Shown here in pieces: positions 1 to 64,000 of a stretch of DNA of 64,000 bases. Every line of letters starts with the position of its first letter. Positions within the stretch are counted from its first letter, which is position 1. The DNA is from a virus (lineage: Duplodnaviria > Caudoviricetes). A program made the translations under genes and the position numbers. The DNA is taken from IMG/VR virus record IMGVR_UViG_3300025196_000011, positions 9,030 through 73,029 of that record; one strand, written 5' to 3'. The notes under the pieces are model-generated. The model ran no database searches and had not been told where the DNA came from. It worked only from the letters and a program-made list of their open reading frames with translations.

Positions 1-848
1 CCGCCATATTTCAGCTTCTCCAATGAGCGCAAAATAAAGTACGCTTGCAAGGTTTCTTTTTGGTAGCAATCGTCTTTATCGGCATTAGCGCCGCGCGTTT
101 TATTGTCACCAAACGGCACGTTAGTTATGACCATATCAAGGCTGTTGTTTGGCATGGTTTTGGCTTGCACTTCAAACGGCGATATGATGGTATTGCTGCG
201 GCTGCCATCGTTTAATATCTTACCGATACCGCCTGAGATACTATCAAGCTCAATGCTATCAACGACGGCGTTTTCGGGTGACATAGCGGCAAAAATGCCC
301 GTACCGGCCGATGGGTCGAGCACCTTGCCGCCTTTAAAGCCAAACGCTTCGGCCACATCCCATAATTCGGTCGCTACTTCTTTTGGGGTGTAATATTCAT
401 ACGCTGAACCGACGCGCTCGTCATCTGCTTTTAAGCCGCCGCCTGAGCCGGTATAAGTAACCAAGGTTTCAATCTGTTCGGGGGTTAAGTCGTCGCGGGT
501 AAGCTCTTTTAGCTCAATCTCTTTTAACAAAGCAATGGCGGCGTTATTGGCGCGCTGGCGGGCGGCTGGCTTGGCCGGAATAACAATAGTGTTACGGTCT
601 ACCATTTTGGTTGTGGGTAGATAGTCGGTATCAGCCGTCGTTAAGGGCGCTGAATCGGCCGCTGTGGGCGTTGTTTCTTCGTCCGGCTGCCCTTGGGTGT
701 CGCTGCCCTTTAAAAAGCCAAGCTCAATCAATGCGGCGGTTAGCTTTTGCGCGCTCAGCATACTTTCAATGACGGTCGGGGCGTTTTGCATATCCGCAAG
801 CGCTGCCCGTAGCGCTTCCAGCTTCATCATTTTTTCAGCAATATTCAT
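1..848 (-). CDS. darB: DarB-like virion-packaged antirestriction protein, N-terminal N6-adenine methyltransferase domain (partial, runs off left edge; absent from ORF track)
   Basis: Manual translation from ATG 848: MNIAEKMMKLEAL...RQRANNAAIALL...YTGSGGG...GSAYEYYTPKEVA...KVLDPSAGTGIF...ISPFE...DMVITNVPFG...AYFILRSLEKLKYG; motifs I and IV present and the segment matches P1 DarB as recalled. Confidence 0.9.
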   Translation of the reverse strand, partial: MNIAEKMMKLEALRAALADMQNAPTVIESMLSAQKLTAALIELGFLKGSDTQGQPDEETTPTAADSAPLTTADTDYLPTTKMVDRNTIVIPAKPAARQRANNAAIALLKEIELKELTRDDLTPEQIETLVTYTGSGGGLKADDERVGSAYEYYTPKEVATELWDVAEAFGFKGGKVLDPSAGTGIFAAMSPENAVVDSIELDSISGGIGKILNDGSRSNTIISPFEVQAKTMPNNSLDMVITNVPFGDNKTRGANADKDDCYQKETLQAYFILRSLEKLKYG

Positions 849-887
849 ATCGTTTTGTCCGGTGTTGGTTGATAATAGCGTTAGCTA

Positions 888-926
888 ATTATGACAAACA
901 AACAAAACGCGCCCGCGCGGTGTTCC
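888..926 (-). promoter_or_regulatory. Late promoter (darB)
   Basis: GGAACACC 919-926, 25 nt spacer, CATAAT 888-893. Confidence 0.75.
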
Positions 927-941
927 ATCTACGGTGGGCAT

Positions 942-975
942 AAAAAAACCCCATCATTATCGACGGGGTTTTTTT
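942..975. terminator. Intrinsic terminator, probably bidirectional
   Basis: A7-CCCC...GGGG-T7 hairpin after ORF 990-1412. Confidence 0.75.
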
Positions 976-989
976 GGGTTTGGGCGGGG

Positions 990-1412
990 TTACTCTGCTT
1001 CGGTAAAGCCGGCCAACTCTTCAAGCGATAAAACCATGCTAAAGCATTTTCTTCTGTCGGCGTCATTTTCCACATGGTCGGGCACGTTTTGCAAGGCCAA
1101 TAAACCTATGTCGTACCGGTTTTCCTCAGCTTGCATTTTATATTTCACCGTATCAACGACGTATTCACACAAGGCCGGCAATAAATCGGCGTGTTTATTG
1201 ATGATAAAGCTACGCAATAAAGCGGCGGAACGCTCACTCATGGCATCGACGGCATCGGACGCATCGGCCAAAACTTTGGCGGTGCGCTTGGCTTTTTGCA
1301 ATTCTTGGTGTAGGTCATTTTTAACCGCGCTAAGCTCAGCTATCTGCTCATTAAGGGCGGTTATTTTTGAGGTTAAGGCTTCGACGATAATGTCGTTTTT
1401 ATCAGTGCTCAT
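990..1412 (-). CDS. Hypothetical coiled-coil protein (140 aa)
   Basis: ORF with heptad N-terminus, flanked by terminators. Confidence 0.6.
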   Translation of the reverse strand: MSTDKNDIIVEALTSKITALNEQIAELSAVKNDLHQELQKAKRTAKVLADASDAVDAMSERSAALLRSFIINKHADLLPALCEYVVDTVKYKMQAEENRYDIGLLALQNVPDHVENDADRRKCFSMVLSLEELAGFTEAE

Positions 1413-1537
1413 ATTTTTACTCGCTTAGTAAAACGCTGGTTTGGGTTGCCGGAAGCGCGCCAGCGTAGCGCGCCTTTGGGCATTAAGAGCGACTTAATGC
1501 CTACCGACTTGGCAATAATAACAGTTTTCTTTTAAAT

Positions 1538-1569
1538 AAAAAAGGCCATCTTTAAGACGGCCTTTTTTT
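1538..1569. terminator. Intrinsic terminator after endolysin
   Basis: AAAAAAGGCC...GGCCTTTTTTT. Confidence 0.75.
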
Positions 1570-1588
1570 ATGTCGATAGACTGATTTT

Positions 1589-2251
1589 TTAGGACAGAAA
1601 TAGCGCCCGTTCTTTCTCACGGCGATTGGCCAAGCCTTGCGAGAATACCAGCCGGCCGTTTTCTGTAATCTTATTCCATGGCAAAAACGCATCAGCGGCG
1701 GCCTCTTTTTTGCCCGCTTTTAAGTGCTTGGCCACGCTTGAACCGGCAAGGCCACGGACGCCAATGTTATAAGACAATAAAATCAGCGCATCAAACATAT
1801 TTTGCGTCACCTCGCCTTTTTTAATCTGCTCAGCAAACATCAGGTTTACAGCCGGCGCAAAATCCATGTTGATGATATTATTCTTAAGCTCAGCGGCGCG
1901 CTTCTCACTGATTGGCGGGTCATACTTGGTGACAGCCTTACGATTTTCATAGTAAGTATTGCCGTAACCGATTGTCCAAACTTTGGCAATATCAAGATAA
2001 GGCTTGCCGACAAAGCGCTCATACTCTTTTAGCCTCTCGTTGCCATTGCTTGAAAATTTCATGCCCTCGTATGGTTTGGGGTCATGCCAGCCATTGACCA
2101 GCGCCAAGGCTTCTTTTAACTCTTCAATCGGCATCAGCGCAATCATTTGATTTGCGCCGTCCACCATATCTTGCGTTAATCGCTTATTGTCTTGATGGCT
2201 GCGCATCCATTCAAAAAACTGTTTTTCGGTCATTACTTGGGTATCACTCAT
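1589..2251 (-). CDS. Endolysin, GH24 (T4-type) lysozyme with ~60-aa N-terminal extension
   Basis: LKEYERFVGKPYLDIAKVWTIGYGNT (E-x8-D-x5-T), QNMFDALILLSYNIG, GLANRREKERALF. Confidence 0.9.
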   Translation of the reverse strand: MSDTQVMTEKQFFEWMRSHQDNKRLTQDMVDGANQMIALMPIEELKEALALVNGWHDPKPYEGMKFSSNGNERLKEYERFVGKPYLDIAKVWTIGYGNTYYENRKAVTKYDPPISEKRAAELKNNIINMDFAPAVNLMFAEQIKKGEVTQNMFDALILLSYNIGVRGLAGSSVAKHLKAGKKEAAADAFLPWNKITENGRLVFSQGLANRREKERALFLS

Positions 2252-2640
2252 TTTGATTCATCCTTATGGGTTAGTTGAGTTTCAAGGCGATGGATAATGG
2301 CGTGTAATTGCTTTTTTTCTAACTGTAATTGGTTGTTTTTGGCGCGTAAAAAGCGGCTTAGGCGGGTGTAATACCTCAGCTCATAGGCAATTAATAACGA
2401 TATGACTAGCAAAATTACCCGCGCCCACATGGTTTGATACGACGCCACAAAAGACAAGCTGCCCCAATCCGCCCATGTAAGCATGAGCCAAAACATCAGC
2501 GACAAAGCCACGGCGGTTGATACGCCGACGCGCTTGGTGCAAGTTTTGCGGCTAAAAAACAAATAAGCGCATGAAATAAGGCCAATAAATGGCACGGCTA
2601 GATTGATGAAGCGCCAGTCTAATAATGTATAAATACTCAT
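2248..2640 (-). CDS. Membrane protein, putative holin/antiholin (about 3 TM segments plus coiled-coil C-terminus)
   Basis: Hydrophobic segments; overlaps endolysin start. Confidence 0.55.
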   Translation of the reverse strand: MSIYTLLDWRFINLAVPFIGLISCAYLFFSRKTCTKRVGVSTAVALSLMFWLMLTWADWGSLSFVASYQTMWARVILLVISLLIAYELRYYTRLSRFLRAKNNQLQLEKKQLHAIIHRLETQLTHKDESK

Positions 2641-3182
2641 TTGCTATGACCTCCGAAAATCAAGGCCAAAAATAGCTTCCAGCGCTCAATAGCTATCTTT
2701 TTTGCAACTTCAAGGGCTTCGATTATCACGTCTTTAATAATTGTTTTTATGGATTGCCATAACTCAGCGCTGCGTAAAACTTCGCCTATATTGCGAACGA
2801 TAACCGTACCTAGTAACGACATAGACAGCGCCGTTAATAGTAGCAATGGCATTGGTGGGGCGGCGGTTACGGACGGCAAAATAACAAACGCGCCGATAAT
2901 GCCGGTTAAAAAACCTAACACTAGATTGATGGCCAGCCGTGCCGGTGAGGGCGGCGGCGTGGCCATCAGGTCAACAAACAGTGATACCAGCGAACCCATC
3001 ATCGATAAGATGACAGCGGCGGCAAAAAACAGCCATATCGGCAAGTCTAGGTACAAAAACGGGTGGGTTTGGTTTAACTGTTGGGTTAAACCGGTTGCGG
3101 CGCTGGCAACGGCGACAATGTTAGCGCCGTTGCCAGCAAGACTTGTGACAGTCGCTTTTGCCGCCTCAATTCGATGGGGCAT
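2637..3182 (-). CDS. Multi-TM membrane protein, putative holin
   Basis: 3-4 hydrophobic segments; in lysis cluster. Confidence 0.55.
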   Translation of the reverse strand: MPHRIEAAKATVTSLAGNGANIVAVASAATGLTQQLNQTHPFLYLDLPIWLFFAAAVILSMMGSLVSLFVDLMATPPPSPARLAINLVLGFLTGIIGAFVILPSVTAAPPMPLLLLTALSMSLLGTVIVRNIGEVLRSAELWQSIKTIIKDVIIEALEVAKKIAIERWKLFLALIFGGHSK

Positions 3183-3195
3183 TGTGTAGTCTCCT

Positions 3196-3480
3196 TTAAC
3201 GCCGTGATTGGCTAACGCTTATAATGCTATCCAAGCGTTCAAGTAGACTGGTTTTAAACATGCGCTCACTTTCAAGGCGCTTAACCACTGTCTCAAAACT
3301 TGGGGATTGTTGGTACATTCTTATAAACGATAAACCCATTTTAAGCGCTTCTGCCAAGCTCATTTTGCCGTGTTCCACCATGATAAAGGCGTCCTCAAGC
3401 AAGGCATTGTGCAATTGTGCGGGCTGTCCCTTGTAAAGCATCAAGGCATGGAAATCGCGCGGGTTCGCCTGCGCCCTCAC
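3196..3480 (-). CDS. Hypothetical protein
   Basis: ORF in late operon with GGAG RBS. Confidence 0.55.
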   Translation of the reverse strand: MRAQANPRDFHALMLYKGQPAQLHNALLEDAFIMVEHGKMSLAEALKMGLSFIRMYQQSPSFETVVKRLESERMFKTSLLERLDSIISVSQSRR

Positions 3481-4129
3481 CTCCTTGTTTGATTAGGGTT
3501 AAGCCGCGATTTTCGCTGCCTAAAATAACAAAGTGTTCAAGCTGCACAACGCCGCTGCTATAGGCGTCCTCTAAATCGTTGAATTGGTCGGTCGTTAGGC
3601 TATTGATAAGGGTAATTCGGGTGCGGATAACCTCGCTTAGCTCTTCATTGGTCATGGTGGCCGGCAAGGCATCCCATTTAAACGCCTCGTCATCACCGCC
3701 GATATAAAATGCCAAGTTGCCGGACAACTGACACGCCATTTGGCCAGCTACCCATTCGTAGACGTTTTCGCATATCCCCTCTAGGGCGCATACGTGCGCA
3801 CCTAGCAAGTGATTGACATAAGCGTCGCCCACGGTGGCCACGCTGGGCACGTCCGCTTGAATGGTATCGATAAGATAATCGTCGTTGCCGACGTCGTGGC
3901 TGTAGGCATTTTGCATGGCGCTTTGATGGCTCAGCAAAATGTAATAGCGCTCCTGAGCGGTTAGGCGCGCGGCCAAGGTGTTATCGCCGCTTAAGTGGCC
4001 AATCATGGCGCTTAAGCGCTTCTCGTTGAACTCTTGTGATATTTGCGCAATGTCCATGGCATCGCCAATGGTTAAATCGGGCAAGGTTATGCTGTCGTTT
4101 AATAACTGCACTTCTACTGAACTATTCAT
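3395..4129 (-). CDS. Putative baseplate/tail assembly protein (start refined to ATG 4129)
   Basis: Operon position; ITLPDLTIGDAM motif resembles baseplate hub assembly proteins. Confidence 0.45.
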   Translation of the reverse strand: MNSSVEVQLLNDSITLPDLTIGDAMDIAQISQEFNEKRLSAMIGHLSGDNTLAARLTAQERYYILLSHQSAMQNAYSHDVGNDDYLIDTIQADVPSVATVGDAYVNHLLGAHVCALEGICENVYEWVAGQMACQLSGNLAFYIGGDDEAFKWDALPATMTNEELSEVIRTRITLINSLTTDQFNDLEDAYSSGVVQLEHFVILGSENRGLTLIKQGGEGAGEPARFPCLDALQGTARTIAQCLA

Positions 4130-4131
4130 GC

Positions 4132-5004
4132 TTAACGTCTCATATTGGCTATGTTTTGCGCATCCCACGCGGTCAATGACAAAAAGGATATTTGCGCTTT
4201 GACTGCGATACGATGGCCGTCTTTATTCATGGGGGCGGTGATTGGTGCTGATACGCTCTCAATCACCATAGGGCTGTAGGTTTTGCCGCCGTACTGCAAT
4301 TGCACTAAGGGCGGAATAATTGAGGGAAACATGGATTCGGAAAACCCATTTTTAATGCCGCCAACGATTAAGGATTCAGCCGATAACTTGGCGGCCGACG
4401 CCCATTTTTGTAGCTGCTGCAAGGCGTCCTCAACCTCGGTCTTAGCGCTCGCCCATGCTTGAAACACAAGGCTGCCGCTGATACGCACTGAGTTTGACGA
4501 TGTAAAAATTTGCCGGCTATTCAATTTGGTAAAGTTTGACCGGCCTAAAAGTCCTTGCAATTGCCCCTCGGCTTCTTCAAAGATACCGCTTGCACTGATA
4601 CCGGTGGCCTCGCCAACGGCTGCGCCAATATCTCCCAACGTACCAGTAAAGCCGGTTGGGTCATTGACAGCGGCAAAGAAGCTGTAATAAGCGGCCGATA
4701 CTTGGCCGGATTGAATCATACCCATCAGGTTAGGCAAACGCCCCTCGGGGTTAGACGATTCAAACGGGGTGCTATATTGGCTCTCAATAGTAAATTCGGC
4801 GTCCTCAAACAACGATTCAACGACGGGCGCGGCGGGGTCAACGTTATACGTCTGCTTGCCTTGCCCGCCCTCAAAGTTGCCCTCAATCACCGGCCGTATC
4901 TTAACGATAAGGTTTTTGTTTAACCCCATATCGCCCCAATTGCTGCCTAGCTTTTTACTGCTAGGCGCGCGGGCTTTATTTTTGGCCGCTGGTGGCTTTT
5001 TCAT
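4132..5004 (-). CDS. Putative tail-tube initiator/baseplate cap (T4 gp48/gp54-like fold)
   Basis: FTSSNSVRISGSLVF...PPLVQLQYGGKTYSPMVIESVS pattern; TAATG coupling to darA. Confidence 0.5.
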   Translation of the reverse strand: MKKPPAAKNKARAPSSKKLGSNWGDMGLNKNLIVKIRPVIEGNFEGGQGKQTYNVDPAAPVVESLFEDAEFTIESQYSTPFESSNPEGRLPNLMGMIQSGQVSAAYYSFFAAVNDPTGFTGTLGDIGAAVGEATGISASGIFEEAEGQLQGLLGRSNFTKLNSRQIFTSSNSVRISGSLVFQAWASAKTEVEDALQQLQKWASAAKLSAESLIVGGIKNGFSESMFPSIIPPLVQLQYGGKTYSPMVIESVSAPITAPMNKDGHRIAVKAQISFLSLTAWDAQNIANMRR

Positions 5005-8000
5005 TACGCACCGCCGGCAAGTGAGGTCATGGCGGCCATGCTGGCGGCCACTAATTTTTGTTGATAAACGCTGCTAATGGCCATCACGCGCGCGGTTAGC
5101 TCAGCGTCATCAGCGGTGGCGGTGACAAGCTCAATAAAGCCTTTGGTGTCAAAGTCGGCGGGGTTAAAGCCCTCAGCATTGACCGCGCTTTCAAGGTCGG
5201 CAAGCTGCTTGCTTAACTCGCTATTGTCGTCACTTGAATTTGTAGGCGTAGCTGAACGCTCTATATAATTGATAGCCTCTCTTATATCCGTATTAAACTC
5301 CCCTTTACGGTTCGCGGTTATTTCAGCTCTAAATTTTATATCTTCTTGCGATACGTTTAATATTTCAGCCACGCGCTCCTGTATTGCGTAGCTAGCATTT
5401 ATACCCTCATTAAGCGCTTGCTTTACGGCGTCAATAATTAACTGCTCTCTAGCATTAGGCTTGCGGTTTTTATTCCACGCATCGTTATCATAAGAATCTG
5501 CTCGTTTGTAGGCGCTGCCATTCTCAGCCTTGGCGGCATCAGCTTTTGCCTTAATAACCTTATCCACGCCCGCAAATTCAGGGTAACTTTGTAAAAGGTC
5601 GTTTATATCGCTAAACTTAAACCCTCTATCGAGGTCGCCATCAAAATTAGGGTCAATAACCCAATATTGGCCGTATTCATCGTAACTCATAGTCCAATGG
5701 TCTTTTTTACTGGCGTCTTTGTAAGCGCGGTATCTATCGTTGTCCAGCTCTGTAAATAGCGGCCAATCTTCTTCGCTAACGCCCACAAGTTTATGGATAT
5801 TTTTTATGCTTTGGAACGCGGGGTATGCTGCGATAAGCTCTTCATCCCACTTGTAAGTTTTACTCTTATTCTCTTCGGTCACGCCGCCCTCAAAGTTGGC
5901 CGTCACAGCAAAAGGATTTTTGCTAACGCCGTTAATCCTTGATGCTGTCCAGTATTCTTTTTTACTGGCGTCTTTGTAAGCGCGATAACGCCCCTCGCCT
6001 AAGTATTCAACTGGTGGATAGGTTTTTGGCTCATTGCTGCTGTTAGTCTGCACGGTATTTTTCATGTTTTCAGCTTCCTTTTTATCGATTTCGGCTTGTA
6101 GGGCGGCGGCATCAGCGGCCTTTTTATCGCTTTGGGCTTGAAAGGCTTTATCGATGGCGTCGATATAGGGTTGTGTGTTTTCGGTGTATCGGTGTTTGAT
6201 GGTGGCCACAACGTCCTCACCGCTTGCGCCTTGCAATATCTCACAAGTGCCGTCAATGTCGATTTTGGCGCGTACTGTGGCGTCAAACTTAACGATTTGC
6301 ACGGTCACGCCGTAAGTCGGTTTTGACTGACTGGTTAGGCTGTCAAATAGTGAATCTTGGTAAACGGTGGCGTTAAAGTCGGACACGGCCACATCCGCAT
6401 ACAAGCTTATAGCAGCGTCCACGACGTTACAAACGGCATCGGTATAATTTAGGGTTTTGTCTTTGAAGATACCGGCTTCGACATACAAATTGTCGCTGTC
6501 ATCGTCATGTCTGTATTGAATGTCGTCATCAGTAATGCCTAACGTCTGCAATTTGTCGGCGTGGCGCTCTAAAAACATCGACGGGAAACGGCTTGAATCG
6601 ATTGATTCATAGTCGTCTTGCTCAGCCTGAGCGATAAGCGCCTTAATGCCTTTAAACGCGGGATAAGCGGCCAATAGCTGGTCTACGTTGTCAAAATACT
6701 TAGGATTCCATGAATTAAACGCGCGTGATTGTGCGTTGTCTGCCACTACCGCCCAGTCGCCGCCGCTCACTTGGTAGGCCGTCCACTTATCAACCTTTTT
6801 GTTATTCATGTAGGCGATATATTCGCGCTCTTCTTCGTCATACTCTACCGGTGGGTAGGTTTTGCCGCCGTCATCGCGTAAAAAGTCTTGGCCGGATTGG
6901 TGCTTCATTGAAGCATTGCGGGATTTGATGGCCTTTAATTTCTCGGTCACTTGGCCAACGTCGGCAAGGCCAAGGCTAGAACCGTCGGAACTCTTAATAT
7001 CATAGACGCCCTCTTGCAAAAAGACTTCGGCCAAAACGCGGCCTTTGTTATTCACGTAAGTTGAGATTAGTTTGGTGTCCTCAAACTCACGCGCGGCGTC
7101 AATCTCGGGTTGCGTCAATCGGCGGGCGTCACCACGGCTTACGATGGCGTCCATTTCAGCGACGGTTAGATTTACGCTATTAGAACCGCTTAGGGTCGCT
7201 AGGCGTAGCTTGGCCGCATCTTCACCGCGTCGTAAAAATAGCCATTCGGTAAACTCCATGATAATCGTATCATCGGGTTCTACCGCGCTGTTGCCGAAAA
7301 CGTCCTTGCGCTTCATTTCGTACACATCGCCTACGGTATAGTCGTCTGAGGTGAAGCCCTCGGGGTCGCTATAATCAATCGTATAGCCCAGCGTTTCTAA
7401 TTGGCGGGCAGCGGCTTGGATATTATCGGGAATATTGGCGGTCATCACGGTTTTCACGCCCGCTTCATACAAGTGCTTATTGGTAAAGCGCGTTTGTGCG
7501 GACTTGCTCGACGCCTTAATGAATGACCAATGCACTATGTCGCCAGCATCGTTCAAGGTATACATCAATACTTTGTCGGTTTGGCCTTTGAATACATCGT
7601 TTTTAAGCACATCTAGGGCGTCACGGATAGCCACGGTTTTTGACGGGATTGTATCGTCTACTGTATCGTCTACTGGTTCGGGCGCGGTTTGATTTGCCGC
7701 CTCCTTTTTAGCCTCATGGTGTTTCTTTGCTATATCTTTCCAATAGGCGAAAAGCTGCTGCGATTGACTTGGTTTATCTCCGTAAGGTGTGCGCTCATAA
7801 GCGGCATTTATTTGATTACCAAGGTCTTGTATTTCGTCGGCATCTTTTTTATAAGACTTATTGTGATATACGTGGCCGGCGCGTTTTAACACTTCCTGCT
7901 TTTCATCTTCAAGCGCTTTTTCATCCTTTTGTCTAAGGGCAATCAAGTCGTCTGTTGACCAGTCTTTAACGTCCTCATAATTAGCGCTTGGCGTCCAATC

Positions 8001-10055
8001 TTGTCGAGCAAAATCGAGTAATTTTTGCATGTAGGCTATAGCGCTATTTTTAGCTAAACCCGCATGACTTGGTATATTATCGGTAGCTTGCACGGGCGCG
8101 GCCTCACCGTTTATCAACGCCCATAAGGCGCTGCGGCGGTCGCTCAATTCGGGCGTTAGGCCGGTTTTATTGGCGTCGTTAATGCTTTTTGCTTCGGCTA
8201 TCCATTCAGCGTTACCGGTACGCATGGCGGCAAGGTATAAGTGCTCACCGTGCATATTTACATCTTCAAGCGCGGCGCTTAGTTTGTAAAACTGCTTTTC
8301 GGTTAAGGCTTTAACATCGGCCACGGTTGCGGTTGCAATCCAAAAGCTATAATCATCAAAATCTTCATTGGCCGCCTTGGTAATCATGGCATCAATATCG
8401 CTTTTGCCACTTGCCGGCGTGGCTTTTGGTGCGCTGTCATCGGCAAAAACCTCGGTCGCTGGCGCGCCCATTTGGCCGTCGTCGGTCATAATGAAGATAT
8501 TTTGGCCAACCATGCCTCTAAACGTGCCTTTCATTTCGCCAATCTCATTACGCCAAACAACGGGGTCGCCTACTGAGAATGGCGGTACTTCATTGTTTGC
8601 GCTATTGCTCAGCACGTCCGGCGCTGGCTCGTCGTTCAGTAAGTTATAAGTATCGTAAGGCGCTAGATATTCGACAAATTCAGCGTTGGCGCGGATAGAT
8701 TCCAAACGCTTAGCAAGCATTTTTTCGATAATGTCGTTAGCGGATGCGCTTGGCTCAGCGCCATTGTTTTTGTAGAACTGTGTTACCTCGTCAAACTGCA
8801 TGGCCAAGACGCGCTCACGTTCGCGCTTCTCTTTTTGCTCTTTTTCAGTCATTTCGGGCGGCGTGGTCGGCTCTTCTGCTTTTTTGGCCATAGCGGCATC
8901 AATAGCAGCATTTAAGCCGGCAATGTCAGTATCGAGCTGGTTAATCTCGCCTTGTTTGGCATCAACCAGCGCTTGGGCGTCTTGCAACTCTTGTTCAAGC
9001 GCGGCGGCGCGGTCTTGCGCGGCTTTGAATTTCTTAGAATTTTTGCGGGCAACGCGCATGATACGGGCGGCCAAGACGGGAAGCTGTACGTTATCGCCTT
9101 GCTTTGGTGACAATACGGCGGTCACGTCACGCTTGTTTAACATCCATTTCCAACTAATCATCACGTCATCAGCTTTTAACTGCGATGGGGTGCTATCGGG
9201 GTTATGAAACCATATCGATAATTTTTGGCCGTCCGATAGGTCAAAAACAAACGCAATATTCGTCACGCCTTGGCGCTTAAATGGCTTTGTTTCGGTGACA
9301 TTGGTAACAGATAGCTCAGCGTCGCCCGCGCGGCTCATGGCGTTAAATAAGCGGTCTTTTAGTAGCGTTAAACGAACTTTTTTATCCATCAAGGCATCAA
9401 AGCTATGCTCTTCTGCGCCTAGTAATTCAAGCTCGCGCACAAGGTTTAACGGCTCTAATAACTGCTTATGGCCATCGGCGCGGATTAGGTCAAGAAATAG
9501 CGCTGAATCGCTGCCACCATGACTAACAAGGCCGTCCATGCTATCCCACTGCACGGCGTCAAACGTCACGCGCGCCGCCTCAAAATTTAGCTCTTGGGCG
9601 GTGACAACGGGCAAGTAAGATTTGTTTTGTGAGGGATTGGCCAATAACTTATTGATGGCGTCAAGTGACCATGTATCAGGCTTATCATCGCTTAAGCTGT
9701 CAAACTGTGGATTGGTGACAATCACGCAATTATCGCCGCGCAAGCGGTGCAATTGACTGTCGGCTACTTGCTTGGCGTGTAGGCTGTCAAACGCGCCGCC
9801 AATAACCATCGTATCGACATAACGGCGGTTGCTGTCAAAAACGTTGGCAACGTGCCAGCTATCATCGCCGCTGCCAATTGACGCATCAAAGCCCATGCCA
9901 TCAAAGCCGGCTTGGTCTGCAATCACGGCCAAAAGCTCGCGGTTTTTGCCATCGATAACGCCTGTCTCATAGCGGCTATAGCGGGCAATCTCACGGCCGT
10001 TGTCGTCGCGGCTCTTATGGTTGGTGTTGGCTTTATTTACTGGAATATACGTCAT
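5004..10055 (-). CDS. darA: DarA-like internal head protein, expanded to 1683 aa (start refined to ATG 10055)
   Basis: FDLSDGQKLSIWFHNP...WKWMLNKRDVT...KNSKKFKAAQ matches the P1 DarA N-domain as recalled; helical C-terminus; ATG 10094 overlaps the -10 element so 10055 is preferred. Confidence 0.85.
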   Translation of the reverse strand: MTYIPVNKANTNHKSRDDNGREIARYSRYETGVIDGKNRELLAVIADQAGFDGMGFDASIGSGDDSWHVANVFDSNRRYVDTMVIGGAFDSLHAKQVADSQLHRLRGDNCVIVTNPQFDSLSDDKPDTWSLDAINKLLANPSQNKSYLPVVTAQELNFEAARVTFDAVQWDSMDGLVSHGGSDSALFLDLIRADGHKQLLEPLNLVRELELLGAEEHSFDALMDKKVRLTLLKDRLFNAMSRAGDAELSVTNVTETKPFKRQGVTNIAFVFDLSDGQKLSIWFHNPDSTPSQLKADDVMISWKWMLNKRDVTAVLSPKQGDNVQLPVLAARIMRVARKNSKKFKAAQDRAAALEQELQDAQALVDAKQGEINQLDTDIAGLNAAIDAAMAKKAEEPTTPPEMTEKEQKEKRERERVLAMQFDEVTQFYKNNGAEPSASANDIIEKMLAKRLESIRANAEFVEYLAPYDTYNLLNDEPAPDVLSNSANNEVPPFSVGDPVVWRNEIGEMKGTFRGMVGQNIFIMTDDGQMGAPATEVFADDSAPKATPASGKSDIDAMITKAANEDFDDYSFWIATATVADVKALTEKQFYKLSAALEDVNMHGEHLYLAAMRTGNAEWIAEAKSINDANKTGLTPELSDRRSALWALINGEAAPVQATDNIPSHAGLAKNSAIAYMQKLLDFARQDWTPSANYEDVKDWSTDDLIALRQKDEKALEDEKQEVLKRAGHVYHNKSYKKDADEIQDLGNQINAAYERTPYGDKPSQSQQLFAYWKDIAKKHHEAKKEAANQTAPEPVDDTVDDTIPSKTVAIRDALDVLKNDVFKGQTDKVLMYTLNDAGDIVHWSFIKASSKSAQTRFTNKHLYEAGVKTVMTANIPDNIQAAARQLETLGYTIDYSDPEGFTSDDYTVGDVYEMKRKDVFGNSAVEPDDTIIMEFTEWLFLRRGEDAAKLRLATLSGSNSVNLTVAEMDAIVSRGDARRLTQPEIDAAREFEDTKLISTYVNNKGRVLAEVFLQEGVYDIKSSDGSSLGLADVGQVTEKLKAIKSRNASMKHQSGQDFLRDDGGKTYPPVEYDEEEREYIAYMNNKKVDKWTAYQVSGGDWAVVADNAQSRAFNSWNPKYFDNVDQLLAAYPAFKGIKALIAQAEQDDYESIDSSRFPSMFLERHADKLQTLGITDDDIQYRHDDDSDNLYVEAGIFKDKTLNYTDAVCNVVDAAISLYADVAVSDFNATVYQDSLFDSLTSQSKPTYGVTVQIVKFDATVRAKIDIDGTCEILQGASGEDVVATIKHRYTENTQPYIDAIDKAFQAQSDKKAADAAALQAEIDKKEAENMKNTVQTNSSNEPKTYPPVEYLGEGRYRAYKDASKKEYWTASRINGVSKNPFAVTANFEGGVTEENKSKTYKWDEELIAAYPAFQSIKNIHKLVGVSEEDWPLFTELDNDRYRAYKDASKKDHWTMSYDEYGQYWVIDPNFDGDLDRGFKFSDINDLLQSYPEFAGVDKVIKAKADAAKAENGSAYKRADSYDNDAWNKNRKPNAREQLIIDAVKQALNEGINASYAIQERVAEILNVSQEDIKFRAEITANRKGEFNTDIREAINYIERSATPTNSSDDNSELSKQLADLESAVNAEGFNPADFDTKGFIELVTATADDAELTARVMAISSVYQQKLVAASMAAMTSLAGGA

Positions 10056-10092
10056 GTCGCTGTACCTGTGTTTAAATGAATAAGATGGCTTC

Positions 10093-10132
10093 ATTTTGAC
10101 AAGTTTTAGCGCTCACGCTTTAGGGGTGTTCC
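10093..10132 (-). promoter_or_regulatory. Late promoter (darA-lysis operon)
   Basis: GGAACACC 10125-10132, 26 nt, CAAAAT. Confidence 0.75.
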
Positions 10133-10147
10133 ATGGTGGGCGGCCAT

Positions 10148-10172
10148 AAAAAAACCCGCCGGTTAAGGCGGG
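10148..10172 (-). terminator. Intrinsic terminator
   Basis: CCCGCC-ttaacc-GGCGGG followed by T7 on minus strand. Confidence 0.75.
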
Positions 10173-10180
10173 CAAAAAAA

Positions 10181-10798
10181 TCAGCGCTCAAACATCATCG
10201 GGCGCAATTTTTGAAAGCTGATTGTCTCCTTGATAATCTCACTGCGGCCGGCACTGCTTACCTCTGTCCGGCCACTTTTTGCGCACACAATCCACGAACG
10301 GGCAACCGGTGCAATATGGTTGTTTTTTTTATTATGAATAAGGCCTATCGTGACTTTAAACGCATACTTTTGCGGCTCGTTGACCGTGCCATCAGCGTTA
10401 AAAATCAGCTTATGGCACGCTCGATAAGATTTAAAAATATCGCCGTTCAATGTCTCAATAAACGTCATATCCATTTCACTATCGGTTTTTTGGGTCATAT
10501 AGCCGGCCGGTAGCGCGCCCGCGTAAAACGTTTCCGCCTCGCCGCTGCCAAACGATAGCTCAGCTTCGGTGACAAGATAGGTCAATGTTTTGTCTTTAAA
10601 CCACGGTATATCGCCTTTGATATTAAAGATATTTTCAATCTTAACCATATACATACACTGCAAAAGCACGTCATGCGCTTTGGTTTCGCCGTAAATCTTT
10701 TTAAGCTGCATTAGGCCGGCATTATCAACGCCAAGGGCTTGCTTGGCGGCCTTGTTGGTGGCGTTGAGTAGCTCGGTTACTCTGTTATCAATAATCAT
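10181..10798 (-). CDS. Tail tube-like/baseplate protein (start refined to ATG 10798)
   Basis: MDMTFIETLNGDI and EIIKETISFQ motifs resemble the tube protein at 15528-16154. Confidence 0.5.
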   Translation of the reverse strand: MIIDNRVTELLNATNKAAKQALGVDNAGLMQLKKIYGETKAHDVLLQCMYMVKIENIFNIKGDIPWFKDKTLTYLVTEAELSFGSGEAETFYAGALPAGYMTQKTDSEMDMTFIETLNGDIFKSYRACHKLIFNADGTVNEPQKYAFKVTIGLIHNKKNNHIAPVARSWIVCAKSGRTEVSSAGRSEIIKETISFQKLRPMMFER

Positions 10799-12401
10799 CG
10801 TCGTCATCATCCAATAGGTCATCAGGTACGTCATCATCATGCGGCGCGCCCGCTGGCATAGCGTCGCCCTGCATTGGCGCGCCGTTGGCATCAAGCAATG
10901 GCTGGGCGGTGACTGAGGTGGCTATTTTTTCGGCCAATTCAATGTCATAACCCATGCTGTCCTCTAAAATTAGCTGGACAGTCTCTTTGTCAAGCCCTAA
11001 TTCTTTTAACATTTGGATAGCCTGAGCTTGCACCGTGGTCGTATTGGCGCGGTTTTGCTTGTTATTGAGCGCCTGAGTAGCGGCGGCGTTTTGGTCGCTG
11101 TAGAAGTCAAATTGCCAAGGGTATTCATTGGAATTAAAGTATTCACCGTGCTTAATACCCCAATGAATAGACATAAGGTGATTAAAGGCGTCGATACATG
11201 CTTGTCTAATCAAGGTTGACCGGCGCATGATTTGCGCTGACGTGTGAAAGGCTGCCCCATCACCAAGCCCGCCCGCCAGCATGTCCGCCCACCCCATCAA
11301 TGATAAATCGATACCAAGCCCGCCCGCCAAGCGGCGCAAGTTGAGCATTAATAAGCCCTCGTTTAGCGGCATATTGCGCTGCGATAAGTCACCAACGGAT
11401 TGCAAAATCTGCTTTTCGCTCCATTGCGGCATGATATGGTATTTAGTGCCGTATAAGGCCTCGCCGCCCTTAAACGCCTCTTCAATTTGGCCGCGGTAAT
11501 TGGTCAACATTTTAACAATGCTTGCGCGGTATTTCTTTTGCTGGTTTGGCGGCATACCCTCCATGTTGATTGTTAAAAACGCCTGTTTAACGCTGTCTGC
11601 AATCTGTTGGTTATTGAGGCCGGCGCGGCTAATGGTCACGTCCTGCCAAGGCTCTTCAATCGGGTATAAGAATGAGCCGCCCACCTCGGCCGGTAAAATC
11701 GGGTTGTCGCTGCGCTTGTCGTAAATCAACGTCTTTTTGTCCTGCCATACCTGCATTGGCATTTGTGGCACGGTTTCAATACGCGGCATACGAACCCGCA
11801 ATAACTGCTTAGGGGTCAATTTAGCGATAGTACGCTCCCTGTCCTCTTCTTCTAGCGCATGAAAGCCCACGGTCGCGCCCGCCTGTTCAAACGGCATAAT
11901 CAGCGGCGGGAATGTATGGCGGTTATTCATCAGGCCGACAACGCCTTTTTTGTCGTCGGTATAGATACGCGCATAGCTATCACCAAAGCCGATAGCTTGG
12001 CGGGCAAGTGAGAACGCATAGCGGTTGATAATGGGCGCGATGATACGGGCTTCGCGCTCTACCTTATCGCGCAATTCCTTAGCACGGCGGCCTTGCCCGC
12101 GCACGCGCTCATGCGGGGTTATAAAAATCATGTCGCCGGTTGTCTCATGGCCACCAAGCGCGGCGGTAACGTGCAAGCTCAGCGCCTCTGCTATCTGTGG
12201 GTCTTTTTGCATAATCTCCCACATGGTAAAAATTTGCTGACGGGTGCGCGGTAGCTTGTCCCTGCTGGTGAACGTGCCAAGCTCCATCTGATTCATGGCC
12301 TCATACTGCGCATTGACGTCGTTAATCGTACCTGTCACCGCTGATTGTCTGCTTTGGCGTTCGTCAATGAGCAAGCCCGCCATGGTTTTAAAAAGATTCA
12401 T
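10788..12401 (-). CDS. Portal protein (P1 Prt/T4 gp20-like)
   Basis: 537 aa; WEIMQKDPQIAEALSLHVTAAL N-terminal portal motif; acidic tail. Confidence 0.75.
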   Translation of the reverse strand: MNLFKTMAGLLIDERQSRQSAVTGTINDVNAQYEAMNQMELGTFTSRDKLPRTRQQIFTMWEIMQKDPQIAEALSLHVTAALGGHETTGDMIFITPHERVRGQGRRAKELRDKVEREARIIAPIINRYAFSLARQAIGFGDSYARIYTDDKKGVVGLMNNRHTFPPLIMPFEQAGATVGFHALEEEDRERTIAKLTPKQLLRVRMPRIETVPQMPMQVWQDKKTLIYDKRSDNPILPAEVGGSFLYPIEEPWQDVTISRAGLNNQQIADSVKQAFLTINMEGMPPNQQKKYRASIVKMLTNYRGQIEEAFKGGEALYGTKYHIMPQWSEKQILQSVGDLSQRNMPLNEGLLMLNLRRLAGGLGIDLSLMGWADMLAGGLGDGAAFHTSAQIMRRSTLIRQACIDAFNHLMSIHWGIKHGEYFNSNEYPWQFDFYSDQNAAATQALNNKQNRANTTTVQAQAIQMLKELGLDKETVQLILEDSMGYDIELAEKIATSVTAQPLLDANGAPMQGDAMPAGAPHDDDVPDDLLDDDDDDY

Positions 12402-12418
12402 TATTGCCGCCTGATTGT

Positions 12419-13048
12419 TTATTGTGGGGTGCTTGTCGTACCGCCGCCGGTATCAACGCCGCCATGTTTATGAGATTTTAGCGATATACCGCCGGCCTTT
12501 ATGTCGCCTGTGGCGCTGATACTGCCGTTAATGGTTTGATTGCCATGTGACACGCTTTCACCGGTTACGGTATGGCTGCCGTTAATGGCTTGATTGCCTT
12601 GTATGGTGGCGTGGCCGGTTTGGCTGCTGTCGCCCTTGTGGGTTACGTTGCCCTTGATTAAAACCTCGCCCTCAATGGTGACTTGGCCGGCCTTGATAAA
12701 AACTAAGTCGCTGGCGGTTATCGTCACCTTGGCGCGCGCCAATAGCTCGATATTTTCTTGCCTGATACGGCGCACGTTTACGGCCGCGCGGCCTTGGCCA
12801 TGACGACGGTAAAAAGCAATGACCGGCATTGAGGTGTCGCCTTGCTCAAAAAACACCCACACATCAGCGCCGGCTATCAATTCGCGCTCAGTGTCTAAGT
12901 CATCATCACCGATAGGATAGGCAAGCATGGCGGTGATACCGTCCTCAACGCCGTCCGTTAGGCCGGCTATGCTGACCTTAGCGGTGCGATTGGTACTATC
13001 GTAGCTAACCAAGGTCGCGGGGTGCATGTAAGGGGTTATATGGCTCAT
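12419..13048 (-). CDS. Baseplate spike (gpV/gp5-like)
   Basis: OB-fold start (ATLVSYD...AKV), beta-helix repeats, C-terminal SLKSHKHGGV HxH metal motif. Confidence 0.85.
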   Translation of the reverse strand: MSHITPYMHPATLVSYDSTNRTAKVSIAGLTDGVEDGITAMLAYPIGDDDLDTERELIAGADVWVFFEQGDTSMPVIAFYRRHGQGRAAVNVRRIRQENIELLARAKVTITASDLVFIKAGQVTIEGEVLIKGNVTHKGDSSQTGHATIQGNQAINGSHTVTGESVSHGNQTINGSISATGDIKAGGISLKSHKHGGVDTGGGTTSTPQ

Positions 13049-13935
13049 TTGGTGTTCTCAATTTGTGCAAGCCATGCTTTTGTCGCCATGACGGTTTGGC
13101 CGCCAAGTGCGCCGGTATCGTATCGATGGGCGGCGGTTAAAACGACTAGCCGTTGGTCGTCTACTTCTATCAACTTGCCGGCGTCTAGGCGTTCATCAAG
13201 CTGGCGGGTTATGGTGGCTTTGGTGATTAAAATGCGGCGCAAATTTTGTAATTCGCGGTTATCGGCGCGGGGGTAGTAGCGGATAGAACGCTCAGCGCGC
13301 GCCGTGCCTAAAATGGTCGAGCCGTCATCATCAATCGATAGATAATTGGTATTGCTGTGTCTTACGGCGTTGGGGTGCTCTACCCACTGAACCGCGCTTT
13401 TATCAAATAAAATGGCCTCGCCGCTCATAAGCTCGTTAAGGCGGATAACTTCCATGCCATTGTCAGTGTGACAAATAATAGCCGCTTCCTTTTGCAAGGC
13501 GGCGGCTATGGGGGCGGTTGGTAGCTGGCCTTTTAAGCAAACAAAGCTGCTCAGCTTAACGTCACGCTTGATTCTGAGCTTAGCGCCAAGCGCGCGGTAA
13601 ACCTCGTTAAAACTGGTGTTTTCTAAACTAACCGCCTTTTTGGTCACGCCCAAAAGCGGCTCGCAACCGGCCATGACAGCGATGATATGAATAGCGCCAA
13701 TGCGGCGGCCGGCCTTAACGGATTGCTCGTTAATCACTTGTGACTTAACAATTACCAAGGGAACGCCTTTAGGGGTGGCCAATTGGCGGCCGATGGTAAA
13801 TAATTGGCTCAAACGCTCGTCCGCCTTTACCACCGCCTCAAGCGTTACCGGTACGGGTACAAAGTCAGTGCGATAGATGGCGCTAATCAAGTCATCGCCG
13901 CCTATCGTGCTGCCGTCCTCTAACTGTATATTCAT
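13045..13935 (-). CDS. Baseplate hub (gp27/gpD-like)
   Basis: Coupled upstream of the spike gene; size and position. Confidence 0.6.
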   Translation of the reverse strand: MNIQLEDGSTIGGDDLISAIYRTDFVPVPVTLEAVVKADERLSQLFTIGRQLATPKGVPLVIVKSQVINEQSVKAGRRIGAIHIIAVMAGCEPLLGVTKKAVSLENTSFNEVYRALGAKLRIKRDVKLSSFVCLKGQLPTAPIAAALQKEAAIICHTDNGMEVIRLNELMSGEAILFDKSAVQWVEHPNAVRHSNTNYLSIDDDGSTILGTARAERSIRYYPRADNRELQNLRRILITKATITRQLDERLDAGKLIEVDDQRLVVLTAAHRYDTGALGGQTVMATKAWLAQIENTK

Positions 13936-14018
13936 GCTAGCGCCTGTTGTTGTTTTTACTCAAATAAGCCATCGCCTAGCAATGGCTTAATTTAGTAAAA
14001 TCAGTAATTGCTTAGTCT

Positions 14019-14492
14019 TTATGCTAGGTAGGTAATTAAAGCAAAGCATACTTTACCTACATGCTCTGAATCTGGTATGTTTACGGTAAGGGTGTCGTTC
14101 AGCATGTAGGATTGACTGCCATAATACTGACCAGTTTGGTCATAGTTTTCGTTAAAAATCCCGCCATCAGGGTGTCGAAAACAAATCCGATAACCTAATA
14201 TTTTTTCAAAATGAATACCGCTTATAGGGATATTGTTATTACCGGTTTGTGCTGTAAATTGAAGCAATCTAGTTTTAATCTCACGGCCATCATCTAAAAA
14301 CGTGCCAGCGGCCGGCGCTGGGGTTGTACCGTCGCCCGCTTCCGGTTCGGTCGGTGCTGGCGGCGTTACCGGTTCAAGCGCGGCAATCTTATCTTGCACA
14401 AACTGCTTTAGCGCCTCGTTGCTATTCAAAATCTCTTGGCCAATCAAAGCGCCAATCTCGTCAATCTGTGCTTGGGTGTAATAAGCGGTCAT
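14019..14492 (-). CDS. Hypothetical virion protein with Pro-rich linker
   Basis: Helical N-terminus, PVTPPAPTEP linker, beta-rich C-domain. Confidence 0.55.
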   Translation of the reverse strand: MTAYYTQAQIDEIGALIGQEILNSNEALKQFVQDKIAALEPVTPPAPTEPEAGDGTTPAPAAGTFLDDGREIKTRLLQFTAQTGNNNIPISGIHFEKILGYRICFRHPDGGIFNENYDQTGQYYGSQSYMLNDTLTVNIPDSEHVGKVCFALITYLA

Positions 14493-14504
14493 TTCTTAAT
14501 CCTT

Positions 14505-14732
14505 TTATACTTCGGGGGTTGGTGCGACAAGCGCCGCGTTAAATGCCGCTTCAAACGACGTTATATCTGTAGCGGCGGTAATATTACTCAAGCCATCAAG
14601 TTTTTGCTTGTCGGCATCGGTGAATACGTTGGTATTTTCATTCGATTCATACTTGGTTTTAATGCTGGCGGCCGTTTCACTTGCGCCGCCGGTTGCCGTG
14701 GTAGGACTTCCAAAATCTTGCGACATAATCAA
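14505..14732 (-). CDS. Small fibre-like virion protein
   Basis: NVFTDADKQKLDGL motif common in phage fibre proteins. Confidence 0.5.
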   Translation of the reverse strand: MIMSQDFGSPTTATGGASETAASIKTKYESNENTNVFTDADKQKLDGLSNITAATDITSFEAAFNAALVAPTPEV

Positions 14733-14734
14733 TC

Positions 14735-15004
14735 CTATTTAACAATTATTACGGTTTGCTCTTTGTCTGCATTGCTAGCATTTAAGCGCAACCACACCGG
14801 CGCGGCATGGTTAAAATTAATATGCTGGCTCAGCGACATACGGATAAAAACATCGGTATCATCGGCCGGCTCAGTGCCACCAATAACAACGTCAAACAAC
14901 GCTTTGCTGTAATTATTCCTATCGCTTGCTGATTGCACGGTACAAGCGCCATCAGCAACCTTTATCCATGCGCCTGTAATCACTTGTTTTGTTGTATCTG
15001 CCAT
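14735..15004 (-). CDS. Hypothetical protein
   Basis: ORF in late operon. Confidence 0.55.
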   Translation of the reverse strand: MADTTKQVITGAWIKVADGACTVQSASDRNNYSKALFDVVIGGTEPADDTDVFIRMSLSQHINFNHAAPVWLRLNASNADKEQTVIIVK

Positions 15005-15030
15005 AACTTACTCGCTGTTTTTTTAACTGG

Positions 15031-15516
15031 TTATAAAATCCATTGCCAAAATAAATCATCGCGCTTGCGCTCGGTGTTCGGCACTTCAACGCTAAATGGC
15101 TGGCACTGGAACGCCTCTTTTTTCATAACTTCAACGGCGTCCTTATAAAGCTGCAAAGCCTCGCTGGTCATCATGCCGGTTTGCTGAACGCCAAGGCCTT
15201 GCGCGCCCTCCATGCGGCGGGCTTGCACAAGGTCGCAATGCGCACGTACCATCGGCTCAATAATCAGCCAGTCATCAACGCCCAAAACGGTATTGGCGGT
15301 TATGGTCAATAGCGGCTTGTCATCAGCGCTATCGCTTGGATAGTGCTGTAACTCGCCTGACCAGCCGGCGTATTTTTTGGTATTGGTGATTAAGACTTTG
15401 ACCACATCGCGAAGCCGTACTGACGAACCGGTCGTTAATAGCTCGTCGTACAACTCTTGGGCGGCGTCTTGTATCGTGCCGATAACGTGGGTAGCATCTG
15501 TATCGCTTGTGCTCAT
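15031..15516 (-). CDS. Putative head-tail/morphogenesis protein
   Basis: Directly downstream of tube gene. Confidence 0.45.
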   Translation of the reverse strand: MSTSDTDATHVIGTIQDAAQELYDELLTTGSSVRLRDVVKVLITNTKKYAGWSGELQHYPSDSADDKPLLTITANTVLGVDDWLIIEPMVRAHCDLVQARRMEGAQGLGVQQTGMMTSEALQLYKDAVEVMKKEAFQCQPFSVEVPNTERKRDDLFWQWIL

Positions 15517-15527
15517 TACGTCACCTA

Positions 15528-16154
15528 TTAGCCGAAAATGGTTACATCGCCTGAGCCGGACACGGGCATAAGGCTGCCAAACTTATCAAGCGCATTGGTT
15601 AGGGCATTGGCAAAAATATCGGTTTTATTGCCATCGATACCCAACTTGCCGCCTTGGCCAAAATAGTTATACCGGCATGACGCATTGACCTGCAAAATCT
15701 GACTACGGCTTGCCGCATCAATCTCACCGCCGCCATCTGAAAAGGTAATCGCACAGTCGATAAGCTCGTATTCACGCAAGCCTTTAATGTTATCGCCATC
15801 ATCGACAAAGCCGTCATAAACGCGGGCAAGTGGAATCACGCCGCCGTGCTTGTTTACTAAATCCTCAGCAAACTTTGAGATAACGCCGCTTTCGGTTTCA
15901 ATAAACGTCCATTGGCTCTCAAAATTGGTCTTACGCACACCAGCGGCATGAGCTTGTAAGCCGCGCGCAAGGTCTACGTCGGCGGTATCATGGTGCGTGG
16001 TAATTGGGCGTTGAAAGTTTTGAATGAGCATGTATAGGTTTTCATAGCCTTGGATAACCAAGACGGCGTTACATGCCAGCATGGCCGCGCCTAGCGACTT
16101 CATGGTTTCATATTGCTTGCGATAAGCGGTTAGGCTTGGGGTACGGGTTTTCAT
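15528..16154 (-). CDS. Tail tube protein (P1 Tub-like)
   Basis: IQGYENLYMLIQNFQRP...FIETESG...ELIDC...NASCRYNY aligns to P1 tube as recalled. Confidence 0.8.
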   Translation of the reverse strand: MKTRTPSLTAYRKQYETMKSLGAAMLACNAVLVIQGYENLYMLIQNFQRPITTHHDTADVDLARGLQAHAAGVRKTNFESQWTFIETESGVISKFAEDLVNKHGGVIPLARVYDGFVDDGDNIKGLREYELIDCAITFSDGGGEIDAASRSQILQVNASCRYNYFGQGGKLGIDGNKTDIFANALTNALDKFGSLMPVSGSGDVTIFG

Positions 16155-16189
16155 AAATAGGCCTTATCGGTATGTTAAGTGATAGGCTT

Positions 16190-16229
16190 ATTCTGACAAG
16201 TTTTAGGGGGTAGGCTTTAGGGGTGTTCC
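16190..16229 (-). promoter_or_regulatory. Late promoter (tube operon)
   Basis: GGAACACC 16222-16229, 26 nt, CAGAAT. Confidence 0.75.
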
Positions 16230-16243
16230 ATCGGGGAATAAAC

Positions 16244-16274
16244 AAAAAAAAGCCCCGCCAGTCTCCTAGCGGGG
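16244..16274 (-). terminator. Intrinsic terminator
   Basis: CCCCGC stem with T-run on minus strand. Confidence 0.7.
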
Positions 16275-16356
16275 TTATCTAAACTAAGTCACCTATGCGG
16301 TGATAAAATTCTTAATGTCATAAACCACCTACGCGGCGGCAAGGTTATTATACCAC

Positions 16357-16986
16357 TTAATACGGCGAAAAGTTAGCCACTTGGTATAGCTCGCCGGCCA
16401 CCGCTACCACAAAATCAAGCGGGCGGGTTTCAACGCCGACGGCCACTTCGGGTACAACGTGCCAAGGCACAAGGCGGGTAATGGTCGGCGCAAGCTCTGA
16501 TAGCTCCGCAATGTCTACGCTTACGTCCATTTTGATACGCACGCGGCTGGTCAAAAAGCGGTTTTGGCCTTTGGTTTCAGCGACAAAACGCGGGTAGCTG
16601 GCGGCCAATTCTTTTGAGTGCCATAACGGGATAACCTTGTTTTGGTTGGGGTATAGCATATCGAGCACAAATTGCAAAAAGCCCACGCCGCGCTCGCTGG
16701 CAATGGCCGTCCAGTTGGAATAGATGACGCCCATTAACTTATCGGACAAGCCGCCATCGTCACGCCTGAGCACGGCAAGGCCGTTTAGCTTGGTGAAGCG
16801 CTCTACCACGTTGCGGCTACCTTGCCACGGTACGCCATAGTTATATATGTCGTTAAACTGCTCTATCTGTAAATCTTGCACGATACCGGTAAAAATACCG
16901 GCCATGGCGCGCTCTAATTCATTGGCGGCATGGCTGTGCAAAATTGGTGATAAAAAGTCATCGGCGTTTAAGGTTACATTGTCCAT
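16357..16986 (-). CDS. Baseplate wedge protein (gpI/gp7-like)
   Basis: Follows J-like gene; RGVGFLQFVLDML pattern. Confidence 0.6.
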   Translation of the reverse strand: MDNVTLNADDFLSPILHSHAANELERAMAGIFTGIVQDLQIEQFNDIYNYGVPWQGSRNVVERFTKLNGLAVLRRDDGGLSDKLMGVIYSNWTAIASERGVGFLQFVLDMLYPNQNKVIPLWHSKELAASYPRFVAETKGQNRFLTSRVRIKMDVSVDIAELSELAPTITRLVPWHVVPEVAVGVETRPLDFVVAVAGELYQVANFSPY

Positions 16987-18437
16987 ATCGCATTACCACT
17001 GTCGGCCGTTCGGGTTAAGTTAATGGTGATACTATTGTCGCTCAAAAACGCCCATTCATGGGGTTTGACGGGGTTTTGTCCGACGTCCTCACCGCTCACG
17101 GTAAAATCACTGATACGGTCTTGAAAGGCCGATATACCGCCGCGCAATCGCGTTGATAATTCCTGCAAGTTAAAGCCATCGGCGTTATGGTGATTGGCGG
17201 CAAGCGAACCTTTGCCATAATCCACAAGCAATAGCTCTTTTATCTGCACGCGCACTGAATCTATATCGTGAACGGCGGCCAAACGGCCAGTTATGGTGAT
17301 TTTGTACGGCCGCTCAATGGCACTCATAACCCTAACGCGGCCATCAAGCAAGCTGTCGGCGCGCGCTACCAATTGCTGAATATCGGTGATTAATTGCGCC
17401 CGCTCAAGCTCGGTGTTGAGCTTGGGTACAATCGCAAGGTTTAAGTGATTGATACTATCAAGCGACGCTCCGTAATAGCGTTCGTGGGCGGTTTCATTCC
17501 ATATCGCCATGTAATTTAAACGGCTCATAAAATGCTGCATAATCAAAAAGGTAAAATTACCCATAAAAACGGCGTTACGGTCATACATCGACGGGAAACT
17601 AGCCAATAGCCGCAATTGATTAATTGTTAAAGGGTTCGCGCCCGCCCGCGTCATATCGCCGGCCTTAAAGTAAATATTTAACGCGCTTTCGTCGCTGTCT
17701 GCAATCTCACTGAGCGACGCTTGTTTTAGGCTGGCTGGGTCAACCTCGCCATAGGTTTGAGTGATGGCCACCTCGTACACTTCGCCGGCTTGCACGGTTT
17801 TGCCCGCGCGGTCACTTGCCCCAAAAATCACGTTAATATTGCTTAGATTGTCGCTTTGTAGGGTGTAGATTGGCTGATTGATGCCGGCGTTCATAAATTT
17901 AGGGGTATGCTGGTAAACCTCACCGCTGGTCACGTTGGTTATGCCAATCGATGAAAAATAGGCGTCGTCGGTGGTGCTTAGGCTCATGGTATAAAACGGC
18001 TCATTTACCGGTATGGTGACACGGCCATAATTGACCGTGCTTTGCTCGGCCAATACTGTTTTGGTTGCGCCCGCGCCCACGGTAATCGCTGCCAGCAAGC
18101 GCCATTGTCTGCCCGTGCCATCTTCAAGCAAACGCCCTTGGGATAAGGTCAAGGTCTTAGCGGCGGCGTTCTCGATGGTTATTTTGTGCTGGCATGGCGT
18201 GGCTACCGGTAAAATGCCCTTGTTGATGGCGTCGGCTATGATGGTTCGGTTTTTGGACTTGATAAACGGCTCAATCGCGTTCACATCATTGTCACGTTTT
18301 AAGAATACGGCCGCCTCAACGATAGACGTTAGCATGGCTCTGACAGTAGGGTCGCCGGCGCGCCATCGCTCCGCCACTTCCGGATAATCGTTAATATGGC
18401 TGCCGATGCTTTCTAGTATGTTATTGCGCTCTGACAT
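16974..18437 (-). CDS. Baseplate J-like wedge protein (P1 BplA-like)
   Basis: 487 aa; W-J-I gene order; LSQGRLLEDGTGRQW...Q motifs. Confidence 0.7.
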   Translation of the reverse strand: MSERNNILESIGSHINDYPEVAERWRAGDPTVRAMLTSIVEAAVFLKRDNDVNAIEPFIKSKNRTIIADAINKGILPVATPCQHKITIENAAAKTLTLSQGRLLEDGTGRQWRLLAAITVGAGATKTVLAEQSTVNYGRVTIPVNEPFYTMSLSTTDDAYFSSIGITNVTSGEVYQHTPKFMNAGINQPIYTLQSDNLSNINVIFGASDRAGKTVQAGEVYEVAITQTYGEVDPASLKQASLSEIADSDESALNIYFKAGDMTRAGANPLTINQLRLLASFPSMYDRNAVFMGNFTFLIMQHFMSRLNYMAIWNETAHERYYGASLDSINHLNLAIVPKLNTELERAQLITDIQQLVARADSLLDGRVRVMSAIERPYKITITGRLAAVHDIDSVRVQIKELLLVDYGKGSLAANHHNADGFNLQELSTRLRGGISAFQDRISDFTVSGEDVGQNPVKPHEWAFLSDNSITINLTRTADSGNAIWTM

Positions 18438-18753
18438 TGTAAAAATCCTGATTTAAAGTTTCGGTTTCAGCTTCGCCAAGCTCGATATTAATACCGCCAA
18501 TATTTAGATAGACATATAGCTTGTCAAAGTCGGCCGTTAAGGTGCTAACGCTCAACTGGTTTTCGTTAAGCTGATTTAATAACGGTATGTCCGCCCTGAG
18601 CTTCTTAAGTAAGCTGTCGGCGTTATCGGCGCTCAACTCTTTAAGCAGCATACTGCGCACGTCCGCGCCGTAGCTTTGGCCAAAATAGCCGTTTGGCGGC
18701 GTTGATAGCCAGTGCTCAACCATGTTTTTTATGTCTGTCGCTTCAATGCTCAT
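18421..18753 (-). CDS. Baseplate gp25/gpW-like protein
   Basis: VEHWLSTPPNGYFGQSYGAD motif. Confidence 0.7.
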   Translation of the reverse strand: MSIEATDIKNMVEHWLSTPPNGYFGQSYGADVRSMLLKELSADNADSLLKKLRADIPLLNQLNENQLSVSTLTADFDKLYVYLNIGGINIELGEAETETLNQDFYNVRAQ

Positions 18754-18762
18754 AAGTAATCC

Positions 18763-19146
18763 TTAGTCACGCCCGCCCGCGCTTACTTTATGAGCCAGTG
18801 CCACAAAGCCGCCACTACTGACAAAAATTAAGACGATATTTAGCCATATCAGCGTTATACCGATGGCAAACAAGGCGACAAGCAAGCCCGCCCCGCCCGC
18901 GCCCCATGTTTGGCTGTCCACCATCAGGCCAAAAAATCGCCACAATAAAAAGATAAAGAACGCCCAAAAAGGCGTGGCCACAAGGGTTGCTCGTTTGGCC
19001 ACGCTGGCCAATGCGGCCGACAATATATTAACGTCCATCAGCGCGCGAATGGCCATGACGCGGGCGCGTACTTCAAACACAAGATAGGCGACGATAGCCC
19101 ATAGCGCGGCACTCAAAAACGCATCGATAATGTATTGATTTTGCAT
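18763..19146 (-). CDS. Membrane protein of unknown function
   Basis: About 3 hydrophobic segments; follows Hdf-like gene. Confidence 0.6.
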   Translation of the reverse strand: MQNQYIIDAFLSAALWAIVAYLVFEVRARVMAIRALMDVNILSAALASVAKRATLVATPFWAFFIFLLWRFFGLMVDSQTWGAGGAGLLVALFAIGITLIWLNIVLIFVSSGGFVALAHKVSAGGRD

Positions 19147-19154
19147 GATAACGC

Positions 19155-19682
19155 CTATTTTGTATCGGTTAATTGTGCCAATTGCGCTTGTAGTGTTTGC
19201 TTCTCAGCGGTTTTGGTGGCGATGACGGTATCAAGCTCTTTTGCGGTTTCAAAAAGCGCCGCCTTTTGCTGGGCTTTATTCATCGGCGGCTTGCCAGTAG
19301 TGGTAGGCCTTTTAACTTTCATCTTGGCGCGCTTGGCTTGAAATGCCTTTTGTCCGGTGTTGATGATATTGGCCACGCCATCGACGGACTGTTCAAACGA
19401 GGGTTTGTAGCTGTTATCAAAGTCACCGGTTAAGGGTACGTTTTTGCCGTTAATATCCATGCGGATTAAATCAAGCGCGCCATCTTCTGCGGCTAAGCGT
19501 AAATAGATTTTGACGGTTTGGCCGTTTTCTAAAACCATATTGACCGGCCGAACGCTTGCGCCTGAGACGCGCTTCACTCTCTCAACCTCTAAGATGGCGA
19601 TGGCCTGTTTGGTGCTTTTGGCCAAACGCTTAGAAAAGTCTTTGACCAGTGGGGTTTTTTCGGTAATGTCTGATAATTTCAT
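19155..19682 (-). CDS. Hdf-like protein (stand-alone DarA N-domain homologue)
   Basis: VKRVSGASVRPVNMVLENGQTVKIYLR...RMDINGKNVPL...KAFQAKRAKMKV resembles the DarA_N/Hdf family. Confidence 0.7.
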   Translation of the reverse strand: MKLSDITEKTPLVKDFSKRLAKSTKQAIAILEVERVKRVSGASVRPVNMVLENGQTVKIYLRLAAEDGALDLIRMDINGKNVPLTGDFDNSYKPSFEQSVDGVANIINTGQKAFQAKRAKMKVKRPTTTGKPPMNKAQQKAALFETAKELDTVIATKTAEKQTLQAQLAQLTDTK

Positions 19683-19715
19683 AGGGATACGCCTTTAAAG
19701 ATTTATTATAAATCC

Positions 19716-19755
19716 ATTGTATGCGGGTTCACGCTTGGCGCGCGGGCGGTGTTCC
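19716..19755 (-). promoter_or_regulatory. Late promoter (hdf-baseplate operon)
   Basis: GGAACACC 19748-19755, 26 nt, TACAAT. Confidence 0.75.
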
Positions 19756-19758
19756 AAT

Positions 19759-19790
19759 AAAAAAACCGCCCCATATTGAGGCGGTTTTTT
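19759..19790. terminator. Bidirectional intrinsic terminator
   Basis: A7-CCGCC...GGCGG-T6. Confidence 0.75.
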
Positions 19791-19807
19791 AACACTGAGC
19801 GGCGGTA

Positions 19808-20710
19808 TTAGATACCAAGTGATTTTGAATGACGTTTTAAAGCAGCGGCTTGCAAGCCTTTGGTATTGCCTTTGTAGATATTGGCACGAATACCTTTACC
19901 TAATGAGCGCATTTGTTTGCGAATGGCTGTACCGGTCGAGGCTTTACGGCGGGCTTTTTTAAGCGCCGCTTTTTGGCCAGCTTTCAAAAACGGCTTGCCG
20001 CTGATACGCTTATTAATCACGACGCGCTTGCCGTTACGAATCGCTTTAACGGCTTTATAAACCAAGGTTTTGCCGTTTACTTTTTTAACGGTTTTCTTAC
20101 CAACGCGGCGCTTGGCGGCGGCATCAAACATATATTCTGTGTCATTATTCATGCTGTCGAATACTTCGCCCTCGCCCTCGTTGTCATCTTCATCACCGTA
20201 AGCAAAAGCGGCGGCGAACTCTTCAAGGTCATCGCCATCATCAGGCATGTTTTCAAGCACGGTTTCAGCGGCCAAGGTCACGGCGGCGTCTGCGACTTCG
20301 ACGTCGCTATCGAATAAATCTTCAATCACGGCATCTTCAACGCCAAGGGTAGACAAGGCATCAGCAACATGCGCCGAAAAAACAGTTTTTACCTTATCAT
20401 CAACGTCGCCGCCGTCGTACTCTTCGTCGTCGTCATCAGCAAACGCTTCAAGCATCAGCGAATCTAGCAATTCACTCGGTAGCAGCGCGTCGCTGTCGTA
20501 TTCCGTATCATTCAGCATAGCGGCAAGTGAAAAGGCCACCGATAGCGCTTGAATACGCATTTGGCTGGTCGCCACCAAGGCCATACGCTCGCTAATCGGG
20601 TCGGCGTTTAGCTTATCGACGGCTTCTTGTGGGCTTAGGGCGTCAAACTGGTTTTGCGTGCGCTCAAAATTGCGGTCATGGCGGCGTTGCATGGTTTTAG
20701 GGCTTAACAT
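19808..20710 (-). CDS. Prohead core-like protein: acidic pro-region plus strongly basic C-terminal ~103 aa
   Basis: D/E-rich up to YMFDA, then about 33 K/R and no D/E. Confidence 0.65.
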   Translation of the reverse strand: MLSPKTMQRRHDRNFERTQNQFDALSPQEAVDKLNADPISERMALVATSQMRIQALSVAFSLAAMLNDTEYDSDALLPSELLDSLMLEAFADDDDEEYDGGDVDDKVKTVFSAHVADALSTLGVEDAVIEDLFDSDVEVADAAVTLAAETVLENMPDDGDDLEEFAAAFAYGDEDDNEGEGEVFDSMNNDTEYMFDAAAKRRVGKKTVKKVNGKTLVYKAVKAIRNGKRVVINKRISGKPFLKAGQKAALKKARRKASTGTAIRKQMRSLGKGIRANIYKGNTKGLQAAALKRHSKSLGI

Positions 20711-20781
20711 ATCTCAATCCTTTTTAGGTTTGTAAAAAACGGTTGGGGCTTGGCGTTATTGGCTTAATAACGCCTTACCGG

Positions 20782-22158
20782 TTATTTGGTAACGGTGCTT
20801 TCAAAGTACACTTGGCGCGCGCAACCTTGCGGGCGGCGGCTCAATTTAACATCGGCTTTGGTGAACGGGTTATCGGCGCGCGGCGTGATTTGTAGCGCGT
20901 AATAACGGCCGGCAAGCTCTGTTGACTGCGTAAGCAAGCCCGCGTCTGCGCAAGCGTCTAAGAACTTGGTACAATCATCGGTTGCATCAGTGATAAAGCT
21001 ACTCATGCCTTTCAATAAATGCTTTTTGACGATGGACACAACGACGTTTGCCGTGTAGGTTTCAATCTCTGACGAATTGATAAGCTGTAGCGCGCTGGTG
21101 GTGCTGTCATATTGGGTTAAGACGTCGCCATAAATCCAGCGGTCGCCGCCCTCAAAGCGTTCGTTAATAACGACGTTCACGCCGGCCTTGGCAAGTGCGT
21201 TTTGCGCCTCTTCATCAAGGGTTAGGCCGCCAAACTTTTCGGTATCACGAAACGATAACGGAAAGTCGTAGCCAGCAATCGGACGGTGAATAGGCGGGAT
21301 ACCGGACGCGGTTGTTAAGGCGTTACGCAACAACAATTGCGCCAAGTAGTCACCAACGCACGGCCGCCATTTTTTACGGGCAAGCACGGTCGTTGCATTG
21401 CTTGGACGTGACTTGTTTGGATTCCAAAATACCCATAAGCGGTGGTCGTCGATATTAATGGATTCAGTGATAGCAACGGCCGCTTCCCAATTGTCGATAT
21501 TGCCAATATCTAGCAGTACGTGACAATTGAGCTTGCCCATCGTTTCGGCCAAGGCTTCAACATGCGGCAAGCTGCCAATCTCACACGTTGCGATATAACG
21601 TGGACGGTCGCGCATATCGAGCAAGGCGTTTTTCATTTCAATCGGGGTTAAGTCGGTTACGCTGCTGGCTGGCACGTCGATAACGGCTTCTTGAATACGA
21701 TAAGCGCCAAGGGCATTTAATGCGCCGGCCGTTTCAATGGCCGTCTTAATTGCCTGAGCGTCACTGGTTTTATAACTTGTGACCACGCTTTCAAAAAAGT
21801 CATATTGGCTATCAAGCGCACCGTAAAAATCCAGCTTACTTGTCATATAACCAAAATTGTCGGCGTGGGCTTCTTCCAGTGCTTCAACGCCGCCGCCAGT
21901 GTATAAACGGCCTTTTAATTCCGTTACTTTACTGCCGTCGATTTTGTCTGCAAAAGTCACTTTAAAGACTAAGCTATTGAGCGGGTCACTTGCCGGCGCA
22001 ACGGTTTTTTCATCAACCACCATCACGCGAGCGACGACGTTTGAATCAAAAGCGTAATGCGTGACAAGCTCAATGCTTGCCAGCGCGGCGGGGTTAGGCT
22101 CTGCGCTTAGCGTCATAGATGACGCAAGGATACTGAGGTATAACGTCTGTGGGGTCAT
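20782..22158 (-). CDS. Tail sheath core protein lacking the canonical N-terminal domain (start refined to ATG 22158, 458 aa)
   Basis: C-terminal sheath signature FLDACADAGLL...DVKLSRRPQGCARQVYFESTVTK (P1 gp22 CPTGVARRI-like); PIAGYDFPL; QNALAKAGVNVV. Confidence 0.85.
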   Translation of the reverse strand: MTPQTLYLSILASSMTLSAEPNPAALASIELVTHYAFDSNVVARVMVVDEKTVAPASDPLNSLVFKVTFADKIDGSKVTELKGRLYTGGGVEALEEAHADNFGYMTSKLDFYGALDSQYDFFESVVTSYKTSDAQAIKTAIETAGALNALGAYRIQEAVIDVPASSVTDLTPIEMKNALLDMRDRPRYIATCEIGSLPHVEALAETMGKLNCHVLLDIGNIDNWEAAVAITESINIDDHRLWVFWNPNKSRPSNATTVLARKKWRPCVGDYLAQLLLRNALTTASGIPPIHRPIAGYDFPLSFRDTEKFGGLTLDEEAQNALAKAGVNVVINERFEGGDRWIYGDVLTQYDSTTSALQLINSSEIETYTANVVVSIVKKHLLKGMSSFITDATDDCTKFLDACADAGLLTQSTELAGRYYALQITPRADNPFTKADVKLSRRPQGCARQVYFESTVTK

Positions 22159-22165
22159 AATAAAA

Positions 22166-22231
22166 TGCCTATACTGTGTTGGTATCAACTCAGTATAGGC
22201 AAGGTTTGCTTTAGGCCTTTAGGGGTGTTCC
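22166..22231 (-). promoter_or_regulatory. Late promoter plus inverted repeat (sheath core)
   Basis: GGAACACC 22224-22231, 26 nt, TATACT inside IR TGCCTATACTG...CAGTATAGGCA. Confidence 0.8.
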
Positions 22232-22254
22232 ATCAAAGCGGGCGGCGTTAAAGC

Positions 22255-22962
22255 CTATGCCGGTGCTGGGGTTACTGTCATAGTAAAGTCTGTTTTAAAG
22301 ATGATGGTATCGGTCGCTTTATCATAAACCGCTTGCGATAAGCCGTTTTCATCAAGCGTTGGCCACTTACCGACTAGCATTTCTTTGACCGCATCAAAAA
22401 CATCGACGTGCAAGTCATGGTCGCCTCTAAATAAATCCTCTATTTCTCGCGCCGTGCATCGGTGTAGCGTTAGGGTTGCCGGTTGATAATTAATGCGCAA
22501 ATTTGCATAATCAAAGTTTGCGTCATTAAATCCGGCATTGTCATCAATCAGCGCTTGCAACTCATTGACCGGCGTTGCGTCTACCAATTCCCGCCAGTTA
22601 TACGGCAAGTCGCCGTTTGAGCCAAAAGACTTTAAAAACTCTTTTAACGTGTACTCATTAAAAGCGGCCATTGCCATTGTTGTCGGCGTAGTAATTAAGC
22701 CTCCCCCATTGTGTGGCGGGTAAATATTTGTACCGATAATGGTGTACGGGTCACTACTTGATAAAAAGCTCTTAGAGTACCAATTCCAATTGCCGGAATC
22801 ACCGTTGCTGTACCCCATAAAATACGGGAATAACAAAGAGAATACCGCTATTTGCTCATACTGAATTTCTGACGAATCATCATTATCCACATCGATATAA
22901 CTTTGAATAACGGGTAAGTCATCGTTAATTTGAACCTTTAAACATGCTGCTGCGCCTCTCAT
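22255..22962 (-). CDS. Hypothetical protein (235 aa) translationally coupled to the short sheath-N module gene
   Basis: ATGA overlap with 22959-23321; GGAG RBS; AT-rich. Confidence 0.7.
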   Translation of the reverse strand: MRGAAACLKVQINDDLPVIQSYIDVDNDDSSEIQYEQIAVFSLLFPYFMGYSNGDSGNWNWYSKSFLSSSDPYTIIGTNIYPPHNGGGLITTPTTMAMAAFNEYTLKEFLKSFGSNGDLPYNWRELVDATPVNELQALIDDNAGFNDANFDYANLRINYQPATLTLHRCTAREIEDLFRGDHDLHVDVFDAVKEMLVGKWPTLDENGLSQAVYDKATDTIIFKTDFTMTVTPAPA

Positions 22963-23321
22963 ACACCTATCTCCGTTCGTCTAAAAATAATCTCGGTTAC
23001 TGGCGTCACTTTTAGATAGCTGACGACGCCTTTCTTAGCGGGCGCGCTACCTGTGCTGCCCGTTCGCAAAATAGACAGCTCATTCACGCCATTTTTAAAG
23101 GCGTCCTCTACCGCAAGGTAGCTTGGGTTTGATGGGTCATGGCCTAGCAGCGCTTTGTAATTGCTGGCGGTCACTTTAAACGGTTTGTCTAAGCGGCCGC
23201 GCTTAAAACGGCCAGTGATAACGCCATTGGCCAATGACGGTAGCGGGGTCGTTTCTGACTTATCGATGACGTCTTGCCGCTGAACGCCTACCGCCTCGCC
23301 TAATATCTTAGTTTCAATCAT
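22959..23321 (-). CDS. Sheath N-terminal-domain module 4 (short tail, 120 aa)
   Basis: MIETKILGEAVGVQRQ...ITGRFKRGRLDKPFKVTASNYKALLG...AFKNGVNELSILR. Confidence 0.85.
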   Translation of the reverse strand: MIETKILGEAVGVQRQDVIDKSETTPLPSLANGVITGRFKRGRLDKPFKVTASNYKALLGHDPSNPSYLAVEDAFKNGVNELSILRTGSTGSAPAKKGVVSYLKVTPVTEIIFRRTEIGV

Positions 23322-23326
23322 AATAA

Positions 23327-23392
23327 AAGCCTATATTGAGTTTGGTTTACTCAGTATAGGCTTGGTCTTGCTTATAGGTTAGCGGGTGTTCC
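23327..23392 (-). promoter_or_regulatory. Late promoter plus inverted repeat
   Basis: GGAACACC 23385-23392, 26 nt, TATACT; IR 23327-23363. Confidence 0.8.
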
Positions 23393-23393
23393 T

Positions 23394-24641
23394 TTACGAA
23401 TCAAAGTCTCCATACTCAAAAATTATGCCGTAATTACCAAACTCATTAATAGCTCTTCCTATTAGCATTTGTGTATTAGTAACACCAGCCATATTTATCG
23501 CAAAGTTAGGGCTTTTGCTAGTAGTGTGACTGATACTTAAATAACCGCCTGAGTTGGCGTGATTGATTTCATCAAAATCAATCGGGTTTGACCAATCTGA
23601 CCAGCCATTTTCATTTATCCGTATAGTCGCGCCTTTCACTTGGCTGTCATAAGCGCTGTCTGCAAAAAAATTGCCAAAATTGAGGTTATTTTCTCCGCCA
23701 TTGCCAATGTTTTCGGGGTTATATTCATAAAGCACGTCTGCGCGTGAGGTTTCCGCGTCTCTTGTTCTAATCCTACGGCCATAAGTTGGCGTAATATCGT
23801 CTTGCGGCGGCGTCACCTCTTTAGCTAGCACCGCCCTTGCGCAACTCTTAAAAAGAACGGGGTCGCCATTATCATTAGCTCCATCAACGCCGTAATACAT
23901 ATCTTCATTACGGGGCACTCCCTCAGTTGGGTAAACCGCAAGTGTGGTTTGTACGGGCGTTATTTTTTCTACGCCTAAAAGGACGGGCGGGCTGTCAAAA
24001 TCTACCGCTCCTAAGTCCATTAACATTAAGTCTCTAAGGTCATAAGGTGTGTTGTCAAAAACAACCTTGCCATCTGACGCAATGCCGGAAAATGCCATAA
24101 AAGGCTGATTATTTTCATCATCAAACGACGGCGAGCCATCACCCATAGAAGAAAAATTTTGACATATAAAGCCCATTGAGCCAGCGTTGTAGTCCGTGCC
24201 TAGCAATACAAGGTCTAGCAAAAACTGCATAGGGTTCTCTTGATATTTCGGGTCTAAAGTCGTTAAGGTTTTACGCTGTCCGCCATTCAATGAGGTAGTA
24301 ATATGGAAGTTTGGACTTTCAGCTAAACGGACTTTTACCTCGTTCGGCATACAGTTGCCGCCCGCGCTGCCCGTTTGGCCAACGCGCAAAACAAAAAGCT
24401 CGCTCACGCCGTTTTTAAAGGCGTCCTCAACGGCTAAATAACTGGGGTTAGATGGGTCATGGCCTAAAAGACTGCGGTAATTAGCACTTGTCACGGTAAA
24501 CGGCTTATCCATGCGCCCGCGTTTAAAGTGACCAGCGATAACGCCGTTATTGAGCGAGGGTAAAACCGTCGTTTCTGATTTATCAATCACGTCTTGGCGT
24601 TGTATGCCTACCGCATCGCCTAATATCTTAGTTTCAATCAT
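23394..24641 (-). CDS. Sheath N-domain module 3 fused to a Cys-bracketed domain and a second unknown domain
   Basis: Same 88-aa N-domain; C...KSCA domain; AT-rich cargo. Confidence 0.85.
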   Translation of the reverse strand: MIETKILGDAVGIQRQDVIDKSETTVLPSLNNGVIAGHFKRGRMDKPFTVTSANYRSLLGHDPSNPSYLAVEDAFKNGVSELFVLRVGQTGSAGGNCMPNEVKVRLAESPNFHITTSLNGGQRKTLTTLDPKYQENPMQFLLDLVLLGTDYNAGSMGFICQNFSSMGDGSPSFDDENNQPFMAFSGIASDGKVVFDNTPYDLRDLMLMDLGAVDFDSPPVLLGVEKITPVQTTLAVYPTEGVPRNEDMYYGVDGANDNGDPVLFKSCARAVLAKEVTPPQDDITPTYGRRIRTRDAETSRADVLYEYNPENIGNGGENNLNFGNFFADSAYDSQVKGATIRINENGWSDWSNPIDFDEINHANSGGYLSISHTTSKSPNFAINMAGVTNTQMLIGRAINEFGNYGIIFEYGDFDS

Positions 24642-24650
24642 AATAAAAAA

Positions 24651-24714
24651 CCTATACTGAGTGGATTATCACTCAGTATAGGCTTAGCTTGGCTTGTGAT
24701 TTTAGCGGTGTTCC
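24651..24714 (-). promoter_or_regulatory. Late promoter plus inverted repeat
   Basis: GGAACACC 24707-24714, 26 nt, TATACT; IR 24651-24682. Confidence 0.8.
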
Positions 24715-24715
24715 A

Positions 24716-27181
24716 TTATTCCACGTTTGGCGGTTCTACTGGTTCTACTGGTTCTACTGGCTCTACTGGTTCGACTGGTGGTTCGACTGGTTCGCCGGCC
24801 GCGCTAATCACGTTCTCTTCAAAGCCGTCATTATCAATAAAAGTGACACGAACGCTTATAACCTTGCCGGTATCGGCCTCGGTCAATAGATAACTGTCTG
24901 CCGTGCCAGCTTCAAGGTCATCAGCCAGCCATTGATAAGTAATATCGGTCGGTATGCCGTTGTCATCGGTAATGGTGGCGGTTAGCGTTTCACCTACTAC
25001 CATAAGGCCATTGATGACAACGCTTGCCGGCTTGTTGCTTGGTTGTACCGGCGCGGTCTGCTCACTGGTCACAGCTTCTTCAAAGCCATCATTATCGATA
25101 AAGGCTGCATATACTGACACGACGCCGGCTTCGTCGGCCTCGGTTAGCGTATAGCTGTCTTGCGTGCTCACCTCAATGTTATTAACCATCCATTTGTAAG
25201 TCGCTTCCATGGGTACGCCGTTGGCATCAGTGATAATAGCGGTTAAGGTTTCACCAACTCTTACAATACCGTCGATGGCCACGCTGGCGGGATAGTTTAA
25301 CGGGCTTACCGGTGCGGTTTGCGCACTGGTCACGCTCTCATTAAAACCCTCGCCATCGACAAACATAACGCGCAATGATACCCGCCCGCCCTTGTCGCGC
25401 TCAGTTAGCGTATAACTGGCGGACATGCCAACATAAGATTTATTGACTAGCCATTGATGGCTAACGCTGCTAGATACGCCGTTGGCATCACTAATGGTTG
25501 CTGTCAATGTTTCGCCTACCTTGACCACGCCATTGATAGTGACGCTTGCCGGCTTGTTGAGCGCTTGAATGGGTGCGGTCGGTTCGCTGGTCACGTTCTC
25601 TTCAAAGCCGTCATTATCAATAAAAATAACCTGCAAATTAACGGTTTTACCCTTGTCGGCTTCGGTTAGCGTATAGCGGTCTTGCGTGCCAATTTCAACG
25701 CCGTTTGCCCGCCATTGATAGCTAATATCGCTCGATATGCCGTTGGCGTCAGTGACTACGGGTATCAAGGTTTCGCCTACTCGCGTGATACCAACAATAG
25801 CCACGCTGGCGACTTTATTTAAGGCTTTGACCGGTGCGGTCGGTTCGCTGGTCACGTTCTCTTCAAAGCCGTCATTATCGGTAAATATCACGCGCAACGT
25901 AACGGCCTTGCCTTTATCGGCCTCGGCCAATCTGTAGCGGCTGGCGGTAGCAACCAACGTGCCATCTACCATCCAGCGATAAATAATATTGCTCGACACG
26001 CCATTATCATCGGTAATGGTTGCGGTCAAGGTTTCGCCTACTTTGGCTATTCCATTGATGACCACGCTTGCCGGCTTATTGAGCGCTTTTACAGGTTCGG
26101 TTGTGCTTAAGACGTCCTCGGTAAAGCCATCGTTATCGGTGAAGCTAACTTGCACCGATAGGCGCTTGCCCTTGTCTGTCTCGGTTGGCGTATAACTGCT
26201 TGTATTACCTACCTCAGTACCATCAGCGAGCCATTGATAAGTAACATCGCTTGGCACGCCGTTAGCATCGGCAATCACAGCGGTTAAACGCTCACCTACT
26301 CGAACGTCGCCATAAATGGCCACGCTGGCGGGATTATTGAGGGCGGTTACTGGCGTGCTGGTCGTGGCCGTTGCGCTCTCTTCAAAGCCGTCATTATCAA
26401 TAAAGGTCACTTGCAATGAAATACGCTTGCCTTTGTCGCTATCGGTTAGTTTATACGTGCTCGCCGTGCCAACTTCGACGCCATCGGCCAGCCATTGATA
26501 GCGGATATTACTTGGCACGCCGTTGGTATCGGTAATAGCATTGATTAAGGTTTGCCCTACTCTGAGCGTGCCTTTGATGACAACGCTTGCCGGCTTGTTG
26601 AGCGCTGCTACTGGCTCAGTAACATCACTTGCCGCCGATTCAATAAAGCCTTTTTTGTCAGTAAAGACAACTTGCACCAATAGGCGCTTGCCCTTATCGG
26701 CCTCGGTTACTCTATACGTGCGAGCCGTGCCAACTTCGACGCCGTTTGCTATCCACTTATAGGCTATGTCTTTGGGTAGGCCGTCGCTATCACTGACCAC
26801 AGCGGTTAATAGCTCGCCCACCGTGGCTATGCCGGTAATTAAAACGGCGGCCGGATTGTTAGGGTCGTTTGGTTCTACTGGTACTTCTATTGAGGGCTTG
26901 CCGGCCAATGATGGGTTGCCTATGCGCATCACCATGACTTCACTTGCACCGGCAATAAAAGCGTCATCAACGACGGTGTAACTTGGATTAAATGGGTCGT
27001 CGCCTAGCAAGGCTTGATAGTTATTGGCGGTCACTTTAAACGGTTTGTCCATGCGGCCGCGCTTAAAACGGCCGACAATGACCGATTTAGCCCATGCTGG
27101 TATAACCCTATCGGCTGACCGGTCGATGACGTCTTGGCGCTGAATACCGGCCGCGTCGCCTAGTGTTTTGGTGTCAATCAT
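24716..27181 (-). CDS. Sheath N-domain module 2 fused to 8 tandem Ig-like repeats and a (PVE)n tail (start refined to ATG 27181, 821 aa)
   Basis: MIDTKTLGDAAGIQRQ N-domain; 8 x ~87 aa NKPASV.I.G...VGETLTA.I.D.NG....YQW...Y.LTEADKGK...V.F.DNDGFEE. Confidence 0.9.
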   Translation of the reverse strand: MIDTKTLGDAAGIQRQDVIDRSADRVIPAWAKSVIVGRFKRGRMDKPFKVTANNYQALLGDDPFNPSYTVVDDAFIAGASEVMVMRIGNPSLAGKPSIEVPVEPNDPNNPAAVLITGIATVGELLTAVVSDSDGLPKDIAYKWIANGVEVGTARTYRVTEADKGKRLLVQVVFTDKKGFIESAASDVTEPVAALNKPASVVIKGTLRVGQTLINAITDTNGVPSNIRYQWLADGVEVGTASTYKLTDSDKGKRISLQVTFIDNDGFEESATATTSTPVTALNNPASVAIYGDVRVGERLTAVIADANGVPSDVTYQWLADGTEVGNTSSYTPTETDKGKRLSVQVSFTDNDGFTEDVLSTTEPVKALNKPASVVINGIAKVGETLTATITDDNGVSSNIIYRWMVDGTLVATASRYRLAEADKGKAVTLRVIFTDNDGFEENVTSEPTAPVKALNKVASVAIVGITRVGETLIPVVTDANGISSDISYQWRANGVEIGTQDRYTLTEADKGKTVNLQVIFIDNDGFEENVTSEPTAPIQALNKPASVTINGVVKVGETLTATISDANGVSSSVSHQWLVNKSYVGMSASYTLTERDKGGRVSLRVMFVDGEGFNESVTSAQTAPVSPLNYPASVAIDGIVRVGETLTAIITDANGVPMEATYKWMVNNIEVSTQDSYTLTEADEAGVVSVYAAFIDNDGFEEAVTSEQTAPVQPSNKPASVVINGLMVVGETLTATITDDNGIPTDITYQWLADDLEAGTADSYLLTEADTGKVISVRVTFIDNDGFEENVISAAGEPVEPPVEPVEPVEPVEPVEPPNVE
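24735..24790 (-). repeat. Coding 9-bp tandem repeat (CTACTGGTT-like) encoding PVE repeats
   Basis: ggttctactggttctactggttctactggctctactggttcgactgg... Confidence 0.85.
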
Positions 27182-27190
27182 AATAAAAAA

Positions 27191-27254
27191 GCCCATACTG
27201 AGTAGTGATAGCTCAGTATAGGCCTGATTGGCTTGATTTCTTTGCTGGTGTTCC
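27191..27254 (-). promoter_or_regulatory. Late promoter plus inverted repeat
   Basis: GGAACACC 27247-27254, 26 nt, TATACT; IR 27191-27223. Confidence 0.8.
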
Positions 27255-27261
27255 GGCGCGA

Positions 27262-28488
27262 TTAAACGCCGTACCACTGCCCTATAGCGCACGAACTCAC
27301 GCTCATGTTACCGCCAAACAGTAATTGCACAAGGTCGTTTGTACCGCCGTCGGTTAGCTCAAAATCAACGGTTGTACGCTTAATACCTAAAACGCCATCT
27401 TGGCCATCTGCATACGGCTGTTGGTCGGACGCGCCGTTGAGATACCCGCCACGGTTATTTACTTTAAACTGAAAAGGACTAGCCCCGCCGCCGCCTTGGC
27501 TTTGCATAACGCCAGTATGGCGCAAAAATTCATCAGCAAGGTAGTAGCTTGCCGGCGCGGTATAATTTACCCATTCGCCGCCATCAACGCGGTAACGGCC
27601 GTAAACATCGCCCGTCGGCTCGTTATATCCCTCTTGATATAAAATCGCTGCGCCGGTAGGTATACAGACATTAGGGTCGATATATTTTTCTACCACCGCG
27701 CAACTATGCACTTCAATCGTATCGCCGCTTGCGCCCATTTTATAGAATAAATCAAAATCGGGGTCAACGTCCGGCGTTGGCTTAAAGACTAGCCAATTGT
27801 GTTCGGCGCGTGTGATATTTTTATTAGAGGTAACTGGCATCCCTAACCCCTCGTTACTAATTGGCGGGTAATAAATGCGTGTAGATTTTAGGTCGTAATT
27901 ACCGGTTGGTGTGTTCAACATACCATTGCTAGCAATACCGCAAAACGTATAATAATAAAGCGATTCTCGTTCATAACGCCCATCAATCATCTGACCGCCG
28001 CCAATCACTTCGGCGTCGATTTCATACTCATAATCAAGGAACGCTAACGATTTGCCATCTTGACCTAAATAAGCGCTGCGAGCAAAAGAAGCGTAATCAT
28101 TGTCGTTTAAATCAAAGCTCTTAAACTCACCGCCGTTACGGCTAACGGTTATCCATTTGCTAAACTCACTATCTGGACTTTCGCTGATTAAAGCATAGCT
28201 TGCAATACAAGCCACTCCCGTACCACCAACGCGCAAAATAGACAGCTCGTTTACGCCGTTTTTAAAGGCGTCCTCTACCGCAAGGTAGCTTGGGTTTGAT
28301 GGGTCATAGCCTAGCAGCGCTTTATAGTTGCTAGCGGTCACTTTAAACGGCTTATCCATACGGCCGCGTTTAAAATGGCCGGTTATCACACCATTGGCCA
28401 ATGACGGCAAAACGGTCGTTTCTGACTTATCGATGACGTCTTGCCGCTGGATACCTACGGCGGCGTCTAATATCTTGGTTTCAATCAT
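27262..28488 (-). CDS. Sheath N-domain module 1 fused to two tandem Cys-bracketed domains
   Basis: Same N-domain; C...HSCA and C...SSCA domains. Confidence 0.85.
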   Translation of the reverse strand: MIETKILDAAVGIQRQDVIDKSETTVLPSLANGVITGHFKRGRMDKPFKVTASNYKALLGYDPSNPSYLAVEDAFKNGVNELSILRVGGTGVACIASYALISESPDSEFSKWITVSRNGGEFKSFDLNDNDYASFARSAYLGQDGKSLAFLDYEYEIDAEVIGGGQMIDGRYERESLYYYTFCGIASNGMLNTPTGNYDLKSTRIYYPPISNEGLGMPVTSNKNITRAEHNWLVFKPTPDVDPDFDLFYKMGASGDTIEVHSCAVVEKYIDPNVCIPTGAAILYQEGYNEPTGDVYGRYRVDGGEWVNYTAPASYYLADEFLRHTGVMQSQGGGGASPFQFKVNNRGGYLNGASDQQPYADGQDGVLGIKRTTVDFELTDGGTNDLVQLLFGGNMSVSSCAIGQWYGV

Positions 28489-28554
28489 AATTTATACCTA
28501 TGAGATAAGGCCAACGGCAAGCGGCCGCAATCACTTGCGGCCGCCAGTCATGGA

Positions 28555-29295
28555 TTATTTTTTAACGTGTAGCTTATTGCCGCGCGTATGGTTGTATTGC
28601 TCAATATTGCGCAAAATCTGCGCTTTATCGATGGTCGCTGTGGTATAGACTTTGGCGGTTTGTCTTGCCTTTATCATCGTACCGGTGGCGGTTTCATAAA
28701 AATTATAAGCGCCGTTATTGGTCACTTCGACGTACTGAGCGGCGGGCTTGTCGTCTTGCTTGTCGTCTTGCTTGCCGGCGGCGCGGGCTGGTTGCTCTTT
28801 TTTACGGCCATTGCCAGTAGGTGCGCTATTATCATTAGCTGATACCGGCGGCTTCGCGTCTGCATGGTCGTCGCTCCCTGTGGCCGCATCATCTACGGGT
28901 TTGTCATTGGCGGCATCGCCGGCTTGGTCGGTGCTTTCGCTTGGCTGCTCTGAATCATCAGCATTATCGCCAGTCTTGCTATCATCAGCTTGCGGCGTCT
29001 GTTCTGCCGGTACATCGTTGGTTGCATTTTTTTCGTCCTGTGGCTGTTCTGCTGGCTCGTCATGGCGCGCCGGCTGGTCGTTGTCTTGGTTATCAAAATC
29101 CATGCCTTTTGCGTCCATAAAGCGCCAAACAAGGGCGGCTTTGTTTTCGTCGCTGCCGTACTCAACCTCAGCTTCGATTAATTTCTCTTCTAGCTGCTCA
29201 ACGGTATGCTGCTTGTAGACTTGTTTAAAGCGTGGCTTTTGCTCTAACTGCTTTAGGTTGTCCGGTAATTGCTTTTGTGTGCTCATAATAATCAT
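28555..29295 (-). CDS. Putative head-associated protein with long acidic disordered linker
   Basis: Directly downstream of capsid gene; D/E/P/A/Q-rich middle. Confidence 0.55.
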   Translation of the reverse strand: MIIMSTQKQLPDNLKQLEQKPRFKQVYKQHTVEQLEEKLIEAEVEYGSDENKAALVWRFMDAKGMDFDNQDNDQPARHDEPAEQPQDEKNATNDVPAEQTPQADDSKTGDNADDSEQPSESTDQAGDAANDKPVDDAATGSDDHADAKPPVSANDNSAPTGNGRKKEQPARAAGKQDDKQDDKPAAQYVEVTNNGAYNFYETATGTMIKARQTAKVYTTATIDKAQILRNIEQYNHTRGNKLHVKK

Positions 29296-29318
29296 CCTAA
29301 GTTAAGGGAAATACATTT

Positions 29319-29355
29319 AAAAAAACCTTGCCGCCACATGACAACAAGGTTTTTT
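29319..29355. terminator. Terminator after major capsid gene
   Basis: A7-CCTTG...CAAGG-T6. Confidence 0.75.
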
Positions 29356-29375
29356 GATTAATAACCTATTGCCAA

Positions 29376-31193
29376 TTAAAGCGCTGGTAGGTTAATCATT
29401 TCAAGAATCATGCACTGGTTGCGATAGCGCGGGATTGGGTTTACGTCTGCTGCCATACGTGAGTAGATAGCAATATCTTCTTCAAACGCATCAGCTTTTG
29501 ACGTAAGTACCATTGGTGGTACGGCAATCATACCGACAAACTGCGCTTGCGCTGGCTGGATAGGGCGCGGCACGATTAAGGCAAAAGCGGTCGTAAGGTC
29601 TGCGCTTTCATTGAATACGCCCATTGACGCCGGCACGTAATAAACGTTGGCATTGCTGCTCTTTAAGCGGCCGATACGGTAAACGCTATACTGGTCGCCA
29701 AACGCAACGCCGGTTTCTTCGTAGTTTTCGCCACCAAGGCCACTAAAGAACGCCGCGCCACGGTCTGAGACATACAAGTCATAGCCGCCAATCGCGGTAT
29801 TAATCTCGGTTGATAAGCGAGTACGCGCAAGGCCAAGCGTGATATTAACGTTAGAAAACGCATCAGCAATCTTGGTCGGTGAAATACCATCTTTTTTAAA
29901 GTCAAACGTGATAACGCGGCCGGTTTTAGGGTCTTGGTTCGCGTAACACATATTAACGGCGGTGCGTAACAAGCGTGAGGTCTGCTCAAAGTAGTAACGC
30001 TGCATGGCCACGGTCTGAGCGGCTGCATACCAGTTAATACCAAGCTCATTGGATAGCTGGGTAATGGCATCGATGGTCGCGGTTGAGCGTGAACGGCTTG
30101 GGAACGCATAAATAGAATGATGGCTGAACTCAATGTCGGTTGATGGCTCAGTCAAAATCTTTTTGTTATTGCTGTCTTTACGCTCATAGTCAAAAATAAG
30201 CTCGACGGTAACGTCGCCCGCTTCGGGGGTTGCGCCATCAATGGTATCAAACGTTACGGTTACTTCATGCGTATCAAGGTCGGCAACGCCGCTCTTAAGA
30301 ATGAATTTATCCGCGCCTAATACTAATGGCTCGGCTGATTGCAAAATGCTTTTGCCTTTGTTGGTTGGGTGATTGCGGTTTTTGTCATTGGCAATCTCAA
30401 CGCCTTTGACCATGACCACAACGCGGCCACCTAAGAACGGGGCAATTTGCGAGCTTTTATCAACTTTAAAGCGGGTTGTTTTGTTTGCGGCCACTTCCAT
30501 CGTATAGGCTGCATGAGATTCTAAGACGAACTCGCCAGCACCAGCGCCCGCTTCCATCATTAAGACGTGACGGTTTTCAAGGTATGGCATACCGGCTTTG
30601 TCGCCGTCCATTCTATCGCCAATGCGCATAACGCCCATGTTTGTACCGGCAACGGTTGTACCATAGACAATAGGTAGCTCGTTACTACCGGTCGGGTTTG
30701 GCAACATAGTCACAAGCGGCAAGCTGTTAGAAATACCGTAAGCAATAACGACTTGCGTTGCTGCTGGTACAACCGATAGCGCTTCATGGTGGCCAAGGGT
30801 TAGGCTGTCAAACGTGTTCTTTTCGTTCGGGTCTTGCTTTGAGCCACCGCCAAACGGGATAGCTGCTGTAGACAGTGCTGCTGCCAGTGCGTAAGCGCTT
30901 GGCTCTTCACCGCCGTTACGGTATTTAAACTCTTCGATACCCTCAGCGATACCATCAAAAACCGGCTGCGGGTTTTGCTTGATGTAGTCGTTTGACAAGA
31001 TACGCTGCAAGGATTCGGGCAACTGCAAAAAGGCGGCTTCGCGGCCGTCTGCATTGCTGGCAAGCATTGAATCGAACGCGGCGACTTCATTGCCGGCGGT
31101 GTTTTGGTCGTCCAAAAAGCGCATGAAACGGCGCGTTGCTTGAACTTCTTTGTAGGCTGCTTCGTTTAAAGCATTGGCTAGCTGTTTATCCAT
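29376..31193 (-). CDS. Major capsid protein (P1 gp23-like, N-terminal pro-domain)
   Basis: 605 aa; own late promoter and downstream terminator; LVTMLPNP, ITQLSNELG, GYDLYV and C-terminal motifs similar to P1 gp23 as recalled. Confidence 0.8.
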   Translation of the reverse strand: MDKQLANALNEAAYKEVQATRRFMRFLDDQNTAGNEVAAFDSMLASNADGREAAFLQLPESLQRILSNDYIKQNPQPVFDGIAEGIEEFKYRNGGEEPSAYALAAALSTAAIPFGGGSKQDPNEKNTFDSLTLGHHEALSVVPAATQVVIAYGISNSLPLVTMLPNPTGSNELPIVYGTTVAGTNMGVMRIGDRMDGDKAGMPYLENRHVLMMEAGAGAGEFVLESHAAYTMEVAANKTTRFKVDKSSQIAPFLGGRVVVMVKGVEIANDKNRNHPTNKGKSILQSAEPLVLGADKFILKSGVADLDTHEVTVTFDTIDGATPEAGDVTVELIFDYERKDSNNKKILTEPSTDIEFSHHSIYAFPSRSRSTATIDAITQLSNELGINWYAAAQTVAMQRYYFEQTSRLLRTAVNMCYANQDPKTGRVITFDFKKDGISPTKIADAFSNVNITLGLARTRLSTEINTAIGGYDLYVSDRGAAFFSGLGGENYEETGVAFGDQYSVYRIGRLKSSNANVYYVPASMGVFNESADLTTAFALIVPRPIQPAQAQFVGMIAVPPMVLTSKADAFEEDIAIYSRMAADVNPIPRYRNQCMILEMINLPAL

Positions 31194-31245
31194 GATGAGA
31201 TAATCCTATGTGGTCGGGGTTGGATAAGTTAAACTTATACGACTT

Positions 31246-31285
31246 ATAGTAATGGGCTTCTCAAACACGGTTTTAGGGGTGTTCC
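31246..31285 (-). promoter_or_regulatory. Late promoter (capsid)
   Basis: GGAACACC 31278-31285, 26 nt, TACTAT. Confidence 0.75.
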
Positions 31286-31291
31286 AAACAC

Positions 31292-31315
31292 AAAAAAGCC
31301 GCTTATTAGCGGCTT
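31292..31315 (-). terminator. Intrinsic terminator
   Basis: AAGCCGC-ttatta-GCGGCTT with T-run on minus strand. Confidence 0.7.
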
Positions 31316-31348
31316 GGTAATGCGGTTTTGCACAATTTGGAATAAGGG

Positions 31349-31816
31349 CTATTTTTCTTGCATAAGGCTCACAAGCAATCGCGCATCATGCAAATACGGG
31401 CTTTCTTCAAAACGCCGTTCTCGCCCTTGTTCATCGACATTGTACTTATAATTATTGATGACGGCTTTGATATGCTGGTCGCTAAACGGCAACATAGGCT
31501 CAACATCAAGCGTCATACTCCACATGCGGCGGCTTATCTTAAATACGCGGCTCTCTACGTGCTCACAAGTAAAGCCCTCATGGCGCAAAATGGTGATAAA
31601 TTCGCGCTCTATTAAGTCCTTGGTCATATCGTCCAAAACCATATAAGGATTGTAACGCGCAACCGGCGTATAATCCAAGCTGCCATCGGCGCGCCGTATC
31701 ACCTCGCCGGCCGATGGGTTGTAAATATCCCAATCAATAATTCTTTTCCATGCCTCGTTATTGGCAACCGGTACGGGCTTGGCCTCTTTAACGTATGGCT
31801 CGTTGAAAATCCCCAT
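31349..31816 (-). CDS. Hypothetical protein
   Basis: ORF with AAGGA RBS. Confidence 0.6.
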   Translation of the reverse strand: MGIFNEPYVKEAKPVPVANNEAWKRIIDWDIYNPSAGEVIRRADGSLDYTPVARYNPYMVLDDMTKDLIEREFITILRHEGFTCEHVESRVFKISRRMWSMTLDVEPMLPFSDQHIKAVINNYKYNVDEQGRERRFEESPYLHDARLLVSLMQEK

Positions 31817-31858
31817 TGTGCAATCCTTGATAAGATAAATAGATTTCTTATTATAGAC

Positions 31859-32428
31859 TTACTTATAAGGTACTGCCACGTCGGCTATATTTTCTTCTTT
31901 GAAAGCGTCTAAATAATTCAAGTCAAAGCGCTGCGCTAAGGCGTACTTAGCGCCATGGCCGGCCATCATGGATTGCCCCATCACGCCGGTACACTCGTGA
32001 TACTCTTTATGGCCATTCAATAAAAAGCAAAATAGGTCGCCAATTTTCGGCGTCCAATCCGGCATCATATCGACGCGCGCTTCATCATCTAGCGTTATGT
32101 CGTAAGGCTCAACCAAAGCAAGCGAACTTAGCTCTTCGGGCATAACCATCATGCCGCCATCATGGAAAGCGCCGCCGATACTGTCCAATATTAAAACCAT
32201 GGCATGACCTAGCGGCTCATAATCGATGGCGTGCTCGTCGCTATCGCCAATTGTGCCAAGGCCTGACCATGTGACAAAACGCCTATCCTCTTCATCGTTT
32301 GCATCGAGCTTTAACACAGTACGACGAAAGGCAAACGTCGGTATAACTGACTGGCTGCGCATAGTGATAATGCGGTTATTGAGGCGTTGGCCATCGGTGA
32401 CTAAAACGTTTTCTATGCGTAAGCTCAT
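31859..32428 (-). CDS. Putative head completion/neck protein (start refined to ATG 32428)
   Basis: TAATG coupling; WTPKIGDLFCF beta-barrel-like pattern. Confidence 0.45.
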   Translation of the reverse strand: MSLRIENVLVTDGQRLNNRIITMRSQSVIPTFAFRRTVLKLDANDEEDRRFVTWSGLGTIGDSDEHAIDYEPLGHAMVLILDSIGGAFHDGGMMVMPEELSSLALVEPYDITLDDEARVDMMPDWTPKIGDLFCFLLNGHKEYHECTGVMGQSMMAGHGAKYALAQRFDLNYLDAFKEENIADVAVPYK

Positions 32429-33585
32429 TAGTAATTGCCCCATTTGTCTTGATAATTATTGATTTCATCTTGGTAAATCTTTTTGAACGTGTCCGGCACG
32501 CCCTTTCTGCCTAGCTGCTTTTTGGCGTACTGGTAGCTGCTGCGCTCCGCTTGGGTCGGCGCGTTTGGCTGCTTGGCTCGCTGGCGTTTTTGCTCAGCTT
32601 TAACCTGTTTTTGCGCATCGATGGCCGCTTGCTTGATTTTCTTACTCCAATGTAGCCGGCCATTCCAATTGTTTAAGGCCTCTGTTTGCTTCATGGCTTC
32701 GCGTTCTAGCTGTTTGGCGGTCTTGCGCTGTGGTCGTACCTGATTGCTTGCCCGCGCTATGTCATCACGCGCATATTTGCCAATCATGGCTATCATGTGC
32801 GGGCTGGTTAGGTGCTTCATCACTCGCAAGGTATGCTTGCAAGCCACGCCGGTAAATTGCGGGTTACGGGTCGATGGGTAGCGGGTTTCATCAATGCCAT
32901 AGTTATACTTGCCAATACTGGCAATATATCGATACCAATAGCGATGACGGCCACAATCACAATCAAAGCGGATTTTGCCATCAACTACCGCTTTTTTAAC
33001 TTCTGTCATGGCCGGCGCACGGGTACGGCCTAGCAGTAATTGCGGGTATTCGAGCAACTGCACCGCGACATAATGATGGGTGTCTTTACTGCCTATGCCG
33101 GCATTGGTGACAAAATGAATAACGTTACCCTTGCGCTTAAAAACACTGGCTAAAAATATCTGAGTATTGGCGCGCTTAACGTCCTCTAATCGTGAATGAT
33201 TAATCACGTCTTTTGGGGTTATGCCACCTAAAAACTTGTTTGACGCCGCGCGGACGTTTTCAAGATAGGCCTTAAGCGTGGCCGCGTCCAAGGTCTTTTT
33301 TAGCTCGCGGTTGCGCTTGGTGTCGCCCAAGGTGAACTCTAATAGCTCAGCGGCATCAATACCGGCCTTGCTTTTGGCGCTGGCTACCAATTTTTCTAGT
33401 TTTTTGGTCGTGATACGCTCGCCGCTTTCAATATCCTCAATGGTGTCCTTAAGATAGCGATTGTGCGTGCTGGCGTGTTTGCGCTGGCGGGTTACGTCCT
33501 TAGTGCTTTCAATGCGCCACTGTCTAAGCTCTTCAAGCGTTAGATTGTTGGTTTGGCGGTCTTGCCAACTGGTGTTATCGCCCAT
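32428..33585 (-). CDS. Morphogenesis protein with SWIM-like Zn finger (start refined to ATG 33585)
   Basis: FDCDCGRHRYWY...NPQFTGVACKH (CxC...CxH). Confidence 0.65.
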   Translation of the reverse strand: MGDNTSWQDRQTNNLTLEELRQWRIESTKDVTRQRKHASTHNRYLKDTIEDIESGERITTKKLEKLVASAKSKAGIDAAELLEFTLGDTKRNRELKKTLDAATLKAYLENVRAASNKFLGGITPKDVINHSRLEDVKRANTQIFLASVFKRKGNVIHFVTNAGIGSKDTHHYVAVQLLEYPQLLLGRTRAPAMTEVKKAVVDGKIRFDCDCGRHRYWYRYIASIGKYNYGIDETRYPSTRNPQFTGVACKHTLRVMKHLTSPHMIAMIGKYARDDIARASNQVRPQRKTAKQLEREAMKQTEALNNWNGRLHWSKKIKQAAIDAQKQVKAEQKRQRAKQPNAPTQAERSSYQYAKKQLGRKGVPDTFKKIYQDEINNYQDKWGNY

Positions 33586-33871
33586 AAGCCATACCCTCAT
33601 TGGTTAAGTGCTCGCGCTTCAATGCGGCCACGCTTGCCGGCGCTGGCAAGTAGATAATGCGGCGCGGTAAAGGCTCGCCAATCCGGTTCGTGCCAGCGCA
33701 TAGCATGACTATATCGGCGTCATCACGGCTGCCATAAACGCGCTGCGCGATAAGCGTGGGGTCGTGCTCTTCATCTTGGCCAACATCCCACGCAATCAGC
33801 TTGTCGGTACGCGCGCGGCGTACCAATAGGTCAACGTGAGTACGAACGGCGTTTAAGTAAATGTTTTTCAT
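33575..33871 (-). CDS. gpX/LysM-like baseplate protein
   Basis: DPTLIAQRVYGSRD...IIYLP. Confidence 0.65.
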   Translation of the reverse strand: MKNIYLNAVRTHVDLLVRRARTDKLIAWDVGQDEEHDPTLIAQRVYGSRDDADIVMLCAGTNRIGEPLPRRIIYLPAPASVAALKREHLTNEGMAYGR

Positions 33872-33879
33872 AAAACCCC

Positions 33880-34428
33880 TTACGCGGTGCGTAACCAGTA
33901 ACCGGCGACAATAGACGGCTGAATATTGTTATGCGGCTGGTCGCCGCCCGCGCCCCCAGTCGTAATATTTGCGGCGCTGGCGCTGGTGTTTTGTGTGGCC
34001 GGCCTTGTATTACCTGAGATATTGCCCTTATGAAAATCAACCTCATGCGTATGATTGGGTATTTCCTCAATCGTTAGTGTGTGCTCGTTTTCACCAAACG
34101 TATTACCGATAGTTTTATAATCATCAGGGTCGGCCGCTTTGGTTGATTGACCTACCACCGTGCGCCCCTCTGCATAGCGCACCCATGTGCCATATCCATG
34201 ATGGGCGGCCACGGCGGCGGCGCTTACATGGTTAATCGTCGTGGTATAAATATCACCTACCTTGTACGCCTCAACGCTGCCTATTTGCTGCTTTAACCAT
34301 AAGATATTCTCGGCAAGCTGGCGGCTCGCTAGATTGGCATTACCACCATCACCGCCGACGATGGGTTCGGTTACGTCCACTTGATTGATATTGTCATGCC
34401 ATTGCGCGGTTAGATTTAAGTTGCTCAT
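33880..34428 (-). CDS. Baseplate/fibre-attachment protein (T4 gp10 C-terminal-like module)
   Basis: GGNANLASRQLAENILWLK; YKVGDIY...GTW...GENEHTLTIEEIPNHTH...HNNIQP...YWLRTA. Confidence 0.75.
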   Translation of the reverse strand: MSNLNLTAQWHDNINQVDVTEPIVGGDGGNANLASRQLAENILWLKQQIGSVEAYKVGDIYTTTINHVSAAAVAAHHGYGTWVRYAEGRTVVGQSTKAADPDDYKTIGNTFGENEHTLTIEEIPNHTHEVDFHKGNISGNTRPATQNTSASAANITTGGAGGDQPHNNIQPSIVAGYWLRTA

Positions 34429-34449
34429 ATATAAATTCCTATCGATGAA

Positions 34450-35298
34450 TTATTGGTAACGGGCTTTGCCGTCGTATTTGTGTTTGCCGTCATACTTAAC
34501 GGCGTTAGGGTCTAAGCGCTCCCATATATGCGTTGTCTGCAATGGGTAGGTATTTGGCTGCTGACTGATTGGGTCGCTCGTCATGCCTCTTTTGCCTAGA
34601 TTAAACTGCTCACTTTCGACAAACGGGTCGGCGGGGTCAGTGGCGACGATAATCTTACCGGTGACACGCTGCCAAAACGTTTCAACGCCAAGCAATTCAT
34701 CAAATAGCGGCTTTGGGTTCATATCGATATGGGTATGGTACAAATAACCGATAGGAATAACCGCCCCTAGCAAGGCTTGAAAGTGGGCTTTGTCCACGTA
34801 CTGCGCATGGGCGTTTAGGTCGTCAAGGTGGGCGCTTGATAAGTATTGCGGGTGCGGATTTGGTGCGGCCAAGTGCGCTTCCATGCTGCTTAAGGCTGGG
34901 CTAGCATTGCCGCTTTGTACCTTTACGCGCGCGGTATCAATGCCGGCAAGCGCGATGCCAAACGAGGCGGCAAAATTACCCGCGTTTAGGGTAAAAAATG
35001 GCTGGCTACCGGATAAGGCCACGGCAAACAATACGCCGGTACTGGTCTTAACGCCTACCTCATGCACGTTGACAGTCGCCTTTGATGCCAGCATGGCGCT
35101 AAAGCGTAAAACCTCGCTTTTAGGCTCAATGCCCGCGCTAATAATATCGGCGCTGTCAATCTCGATACTGAGCGCGGTTTCATTACCGGTTACGGTATCC
35201 CTGCCCTCACCGATGGCCACTTCTGATAGCGTGATATTGCCGCTGGCAAGCGCTTGCTTGCCGGCCTTGGTCACGGTAAAAATGATTTGCTTGGCCAT
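34450..35298 (-). CDS. Short tail fibre protein, paralogue of the N-half of 35301-37688
   Basis: VTKAGKQAL...VAIGEG; HLAAPNPHPQYL; IPIGYLYHTH...TGKIIVATDPADPF. Confidence 0.75.
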   Translation of the reverse strand: MAKQIIFTVTKAGKQALASGNITLSEVAIGEGRDTVTGNETALSIEIDSADIISAGIEPKSEVLRFSAMLASKATVNVHEVGVKTSTGVLFAVALSGSQPFFTLNAGNFAASFGIALAGIDTARVKVQSGNASPALSSMEAHLAAPNPHPQYLSSAHLDDLNAHAQYVDKAHFQALLGAVIPIGYLYHTHIDMNPKPLFDELLGVETFWQRVTGKIIVATDPADPFVESEQFNLGKRGMTSDPISQQPNTYPLQTTHIWERLDPNAVKYDGKHKYDGKARYQ

Positions 35299-35300
35299 GA

Positions 35301-37688
35301 TTAACGCCCCTTGGTTGAGCCGCCGGCTAGGTTGTTAATGGTTACGCTGCCCTCTTTTACTAAACCCGCTTGCCCGCCGTTTGCTGGTGGTACGGCGTAA
35401 ACTTTTTGATAGACGGTGTTAAAGCGGCCTTTTAGTTTCTTAAGCGTGGTTTTTTGGCTGTTCACGCCATTACCGCCGCTTACGCCTAAATCTCCGCCCG
35501 CGCCGCCATGGTGCAAGCTCACGTCTAGCGATTCAAAGTAGTTTGGCATGACCAACTCGCCATCCGTATTAGTGCCATCGGCCGCCATACCGCCATAACC
35601 ATACGCGCCGCCTACCGTGCTGCCGCCATTACTAGATTGTTTTAGCGTGACACTGTAATGCTGATACAGCGTATAACCCTGATAGACAAGCGACGGGCGC
35701 GTCTTGTCAACTGCTGCCGTTTCTGACACGTAAGAAATAAGATTGTAATGCAAGCCGTCGCTATGATAGTTAGGCAAAAAGAATACCGGTGAATTGAGCT
35801 TAAAAGCGGGGTCTTTAAACGGTATGGTCTTTTCAATCCGATTATGCGCCGGTGAATACCATGATAGAAAGTCCGTAGCGCCGCTTTTTGGCTGCGTTTG
35901 CGTCATATACATTGGCTGCGGCTCTTTGGTGTAGTCAAACGGCGTATAACCGCTTTCAGCATGATACTGATAAAAGCTCTCTATCGTGTTGCCGTTAGGT
36001 GCGCGGCGGCCATACGGCGCACCGCCGCCCGCGCCAGCCCCGCCTATCGTTTCAAAAACGCCATCAGGGCTAAACTCACTTGGCGCGTTAAAGATGACCA
36101 CGCCACCGCCACCGCCGCCACCGCCGCCGCCCGCAATCGTGCCGTAATTTTCTACTATCATTTTCCCCTTAATGGCCGTGCCGCCATCTTCTCCATCTTG
36201 CGGCAAGGTTAAACGGGTGGTATCAGTCCAATTATTTATTACAATACCTACGCCGCTTAGCCATTCGGACGCCCGCCCGCCCGCGCCGCCGCGTCCTAAA
36301 ATACGGCCGCGATTTTCAACGGTTATTTGCGAGCCTACCGGCCATTTTGTGCCGTCTAGTATCGCTGGCTGCGTGGTATCTGCTGCTATAACGTCTACGC
36401 CCTCGTTGATGATAAAGCGCACCTTATCGGTCGATACCGGATAAGCGCCGCTATGCTGTTTAAAATATTCATCGAGCACAATACCGTTTAGCGTGCTGCT
36501 GGTGATATGTATGAATTTCTCGGTACGTCCAGCGTCCATAATCGGTACATTCATCGATAGATTTGCTGGCGCGCCTACGGTTAGCCGTACATGCTTTTGC
36601 GCTTCTGCGATATTGTCATCAGGCGTGGTCGTATAGTCGATAATAGCGCTGCCATTCTTTAAAATGACTGAGCCGGACTTGGTGGCATCAGGCGTGGTTA
36701 CGTCATTGCTGGCGCTGTTTAATGCGCCCTCTTTAACCGTCCATTTTAGGATTTGGCCATCAGGCACGTTGCTTGCGGTTAAGGTAAAGCGGATAGCTGC
36801 GCCCTCGTCAATGGCCGTCTTATTGGCGATTACTTGCCAAACGGTTTCAATCACGTCATCAGGGTTATAGCGCTCAAAAACGTTGGTCGTATAAAGCGGA
36901 TAGGTATGCGGACGGTTCACGCCCGCGTCGCTGGTCATGCCCTTTTGGCCAATCGTCAATCCAACGTCTTTAATAAACGGGTCGGCGGGATCGGTGGCGA
37001 CGATAATTTTGCCGGTGAGGCGACGCCAAGCGGTTTCAATGCCAAGCAGCCTGTCAAAATCAGGCTTAGGATTGACGGCGCTATGGGTATGATGCAAATA
37101 GCCGATAGGGATTAGCACCTCTAGCAGCAATTGAAAGCGTTTAAAATCCAAGTATTGCGGGTGCGGGTCTTTGGTCACGTCTAAATGCTCAAGCCCTAAA
37201 TATTGCGGGTGCGGATTTGGTGCGGCCAAGTGGTTTTGCATGATGGTCGGCATCAAGCTGGCGTTAGGATTGATTGTGACCGTTACCTTATCGGCGCTGG
37301 CTTCATTGAGCGCCAAGCCGAAAGCGACGACAAAGGTTACGTTCGGGTATAGGGTGAATAACGGCTCATTGATGGCCGCCGCAATAGCAAATAGCGTGCC
37401 GTCCTCACTCAGTAGGCCAAGCTCATAAACGGGCGTGATTTTATCGGCGTAAATGGTGGCACTAAACTGCAAGGTATTGGACGCATCAACCTCACCGGAC
37501 GCGGTGGCAATCTTAGTAATAAGGGTTTTGATTTTGGTTTCTTTGCCGGTTGGCGTATAACGGCCTGAGCCGATAGCAACATGCGTAAGATTGACAGACA
37601 AATTGACCGCATCGCCGGTCGTGTTTAACGCGCCACGTTTGCCGGCGTCGGTTATTTTTAGAATGATAGGTTTGCTAGGTGTGGCCAT
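35301..37688 (-). CDS. Long tail fibre with Ig-like domain and Gly-rich gp38-like adhesin C-terminus
   Basis: ITDAGKRGA N-terminus, HPQYL repeats; GRILGRGGAGG...ENYGTIAGGGGGGGGG...GGGAPYG. Confidence 0.8.
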   Translation of the reverse strand: MATPSKPIILKITDAGKRGALNTTGDAVNLSVNLTHVAIGSGRYTPTGKETKIKTLITKIATASGEVDASNTLQFSATIYADKITPVYELGLLSEDGTLFAIAAAINEPLFTLYPNVTFVVAFGLALNEASADKVTVTINPNASLMPTIMQNHLAAPNPHPQYLGLEHLDVTKDPHPQYLDFKRFQLLLEVLIPIGYLHHTHSAVNPKPDFDRLLGIETAWRRLTGKIIVATDPADPFIKDVGLTIGQKGMTSDAGVNRPHTYPLYTTNVFERYNPDDVIETVWQVIANKTAIDEGAAIRFTLTASNVPDGQILKWTVKEGALNSASNDVTTPDATKSGSVILKNGSAIIDYTTTPDDNIAEAQKHVRLTVGAPANLSMNVPIMDAGRTEKFIHITSSTLNGIVLDEYFKQHSGAYPVSTDKVRFIINEGVDVIAADTTQPAILDGTKWPVGSQITVENRGRILGRGGAGGRASEWLSGVGIVINNWTDTTRLTLPQDGEDGGTAIKGKMIVENYGTIAGGGGGGGGGGVVIFNAPSEFSPDGVFETIGGAGAGGGAPYGRRAPNGNTIESFYQYHAESGYTPFDYTKEPQPMYMTQTQPKSGATDFLSWYSPAHNRIEKTIPFKDPAFKLNSPVFFLPNYHSDGLHYNLISYVSETAAVDKTRPSLVYQGYTLYQHYSVTLKQSSNGGSTVGGAYGYGGMAADGTNTDGELVMPNYFESLDVSLHHGGAGGDLGVSGGNGVNSQKTTLKKLKGRFNTVYQKVYAVPPANGGQAGLVKEGSVTINNLAGGSTKGR

Positions 37689-37727
37689 GGTGATAAGTAC
37701 CCGCTTGTCTAATGTGGAATGAGTACC

Positions 37728-37766
37728 ATTTTAGCGCTTGCCAGCTTGCGGGCGGGCGGGTGTTCC
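37728..37766 (-). promoter_or_regulatory. Late promoter (tail fibre operon)
   Basis: GGAACACC 37759-37766, 25 nt, TAAAAT. Confidence 0.75.
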
Positions 37767-37815
37767 ATACAGGGTAAGCCTAGCTTTATGCGCAAAAAAC
37801 AATTACCCGTTATCC

Positions 37816-39783
37816 TTATAACAAGTCGGCCATCGCGTCTAATTCGTTCCACTGCTCTTGCTCTTTTGCCGTGCCAACAAAAGCGACTTTATTGGCCGGT
37901 GAATAGTTGATGTTTTCCATGTGGATAAAGGCGAACGTATCGGCAATATCGGGCGATGTGATACCCTCTTTGGCCATATCCTTTTTGCTAGTAACGCCCC
38001 AACGTGACCGGTCATCAAAGAAGTACGGCAAGCGGCTCATTTGCGTTTCAAGGTTGGTCATTAACTGGTACATACGGCGCACTTTTGGCGCAAGACTAAA
38101 TATGCCGCGCTCAACGGCCTTGGCCATACCAACGTAAGCATGAGCACGTTTATTATAATAAAGTTTCTTAAGGTTGTTATTGAAACACGGTACGCCCCAG
38201 TTTACCGTCTCAAAATACAAGCCCTCGGATTTAAGCGACTGACAAAGCCCCATGCCCGCGCCTATGGGGTCAATAACGACGGTCGCGCCCGCGTACTCAG
38301 CAACGGCGGCGTATATCTTGGCCTTAAGCTCATTGATATTGGCGCGGTTACTAAATAGCGGTATGTCGATAATGTGAGTATGGCGCTCAATACGCCCTTG
38401 GTACTCCTTATCAACGACTTTGGCCACGGTTATAACACTGTGGTCGCGGCCAACGTCACCGCCAACGTCCACGGTAATAATATAACCGTATTCGTCATCC
38501 TCAGTGACAACCGGCCGCCTATTCACCATTTGGGTTATTTCTGAGCGCGTGAGTAAGAATTTGCCCTTTAATTCGGGGAATTTGCCACGTATGCGGATTA
38601 AATAACCGGCATGGTCGCGGCTGCCGTACTGGTAAAGCGCTTCGATTAGTTTTGACTTACTGACCAGCGGGGATAATTCGCCGTTAAATTCAAGCGCAAT
38701 CCATATACCGCCGTTTTTGTAGCTCAGCTTATGATGGGTGTCATAAAAGAAGCCGGTATTCGTGGCCGGCTGGCTGGTCAATACGGCGCGGTTGTTTTCA
38801 TGGGTCAATGCGCCGATGGCAACTTCCATTACCGCGTCATCAATACCGCAAGCCTCGTCCGCCCATACCATGTAGTGGTCGCCATGCTGACCGGCAATAT
38901 TGGTCGGCTGGTGCTTAGGCGCGGTCTTAGCAAAAACGAACCACGTATCTTTAAAGTTTTTGATGTAAATTTTTTCGGCCAAAACGACGATAAAATCGGC
39001 AAGCCAGCCTAAAATGGGGTTGTTGCGCAAGCGCTGAATACAGATATTAATTTCTTTCCATACGACGGTACGCAATTGGCCAATTTGCGGCGCGGTGAAT
39101 AACATTACCGATTCGGGGTAAAAAAGCAGATGCCATAAAGCGATAATACCGGCCGAACGTGATTTACCAGTATTGTGCAATACCATGCCATCAGCGCCCA
39201 AAAACTGACCATTACCATCGAGCGTAAAGCCGTAATAATTGCCCTCACCTAACGCTTCAACGGTTTGTATTGGCATGTCAACGATAACGCCGCCAATATT
39301 GCGATAGCAGTAAAAACCAATGCCCGCGCCATGCTCGACAAAATCCTTAACCGTCATGGTCTTATCAATGCCGGCGCGCTTCAAACACAAAATATGGCTT
39401 TCATTGAACGTGTAGCTTGTACCGTCACAATAGATAAAGCGGTACATATTTTCACGCCCGCGTACAACATCCATGACCTCACGCGGGGTTATGCCATCAT
39501 CACCCATCAAACGGTCATTCATACCGATATTTTGCACAAATTGCTTGCTACCGTCTGCAAGCATGATTTCAGTATTAAAACCAAAACAACCGTGGCCGGA
39601 TGCAACCGACGTCCGGCTACTTGGTATCTCAATCGACTTAAATAATAATTCCTGCTGCCATGTCACCGCTTGGCCGCTCTCAAACGTCATGTCTAAGGCT
39701 TCCACGGCAAAGCGGGTTATGTCATAACGGTAACGGTCGCATACCTCTAACCATTCCGGCAATTCAAGTAAATTGTCTATCAT
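37816..39783 (-). CDS. Terminase large subunit (P1 PacB-like) containing a mini-intein
   Basis: Walker A SGHG/TGKS, Walker B VWADEA, nuclease ITVDVGGDVGRD and SPDIADT. Confidence 0.92.
   Translation of the reverse strand: MIDNLLELPEWLEVCDRYRYDITRFAVEALDMTFESGQAVTWQQELLFKSIEIPSSRTSVASGHGCFGFNTEIMLADGSKQFVQNIGMNDRLMGDDGITPREVMDVVRGRENMYRFIYCDGTSYTFNESHILCLKRAGIDKTMTVKDFVEHGAGIGFYCYRNIGGVIVDMPIQTVEALGEGNYYGFTLDGNGQFLGADGMVLHNTGKSRSAGIIALWHLLFYPESVMLFTAPQIGQLRTVVWKEINICIQRLRNNPILGWLADFIVVLAEKIYIKNFKDTWFVFAKTAPKHQPTNIAGQHGDHYMVWADEACGIDDAVMEVAIGALTHENNRAVLTSQPATNTGFFYDTHHKLSYKNGGIWIALEFNGELSPLVSKSKLIEALYQYGSRDHAGYLIRIRGKFPELKGKFLLTRSEITQMVNRRPVVTEDDEYGYIITVDVGGDVGRDHSVITVAKVVDKEYQGRIERHTHIIDIPLFSNRANINELKAKIYAAVAEYAGATVVIDPIGAGMGLCQSLKSEGLYFETVNWGVPCFNNNLKKLYYNKRAHAYVGMAKAVERGIFSLAPKVRRMYQLMTNLETQMSRLPYFFDDRSRWGVTSKKDMAKEGITSPDIADTFAFIHMENINYSPANKVAFVGTAKEQEQWNELDAMADLL
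39172..39588 (-). other. Mini-intein (139 aa, Hint domain only)
   Basis: C1 in CFGFNTEIMLADG, block B FNESHIL, terminal VLHN then T+1; excision restores SGHGTGKS. Confidence 0.92.
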
Positions 39784-39793
39784 TTACCATGCC

Positions 39794-40411
39794 CTAGATG
39801 CTAAACGGCAACATATCGTCATCGTCGCCGTCGTCATCGTCGTTATTTGCCTCGTCAGGCTCTTTTGTGATTGCATAGCCCCCATACACCATACGCGCCG
39901 CCCAAACGGCTAGCAGTACGGCAATATGGCCGTTATTCATACCCATGCTGTCAAAGTCCAGCGCGCGGCCTCTATCGTCAATCTTGCGCGTTTGGATAAC
40001 CTGAGCGGGGTTATAGCGCTGCAAGGTGTCATCGAGCTTTAACAAGCCGGCGGCCGTGACCGCTTTGTATGACGCCATGACCGACTGCATTTGCTCACGC
40101 TCATTGAACGATAAGCCCCAATGATTGAATACTTGCGGCGTATCGGTGACAACAATGGTGTTATCGGCTGGCACGGGCTGTTCACGCCAAGCGCGTTCAA
40201 CCTTAATGTTGATCATGCCGCTGTTGGCGTCAGTGACCGCCATAATACGCGCGGGGTCGCCATCGTAACCGGCGGCGCGGGCGTCGATGATAACGATGTT
40301 GGGCTTGGCGGCGGGCTGGGCGGGCTTGTCAGTCTTGCCGGTGGCTAGGTCGCTTAGCTTGCTGACCAGCTTAACGGCCATCTTGGCCGCTAGTGTTTGG
40401 GTGTCGCTCAT
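39794..40411 (-). CDS. Hypothetical protein with acidic tail
   Basis: ORF between the neck-like gene and terminase. Confidence 0.6.
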   Translation of the reverse strand: MSDTQTLAAKMAVKLVSKLSDLATGKTDKPAQPAAKPNIVIIDARAAGYDGDPARIMAVTDANSGMINIKVERAWREQPVPADNTIVVTDTPQVFNHWGLSFNEREQMQSVMASYKAVTAAGLLKLDDTLQRYNPAQVIQTRKIDDRGRALDFDSMGMNNGHIAVLLAVWAARMVYGGYAITKEPDEANNDDDDGDDDDMLPFSI

Positions 40412-41304
40412 GGGCTGTCCTTAATATCTTGCTCAGTAATGACGCCGGTATCAGGGTCGATATTAACGCGGGTATGGCGCGCGCCCTTTTCCATCACGTC
40501 CGCTTCAATGACAAACGCATTTAATTGGTCGGCGGGGTCACGGCTGCCATCAATCGGCGGCAAGTTTGGCGGTATGCTGCCATCAGGTTCGCCGGTATCG
40601 GTTAAATCATCATCAGCATGGCCAAGGCCAACGACGTTCGGTTCAAGGCCTACAATAGTGCAATCGACGGTCACGCCATGCACGGTGTTAATATCAAGAC
40701 TGACTTTATCGGGATAAATGGTGTTCTCGGCGACTTTAAAATTCCATTGGTCTTTGATAATGGCCGTGCCAGCAAAGCCAAGCTCATATTCGACGTCAAA
40801 GCTACGCTTGCGCTCATGTTTAAAATAATTGACAAACTGATTGGCAATCGACGACGCGGCGTGAATGTCCGGCGCAAAAAAGGCGATTTGGCAACGATAG
40901 GCCACGGCGGCGGCGCGCATTTGTACCACGCGCTGTAACGGGTCGTTATCGACAACCACGTTTACCCAATTCGGGTTAGGCTTTACGATTTCATATTCCG
41001 GCGGCGCTTCAATGGCGCTGATTGCCGTTACCATAACCGGCAAAGCAACGCTTGTGCCGGTGTTGGTGGTATTGCCACCGGCGCGGGCGTTGTCTGTACG
41101 CTGAATGGCACGCAATAGCGCTTCGGCGTCATCAACCATATTGGTTTTAGCGACGATGATAGCGCCCTCAACGCGGCGCTTTTTCCAGTCTCTTATGGAT
41201 TGCTGGCCGGCGGGCGAGCACCACTGGCGAAAATCACGTAACCGATAGCCCCATGCGTCTTGCACGGATTCAAGCGGGGATAACAAACGATTAACCTTGC
41301 TCAT
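40408..41304 (-). CDS. Putative tail terminator/neck protein
   Basis: YRCQIAFFAPDIHAASSIANQF pattern resembles gp15-like terminators. Confidence 0.45.
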   Translation of the reverse strand: MSKVNRLLSPLESVQDAWGYRLRDFRQWCSPAGQQSIRDWKKRRVEGAIIVAKTNMVDDAEALLRAIQRTDNARAGGNTTNTGTSVALPVMVTAISAIEAPPEYEIVKPNPNWVNVVVDNDPLQRVVQMRAAAVAYRCQIAFFAPDIHAASSIANQFVNYFKHERKRSFDVEYELGFAGTAIIKDQWNFKVAENTIYPDKVSLDINTVHGVTVDCTIVGLEPNVVGLGHADDDLTDTGEPDGSIPPNLPPIDGSRDPADQLNAFVIEADVMEKGARHTRVNIDPDTGVITEQDIKDSP

Positions 41305-41315
41305 AAAAACCCCTA

Positions 41316-42245
41316 TTAACGGCGTTGACGGCCAAACAGTGATACGCGCTCTTCACGACGTTCGGTATTTACGCGCGCTTGCTTGGCGCTCTCAGTGGTC
41401 AAAAGGTCGCGGTCGCTTGTACCGGATTGAGCAAAGCTATCCCATTGCGCGGTTGCCTCTTCAAACGATACGGACGGACAAATAAGGCTATCGTAAAGCT
41501 CTTCTTTACGGGCTTGCTGGCGGGCTTTCACATTGGCCATCTGCTGCTGGCGTTCGATAAGCAACTCTTGCGCGCTTAAGGCTTCTTTTTGGTAATGGCC
41601 AATCATCATTTCTGAGTGAATAGCGGTTGCCATGCTGTCGTACTGGTGAATAATCGCGGTTTCAAGTGCGGCCATGATGGCGGCGCGTTCGGGCGTTACA
41701 TGGGTCATGCTGTCAAAAGCCATTTCTTCGGCTTCATCAATCCAAAAAAGGCTATCAAACATGCCGTCACCGCGGTTGGTGTTGTAGTTTGGCTGGCGGA
41801 CATAATCAAAGCCGGCAAAACCGGTCACTTCGTACTTGCCAGTCTCATTCATGCGGCGCACCATGGCGCTACTAAAGCCGCCCGCGTTATTGGCATATAG
41901 GCGTTCTGAGTATTTACCGCTGTCGGTGTCTAAAAATTCATGGCGCGTGGTCACGTTGCCATCGTTATCGGCCGATAGCTCAATGGTGCGTAAGGCGGGT
42001 TCAATGCGGATATTTTCGCCGGTCTGCGGGTTCACCCAAACGTCAGGCGGATTCATACCAAAGCGGGCGCGTAATTCATGGCCGTAATAGCCGTATAAAT
42101 CGCCGCTACTGACAAGCTCTTGAACGTCCGGCGCGTTAATGCGGTTCACCGCTGACCGTATATCAAGGTCTGAGCGGTCAACGCCGTTATGCGCACGGCC
42201 ACGGTCGGCTAGGTTGTAGGTGATTGTGCGGGTTTTCTTTGACAT
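41316..42245 (-). CDS. Prohead (head-processing) protease, P1 Pro-like
   Basis: LYGYYGH, GGFSSA, GFDYVRQPNY...GMFDS align with P1 Pro (GYYGH, GGWSWA, GVDYVTTPNY...GMFES) as recalled. Confidence 0.85.
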   Translation of the reverse strand: MSKKTRTITYNLADRGRAHNGVDRSDLDIRSAVNRINAPDVQELVSSGDLYGYYGHELRARFGMNPPDVWVNPQTGENIRIEPALRTIELSADNDGNVTTRHEFLDTDSGKYSERLYANNAGGFSSAMVRRMNETGKYEVTGFAGFDYVRQPNYNTNRGDGMFDSLFWIDEAEEMAFDSMTHVTPERAAIMAALETAIIHQYDSMATAIHSEMMIGHYQKEALSAQELLIERQQQMANVKARQQARKEELYDSLICPSVSFEEATAQWDSFAQSGTSDRDLLTTESAKQARVNTERREERVSLFGRQRR

Positions 42246-42283
42246 AAAAATGCCCCTTAAAATAAACGGTTGTTAATACGTTT

Positions 42284-42323
42284 AGTTTAAAGGGCTTGGG
42301 CTTACTGGCTGGTGGGGTGTTCC
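42284..42323 (-). promoter_or_regulatory. Late promoter (protease-terminase-operon)
   Basis: GGAACACC 42316-42323, 26 nt, TAAACT. Confidence 0.75.
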
Positions 42324-42363
42324 TATGGCCTAATCTAGCACTGTATAGCGCTAAACATGCTAT

Positions 42364-43230
42364 TTAATACGCTGGCTCTTCAACTATGACTGCATCATCC
42401 TCGTCATAAGCAATATTCTCGGCATCTAAATCATCAGATTGCGCACTTTCAATGTTATTTGAAATTTCACTTTCAGCTCTTAGATTCTCCGCTCTTACTT
42501 GGGCATCTTCAATTGCGATACGCTCCCTCATTGCTTTCAGTCTTGCTGGTGCTTGCGCTCTATATTCTTCTTGGTCTTGAGTATATTGGTCAAACGCTAC
42601 AATACTTGCCAGCATGGTCGCTGCTGAACCAATCTGAGCATTATAAGTTTCGCTTTCCTCGCCGCTTTCAGAATATGTTGAGCTAATCTCATAATCTACA
42701 TTAACCGAAAAAGCATTCCCGTTCATTCTTCTAAACTCATCGATATTATATGCAGTAATACCCATATTCATAAACGAATGCAAAGGACTTCCATTGTTGA
42801 TTAACCTTGCTGCTTTAGATACTATCGCGTCAGGCGTACCATCATTGCCAACATAGGTAACATTTGCTTGCGCTGAACATTTTACAATATCACCTGTACT
42901 TACATCAGGGTTTGAAATGAAATCAAACTCTATTTTAGAGCTATCTAGGAGCGCTTGGTATCTATCATCGAACCCTCGTTGATTACTTAGTAATTCAAAA
43001 GCATTTTCAATGATATTTTCCTTCATACCCTGAATAACCCACGGATTTAAACATGGGTTACCTGTTATCTCACTAGGGTCGTCTGCCATCACATCCGAAT
43101 CGTAAATAGAAGATGCCATAGCATCTTCCCCTTCATCGTTATTAGGCTGACTATCGCAAGCGGTAATTGATAGCACCCCAATAACGCTAGCTATAACACT
43201 TATTTTCCTTAAACTGACTGATAACTGCAT
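42364..43230 (-). CDS. Lipoprotein moron (candidate immunity/superinfection exclusion protein)
   Basis: Signal peptide with lipobox ITA-C25, Asp at +2; visibly lower GC than flanks. Confidence 0.8.
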   Translation of the reverse strand: MQLSVSLRKISVIASVIGVLSITACDSQPNNDEGEDAMASSIYDSDVMADDPSEITGNPCLNPWVIQGMKENIIENAFELLSNQRGFDDRYQALLDSSKIEFDFISNPDVSTGDIVKCSAQANVTYVGNDGTPDAIVSKAARLINNGSPLHSFMNMGITAYNIDEFRRMNGNAFSVNVDYEISSTYSESGEESETYNAQIGSAATMLASIVAFDQYTQDQEEYRAQAPARLKAMRERIAIEDAQVRAENLRAESEISNNIESAQSDDLDAENIAYDEDDAVIVEEPAY

Positions 43231-43261
43231 TTAACAACCCTCTATCAGATAATTTTTCAAG

Positions 43262-43270
43262 ATTGTAACA
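43262..43270 (-). promoter_or_regulatory. Extended -10 sigma70-type promoter for the lipoprotein gene
   Basis: TGtTACAAT 32 nt upstream of ATG; no GGAACACC. Confidence 0.5.
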
Positions 43271-43300
43271 CTACTGTATCTCTAGGGGATATATTTATTG

Positions 43301-52116: not shown

Positions 52117-52566
52117 TTACTCCTTAATTACCATCCAGCCTGATTCATCACCTAAAAAGGCGTAGTAATCCGCTTCATTCATTTCATAAAAGTTTGTTAT
52201 CTCAATGCTTTGGGCAATTTGCCATGCTTGTTTGGCGGTGGCCATCACGTCATCAAGCGACGGTTGCAAGGGCTGCTCAAACAAAAAGGTTTCATTGATG
52301 GTGCGTGGCCATAAGTGAAGCGGCGCTGTTGAACGCGGCATAGTCAGTACGGCAAAAGCGACAAAGTATCTGTCCGGATTGGCCGCCTTGTCTTGAATAG
52401 CGTCTTGCTCAGCTTTGCTTTTTTGCTCATAAAGCCATCGGTCAAACTTCCATGCACCATCGCCATCAAGGGTTATACGTTCGGCTGAATCCATCAAAGG
52501 ACGCTTGGCCGATTTCTTTGGTTTGGCGGGCGTAAATTTACCGCCTTTAATCAATCGCATAACCAC
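52117..52566 (-). CDS. Hypothetical protein
   Basis: AAGGGG RBS. Confidence 0.6.
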   Translation of the reverse strand: MVMRLIKGGKFTPAKPKKSAKRPLMDSAERITLDGDGAWKFDRWLYEQKSKAEQDAIQDKAANPDRYFVAFAVLTMPRSTAPLHLWPRTINETFLFEQPLQPSLDDVMATAKQAWQIAQSIEITNFYEMNEADYYAFLGDESGWMVIKE

Positions 52567-52569
52567 CCC

Positions 52570-53478
52570 TTACAAACTCATAACGCGGCCGGTTGCATAC
52601 CGGTAGCTTTTCCAATTACAGACAATCTCAACCATGTTTTGGCGCAAGCGGTCGGCGGCTCGGTGGCCAACGTGGGCGTAAAAATCATTTGGCGGCAAGT
52701 TGGTTGTTATGATGGTCGGCAAGCCGTCTTTGTAACGCTTGTCGATTAAGTCCGATAGGCGCTCACGGTCGGCGTCGGCGGCCTTGTCACTAAAGCCCGT
52801 GTCGCCCTCACCCACTTCATCGATAATCAATACGGTGGCGCGGCCAAGGCGGTCAAGATAGGCCTTATCGCTTTCAACCGATGCCTTGTTCCAGCACTCT
52901 TTAAACTCACGCTGAATGTCCGCTGAACGCTTAAAAATAACGGTCATGCGCGGGGTGTAATTACAGCGGATAATCTCATTAGCGATAAGACAAGCCAGCT
53001 TGGTTTTACCCGTGCCCGTGTTACCGGTTAATAAAATATTGGCGTGGCCGCGTCGATAGGTGGCCGCGTAGTTTTGGCCAAAGTTCACGATGTTTTGAAT
53101 ACGGGTAGCCAATTGCTTATCACCGCCGCCAATCGCTTGCCAGTTAGCGAAATTAGCGCCGATATGCTCGGCGGGCATGGCCACGCTGGCAAGCATGTTT
53201 TGACGGTTGATGATTTTCTTTTGCTCAGCCGCTTCAATCTCCCAACGGCATTTTTGGCAACCGGTCTTACCGGCGGCTAAATCTTTACTCGTGATAAACC
53301 AAGTTGCCTTACCGTGCATTGAGCAAGTCACGCTGATTTTTTCTAAGGCCATGCCGGCCGGTATGGTGCTGATAATCTTGGATAGCTCACCGTTTGGCGT
53401 GTTCACATGGTCTTTACTAAAATCGGCGGCGCTTGGTGCGCGGCGGTCAAGTGTGTTTACAGTGATTAAATCGCTCAT
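52570..53478 (-). CDS. DnaC/IstB-like helicase loader ATPase with N-terminal Zn ribbon
   Basis: CSMHG...CQKC; GNTGTGKT; VLIIDEVG; PTIITTN; RAADRL. Confidence 0.9.
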   Translation of the reverse strand: MSDLITVNTLDRRAPSAADFSKDHVNTPNGELSKIISTIPAGMALEKISVTCSMHGKATWFITSKDLAAGKTGCQKCRWEIEAAEQKKIINRQNMLASVAMPAEHIGANFANWQAIGGGDKQLATRIQNIVNFGQNYAATYRRGHANILLTGNTGTGKTKLACLIANEIIRCNYTPRMTVIFKRSADIQREFKECWNKASVESDKAYLDRLGRATVLIIDEVGEGDTGFSDKAADADRERLSDLIDKRYKDGLPTIITTNLPPNDFYAHVGHRAADRLRQNMVEIVCNWKSYRYATGRVMSL

Positions 53479-54539
53479 AGCTGGGTCACTCCTTGGCTAG
53501 AAAAATCAAACGCTGGTTGGCGGTAATCATCGTTGCTGTCAAGGGCTGGCAAGTTTAGGTATTCGCGGCGCTCGGCGTCAGTCATAGGCGCGTCATAACC
53601 CCATGCGTCGTTTACGGCTAATGGGTCGGCTGTTTTGCGGTAGTTTGTGAATTGGCTATTGGCTTGCTGTAGGCGCTCTTTTGGCTCAAAAACGCCCGCC
53701 CATTTACCGACAATGGCGTTTTTAAGAGAATTATTGACGTCTAGGCCTTTGGCGTGCCATTGCTCAAAGTCCTTAAGTATGAGTTTGCAAGCGTATTCAG
53801 TGGCGGCCTTTTTAATATCGGCGCGCATTTGGTGATAACCCGCCCACATTTCTGTATCAACGTAGTCAGGTAAATTTACTTCTAAGGGATTGAATTTAAC
53901 TTCGGTTTTTTTCTTAGCGGTTTTTTTCTTAGCTGGGGTTTTAGGTTTTTCTGTTGCTTCAACCTCAGCTTCACTAGCAGATAAATCGGCGTTATCTGTT
54001 GTATTAGTATTTATTGTATTAGTATCTTTTGTATAGTATCTATTGTGTACGTCAATTTGACGGGGCTTGTCGGACAAATTGACGGGGCTTGCAGACAAAT
54101 TGACGGGGCTTGCAGACAAATTGACGGGGCTTGCTTCATCTAAGCCTAGACAAATTGACGGGGCTTGTTCGTCTAAGCTAAGACTTTTTGACGGGGCTTT
54201 CTCACCACATGCCAGCGCGCGGATAGTGTCAAAATTTAATGAATACTCGCTCATATTGTTAAAACTTGGCGTCGCATTGATTATTTTTTCTTTGATTAAT
54301 AACTTAACGCCGCGCTCAATTGTTTTGATACTTGCGCCGCTACCATGAACGGGGTCATTCTTAAACTGAGAATAAGAAAGCGTATCGCGGCCTTTATTCC
54401 AGCCACCGGTTTTGTACCATACAAATTGCAAGCATAAGTACGCACTAGGGTTTTTAAGTACCTGTTGCATTTTCAAAACCATGTGCGGAATCCGCAAATA
54501 ATCGGCCATCAAAACCTCTTGTAAATCATCTATTACCAT
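53475..54539 (-). CDS. Replication initiator (lambda O-like)
   Basis: N-terminal wHTH (WYKTGGWNKGRD.LSYSQF), internal iterons, C-terminal W..YHQMR...W.G.F domain. Confidence 0.85.
   Translation of the reverse strand: MVIDDLQEVLMADYLRIPHMVLKMQQVLKNPSAYLCLQFVWYKTGGWNKGRDTLSYSQFKNDPVHGSGASIKTIERGVKLLIKEKIINATPSFNNMSEYSLNFDTIRALACGEKAPSKSLSLDEQAPSICLGLDEASPVNLSASPVNLSASPVNLSDKPRQIDVHNRYYTKDTNTINTNTTDNADLSASEAEVEATEKPKTPAKKKTAKKKTEVKFNPLEVNLPDYVDTEMWAGYHQMRADIKKAATEYACKLILKDFEQWHAKGLDVNNSLKNAIVGKWAGVFEPKERLQQANSQFTNYRKTADPLAVNDAWGYDAPMTDAERREYLNLPALDSNDDYRQPAFDFSSQGVTQL
53990..54199. repeat. Replication origin: six TTGACGGGGCTT iterons plus adjacent AT-rich unwinding element
   Basis: Copies start at 54057, 54079, 54100, 54121, 54155, 54188; GTATTAGTAT repeats at ~54001-54025. 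Confidence 0.85.
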
Positions 54540-54552
54540 GTCAAAATACCCC

Positions 54553-54617
54553 TGTTGATTGTCTGTGATTAGTTGATTAACACCACGCCGGCCACCCCAA
54601 GTAGCCGGCTTTTTTGT
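54553..54617 (+). ncRNA. Candidate OOP-like antisense RNA
   Basis: TTGTAA(54519)-17-CAAAAT(54542) with TG extension; plus-strand terminator GCCGGC...GCCGGC-T6. Confidence 0.4.
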
Positions 54618-54619
54618 GC

Positions 54620-55471
54620 CTACGCTTTTTGTACGTCGGCCATCGTGAAAAATTTGTTTTCAGTAAGCCCATTTAGGGCACTTGGAATAATCCAGCCAAG
54701 CGCTTGAACGTCTTTATTCGGATTGCGCACAGTACACACCACAACGCCCTCTTTTCTTAATGCTGATACCGCGCCCTTGATACTGGTAATAGCGGCATTA
54801 ATATCTTCCACTTGCACGAAATAGCCTTGATTGAGCATGTCTAACATAATGCGCATAAGCTCGTTACGGCTGGTGATAGGCTTCTCACTGTAAGGGTGCT
54901 TAGGTAGACGCTTAAAGTTGTCAATACCCCATAATGACAAGGGCGCGCCCGTAGCTTCGTAACTCACATTGACTGACGTAACAGACACAAGGCTTACCTT
55001 GCGGTCATAGCGAATAAAAGCGACGTCATGGCTGGCCGCGCTACGCAAGCTGCCCGATTCAGGCGCTAGCAAAAACTCACCGTCATTCATGCGCGCCAAG
55101 ATAGCGTTACGGCGTTTGGCCAATGCTGAATTTTCGCGGTAGGCCTTTTGCGTGGCCGCGCGCTTAAGGGCGGCTTGCTCAGCGCGTATCTTGGCATCAG
55201 CGGCGGCAAACTCAGCAATGCGGCGGCGCTCAGCTAAGCGCTTCTCGTTTTTGGCAATGCGTTTTAGTTGCGCTTCAATTTGAATGTCACGATAAGCGTT
55301 ACAAACTTCGTCAGGGTTATTGGTGGGGTCAAGATTAATCACGCGCGCGTTTGGATGGCGGCGGTAATCAGTGTTTACGCGCTTTGGGCGCACGTAAGCG
55401 TTGAATGAGTGATAAGGGTTGTTATCAATTTTTATGACCGTTGCCTTTTTTGAATTGGTTAGATTCGTCAT
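54620..55471 (-). CDS. Hypothetical protein (coiled coil, possible C-terminal wHTH)
   Basis: ORF between cII and initiator. Confidence 0.65.
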   Translation of the reverse strand: MTNLTNSKKATVIKIDNNPYHSFNAYVRPKRVNTDYRRHPNARVINLDPTNNPDEVCNAYRDIQIEAQLKRIAKNEKRLAERRRIAEFAAADAKIRAEQAALKRAATQKAYRENSALAKRRNAILARMNDGEFLLAPESGSLRSAASHDVAFIRYDRKVSLVSVTSVNVSYEATGAPLSLWGIDNFKRLPKHPYSEKPITSRNELMRIMLDMLNQGYFVQVEDINAAITSIKGAVSALRKEGVVVCTVRNPNKDVQALGWIIPSALNGLTENKFFTMADVQKA

Positions 55472-55539
55472 TGCGGTTATTCCTGTTTTTGCATAATTGA
55501 ATTGGCACTTGTCTGTTTTTAAATAGCTACATGCCAGCT

Positions 55540-55866
55540 TTACTTAAATAAAATCGCCATATAATCAGGAGAATTGAAACAATTTCTCAGCAATTCCCTC
55601 GTCGCTGCCGCCGTTTCTTTTGAGCAATAAACGTGATCTTCCGGCACTACTTTTAATTCTAGGACGGCAAGCATTGTGGCAATCAGGTCAAGGTCAGTCC
55701 CCACAAAACGGCCAACTTTATTTTTATCAGCCCCCGCTACTTCGACAATCTTTGTTTGAGTGCCAGTAAGGATGTTCTGGGAAATAGCATTTCTTATTTC
55801 CCGTGCTTTCTCACGGTACTCTGGCGATAATTCAGTTATGGATTTATGGGTAGGTTTTTGGCACAT
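55540..55866 (-). CDS. CII-like transcription activator
   Basis: QTKIVEVAGADKNKVGRF...LAVLELKVVPE..YC; follows cro. Confidence 0.7.
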   Translation of the reverse strand: MCQKPTHKSITELSPEYREKAREIRNAISQNILTGTQTKIVEVAGADKNKVGRFVGTDLDLIATMLAVLELKVVPEDHVYCSKETAAATRELLRNCFNSPDYMAILFK

Positions 55867-55886
55867 ACTGTTATTCCTTTTAACGG

Positions 55887-56147
55887 TTAGGCATGTTCGG
55901 CATCTTCAAGCCTTATAAAGTCTTCATAGTTAATGAAGTCGTTTAGCGGTTCTTTATTGATGCAAACATGCTGATAAAGACTTTGTATTCTCTCTACTGT
56001 CTGCCAACTTGTACGTTTAAACAGTTGGTTTTGAATGCGAGAAATACTTGATTGATGGATACCTACTTTTAAGCCGATGTCATTTTGATTAACACCTGCT
56101 TTTTCTAGTTTTTCTAAGCATGTATGAGGAGGAGGTAGCTGCAACAT
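55887..56147 (-). CDS. Cro-like repressor
   Basis: HTH QNDIGLKVGIHQSSISRI; divergent from cI. Confidence 0.8.
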   Translation of the reverse strand: MLQLPPPHTCLEKLEKAGVNQNDIGLKVGIHQSSISRIQNQLFKRTSWQTVERIQSLYQHVCINKEPLNDFINYEDFIRLEDAEHA

Positions 56148-56179
56148 GGCTTTATTCTCTTTTAAATGTAAATACGCCT

Positions 56180-56207
56180 ATTATAATGCGTATGCGCATT
56201 AAATCAA
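56180..56207 (-). promoter_or_regulatory. PR-like promoter with overlapping operator ATGCGTATGCGCAT (56186-56199)
   Basis: TTGATT-16-TATAAT on minus strand. Confidence 0.75.
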
Positions 56208-56235
56208 CCACTTTTGCATTCAAGCTGTCAAAGAT

Positions 56236-56249
56236 ATGCGTAAACGCAT
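56236..56249. promoter_or_regulatory. Operator palindrome ATGCGTAAACGCAT
   Basis: Second copy in the cro-cI intergenic region. Confidence 0.75.
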
Positions 56250-56294
56250 AAAATAAGCAGTACAAATATTAGCTAATTAACCGCTGGGGTTTAT

Positions 56295-56990
56295 ATGAAG
56301 AGCACTCTAATTAAGAACCTTGACCATTTGATACATAGCAAGCGAACCAACGCCACCCAGCTACAAGAAGATATAGGCGTTCCTCAAACAACTACGTCGC
56401 GCATTTTGAATGGCACAACGACAAATCCAAGTGACCGAACGCTTAAAAAATATGCAGATTTTTTCGAGGTCACTGTCGCTGATTTGCGATACAGTGATTT
56501 GACTAATGAGGAAAATAAAGAGCTGTTAGCGCCAATTGTTAACAGTAAGACTGTGCGCGTAAAAAAAGGAGACAGAGAGTTGATACCAATACCTATATAC
56601 AACGTTATTTTTTGCTGTGGCGATGGCAATAAAGAGTTCGGATTCGAAGAAATAAAGGGCTACAGGGATTTTGAAGAGGGTTTTTTTATACAGGCGGGTA
56701 TTAAGCCCGATGAATTTAAACTCGTCTGCGCCAGCAATGATAGTATGTCGCCTTACATTAACGATAAAGACGAAGTTGGGGTGATACTGAGTGACAAAGA
56801 ACTTAGGGATGGCCAAGTGTACGCCCTACTGCTGGACGGCGACCGCATGTTTAAACAAGTATTTTTAGAGGGCGGCGGTAAGCTGCGCCTACATAGTTTT
56901 AATGACAAGTATCCCGATAAAATTATCACGGCTGATAACCATGAAAGCCTTATCGTGGTAGGCCGCCAATATTTTAGGGCTGGTAATTAA
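56295..56990 (+). CDS. CI-like repressor (XRE HTH plus S24 peptidase)
   Basis: PQTTTSRILNG HTH; NDSMSPYI (Ser) and MFKQV (Lys) catalytic dyad. Confidence 0.92.
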   Translation: MKSTLIKNLDHLIHSKRTNATQLQEDIGVPQTTTSRILNGTTTNPSDRTLKKYADFFEVTVADLRYSDLTNEENKELLAPIVNSKTVRVKKGDRELIPIPIYNVIFCCGDGNKEFGFEEIKGYRDFEEGFFIQAGIKPDEFKLVCASNDSMSPYINDKDEVGVILSDKELRDGQVYALLLDGDRMFKQVFLEGGGKLRLHSFNDKYPDKIITADNHESLIVVGRQYFRAGN

Positions 56991-57036
56991 AACCTCGTAT
57001 TGATTAAAAATAGACATTAGAAGAATAAAACTTTAT

Positions 57037-57063
57037 AGCCACTCAGATTGAGTGGCTTTTTTT
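57037..57063 (+). terminator. Terminator after cI
   Basis: AGCCACTCA-gat-TGAGTGGCT-T6. Confidence 0.8.
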
Positions 57064-57074
57064 CATCCCTAATC

Positions 57075-57144
57075 ATGCGTCTACGCATTATTTGCCTTTT
57101 ATCATGCAAATATACTTGCATTTATAAATGCGTATGCGCATAAT
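57075..57144 (+). promoter_or_regulatory. PL-like promoter with two operators (57075-57088, 57128-57141)
   Basis: TTGCAT(57116)-17-CATAAT(57139); ATGCGTCTACGCAT and ATGCGTATGCGCAT. Confidence 0.8.
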
Positions 57145-57206
57145 AGACGCATCGAAACGGCAAAACCGGTTGGGTGACAGCAATTTAATTTTATAGAAGA
57201 GGTTTT

Positions 57207-57371
57207 ATGAGTAATGCAACTGAGCAATTAAACCGCCGCGACACGCTGGCGGGTATGGTAATGCAAGCACTGATTACCAAAGGCGGTAACGCTAGTCGTT
57301 ATGAGCTAGCAGAGTATGCCGTCAAACAGGCGGATTTATTAATCAAAGAGCTTGATAAAAAACAAGCATAA
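57207..57371 (+). CDS. Small phage protein (54 aa; not in ORF track)
   Basis: MSNATEQLNRRDTLAGMVMQALI...AVKQADLLIKEL; GAGG RBS. Confidence 0.7.
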   Translation: MSNATEQLNRRDTLAGMVMQALITKGGNASRYELAEYAVKQADLLIKELDKKQA

Positions 57372-57406
57372 AAAAAACCCTTTCGACGGCTATCAAAAGG
57401 GTTTTT
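57370..57406. terminator. tL1-like terminator
   Basis: AAAAACCCTTT...AAAGGGTTTTT. Confidence 0.7.
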
Positions 57407-57430
57407 CACTTCTTTACTAAGGTTCTTATT

Positions 57431-57931
57431 ATGTCACAAAATTTAAAGCTAATCAATAAAGGCGACCGCTGTACGCCGGCCACTTACCAGTTTGGCCGCA
57501 ATGAGCGCTTGAACATTCACCCAAACAATTATGCTGATTTGACCGATGCCAATACCGGCGCTTGCATAAGAACGTTTGACTGGGATTTTGTCCGCAATAT
57601 GGGTTACTCGCCGGCCAAGCTGCTAGCGGGTAACGAGATTGACCAGTTTTTAGACACCCCATGCACCGCCGCTTTAACTGCTACCAAATCCGGCCTTAAG
57701 CATATCGCGGGCGGGCTGGTTGTTGGATTGATGATAGCAGCGATAAGCAACGCCACCGGCTGCACTGACTTGGTACTGCATCAAGTAGAAAAGGACGTCG
57801 CAACATCGACCATCGAACCGCGCGCCGCTCATACCGATATGAGCTTGGCGCACTTTCAAGAGCAAAACGCCTATGCTAATAAGACGCTGCACAATATGCG
57901 CTTATATGCCGCTGACAGGAGTGCAAAATAA
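57431..57931 (+). CDS. Hypothetical protein with one TM segment
   Basis: ORF; IAGGLVVGLMIAAI. Confidence 0.6.
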   Translation: MSQNLKLINKGDRCTPATYQFGRNERLNIHPNNYADLTDANTGACIRTFDWDFVRNMGYSPAKLLAGNEIDQFLDTPCTAALTATKSGLKHIAGGLVVGLMIAAISNATGCTDLVLHQVEKDVATSTIEPRAAHTDMSLAHFQEQNAYANKTLHNMRLYAADRSAK

Positions 57932-58602
57932 TGATTACTCAAACATTCGTCAACGTGAAATCGGTTCGCAAGTATCAAAAAGATGGCAGTTATTGCGCTC
58001 AGCTTATCACCGCCGATACCGACGGCAACCACAGTTTTTATGCTTGCCGGCTCAGCGGCTCAAACACGTTAGACACTAACGAGGCTTACCAATACGTTAA
58101 TCGTAAATGGCAGCCGGTTGATGTTGATAGCGAGCTTGCTAAGTCATTAGAGGGCGCATTAAAACGCCTTGTTTCCGTTACTGGCAACGCTTACAAGCGC
58201 AAGCATGAAGCGGCCGACGGCTCGATTAGCTATTCAATGTATGTTGATACCGTGCTTTACGTCTCAACCGATGGCGGCCACGCCATCAAGATTGATGACA
58301 AGCTGTTTTATACCGCAAACCCGCGCGAGCTGCTACCGTTTGGCGGCCTTATGACCACCATACGCTATACGCTACTGAGCGACCCAAGCGTTAGCGCGAC
58401 CGTTGATTTGGCCACCGATGCCAACCTTAAGCGCCGCTTAGAAACTCAATTTGAGCAAGCCTATAAGCAGTATATGCGCATTGTGAATAGCCGACCAATT
58501 GGCGGCGGTTCATGGGCTGACGTCCAAAACGCCCGCCAAGAGTTTGGTAAATCGCGTTTTAATCACCGCCAGCTTCAACGCCAACGCCATCGCAACCGCT
58601 AA
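57931..58602 (+). CDS. Hypothetical protein
   Basis: TAATG coupled ORF. Confidence 0.6.
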   Translation: MITQTFVNVKSVRKYQKDGSYCAQLITADTDGNHSFYACRLSGSNTLDTNEAYQYVNRKWQPVDVDSELAKSLEGALKRLVSVTGNAYKRKHEAADGSISYSMYVDTVLYVSTDGGHAIKIDDKLFYTANPRELLPFGGLMTTIRYTLLSDPSVSATVDLATDANLKRRLETQFEQAYKQYMRIVNSRPIGGGSWADVQNARQEFGKSRFNHRQLQRQRHRNR

Positions 58603-58611
58603 GGACACCTT

Positions 58612-58839
58612 ATGACTGAGAACTTTAAACCCCAAGCGGCGGCGCTTAGCCATCAATCGGTTAAGGCGCTAGAAGCAGCACAAACCAAACCGGCGCGCGT
58701 ACTACCGCGCCGTGACAGACAGTATTTAATTGAGATAGCAAATGGTGCGTTCACCAACAAGCAAGGGCAGATATTTTATAACCCTACTGAGCGCCAATTA
58801 GACAAAATTTTTGAGGGTAAATTATATGGATACTGCTAA
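58612..58839 (+). CDS. Hypothetical protein
   Basis: AAGGA RBS. Confidence 0.6.
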   Translation: MTENFKPQAAALSHQSVKALEAAQTKPARVLPRRDRQYLIEIANGAFTNKQGQIFYNPTERQLDKIFEGKLYGYC

Positions 58840-59650
58840 CACTAAGGCCACCGCGCCAGCCGCGCCAATCGCGCCAGCCACAAACCAAGCGCCGCACGTA
58901 TATGCGGCCATCAACGCGGTACAAAGAGAAATATCTATTACCGGTATTAGCAAGGACAACGCCACCACGGGCGGCGCTAAATTCAAGTTTCGCGGGATTG
59001 ATGACGTCTATAACGCGCTAAGCCCGATAATCGCCAAGCATAGCTTAATCATCGCGCCAAGATATAGCGACCGCGCCCTTGTTGAGCGCAAAAGCAGCAA
59101 TGGTAACAGCCTATTTTATATCACCGTTACCGGTCATTTTGACTTCATATCTATGGTTGATGGCAGTAAGCACACGGTCACGACGTTTGGCGAGGCTATG
59201 GACAGCGGCGATAAAGGCACAAACAAGGCCATGGCCATTGCTCATAAGTACGCTTTGTTGCAAGTGTTTGCCATACCGACTGAGGGCGATAACGACCCCG
59301 ATAATTACACTCACCATCCGCAACCTTATCAGGGCAATCAAAACCAGCAGCAAGGCCAATACGGCAATCAAACGCACGTTGGCCAAGCCCAGCGCATGAG
59401 CCGACCGCCGCTAAGGGTTGCACCGGTTGAGTATATCGCCATCACCGACGCCAATGGCAAGCCCAAGACCAGCGACGGCCGCCGCGTGTTTTCATCTGAG
59501 CAATTCCAAGAATTAGAGCAAGCCATCTTGGCCGGCCAATACGCCGCCGGTCAATTTATGAATAGTGAAAAATACTATTACAGTGAAGCGCAATTTAACG
59601 CGCTTAACCAGCTTGCCAACAACAACCAACCAGCCATAGGACAAAAATAA
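58826..59650 (+). CDS. ERF-family single-strand annealing recombinase (start refined to ATG 58826)
   Basis: FKFRGIDDV...GEAMDSGDKGTNKAMAIAHKYAL...FAIPTEGD. Confidence 0.85.
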   Translation: MDTANTKATAPAAPIAPATNQAPHVYAAINAVQREISITGISKDNATTGGAKFKFRGIDDVYNALSPIIAKHSLIIAPRYSDRALVERKSSNGNSLFYITVTGHFDFISMVDGSKHTVTTFGEAMDSGDKGTNKAMAIAHKYALLQVFAIPTEGDNDPDNYTHHPQPYQGNQNQQQGQYGNQTHVGQAQRMSRPPLRVAPVEYIAITDANGKPKTSDGRRVFSSEQFQELEQAILAGQYAAGQFMNSEKYYYSEAQFNALNQLANNNQPAIGQK

Positions 59651-60273
59651 TGTCATCAATCATTAAAGCGCACCTCAACAAATACAAATGGCTTGCCAGC
59701 GCCCTAGACGATACCGGTTGCTTTACTGACAGCACTATCGAGAAACGCCCTAAATTCATGCGCTACATTCATGTCATTTACGGTGAAGCGATGGCCACCA
59801 ATGGCGCGGTAGTCCATATCTTGCCAACGCCTGAGCTTGACGACGGTTGTTATGAGTTGCAAGGGGCGCAATTGGTCAAGGTTGATGGCGTGGACGTGCC
59901 GCCAACCTATAACCCAAGGCAAGTAATCAATGAGCGCGTTTTTCTTCATTACAACGACCTCGTTACCAAGAGTATTCAAGATTTTAAGCCCGCTTTTCTT
60001 GGACGAATGTTAAAGCTAAAGCGCGGCCATCTTACTTTTGGCCGTGAATACTTAACCCAAGCGACCAATTACAACGAACGCAATGCTTTTGAGATTGCAA
60101 GCACTGGTAACAATGGCTTTGCGTTTGGCGTTAATGAGTTTGGAACGTTCTTTGTTTTGGCTTTAAAGAAACCATCGTTAAAAACTCGCTTAAGAATGGC
60201 CGCCATCGTTTTGATGGCGACTTATAACAAAATCATCGACCGCTTTACCAGCGGTCAAACCACAACCAAGTAA
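59650..60273 (+). CDS. Hypothetical protein
   Basis: ATNGAVVH motif; TAATG coupling. Confidence 0.6.
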   Translation: MSSIIKAHLNKYKWLASALDDTGCFTDSTIEKRPKFMRYIHVIYGEAMATNGAVVHILPTPELDDGCYELQGAQLVKVDGVDVPPTYNPRQVINERVFLHYNDLVTKSIQDFKPAFLGRMLKLKRGHLTFGREYLTQATNYNERNAFEIASTGNNGFAFGVNEFGTFFVLALKKPSLKTRLRMAAIVLMATYNKIIDRFTSGQTTTK

Positions 60274-60284
60274 GGCAGTAAGTT

Positions 60285-60863
60285 ATGAGAGGCGTAAACA
60301 AGGTAATTATTATTGGCAATCTAGGCGCTGACCCCGAAGCGCGCCAATTCAACAATGGCAGCAGCGTGACCAATATTTCGGTGGCCACGTCTGAGCAATG
60401 GACAGACAAGCAAAGCGGCGAAAAGCGCGAGGCGACGGAGTGGCACAGAATTAGCCTTTTCAATCGCTTGGGTGAAATAGCCGCGCAATATCTGCGCAAG
60501 GGCAGCAAGGTTTACATCGAGGGGAGCTTGCGTACCCGTAAGTACCAAGACCAAAACGGCCAAGATAGGTACGTGACAGAAATACGCGCTGAACAGATGC
60601 AAATGCTGGACGGCGCTGGTGACAACGGCGGCCGTCAAAACAACGGCAGCCAGTACAACCAATCGCAAGGCCGTCAAAACAACGGCAGCCAGTACAACAA
60701 CGCGCCAGCACCACAAAACCAAGGCCAGTACAACAACGCGCCAGCGCCGCAAAACCAAGGTCATCAGCAATTCAATAACAACATGACGTCAAACGGCCAC
60801 GGCGGTAGTAGTGCCCCGCTTGATGATGATATACCGTTCGCACCTTTTTACGGCGGCGAGTAA
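60285..60863 (+). CDS. ssb: Single-stranded DNA-binding protein
   Basis: [17 protein letters not shown]...ATEWHRI...[16 protein letters not shown]; DDDIPF. Confidence 0.95.
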
Positions 60864-60923
60864 CCCTTAATAACAACAAAGGCGGCGGCCATCGTGCCGC
60901 CAATCTAAAATAGGATTTTTACT

Positions 60924-61232
60924 ATGAATACCACCGGATTATTGATGCTGCTAACCATAGTGACATTGGCGCTTACGTTTATAGCTTTTGCGGCCGTTGT
61001 CAAAATGAAATACCGAAAGCTAAGCAAGCCCGTACCAACCATTAAGACTATGAGCGCCGAAGATTTGCTTGAGGTAATTGTCGGCCTACCACTGAGCGAG
61101 CTATTAAGCGCCGGCGATAGTGTTGAGATTATCGTATCGACCAATAGCCATCCTATCGCAAGCCGTGAGTATGTAGCGACCGACTGGCATAGCATGATTA
61201 AACTAGAACCAGTTAGAACCGTTAAGGGGTAG
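60924..61232 (+). CDS. Small membrane-anchored protein
   Basis: N-terminal TM segment. Confidence 0.6.
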   Translation: MNTTGLLMLLTIVTLALTFIAFAAVVKMKYRKLSKPVPTIKTMSAEDLLEVIVGLPLSELLSAGDSVEIIVSTNSHPIASREYVATDWHSMIKLEPVRTVKG

Positions 61233-61235
61233 ATT

Positions 61236-62150
61236 ATGTCTGCAAACTTGCCCGCTTGCGTCATCGACTTTGAGGCAACCGATGCCACGCCCGAAGCGCA
61301 AGCAACTGAAATAGGTTATTGCGGCGTCGCCTTTTCTGACAAAGGGGTTTTAAACCCGCTTCACATGCCAGCGGCCATGTTATGCAAGCCTGAGCGGCCA
61401 ATCAGCTACGGCGCGATGGCTATTACCGGTATTTGCCCCGAGGACGTGGCCGATAAACCCGACCATACCCAAGTCGTTAGTTATTACATGCCTGTCGTGC
61501 CGGCTTATATCATTGGCCACAATATTGATTATGACATTCAAGTCGCTAAAAATGCCGGCGTTGATACCAGTCAATACAAGCTAATTTGCACGCTAGCGAT
61601 TGCCCGCAAGCTATACCCTGATATTGAACACAGCTTAGGCGCGCTGCTTTACCGCTTCCACTACGACGAAGCGCGTAAACATGCCAACCAAGCCCACAGC
61701 GCCGCTATGGACGTTCGGTTCTGCATCATTTTGCTACGCGGCTTTTGTATCGAGGCGGGCATTACTGATATGCAATCGTTATATGAGTATAGCGAGGCGG
61801 CGCGCATACCTGAGCGTATGCCGATGGGTAAGCATAAAGGCGAAAGCATTAACGAGATTGCCAGTACCGCCGATGGCCGCGCGTATTTCTTATGGGTTAT
61901 TACTGACATTAAAGATAACCCTTACTTGATACAAGCGGTGCAAGCGACGCTTATAGGTAGTCGTTTGCAATGCACCAAAGGCGGCCTATATTTCAACAAA
62001 GGCCAAGATTATGTGATTGATAAATTCTTGAGCCGTAACACGCTTAAATTTAAAGATATGAGCGAGGTTTTTAACGTGTCACTTGATAAAAAAGCGGTCA
62101 TTATCACGATAGTAAGCGGCAATGAAGCCGCCAGCTTCAAGGTAGTTTAG
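61236..62150 (+). CDS. DnaQ-like (DEDDh, ExoX-type) 3'-5' exonuclease with C-terminal MPMGKHKG module
   Basis: IDFEAT, IGHNIDYD, HSAAMDV; MPMGKHKGESI...YFLWV. Confidence 0.85.
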   Translation: MSANLPACVIDFEATDATPEAQATEIGYCGVAFSDKGVLNPLHMPAAMLCKPERPISYGAMAITGICPEDVADKPDHTQVVSYYMPVVPAYIIGHNIDYDIQVAKNAGVDTSQYKLICTLAIARKLYPDIEHSLGALLYRFHYDEARKHANQAHSAAMDVRFCIILLRGFCIEAGITDMQSLYEYSEAARIPERMPMGKHKGESINEIASTADGRAYFLWVITDIKDNPYLIQAVQATLIGSRLQCTKGGLYFNKGQDYVIDKFLSRNTLKFKDMSEVFNVSLDKKAVIITIVSGNEAASFKVV

Positions 62151-62152
62151 CC

Positions 62153-62395
62153 ATGAGCGGCGGATTAATTGACCGATTTATGCGCGATGTAGCATGGCTT
62201 AGTCATCAAAATCCCGATGGCGTGGTTTATCACGCCAAACTTGTTAAATATACCGGCGTTAGTAGCCAAAACGCCGCCAAGTGGCTAAGTAATCGTGGCT
62301 GGCGGCCGGTCAACAAGGGCAGCGCTAAAAAGCCCTTTATTGAAAAATGGCTACCGCCGCCCCCTATGCTTAAGAAATCGTTAAGAGAAGAGTAA
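62153..62395 (+). CDS. Hypothetical protein
   Basis: ORF. Confidence 0.55.
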   Translation: MSGGLIDRFMRDVAWLSHQNPDGVVYHAKLVKYTGVSSQNAAKWLSNRGWRPVNKGSAKKPFIEKWLPPPPMLKKSLREE

Positions 62396-62397
62396 TT

Positions 62398-62586
62398 ATG
62401 GATTTATACGGTATTGAATATGAGCCGCTTTATAACGGCCTTGAATATCCAACGCCTTTCACTGAACTGGTACGCTGCACCAACTGCAAGCGTTACGGCA
62501 ATGTAGAGGTAGGCGTTTTTGGATGTCCAGACTGCGAGAGTATGGGCACGTTAATCGACATTGAACCCCACGAAATTAGAGACTAA
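62398..62586 (+). CDS. Small Zn-ribbon protein
   Basis: CTNC...CPDC. Confidence 0.65.
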   Translation: MDLYGIEYEPLYNGLEYPTPFTELVRCTNCKRYGNVEVGVFGCPDCESMGTLIDIEPHEIRD

Positions 62587-62599
62587 TAAGGAGACTGTC

Positions 62600-62812
62600 A
62601 TGCCTGTTGAATGGGTATCCCTCACTGATTTATGTAATGAGCTTAACATGGATAAGCGCACGTTTAAGGCCAGCTACTTAGATGAAAACCCGCCGCAACG
62701 CCACGTTGGCAACCGCCGGTCATGGACACGCACCGACGCCGATAGAATCAAGCGCGAGGTTTTGGGTATCGAGACTTACGACTACGCCGACCATGAAGAT
62801 GAAACGGCTTGA
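62600..62812 (+). CDS. Excisionase/AlpA-like protein (start refined to ATG 62600)
   Basis: WVSLTDLCNELNMDKRTF...RRSWTRTD; AAGGAG RBS; convergent with int. Confidence 0.7.
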   Translation: MPVEWVSLTDLCNELNMDKRTFKASYLDENPPQRHVGNRRSWTRTDADRIKREVLGIETYDYADHEDETA

Positions 62813-62819
62813 TTAAACT

Positions 62820-62853
62820 AAATAGGGTAAGCAGCGCTTGCCCTATTTTTTTT
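62820..62853. terminator. Bidirectional terminator between xis and int
   Basis: AAATAGGGTAAGC...GCTTGCCCTATTTTTTTT. Confidence 0.75.
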
Positions 62854-64000
62854 CGGCTGCGTTTTGCTCAATCCAAGGTGACACGATGGCCGCCCACCAG
62901 TCCATAAGTCTTACGCGCTCATTCCAATACTTAGCGCGGTTATAGGCGGCGCGGCCTTTATTGAGGGGAACGTGGGCTAAATGTCGCTCAATCACGTCCT
63001 TATCAAACTCTTTGGATTCATTGGCCGTGGTAGATAGCAGCGCCCTAAATCCGTGCGTGGTCATCTTACCGGTATAACCGGCGCGCTTGATAGCAGCAAG
63101 CGGCGTTTCTATCGGCATGTGTTCCCAAGGCTGTTTGCTGTTTTTGAAAATATACTCGTCATCGTGCCGGCGCTCGTATAAATCCCTAAGTATCGCAAGC
63201 GGCTTTTCGGACAGCGGTATCATGTGTTCTAAGCGCATTTTCATGCGGTGCGCGGGTATCAGCCAAACGCCCTTATCTAAGTCAAACTCGCCGGTATCCC
63301 AGCGCGCTTTTGCAAGCTCACTTGGCCGACAAGCAAGGTAATTATAAAGCGCCAATGCTTGCTTGGTGCTGTGGTTCATATCCATATAATTAATGGCTGT
63401 CCAAAATTTAGGCATTTCACTAATCGGCAACGAGGCCATATTTTTAACCTTGCGCGCCGGTATCATCTTATCGACCAAGGTACACGGGTTCGCTTGCACG
63501 TACTCTTTTGCAATCGCATAATCAAACACTGATTTAAGTAGACGCAAGCAGCGATTGGCCGTTTCAATATTGCCTTTTGCGACTATATCGCCAATGGCCG
63601 CCGATACCTGAGCGCGCGTAACCTCGTTTGCCTTGGTTTTGGTCATGTATTCTGTCACCAATTCTAAGCGGTAAACGACGGTGTAATGGTATTTTTCACT
63701 TGACCAATTGGGGCTATAAACGTCTATCCATTCTTTAACCAAGGCGTCTATCAAAATGTCGCTATACCCCATAATGGCCTGTCTTTGTAAATCCTGCGCC
63801 ATAATGCGCGCGTCCTTAAGCGACAAGATAGGATACGTGCCTAATTTGGTTCGTGTACGCTTGCCGTTTTTGGTGTACGACAATATCCAAGATTTTTGAC
63901 CGCTTGGCATGACGTCAATATGCAAGCCGTCGCCGCAAGCCTTGGAATACCTTTTGTCATCAGGCTTTAACGCCTTTATCTGTTGGTCTTTAATTAGCAT
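62843..64000 (-). CDS. int: P4-family tyrosine integrase
   Basis: Arm-binding N-domain (IKALKP...GDGLHI.V..SG.KSW); ACRPSEL, HGFR, LAH, AAYNR catalytic residues. Confidence 0.95.
   Translation of the reverse strand: MLIKDQQIKALKPDDKRYSKACGDGLHIDVMPSGQKSWILSYTKNGKRTRTKLGTYPILSLKDARIMAQDLQRQAIMGYSDILIDALVKEWIDVYSPNWSSEKYHYTVVYRLELVTEYMTKTKANEVTRAQVSAAIGDIVAKGNIETANRCLRLLKSVFDYAIAKEYVQANPCTLVDKMIPARKVKNMASLPISEMPKFWTAINYMDMNHSTKQALALYNYLACRPSELAKARWDTGEFDLDKGVWLIPAHRMKMRLEHMIPLSEKPLAILRDLYERRHDDEYIFKNSKQPWEHMPIETPLAAIKRAGYTGKMTTHGFRALLSTTANESKEFDKDVIERHLAHVPLNKGRAAYNRAKYWNERVRLMDWWAAIVSPWIEQNAAEKK

Follow-up and report, generated by a model that had tools for sequence, protein, structure and literature searches.

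The tail sheath gene of a P1-like phage is split in two, and its short N-terminal part recurs as a family of modules that carry different C-terminal cargo. Computational analysis of a 64-kb stretch of DNA (64,000 nucleotides, hereafter the window) and of its relatives established that the gene is split and at which point, that each half is homologous to one-piece sheath proteins, and that the arrays of modules vary among related phages. We consider it likely that the protomers of this sheath are heterodimers, in which multiplied small subunits with varied cargo compete for one site on a common core.

Sheath-family genes of the locus

The phage is P1-like and belongs to Psychrobacter-type bacteria. 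Its IMG/VR record, of 73 kb, is classed as a provirus, and the CheckV completeness of the record is 100%. In the ORF calls of the window, the sheath family consists of four modules (mod1 to mod4), a core and a detached cargo ORF, all on the minus strand (Table 1). A scan of the complete record found four copies of the N-module and no more, and the core gene is single among the ORFs of the window. Myophage tail genes (tube, baseplate) are present around the core. The window represents a P1-like phage structural region, and a cluster for type VI secretion (membrane complex, ClpV) is absent.

Table 1. Features of the sheath locus and its tail neighborhood (positions in the window)
Feature	Position	Strand	Description
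Tube gene	15528-16154		tail neighborhood of the sheath genes
Baseplate	16974-18437		tail neighborhood of the sheath genes
Sheath core	20782-22158	-	458 aa; phrog_1036, structure comparison
Cassette before core	22159-22233	-	stem-loop 22168-22199
Detached cargo ORF	22255-22962	-	235 aa; follows mod4, overlaps its stop in ATGA
mod4	22959-23321	-	120 aa; N-module and a tail of ~27 aa
Cassette before mod4	23322-23393	-	stem-loop 23330-23360
mod3	23394-24641	-	415 aa; N-module, Cys-bracketed domain related to that of mod1, another domain
Cassette before mod3	24642-24715	-	stem-loop 24651-24682
mod2	24716-27181	-	821 aa; N-module, eight repeats, Pro-Val-Glu-rich tail
Cassette before mod2	27182-27261	-	GGAACACC box, stem-loop 27192-27222, U-run
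mod1	27262-28488	-	408 aa; N-module (1 to ~93) and two beta-rich cargo regions
Tail fibers	33880-37688		tail neighborhood of the sheath genes

An earlier note on this DNA had described four adjacent genes that open with a common domain of ~88 aa and then diverge, next to a sheath gene without that domain. The ORFs were found as described. The four modules are alike over residues 1 to ~93, with 59-89% identity relative to mod4 and tblastn E-values of 3e-36 to 1e-52, and no copy of the domain was found in the core. Beyond it, two modules carry Cys-bracketed cargo, one carries eight repeats and one ends in the short tail. Across 16 modules, 30 of the 95 columns are invariant, arm residues among them, and the module alignment showed that arm and interface residues are retained in all paralogs. 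Modules of a single genome cluster together in the tree. The N-module of mod2 represents an older second subtype.

Position of the break in the sheath chain

Among solved structures, P1 gp22 (PDB 8JAN, 8JAJ, 9AY3; PHROG 1036) is the nearest homologue of the core and of the modules. It is the sole sheath protein in P1, a single chain of 529 aa in which residues 3-34 form the handshake region, 35-99 and 243-425 domain II, and 100-242 the outward domain (PMC10304247). The model of the core, which folds confidently alone (pLDDT 87), was aligned with gp22 residues 99-518 (Z 20.4, rmsd 5.5, 388 residues aligned), and a Foldseek search with the core placed P1 sheath chains on top (E 2e-14). Alignments of the core with T4 gp18, Lin1278, DSY3957 and phiKZ likewise begin at residues 88-97. 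At the profile level, the core matched positions 112-531 of phrog_1036 (E 2.7e-57). The core contains the outward domain, domain I and the remainder of domain II, and probably also the C-terminal arm; its C-terminus extends 11 residues past the equivalent of gp22 residue 518, and residues 450-457 were modelled as a strand. The conserved body of domains I and II thus adopts the sheath fold in the core. The N-terminal (handshake) arm and the first domain-II segment are missing from this chain and are present in the pair of module and core: the first core residue corresponds to gp22 residue 97-99, and the four modules bear the stretch that is missing. The suggestion of the earlier note that the core is incomplete as a sheath subunit was therefore upheld, since it covers gp22 99-518 alone. 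From this homology, the core would depend on a module.

The N-module of ~90 aa matched positions 7-95 of the sheath profile phrog_1036. Residues 32-90 of its model were superimposed on gp22 37-99 (Z 5.3, rmsd 2.0) and also on T4 gp18 26-84, and the same N-terminal segment was aligned in more than 25 further sheaths. Profile and structure thus bear out the proposed likeness of the shared domain to the sheath N-terminus. Among Pfam families, the modules gave a weak match to Gp18_domIII_N (E 0.011-0.032, below the cut-off) and none to VipA/TssB. Sequence searches of solved structures were weak, and structure comparison was therefore needed: the top match of the module profile was P1 Gp22 at an E-value of 0.38 only, and the core profile gave nothing useful (E 0.5, a designed protein).

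A complex was predicted for the core with the N-module of mod4, the one module covered. Three runs gave an ipSAE of 0.88, and the best control scored 0.00. This mark was attained by 58 of the 80 solved complexes and by 2 of the 110 mismatched pairs, although halves of a split gene can pass it through their likeness to solved one-piece sheaths. The complex envisaged in the earlier note thereby passed its controls. At least 88% of the contacts agreed between the runs, and the pLDDT of the partner was at least 72. The module is thus predicted to bind the core. The predicted interface comprises module residues 27-89. Residues 1-26 take no part in it, which would suit an arm extending to the neighboring subunit.

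These results can be accommodated in a model in which fission of the sheath gene in this P1-like lineage has made each protomer a heterodimer. The core would supply the outward domain, most of domain II, the tube-contacting domain I and the C-terminal arm. Module residues 1 to ~30 would form the N-terminal arm, pairing with the C-terminal arm of the neighbor in the "handshake", and residues ~30-90 would form the first domain-II segment, packed on the core. Since the break lies where the one-piece chain passes from the conserved body into the outward-facing domain, C-terminal fusions to the module should point away from the tail; by the same position, the Ig-like domains of mod2 would be exposed on the virion. 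The small-subunit gene has been multiplied, giving four paralogs that keep arm and interface and differ in cargo: some carry Cys-bracketed beta-rich domains, one has the Ig-like repeats, and one ends in a short tail that possibly docks a separate cargo protein. The paralogs most likely compete for one core site, so that different domains would be displayed side by side on the tail surface, where they would probably bind glycans or proteins of the cell surface weakly.

Relatives and known sheath systems

Moraxellaceae phages carry from one to at least six modules each, and the modules range from bare forms of 91-103 aa to forms with Ig-like, BspA-LRR or LamG cargo; the variable number and content anticipated in related prophages were thus observed. 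Psychrobacter lysogens carry multi-module forms. The cultured, plaque-forming Acinetobacter phage ABMM1 has a bare module in the two-piece form, and the paper on this phage names two "tail sheath proteins" but does not remark on them. Searches of phage collections returned ABMM1 and a weak match in a Xanthomonas phage, and nothing else. In the core family, the length of ~458 aa is kept in 115 protein clusters, with identity down to ~30%. One relative (P0169, 545 aa) contains both sheath parts in one protein, which spans phrog_1036 4-529 and shares 47% identity with the module and 39% with the core. Its genomic surroundings are P1-like, and further modules are absent there. The fused form shows that module and core were once one gene. 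Since a close relative is fused, the fission is independent of that of TssB/TssC.

Sheaths of two proteins were considered characteristic of type VI secretion, where the small sheath subunit contributes the N-terminal linking strand together with a portion of the middle domain. Core residues 169-447 were aligned with VipB/TssC chains (Z ~13), and the protomer here, as in TssB/TssC (VipA/VipB), would consist of a small and a large polypeptide according to the complex prediction. The TssB/TssC likeness drawn in the earlier note is one of topology, and Pfam showed no sequence-family link between module and TssB. Unlike the secretion system, the present locus has no T6SS genes and no recycling domain, and TssB is not known to be multiplied or cargo-bearing. 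P1 is similar in domain order, in handshake arms and in phage type (Dar, Hdf, PmgG and baseplate neighbors); unlike in P1, the equivalent of gp22 3-99 is encoded apart from the body, on proteins that have been multiplied and carry cargo. Extracellular contractile injection systems (Afp2/3/4, Pvc2/3/4) also build one sheath from the products of different genes, and AFP and PVC have multi-paralog sheaths with position-specific members (PMC10304247). Those paralogs are full-length sheath proteins, whereas here only the N-module of ~90 aa is repeated, with one common core.

The eight repeats of mod2, of ~87 aa each, are Ig/PKD-like and match PKD_3 (E 1.7e-18), AIR9 Ig and the Hoc-like profile phrog_4069. 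Surface-exposed Ig-like or beta-sandwich domains inserted in one-piece phage sheaths have been proposed to aid adhesion (Evseev et al. 2022, PMC9230969), as has Hoc-type Ig-like surface decoration (Fraser et al. 2006, as cited in PMC9230969). In the Ig-inserted sheaths every subunit bears the same covalent domain; here the domains are on exchangeable, separately encoded subunits. The 2022 survey of phage sheath evolution (PMC9230969) does not mention split or paralogous forms. In agreement with the earlier note, which knew of no phage with a paralogous split-sheath display array, no description of a split phage sheath with paralogous display modules was found in the literature searched.

To our knowledge, phage sheaths are treated as one-protein polymers. 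Because fused and split relatives both exist, this independent and recent fission can serve as a natural experiment on the origin of the TssB/TssC arrangement. The paralogous small subunits point to mixed binding domains on ~300 tail positions with the contractile body untouched. The tail probably serves as a scaffold for display; mixed display of this kind bears on host adsorption and suggests an in-trans scaffold for phage engineering.

Composition of the sheath and the module cargo

It is worth considering other interpretations of the array. One small subunit, for example mod4 or another made in bulk, may complete the trunk, with the cargo paralogs rare or confined to special rings at the baseplate or neck. 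Bare or short modules occur in most relatives and are the sole module in four of them (L010, L011, L026 and ABMM1), the largest cargoes may not fit at all sites, and sheath paralogs confined to certain positions are known from AFP and PVC (PMC10304247), Afp4 and Pvc4 being such members. Indeed, full occupancy of the sites by modules of 400-800 aa might be sterically hard. Three relatives, however, have cargo-bearing modules and none that is bare (L013, 287 aa; L020, 314 aa; L017, 252, 245 and 261 aa). In these phages the cargo-bearing modules must be able to build the whole trunk. Arm and interface residues are also kept in all paralogs. We therefore regard a trunk of one small subunit as unlikely.

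The modules could also be alternatives, one of which is mainly used per phage or burst through repeat recombination or hairpin termination, so that the variation lies in the population. The N-modules form direct repeats (~270 bp) that are similar at the DNA level and homogenised within the genome, terminator-like elements of hairpin and U-run lie between the genes, and relatives differ in module number. The four genes, however, are intact and co-oriented, each with its own start codon, and no invertase or shufflon signals were found nearby. Deletion between direct repeats is irreversible, and serial terminators would starve the core, which is last in order and yet needed most. This explanation seems quite improbable. 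That the split and the copies reflect decay or an assembly artefact, namely a broken sheath gene with pseudogene fragments in a defective prophage, is scarcely credible. The record is classed as a provirus and the pair of mod4 and detached ORF resembles a disrupted gene at first sight, but the split with a ~458-aa core recurs in the 115 clusters, on many independent contigs and in plaque-forming ABMM1. The modules are strongly conserved, as is the pairing of short module and detached ORF, and the record is complete.

In the favored reading of competing small subunits, all four modules would co-assemble as a mosaic in one tail, and the cargo would act as an adhesin. An extended form of this reading is possible rather than probable: a two-level display in which cargo is swapped by recombination at the N-module and cassette, some of it is produced unfused and docked on the conserved S-Y-[LIV]-x-[LIV] motif found in the mod4 tail, and hundreds of mixed, easily replaced binders per tail widen or tune host adsorption.

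The first cargo domain is common to mod1 and mod3 and is bracketed by Cys94 and Cys263 (mod1 numbering), both invariant among mod1 relatives. For cargo identity, look-ups in the ESM Atlas gave no usable match, the mod1 model (pLDDT 57) gave no Foldseek match at E <= 0.001, and comparison of mod1 residues 279-408 with FN3/Ig-like folds was not significant (Z <= 3.6).

A conserved cassette precedes the core and each non-first module. It consists of the GGAACACC box, a stem-loop of 12-16 bp and a U-run reaching into the ATG. The hairpin was considered as a general late-promoter motif of the phage and rejected, as both arms occur in the 64 kb at the four sheath-family sites only. The cassette probably tunes the relative output of modules and core. 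In two relatives (L015, L025) the modules lie kilobases away from the core, and tight co-regulation is therefore not universal.

The detached cargo ORF, which the earlier note had overlooked, belongs to the module system. It showed no similarity to mod1 or mod3 by BLAST, and its start carries a Cys motif (..AACLKVQIN) as in the cargo domains. A programmed frameshift from mod4 was discarded as an explanation, since the second frame stays open for just 18 nt ahead of its ATG and a slippery heptamer is absent. A GGAG precedes the ATG of the detached ORF, and coupling of the two genes by termination-reinitiation would fit better.

Two parts of one sheath protein

Six consecutive ORFs occupy the minus strand at 28488-20782 of the window (Table), within an IMG/VR provirus record of 73,029 bp, complete according to CheckV. 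Neighbouring genes are of P1 type: portal, PmgG-like, a long DarA-like protein, Hdf-like, baseplate, tube and tail fibres. Close relatives were found in Psychrobacter genomes and on viral contigs of 65-77 kb.

Table. Sheath genes and other features discussed, in window coordinates
Feature	Position	Strand	Product	Remark
mod1	28488-27262	minus	408 aa	module gene
mod2	27181-24716	minus	821 aa	module gene
mod3	24641-23394	minus	415 aa	module gene
mod4	23321-22959	minus	120 aa	module gene
Detached ORF	22962-22255	minus	235 aa	ATGA overlap with mod4 stop
Core	22158-20782	minus	458 aa	sheath body
phrog_1053 gene	19808-20710	minus	300 aa
DarA-like gene	5004-10094	minus	1696 aa
Tail-fibre gene	34450-35298	minus	282 aa
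Tail-fibre gene	35301-37688	minus	795 aa

The first ~93 residues (the N-module) are common to mod1-mod4, with 59-89% identity to mod4 as reference and tblastn E-values among modules of 3e-36 to 1e-52. In an alignment of 16 modules from the window and related phages, 30 of 95 columns were invariant. No further N-module copy was found in the whole record. The ORFs, identities and tblastn searches showed that the earlier note was correct in describing four adjacent genes that share an N-terminal domain and then diverge. Its gene inventory of four modules and a core also stood, except that the 235-aa ORF overlapping the mod4 stop had been overlooked.

In the profile of PHROG 1036 (tail sheath), each of the four modules matches positions 7-95 and the core matches positions 112-531 (E 2.7e-57). 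The best Foldseek matches of the core model (AlphaFold2, 45-row alignment, pLDDT 87) were to the P1 sheath (E 2e-14). The model aligned with residues 99-518 of gp22, the one-piece sheath protein of P1 (Z 20.4, rmsd 5.5, 388 aligned), and the alignment likewise starts at residues 88-97 of T4 gp18, Lin1278, DSY3957, KP1 and phiKZ. Residues 32-90 of the mod1 model aligned with gp22 37-99 (Z 5.3, rmsd 2.0, 25% identity) and with the equivalent N-terminal stretch of over 25 further sheath structures. Owing to the small size of the piece, Z in the module alignments is modest; the weight of this model-based match lies in the consistent target region across sheaths, not in Z. These matches support the reading of the 88-aa domain as a sheath N-terminus, and of the neighbouring gene, which aligns only from gp22 residue 99, as a sheath body lacking it.

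A 545-aa one-piece relative, P0169, spans PHROG 1036 positions 4-529, with 47% identity to the module (residues 2-86) and 39% to the core. Its locus has a P1-like context with a DarA_N gene downstream; the ribosome-binding site is an ordinary GGAG, and within 10 kb of the gene there are no further modules. The profiles, the core structure, the module structure and the fused relative all point to two complementary pieces of a single sheath protein, and the split therefore represents a derived state, in which a normal sheath gene has undergone fission.

In gp22, the N-terminus comprises residues 3-34, domain II residues 35-99 and 243-425, and the outward-extending domain III residues 100-242, while domain I contacts the tube; beyond the N-terminal arm linkage, there are no other obvious contacts between P1 sheath subunits (PMC10304247). 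The N-module thus corresponds to the subunit-linking arm together with an integral part of domain II, and the core makes up the remainder. Precisely at the break, the chain passes from the body to the outward domain. Cargo on the module C-terminus should therefore face outward, away from the tail.

Cargo and module arrays

The extensions described in the earlier note were all recovered. The mod2 cargo consists of eight ~87-aa repeats with profile matches to PKD_3, AIR9-Ig and Hoc-like domains; in both mod1 and mod3, invariant cysteines flank a first cargo domain that the two have in common; and mod4 has only a ~27-aa tail beyond the shared region. A module search returned 59 protein clusters (229-644 aa, N-module identity 63-94%). 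Together with the window's four, the cargo of these 63 proteins falls into at least seven unrelated groups, the largest being a very variable Cys-bracketed family (45 of 63). Recognisable cargo includes BspA-type LRR (PF03382, LRR_5), a LamG-type lectin fold (PF13385) and Ig/PKD-like repeats.

The core family keeps a length of ~458 aa across 115 protein clusters, down to ~30% identity; its named sources include Psychrobacter, Faucicola and Moraxella. As the earlier note had anticipated, module number and content vary among relatives, from one bare module of 91-103 aa (loci L010, L011, L026) to at least six in Acinetobacter lwoffii (L027, L028). This largest array seen occupies the two ends (L027 9992-14676, L028 1-2371) of one 81.8-kb contig of A. 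lwoffii BE44, with at least six tandem N-module genes (181-561 aa), one carrying BspA-type LRR cargo. In a Moraxellaceae MAG (L026 9986-11652), the stop of a 103-aa bare module overlaps the start of a 452-aa core, which looks like a minimal split, with fission at its simplest stage.

Modules mostly lie directly upstream of the core; downstream modules follow the phrog_1053 gene (ABMM1, L022) or lie ~5-6 kb away (L015, L025). The temperate Acinetobacter phage ABMM1, which has been cultured and forms plaques, has both sheath genes; its paper calls them "tail sheath proteins (Gp12; Gp14)" without remarking on the split.

When 37 N-modules were placed in a tree, those of the same genome mostly clustered (window mod1/mod3/mod4, both of L021, both of L025, four of A. 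lwoffii), a pattern that fits repeated duplication or gene conversion by which every copy stays matched to the single core. The window's mod2 clusters instead with the second modules of L014 and L023, and these three form an older second subtype.

Spacers and following ORFs

In Psychrobacter-type loci, a ~75-nt spacer precedes every core and every non-first module, with the second module of L014 as the sole exception. A GGAACAC(C) box stands right after the preceding stop codon; ~26 nt on there is a stem-loop of 12-16 bp containing CCTATACT (RNA folding z-scores -4.2 to -5.6); and a U-run leads directly into the ATG, without a clear Shine-Dalgarno sequence. The stems vary among loci with pairing kept, and both stem arms are confined in the window to the four cassette sites. 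First modules are not preceded by the cassette, and fused-form loci and Acinetobacter loci lack it, including the A. lwoffii BE44 array. In form it is compatible with a leaky terminator, with an element for RNA processing or stability, or with a palindrome bound by a protein. P1 late promoters contain a 9-bp inverted repeat for Lpa (PMC10695390). The cassette lies directly against the ATG, which does not suit a promoter of the downstream gene. Most likely it would serve to balance the output of the modules against that of the core.

Seven tailed modules, six short (110-127 aa) and one long (L007), have a further ORF within 50 nt downstream, with an ATGA overlap in three pairs; L016 repeats L006 in this set. 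In six of the seven pairs (window, L006, both of L007, L008, L018), the module tail carries the motif S/N-Y-[LIV]-x-[LIV], and the ORF opens with either ..AACLKV.. or ..AACAK.., a second Cys following ~160 residues on. The seventh (L012) has the ATGA overlap without motifs in tail or ORF. The following ORF of L021 starts with ..GCLKV... Bare modules of 91-92 aa have no tail and no ..AACLKV..-type ORF behind them. The simplest reading of these sequences would be a putative cargo protein that is produced on its own and docks onto the tail of the module. A programmed frameshift joining mod4 to the detached ORF in the window is unlikely. A conserved 161-aa ORF lies between a bare 92-aa first module and a second-subtype module in L014 (7500-7985) and L023 (10324-10809).

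Assembly of the sheath

The complex of the core (alignment A2) with the mod4 N-module (alignment A3) was predicted in three runs with three controls. The ipSAE was 0.88 in all three runs versus 0.00 for the best control, which shows fit to the sheath fold and is not proof of binding (split-gene halves can pass this test through likeness to solved one-piece sheaths); the proposed pairing of a module with the 458-aa core was upheld to that extent. Of 80 solved complexes, 58 reached that ipSAE mark, as did 2 of 110 mismatched pairs. Contact agreement among the runs was at least 88% and partner pLDDT at least 72. On the module side the predicted interface is formed by residues 27-89, and on the core side it includes residues 1 and 3. 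The first 26 module residues are free, as expected for an arm reaching the neighbouring protomer.

We consider it probable that the sheath protomer is a heterodimer. The core would combine with one N-module protein, four paralogous small subunits would compete for the single core, and the outcome would be a tail surface with mixed decoration. It is also conceivable, if rather unlikely, that the trunk is built with a single module, the remaining ones being rare or tied to particular positions. All modules of L013, L017 and L020 are cargo-bearing, so that cargo-bearing modules must be able to build a whole trunk, which speaks against this. Alternation of modules at the population level, by recombination or termination, fits the data poorly and seems improbable; decay or artefact as the origin of the split, likewise a poor fit, is hardly credible.

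With a heterodimeric protomer, the phage would differ from P1, whose sheath is one protein; here there is a small and a large piece, and the small piece is multiplied. Two-protein sheaths are found in the T6SS, as predicted for the window phage. The multi-paralog sheaths of AFP and PVC consist of full-length proteins (PMC10304247), whereas the paralogs here are cargo-bearing small subunits. Extra Ig-like domains of one-piece phage sheaths are covalent insertions (PMC9230969); here they are carried on separate small subunits. In the literature searched, no phage sheath was found described as split, with small subunits that are paralogous and bear cargo.

Elsewhere in the window, residues ~170-470 of the DarA-like protein match PHROGs for proteins released on infection, and the protein far exceeds the matched profiles in length. 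The two adjacent tail-fibre genes share their N-terminal ~170 aa (phrog_4545 / phrog_3737) and differ in the rest, the usual shared-anchor pattern of alternative fibres and a parallel to the logic of the sheath modules. The phrog_1053 gene always follows the core, and in ABMM1 and L022 it separates the core from a bare N-module. In L029 (281 aa) and L030 (262 aa) it stands behind the fused sheath gene; its product may be a sheath-associated factor.
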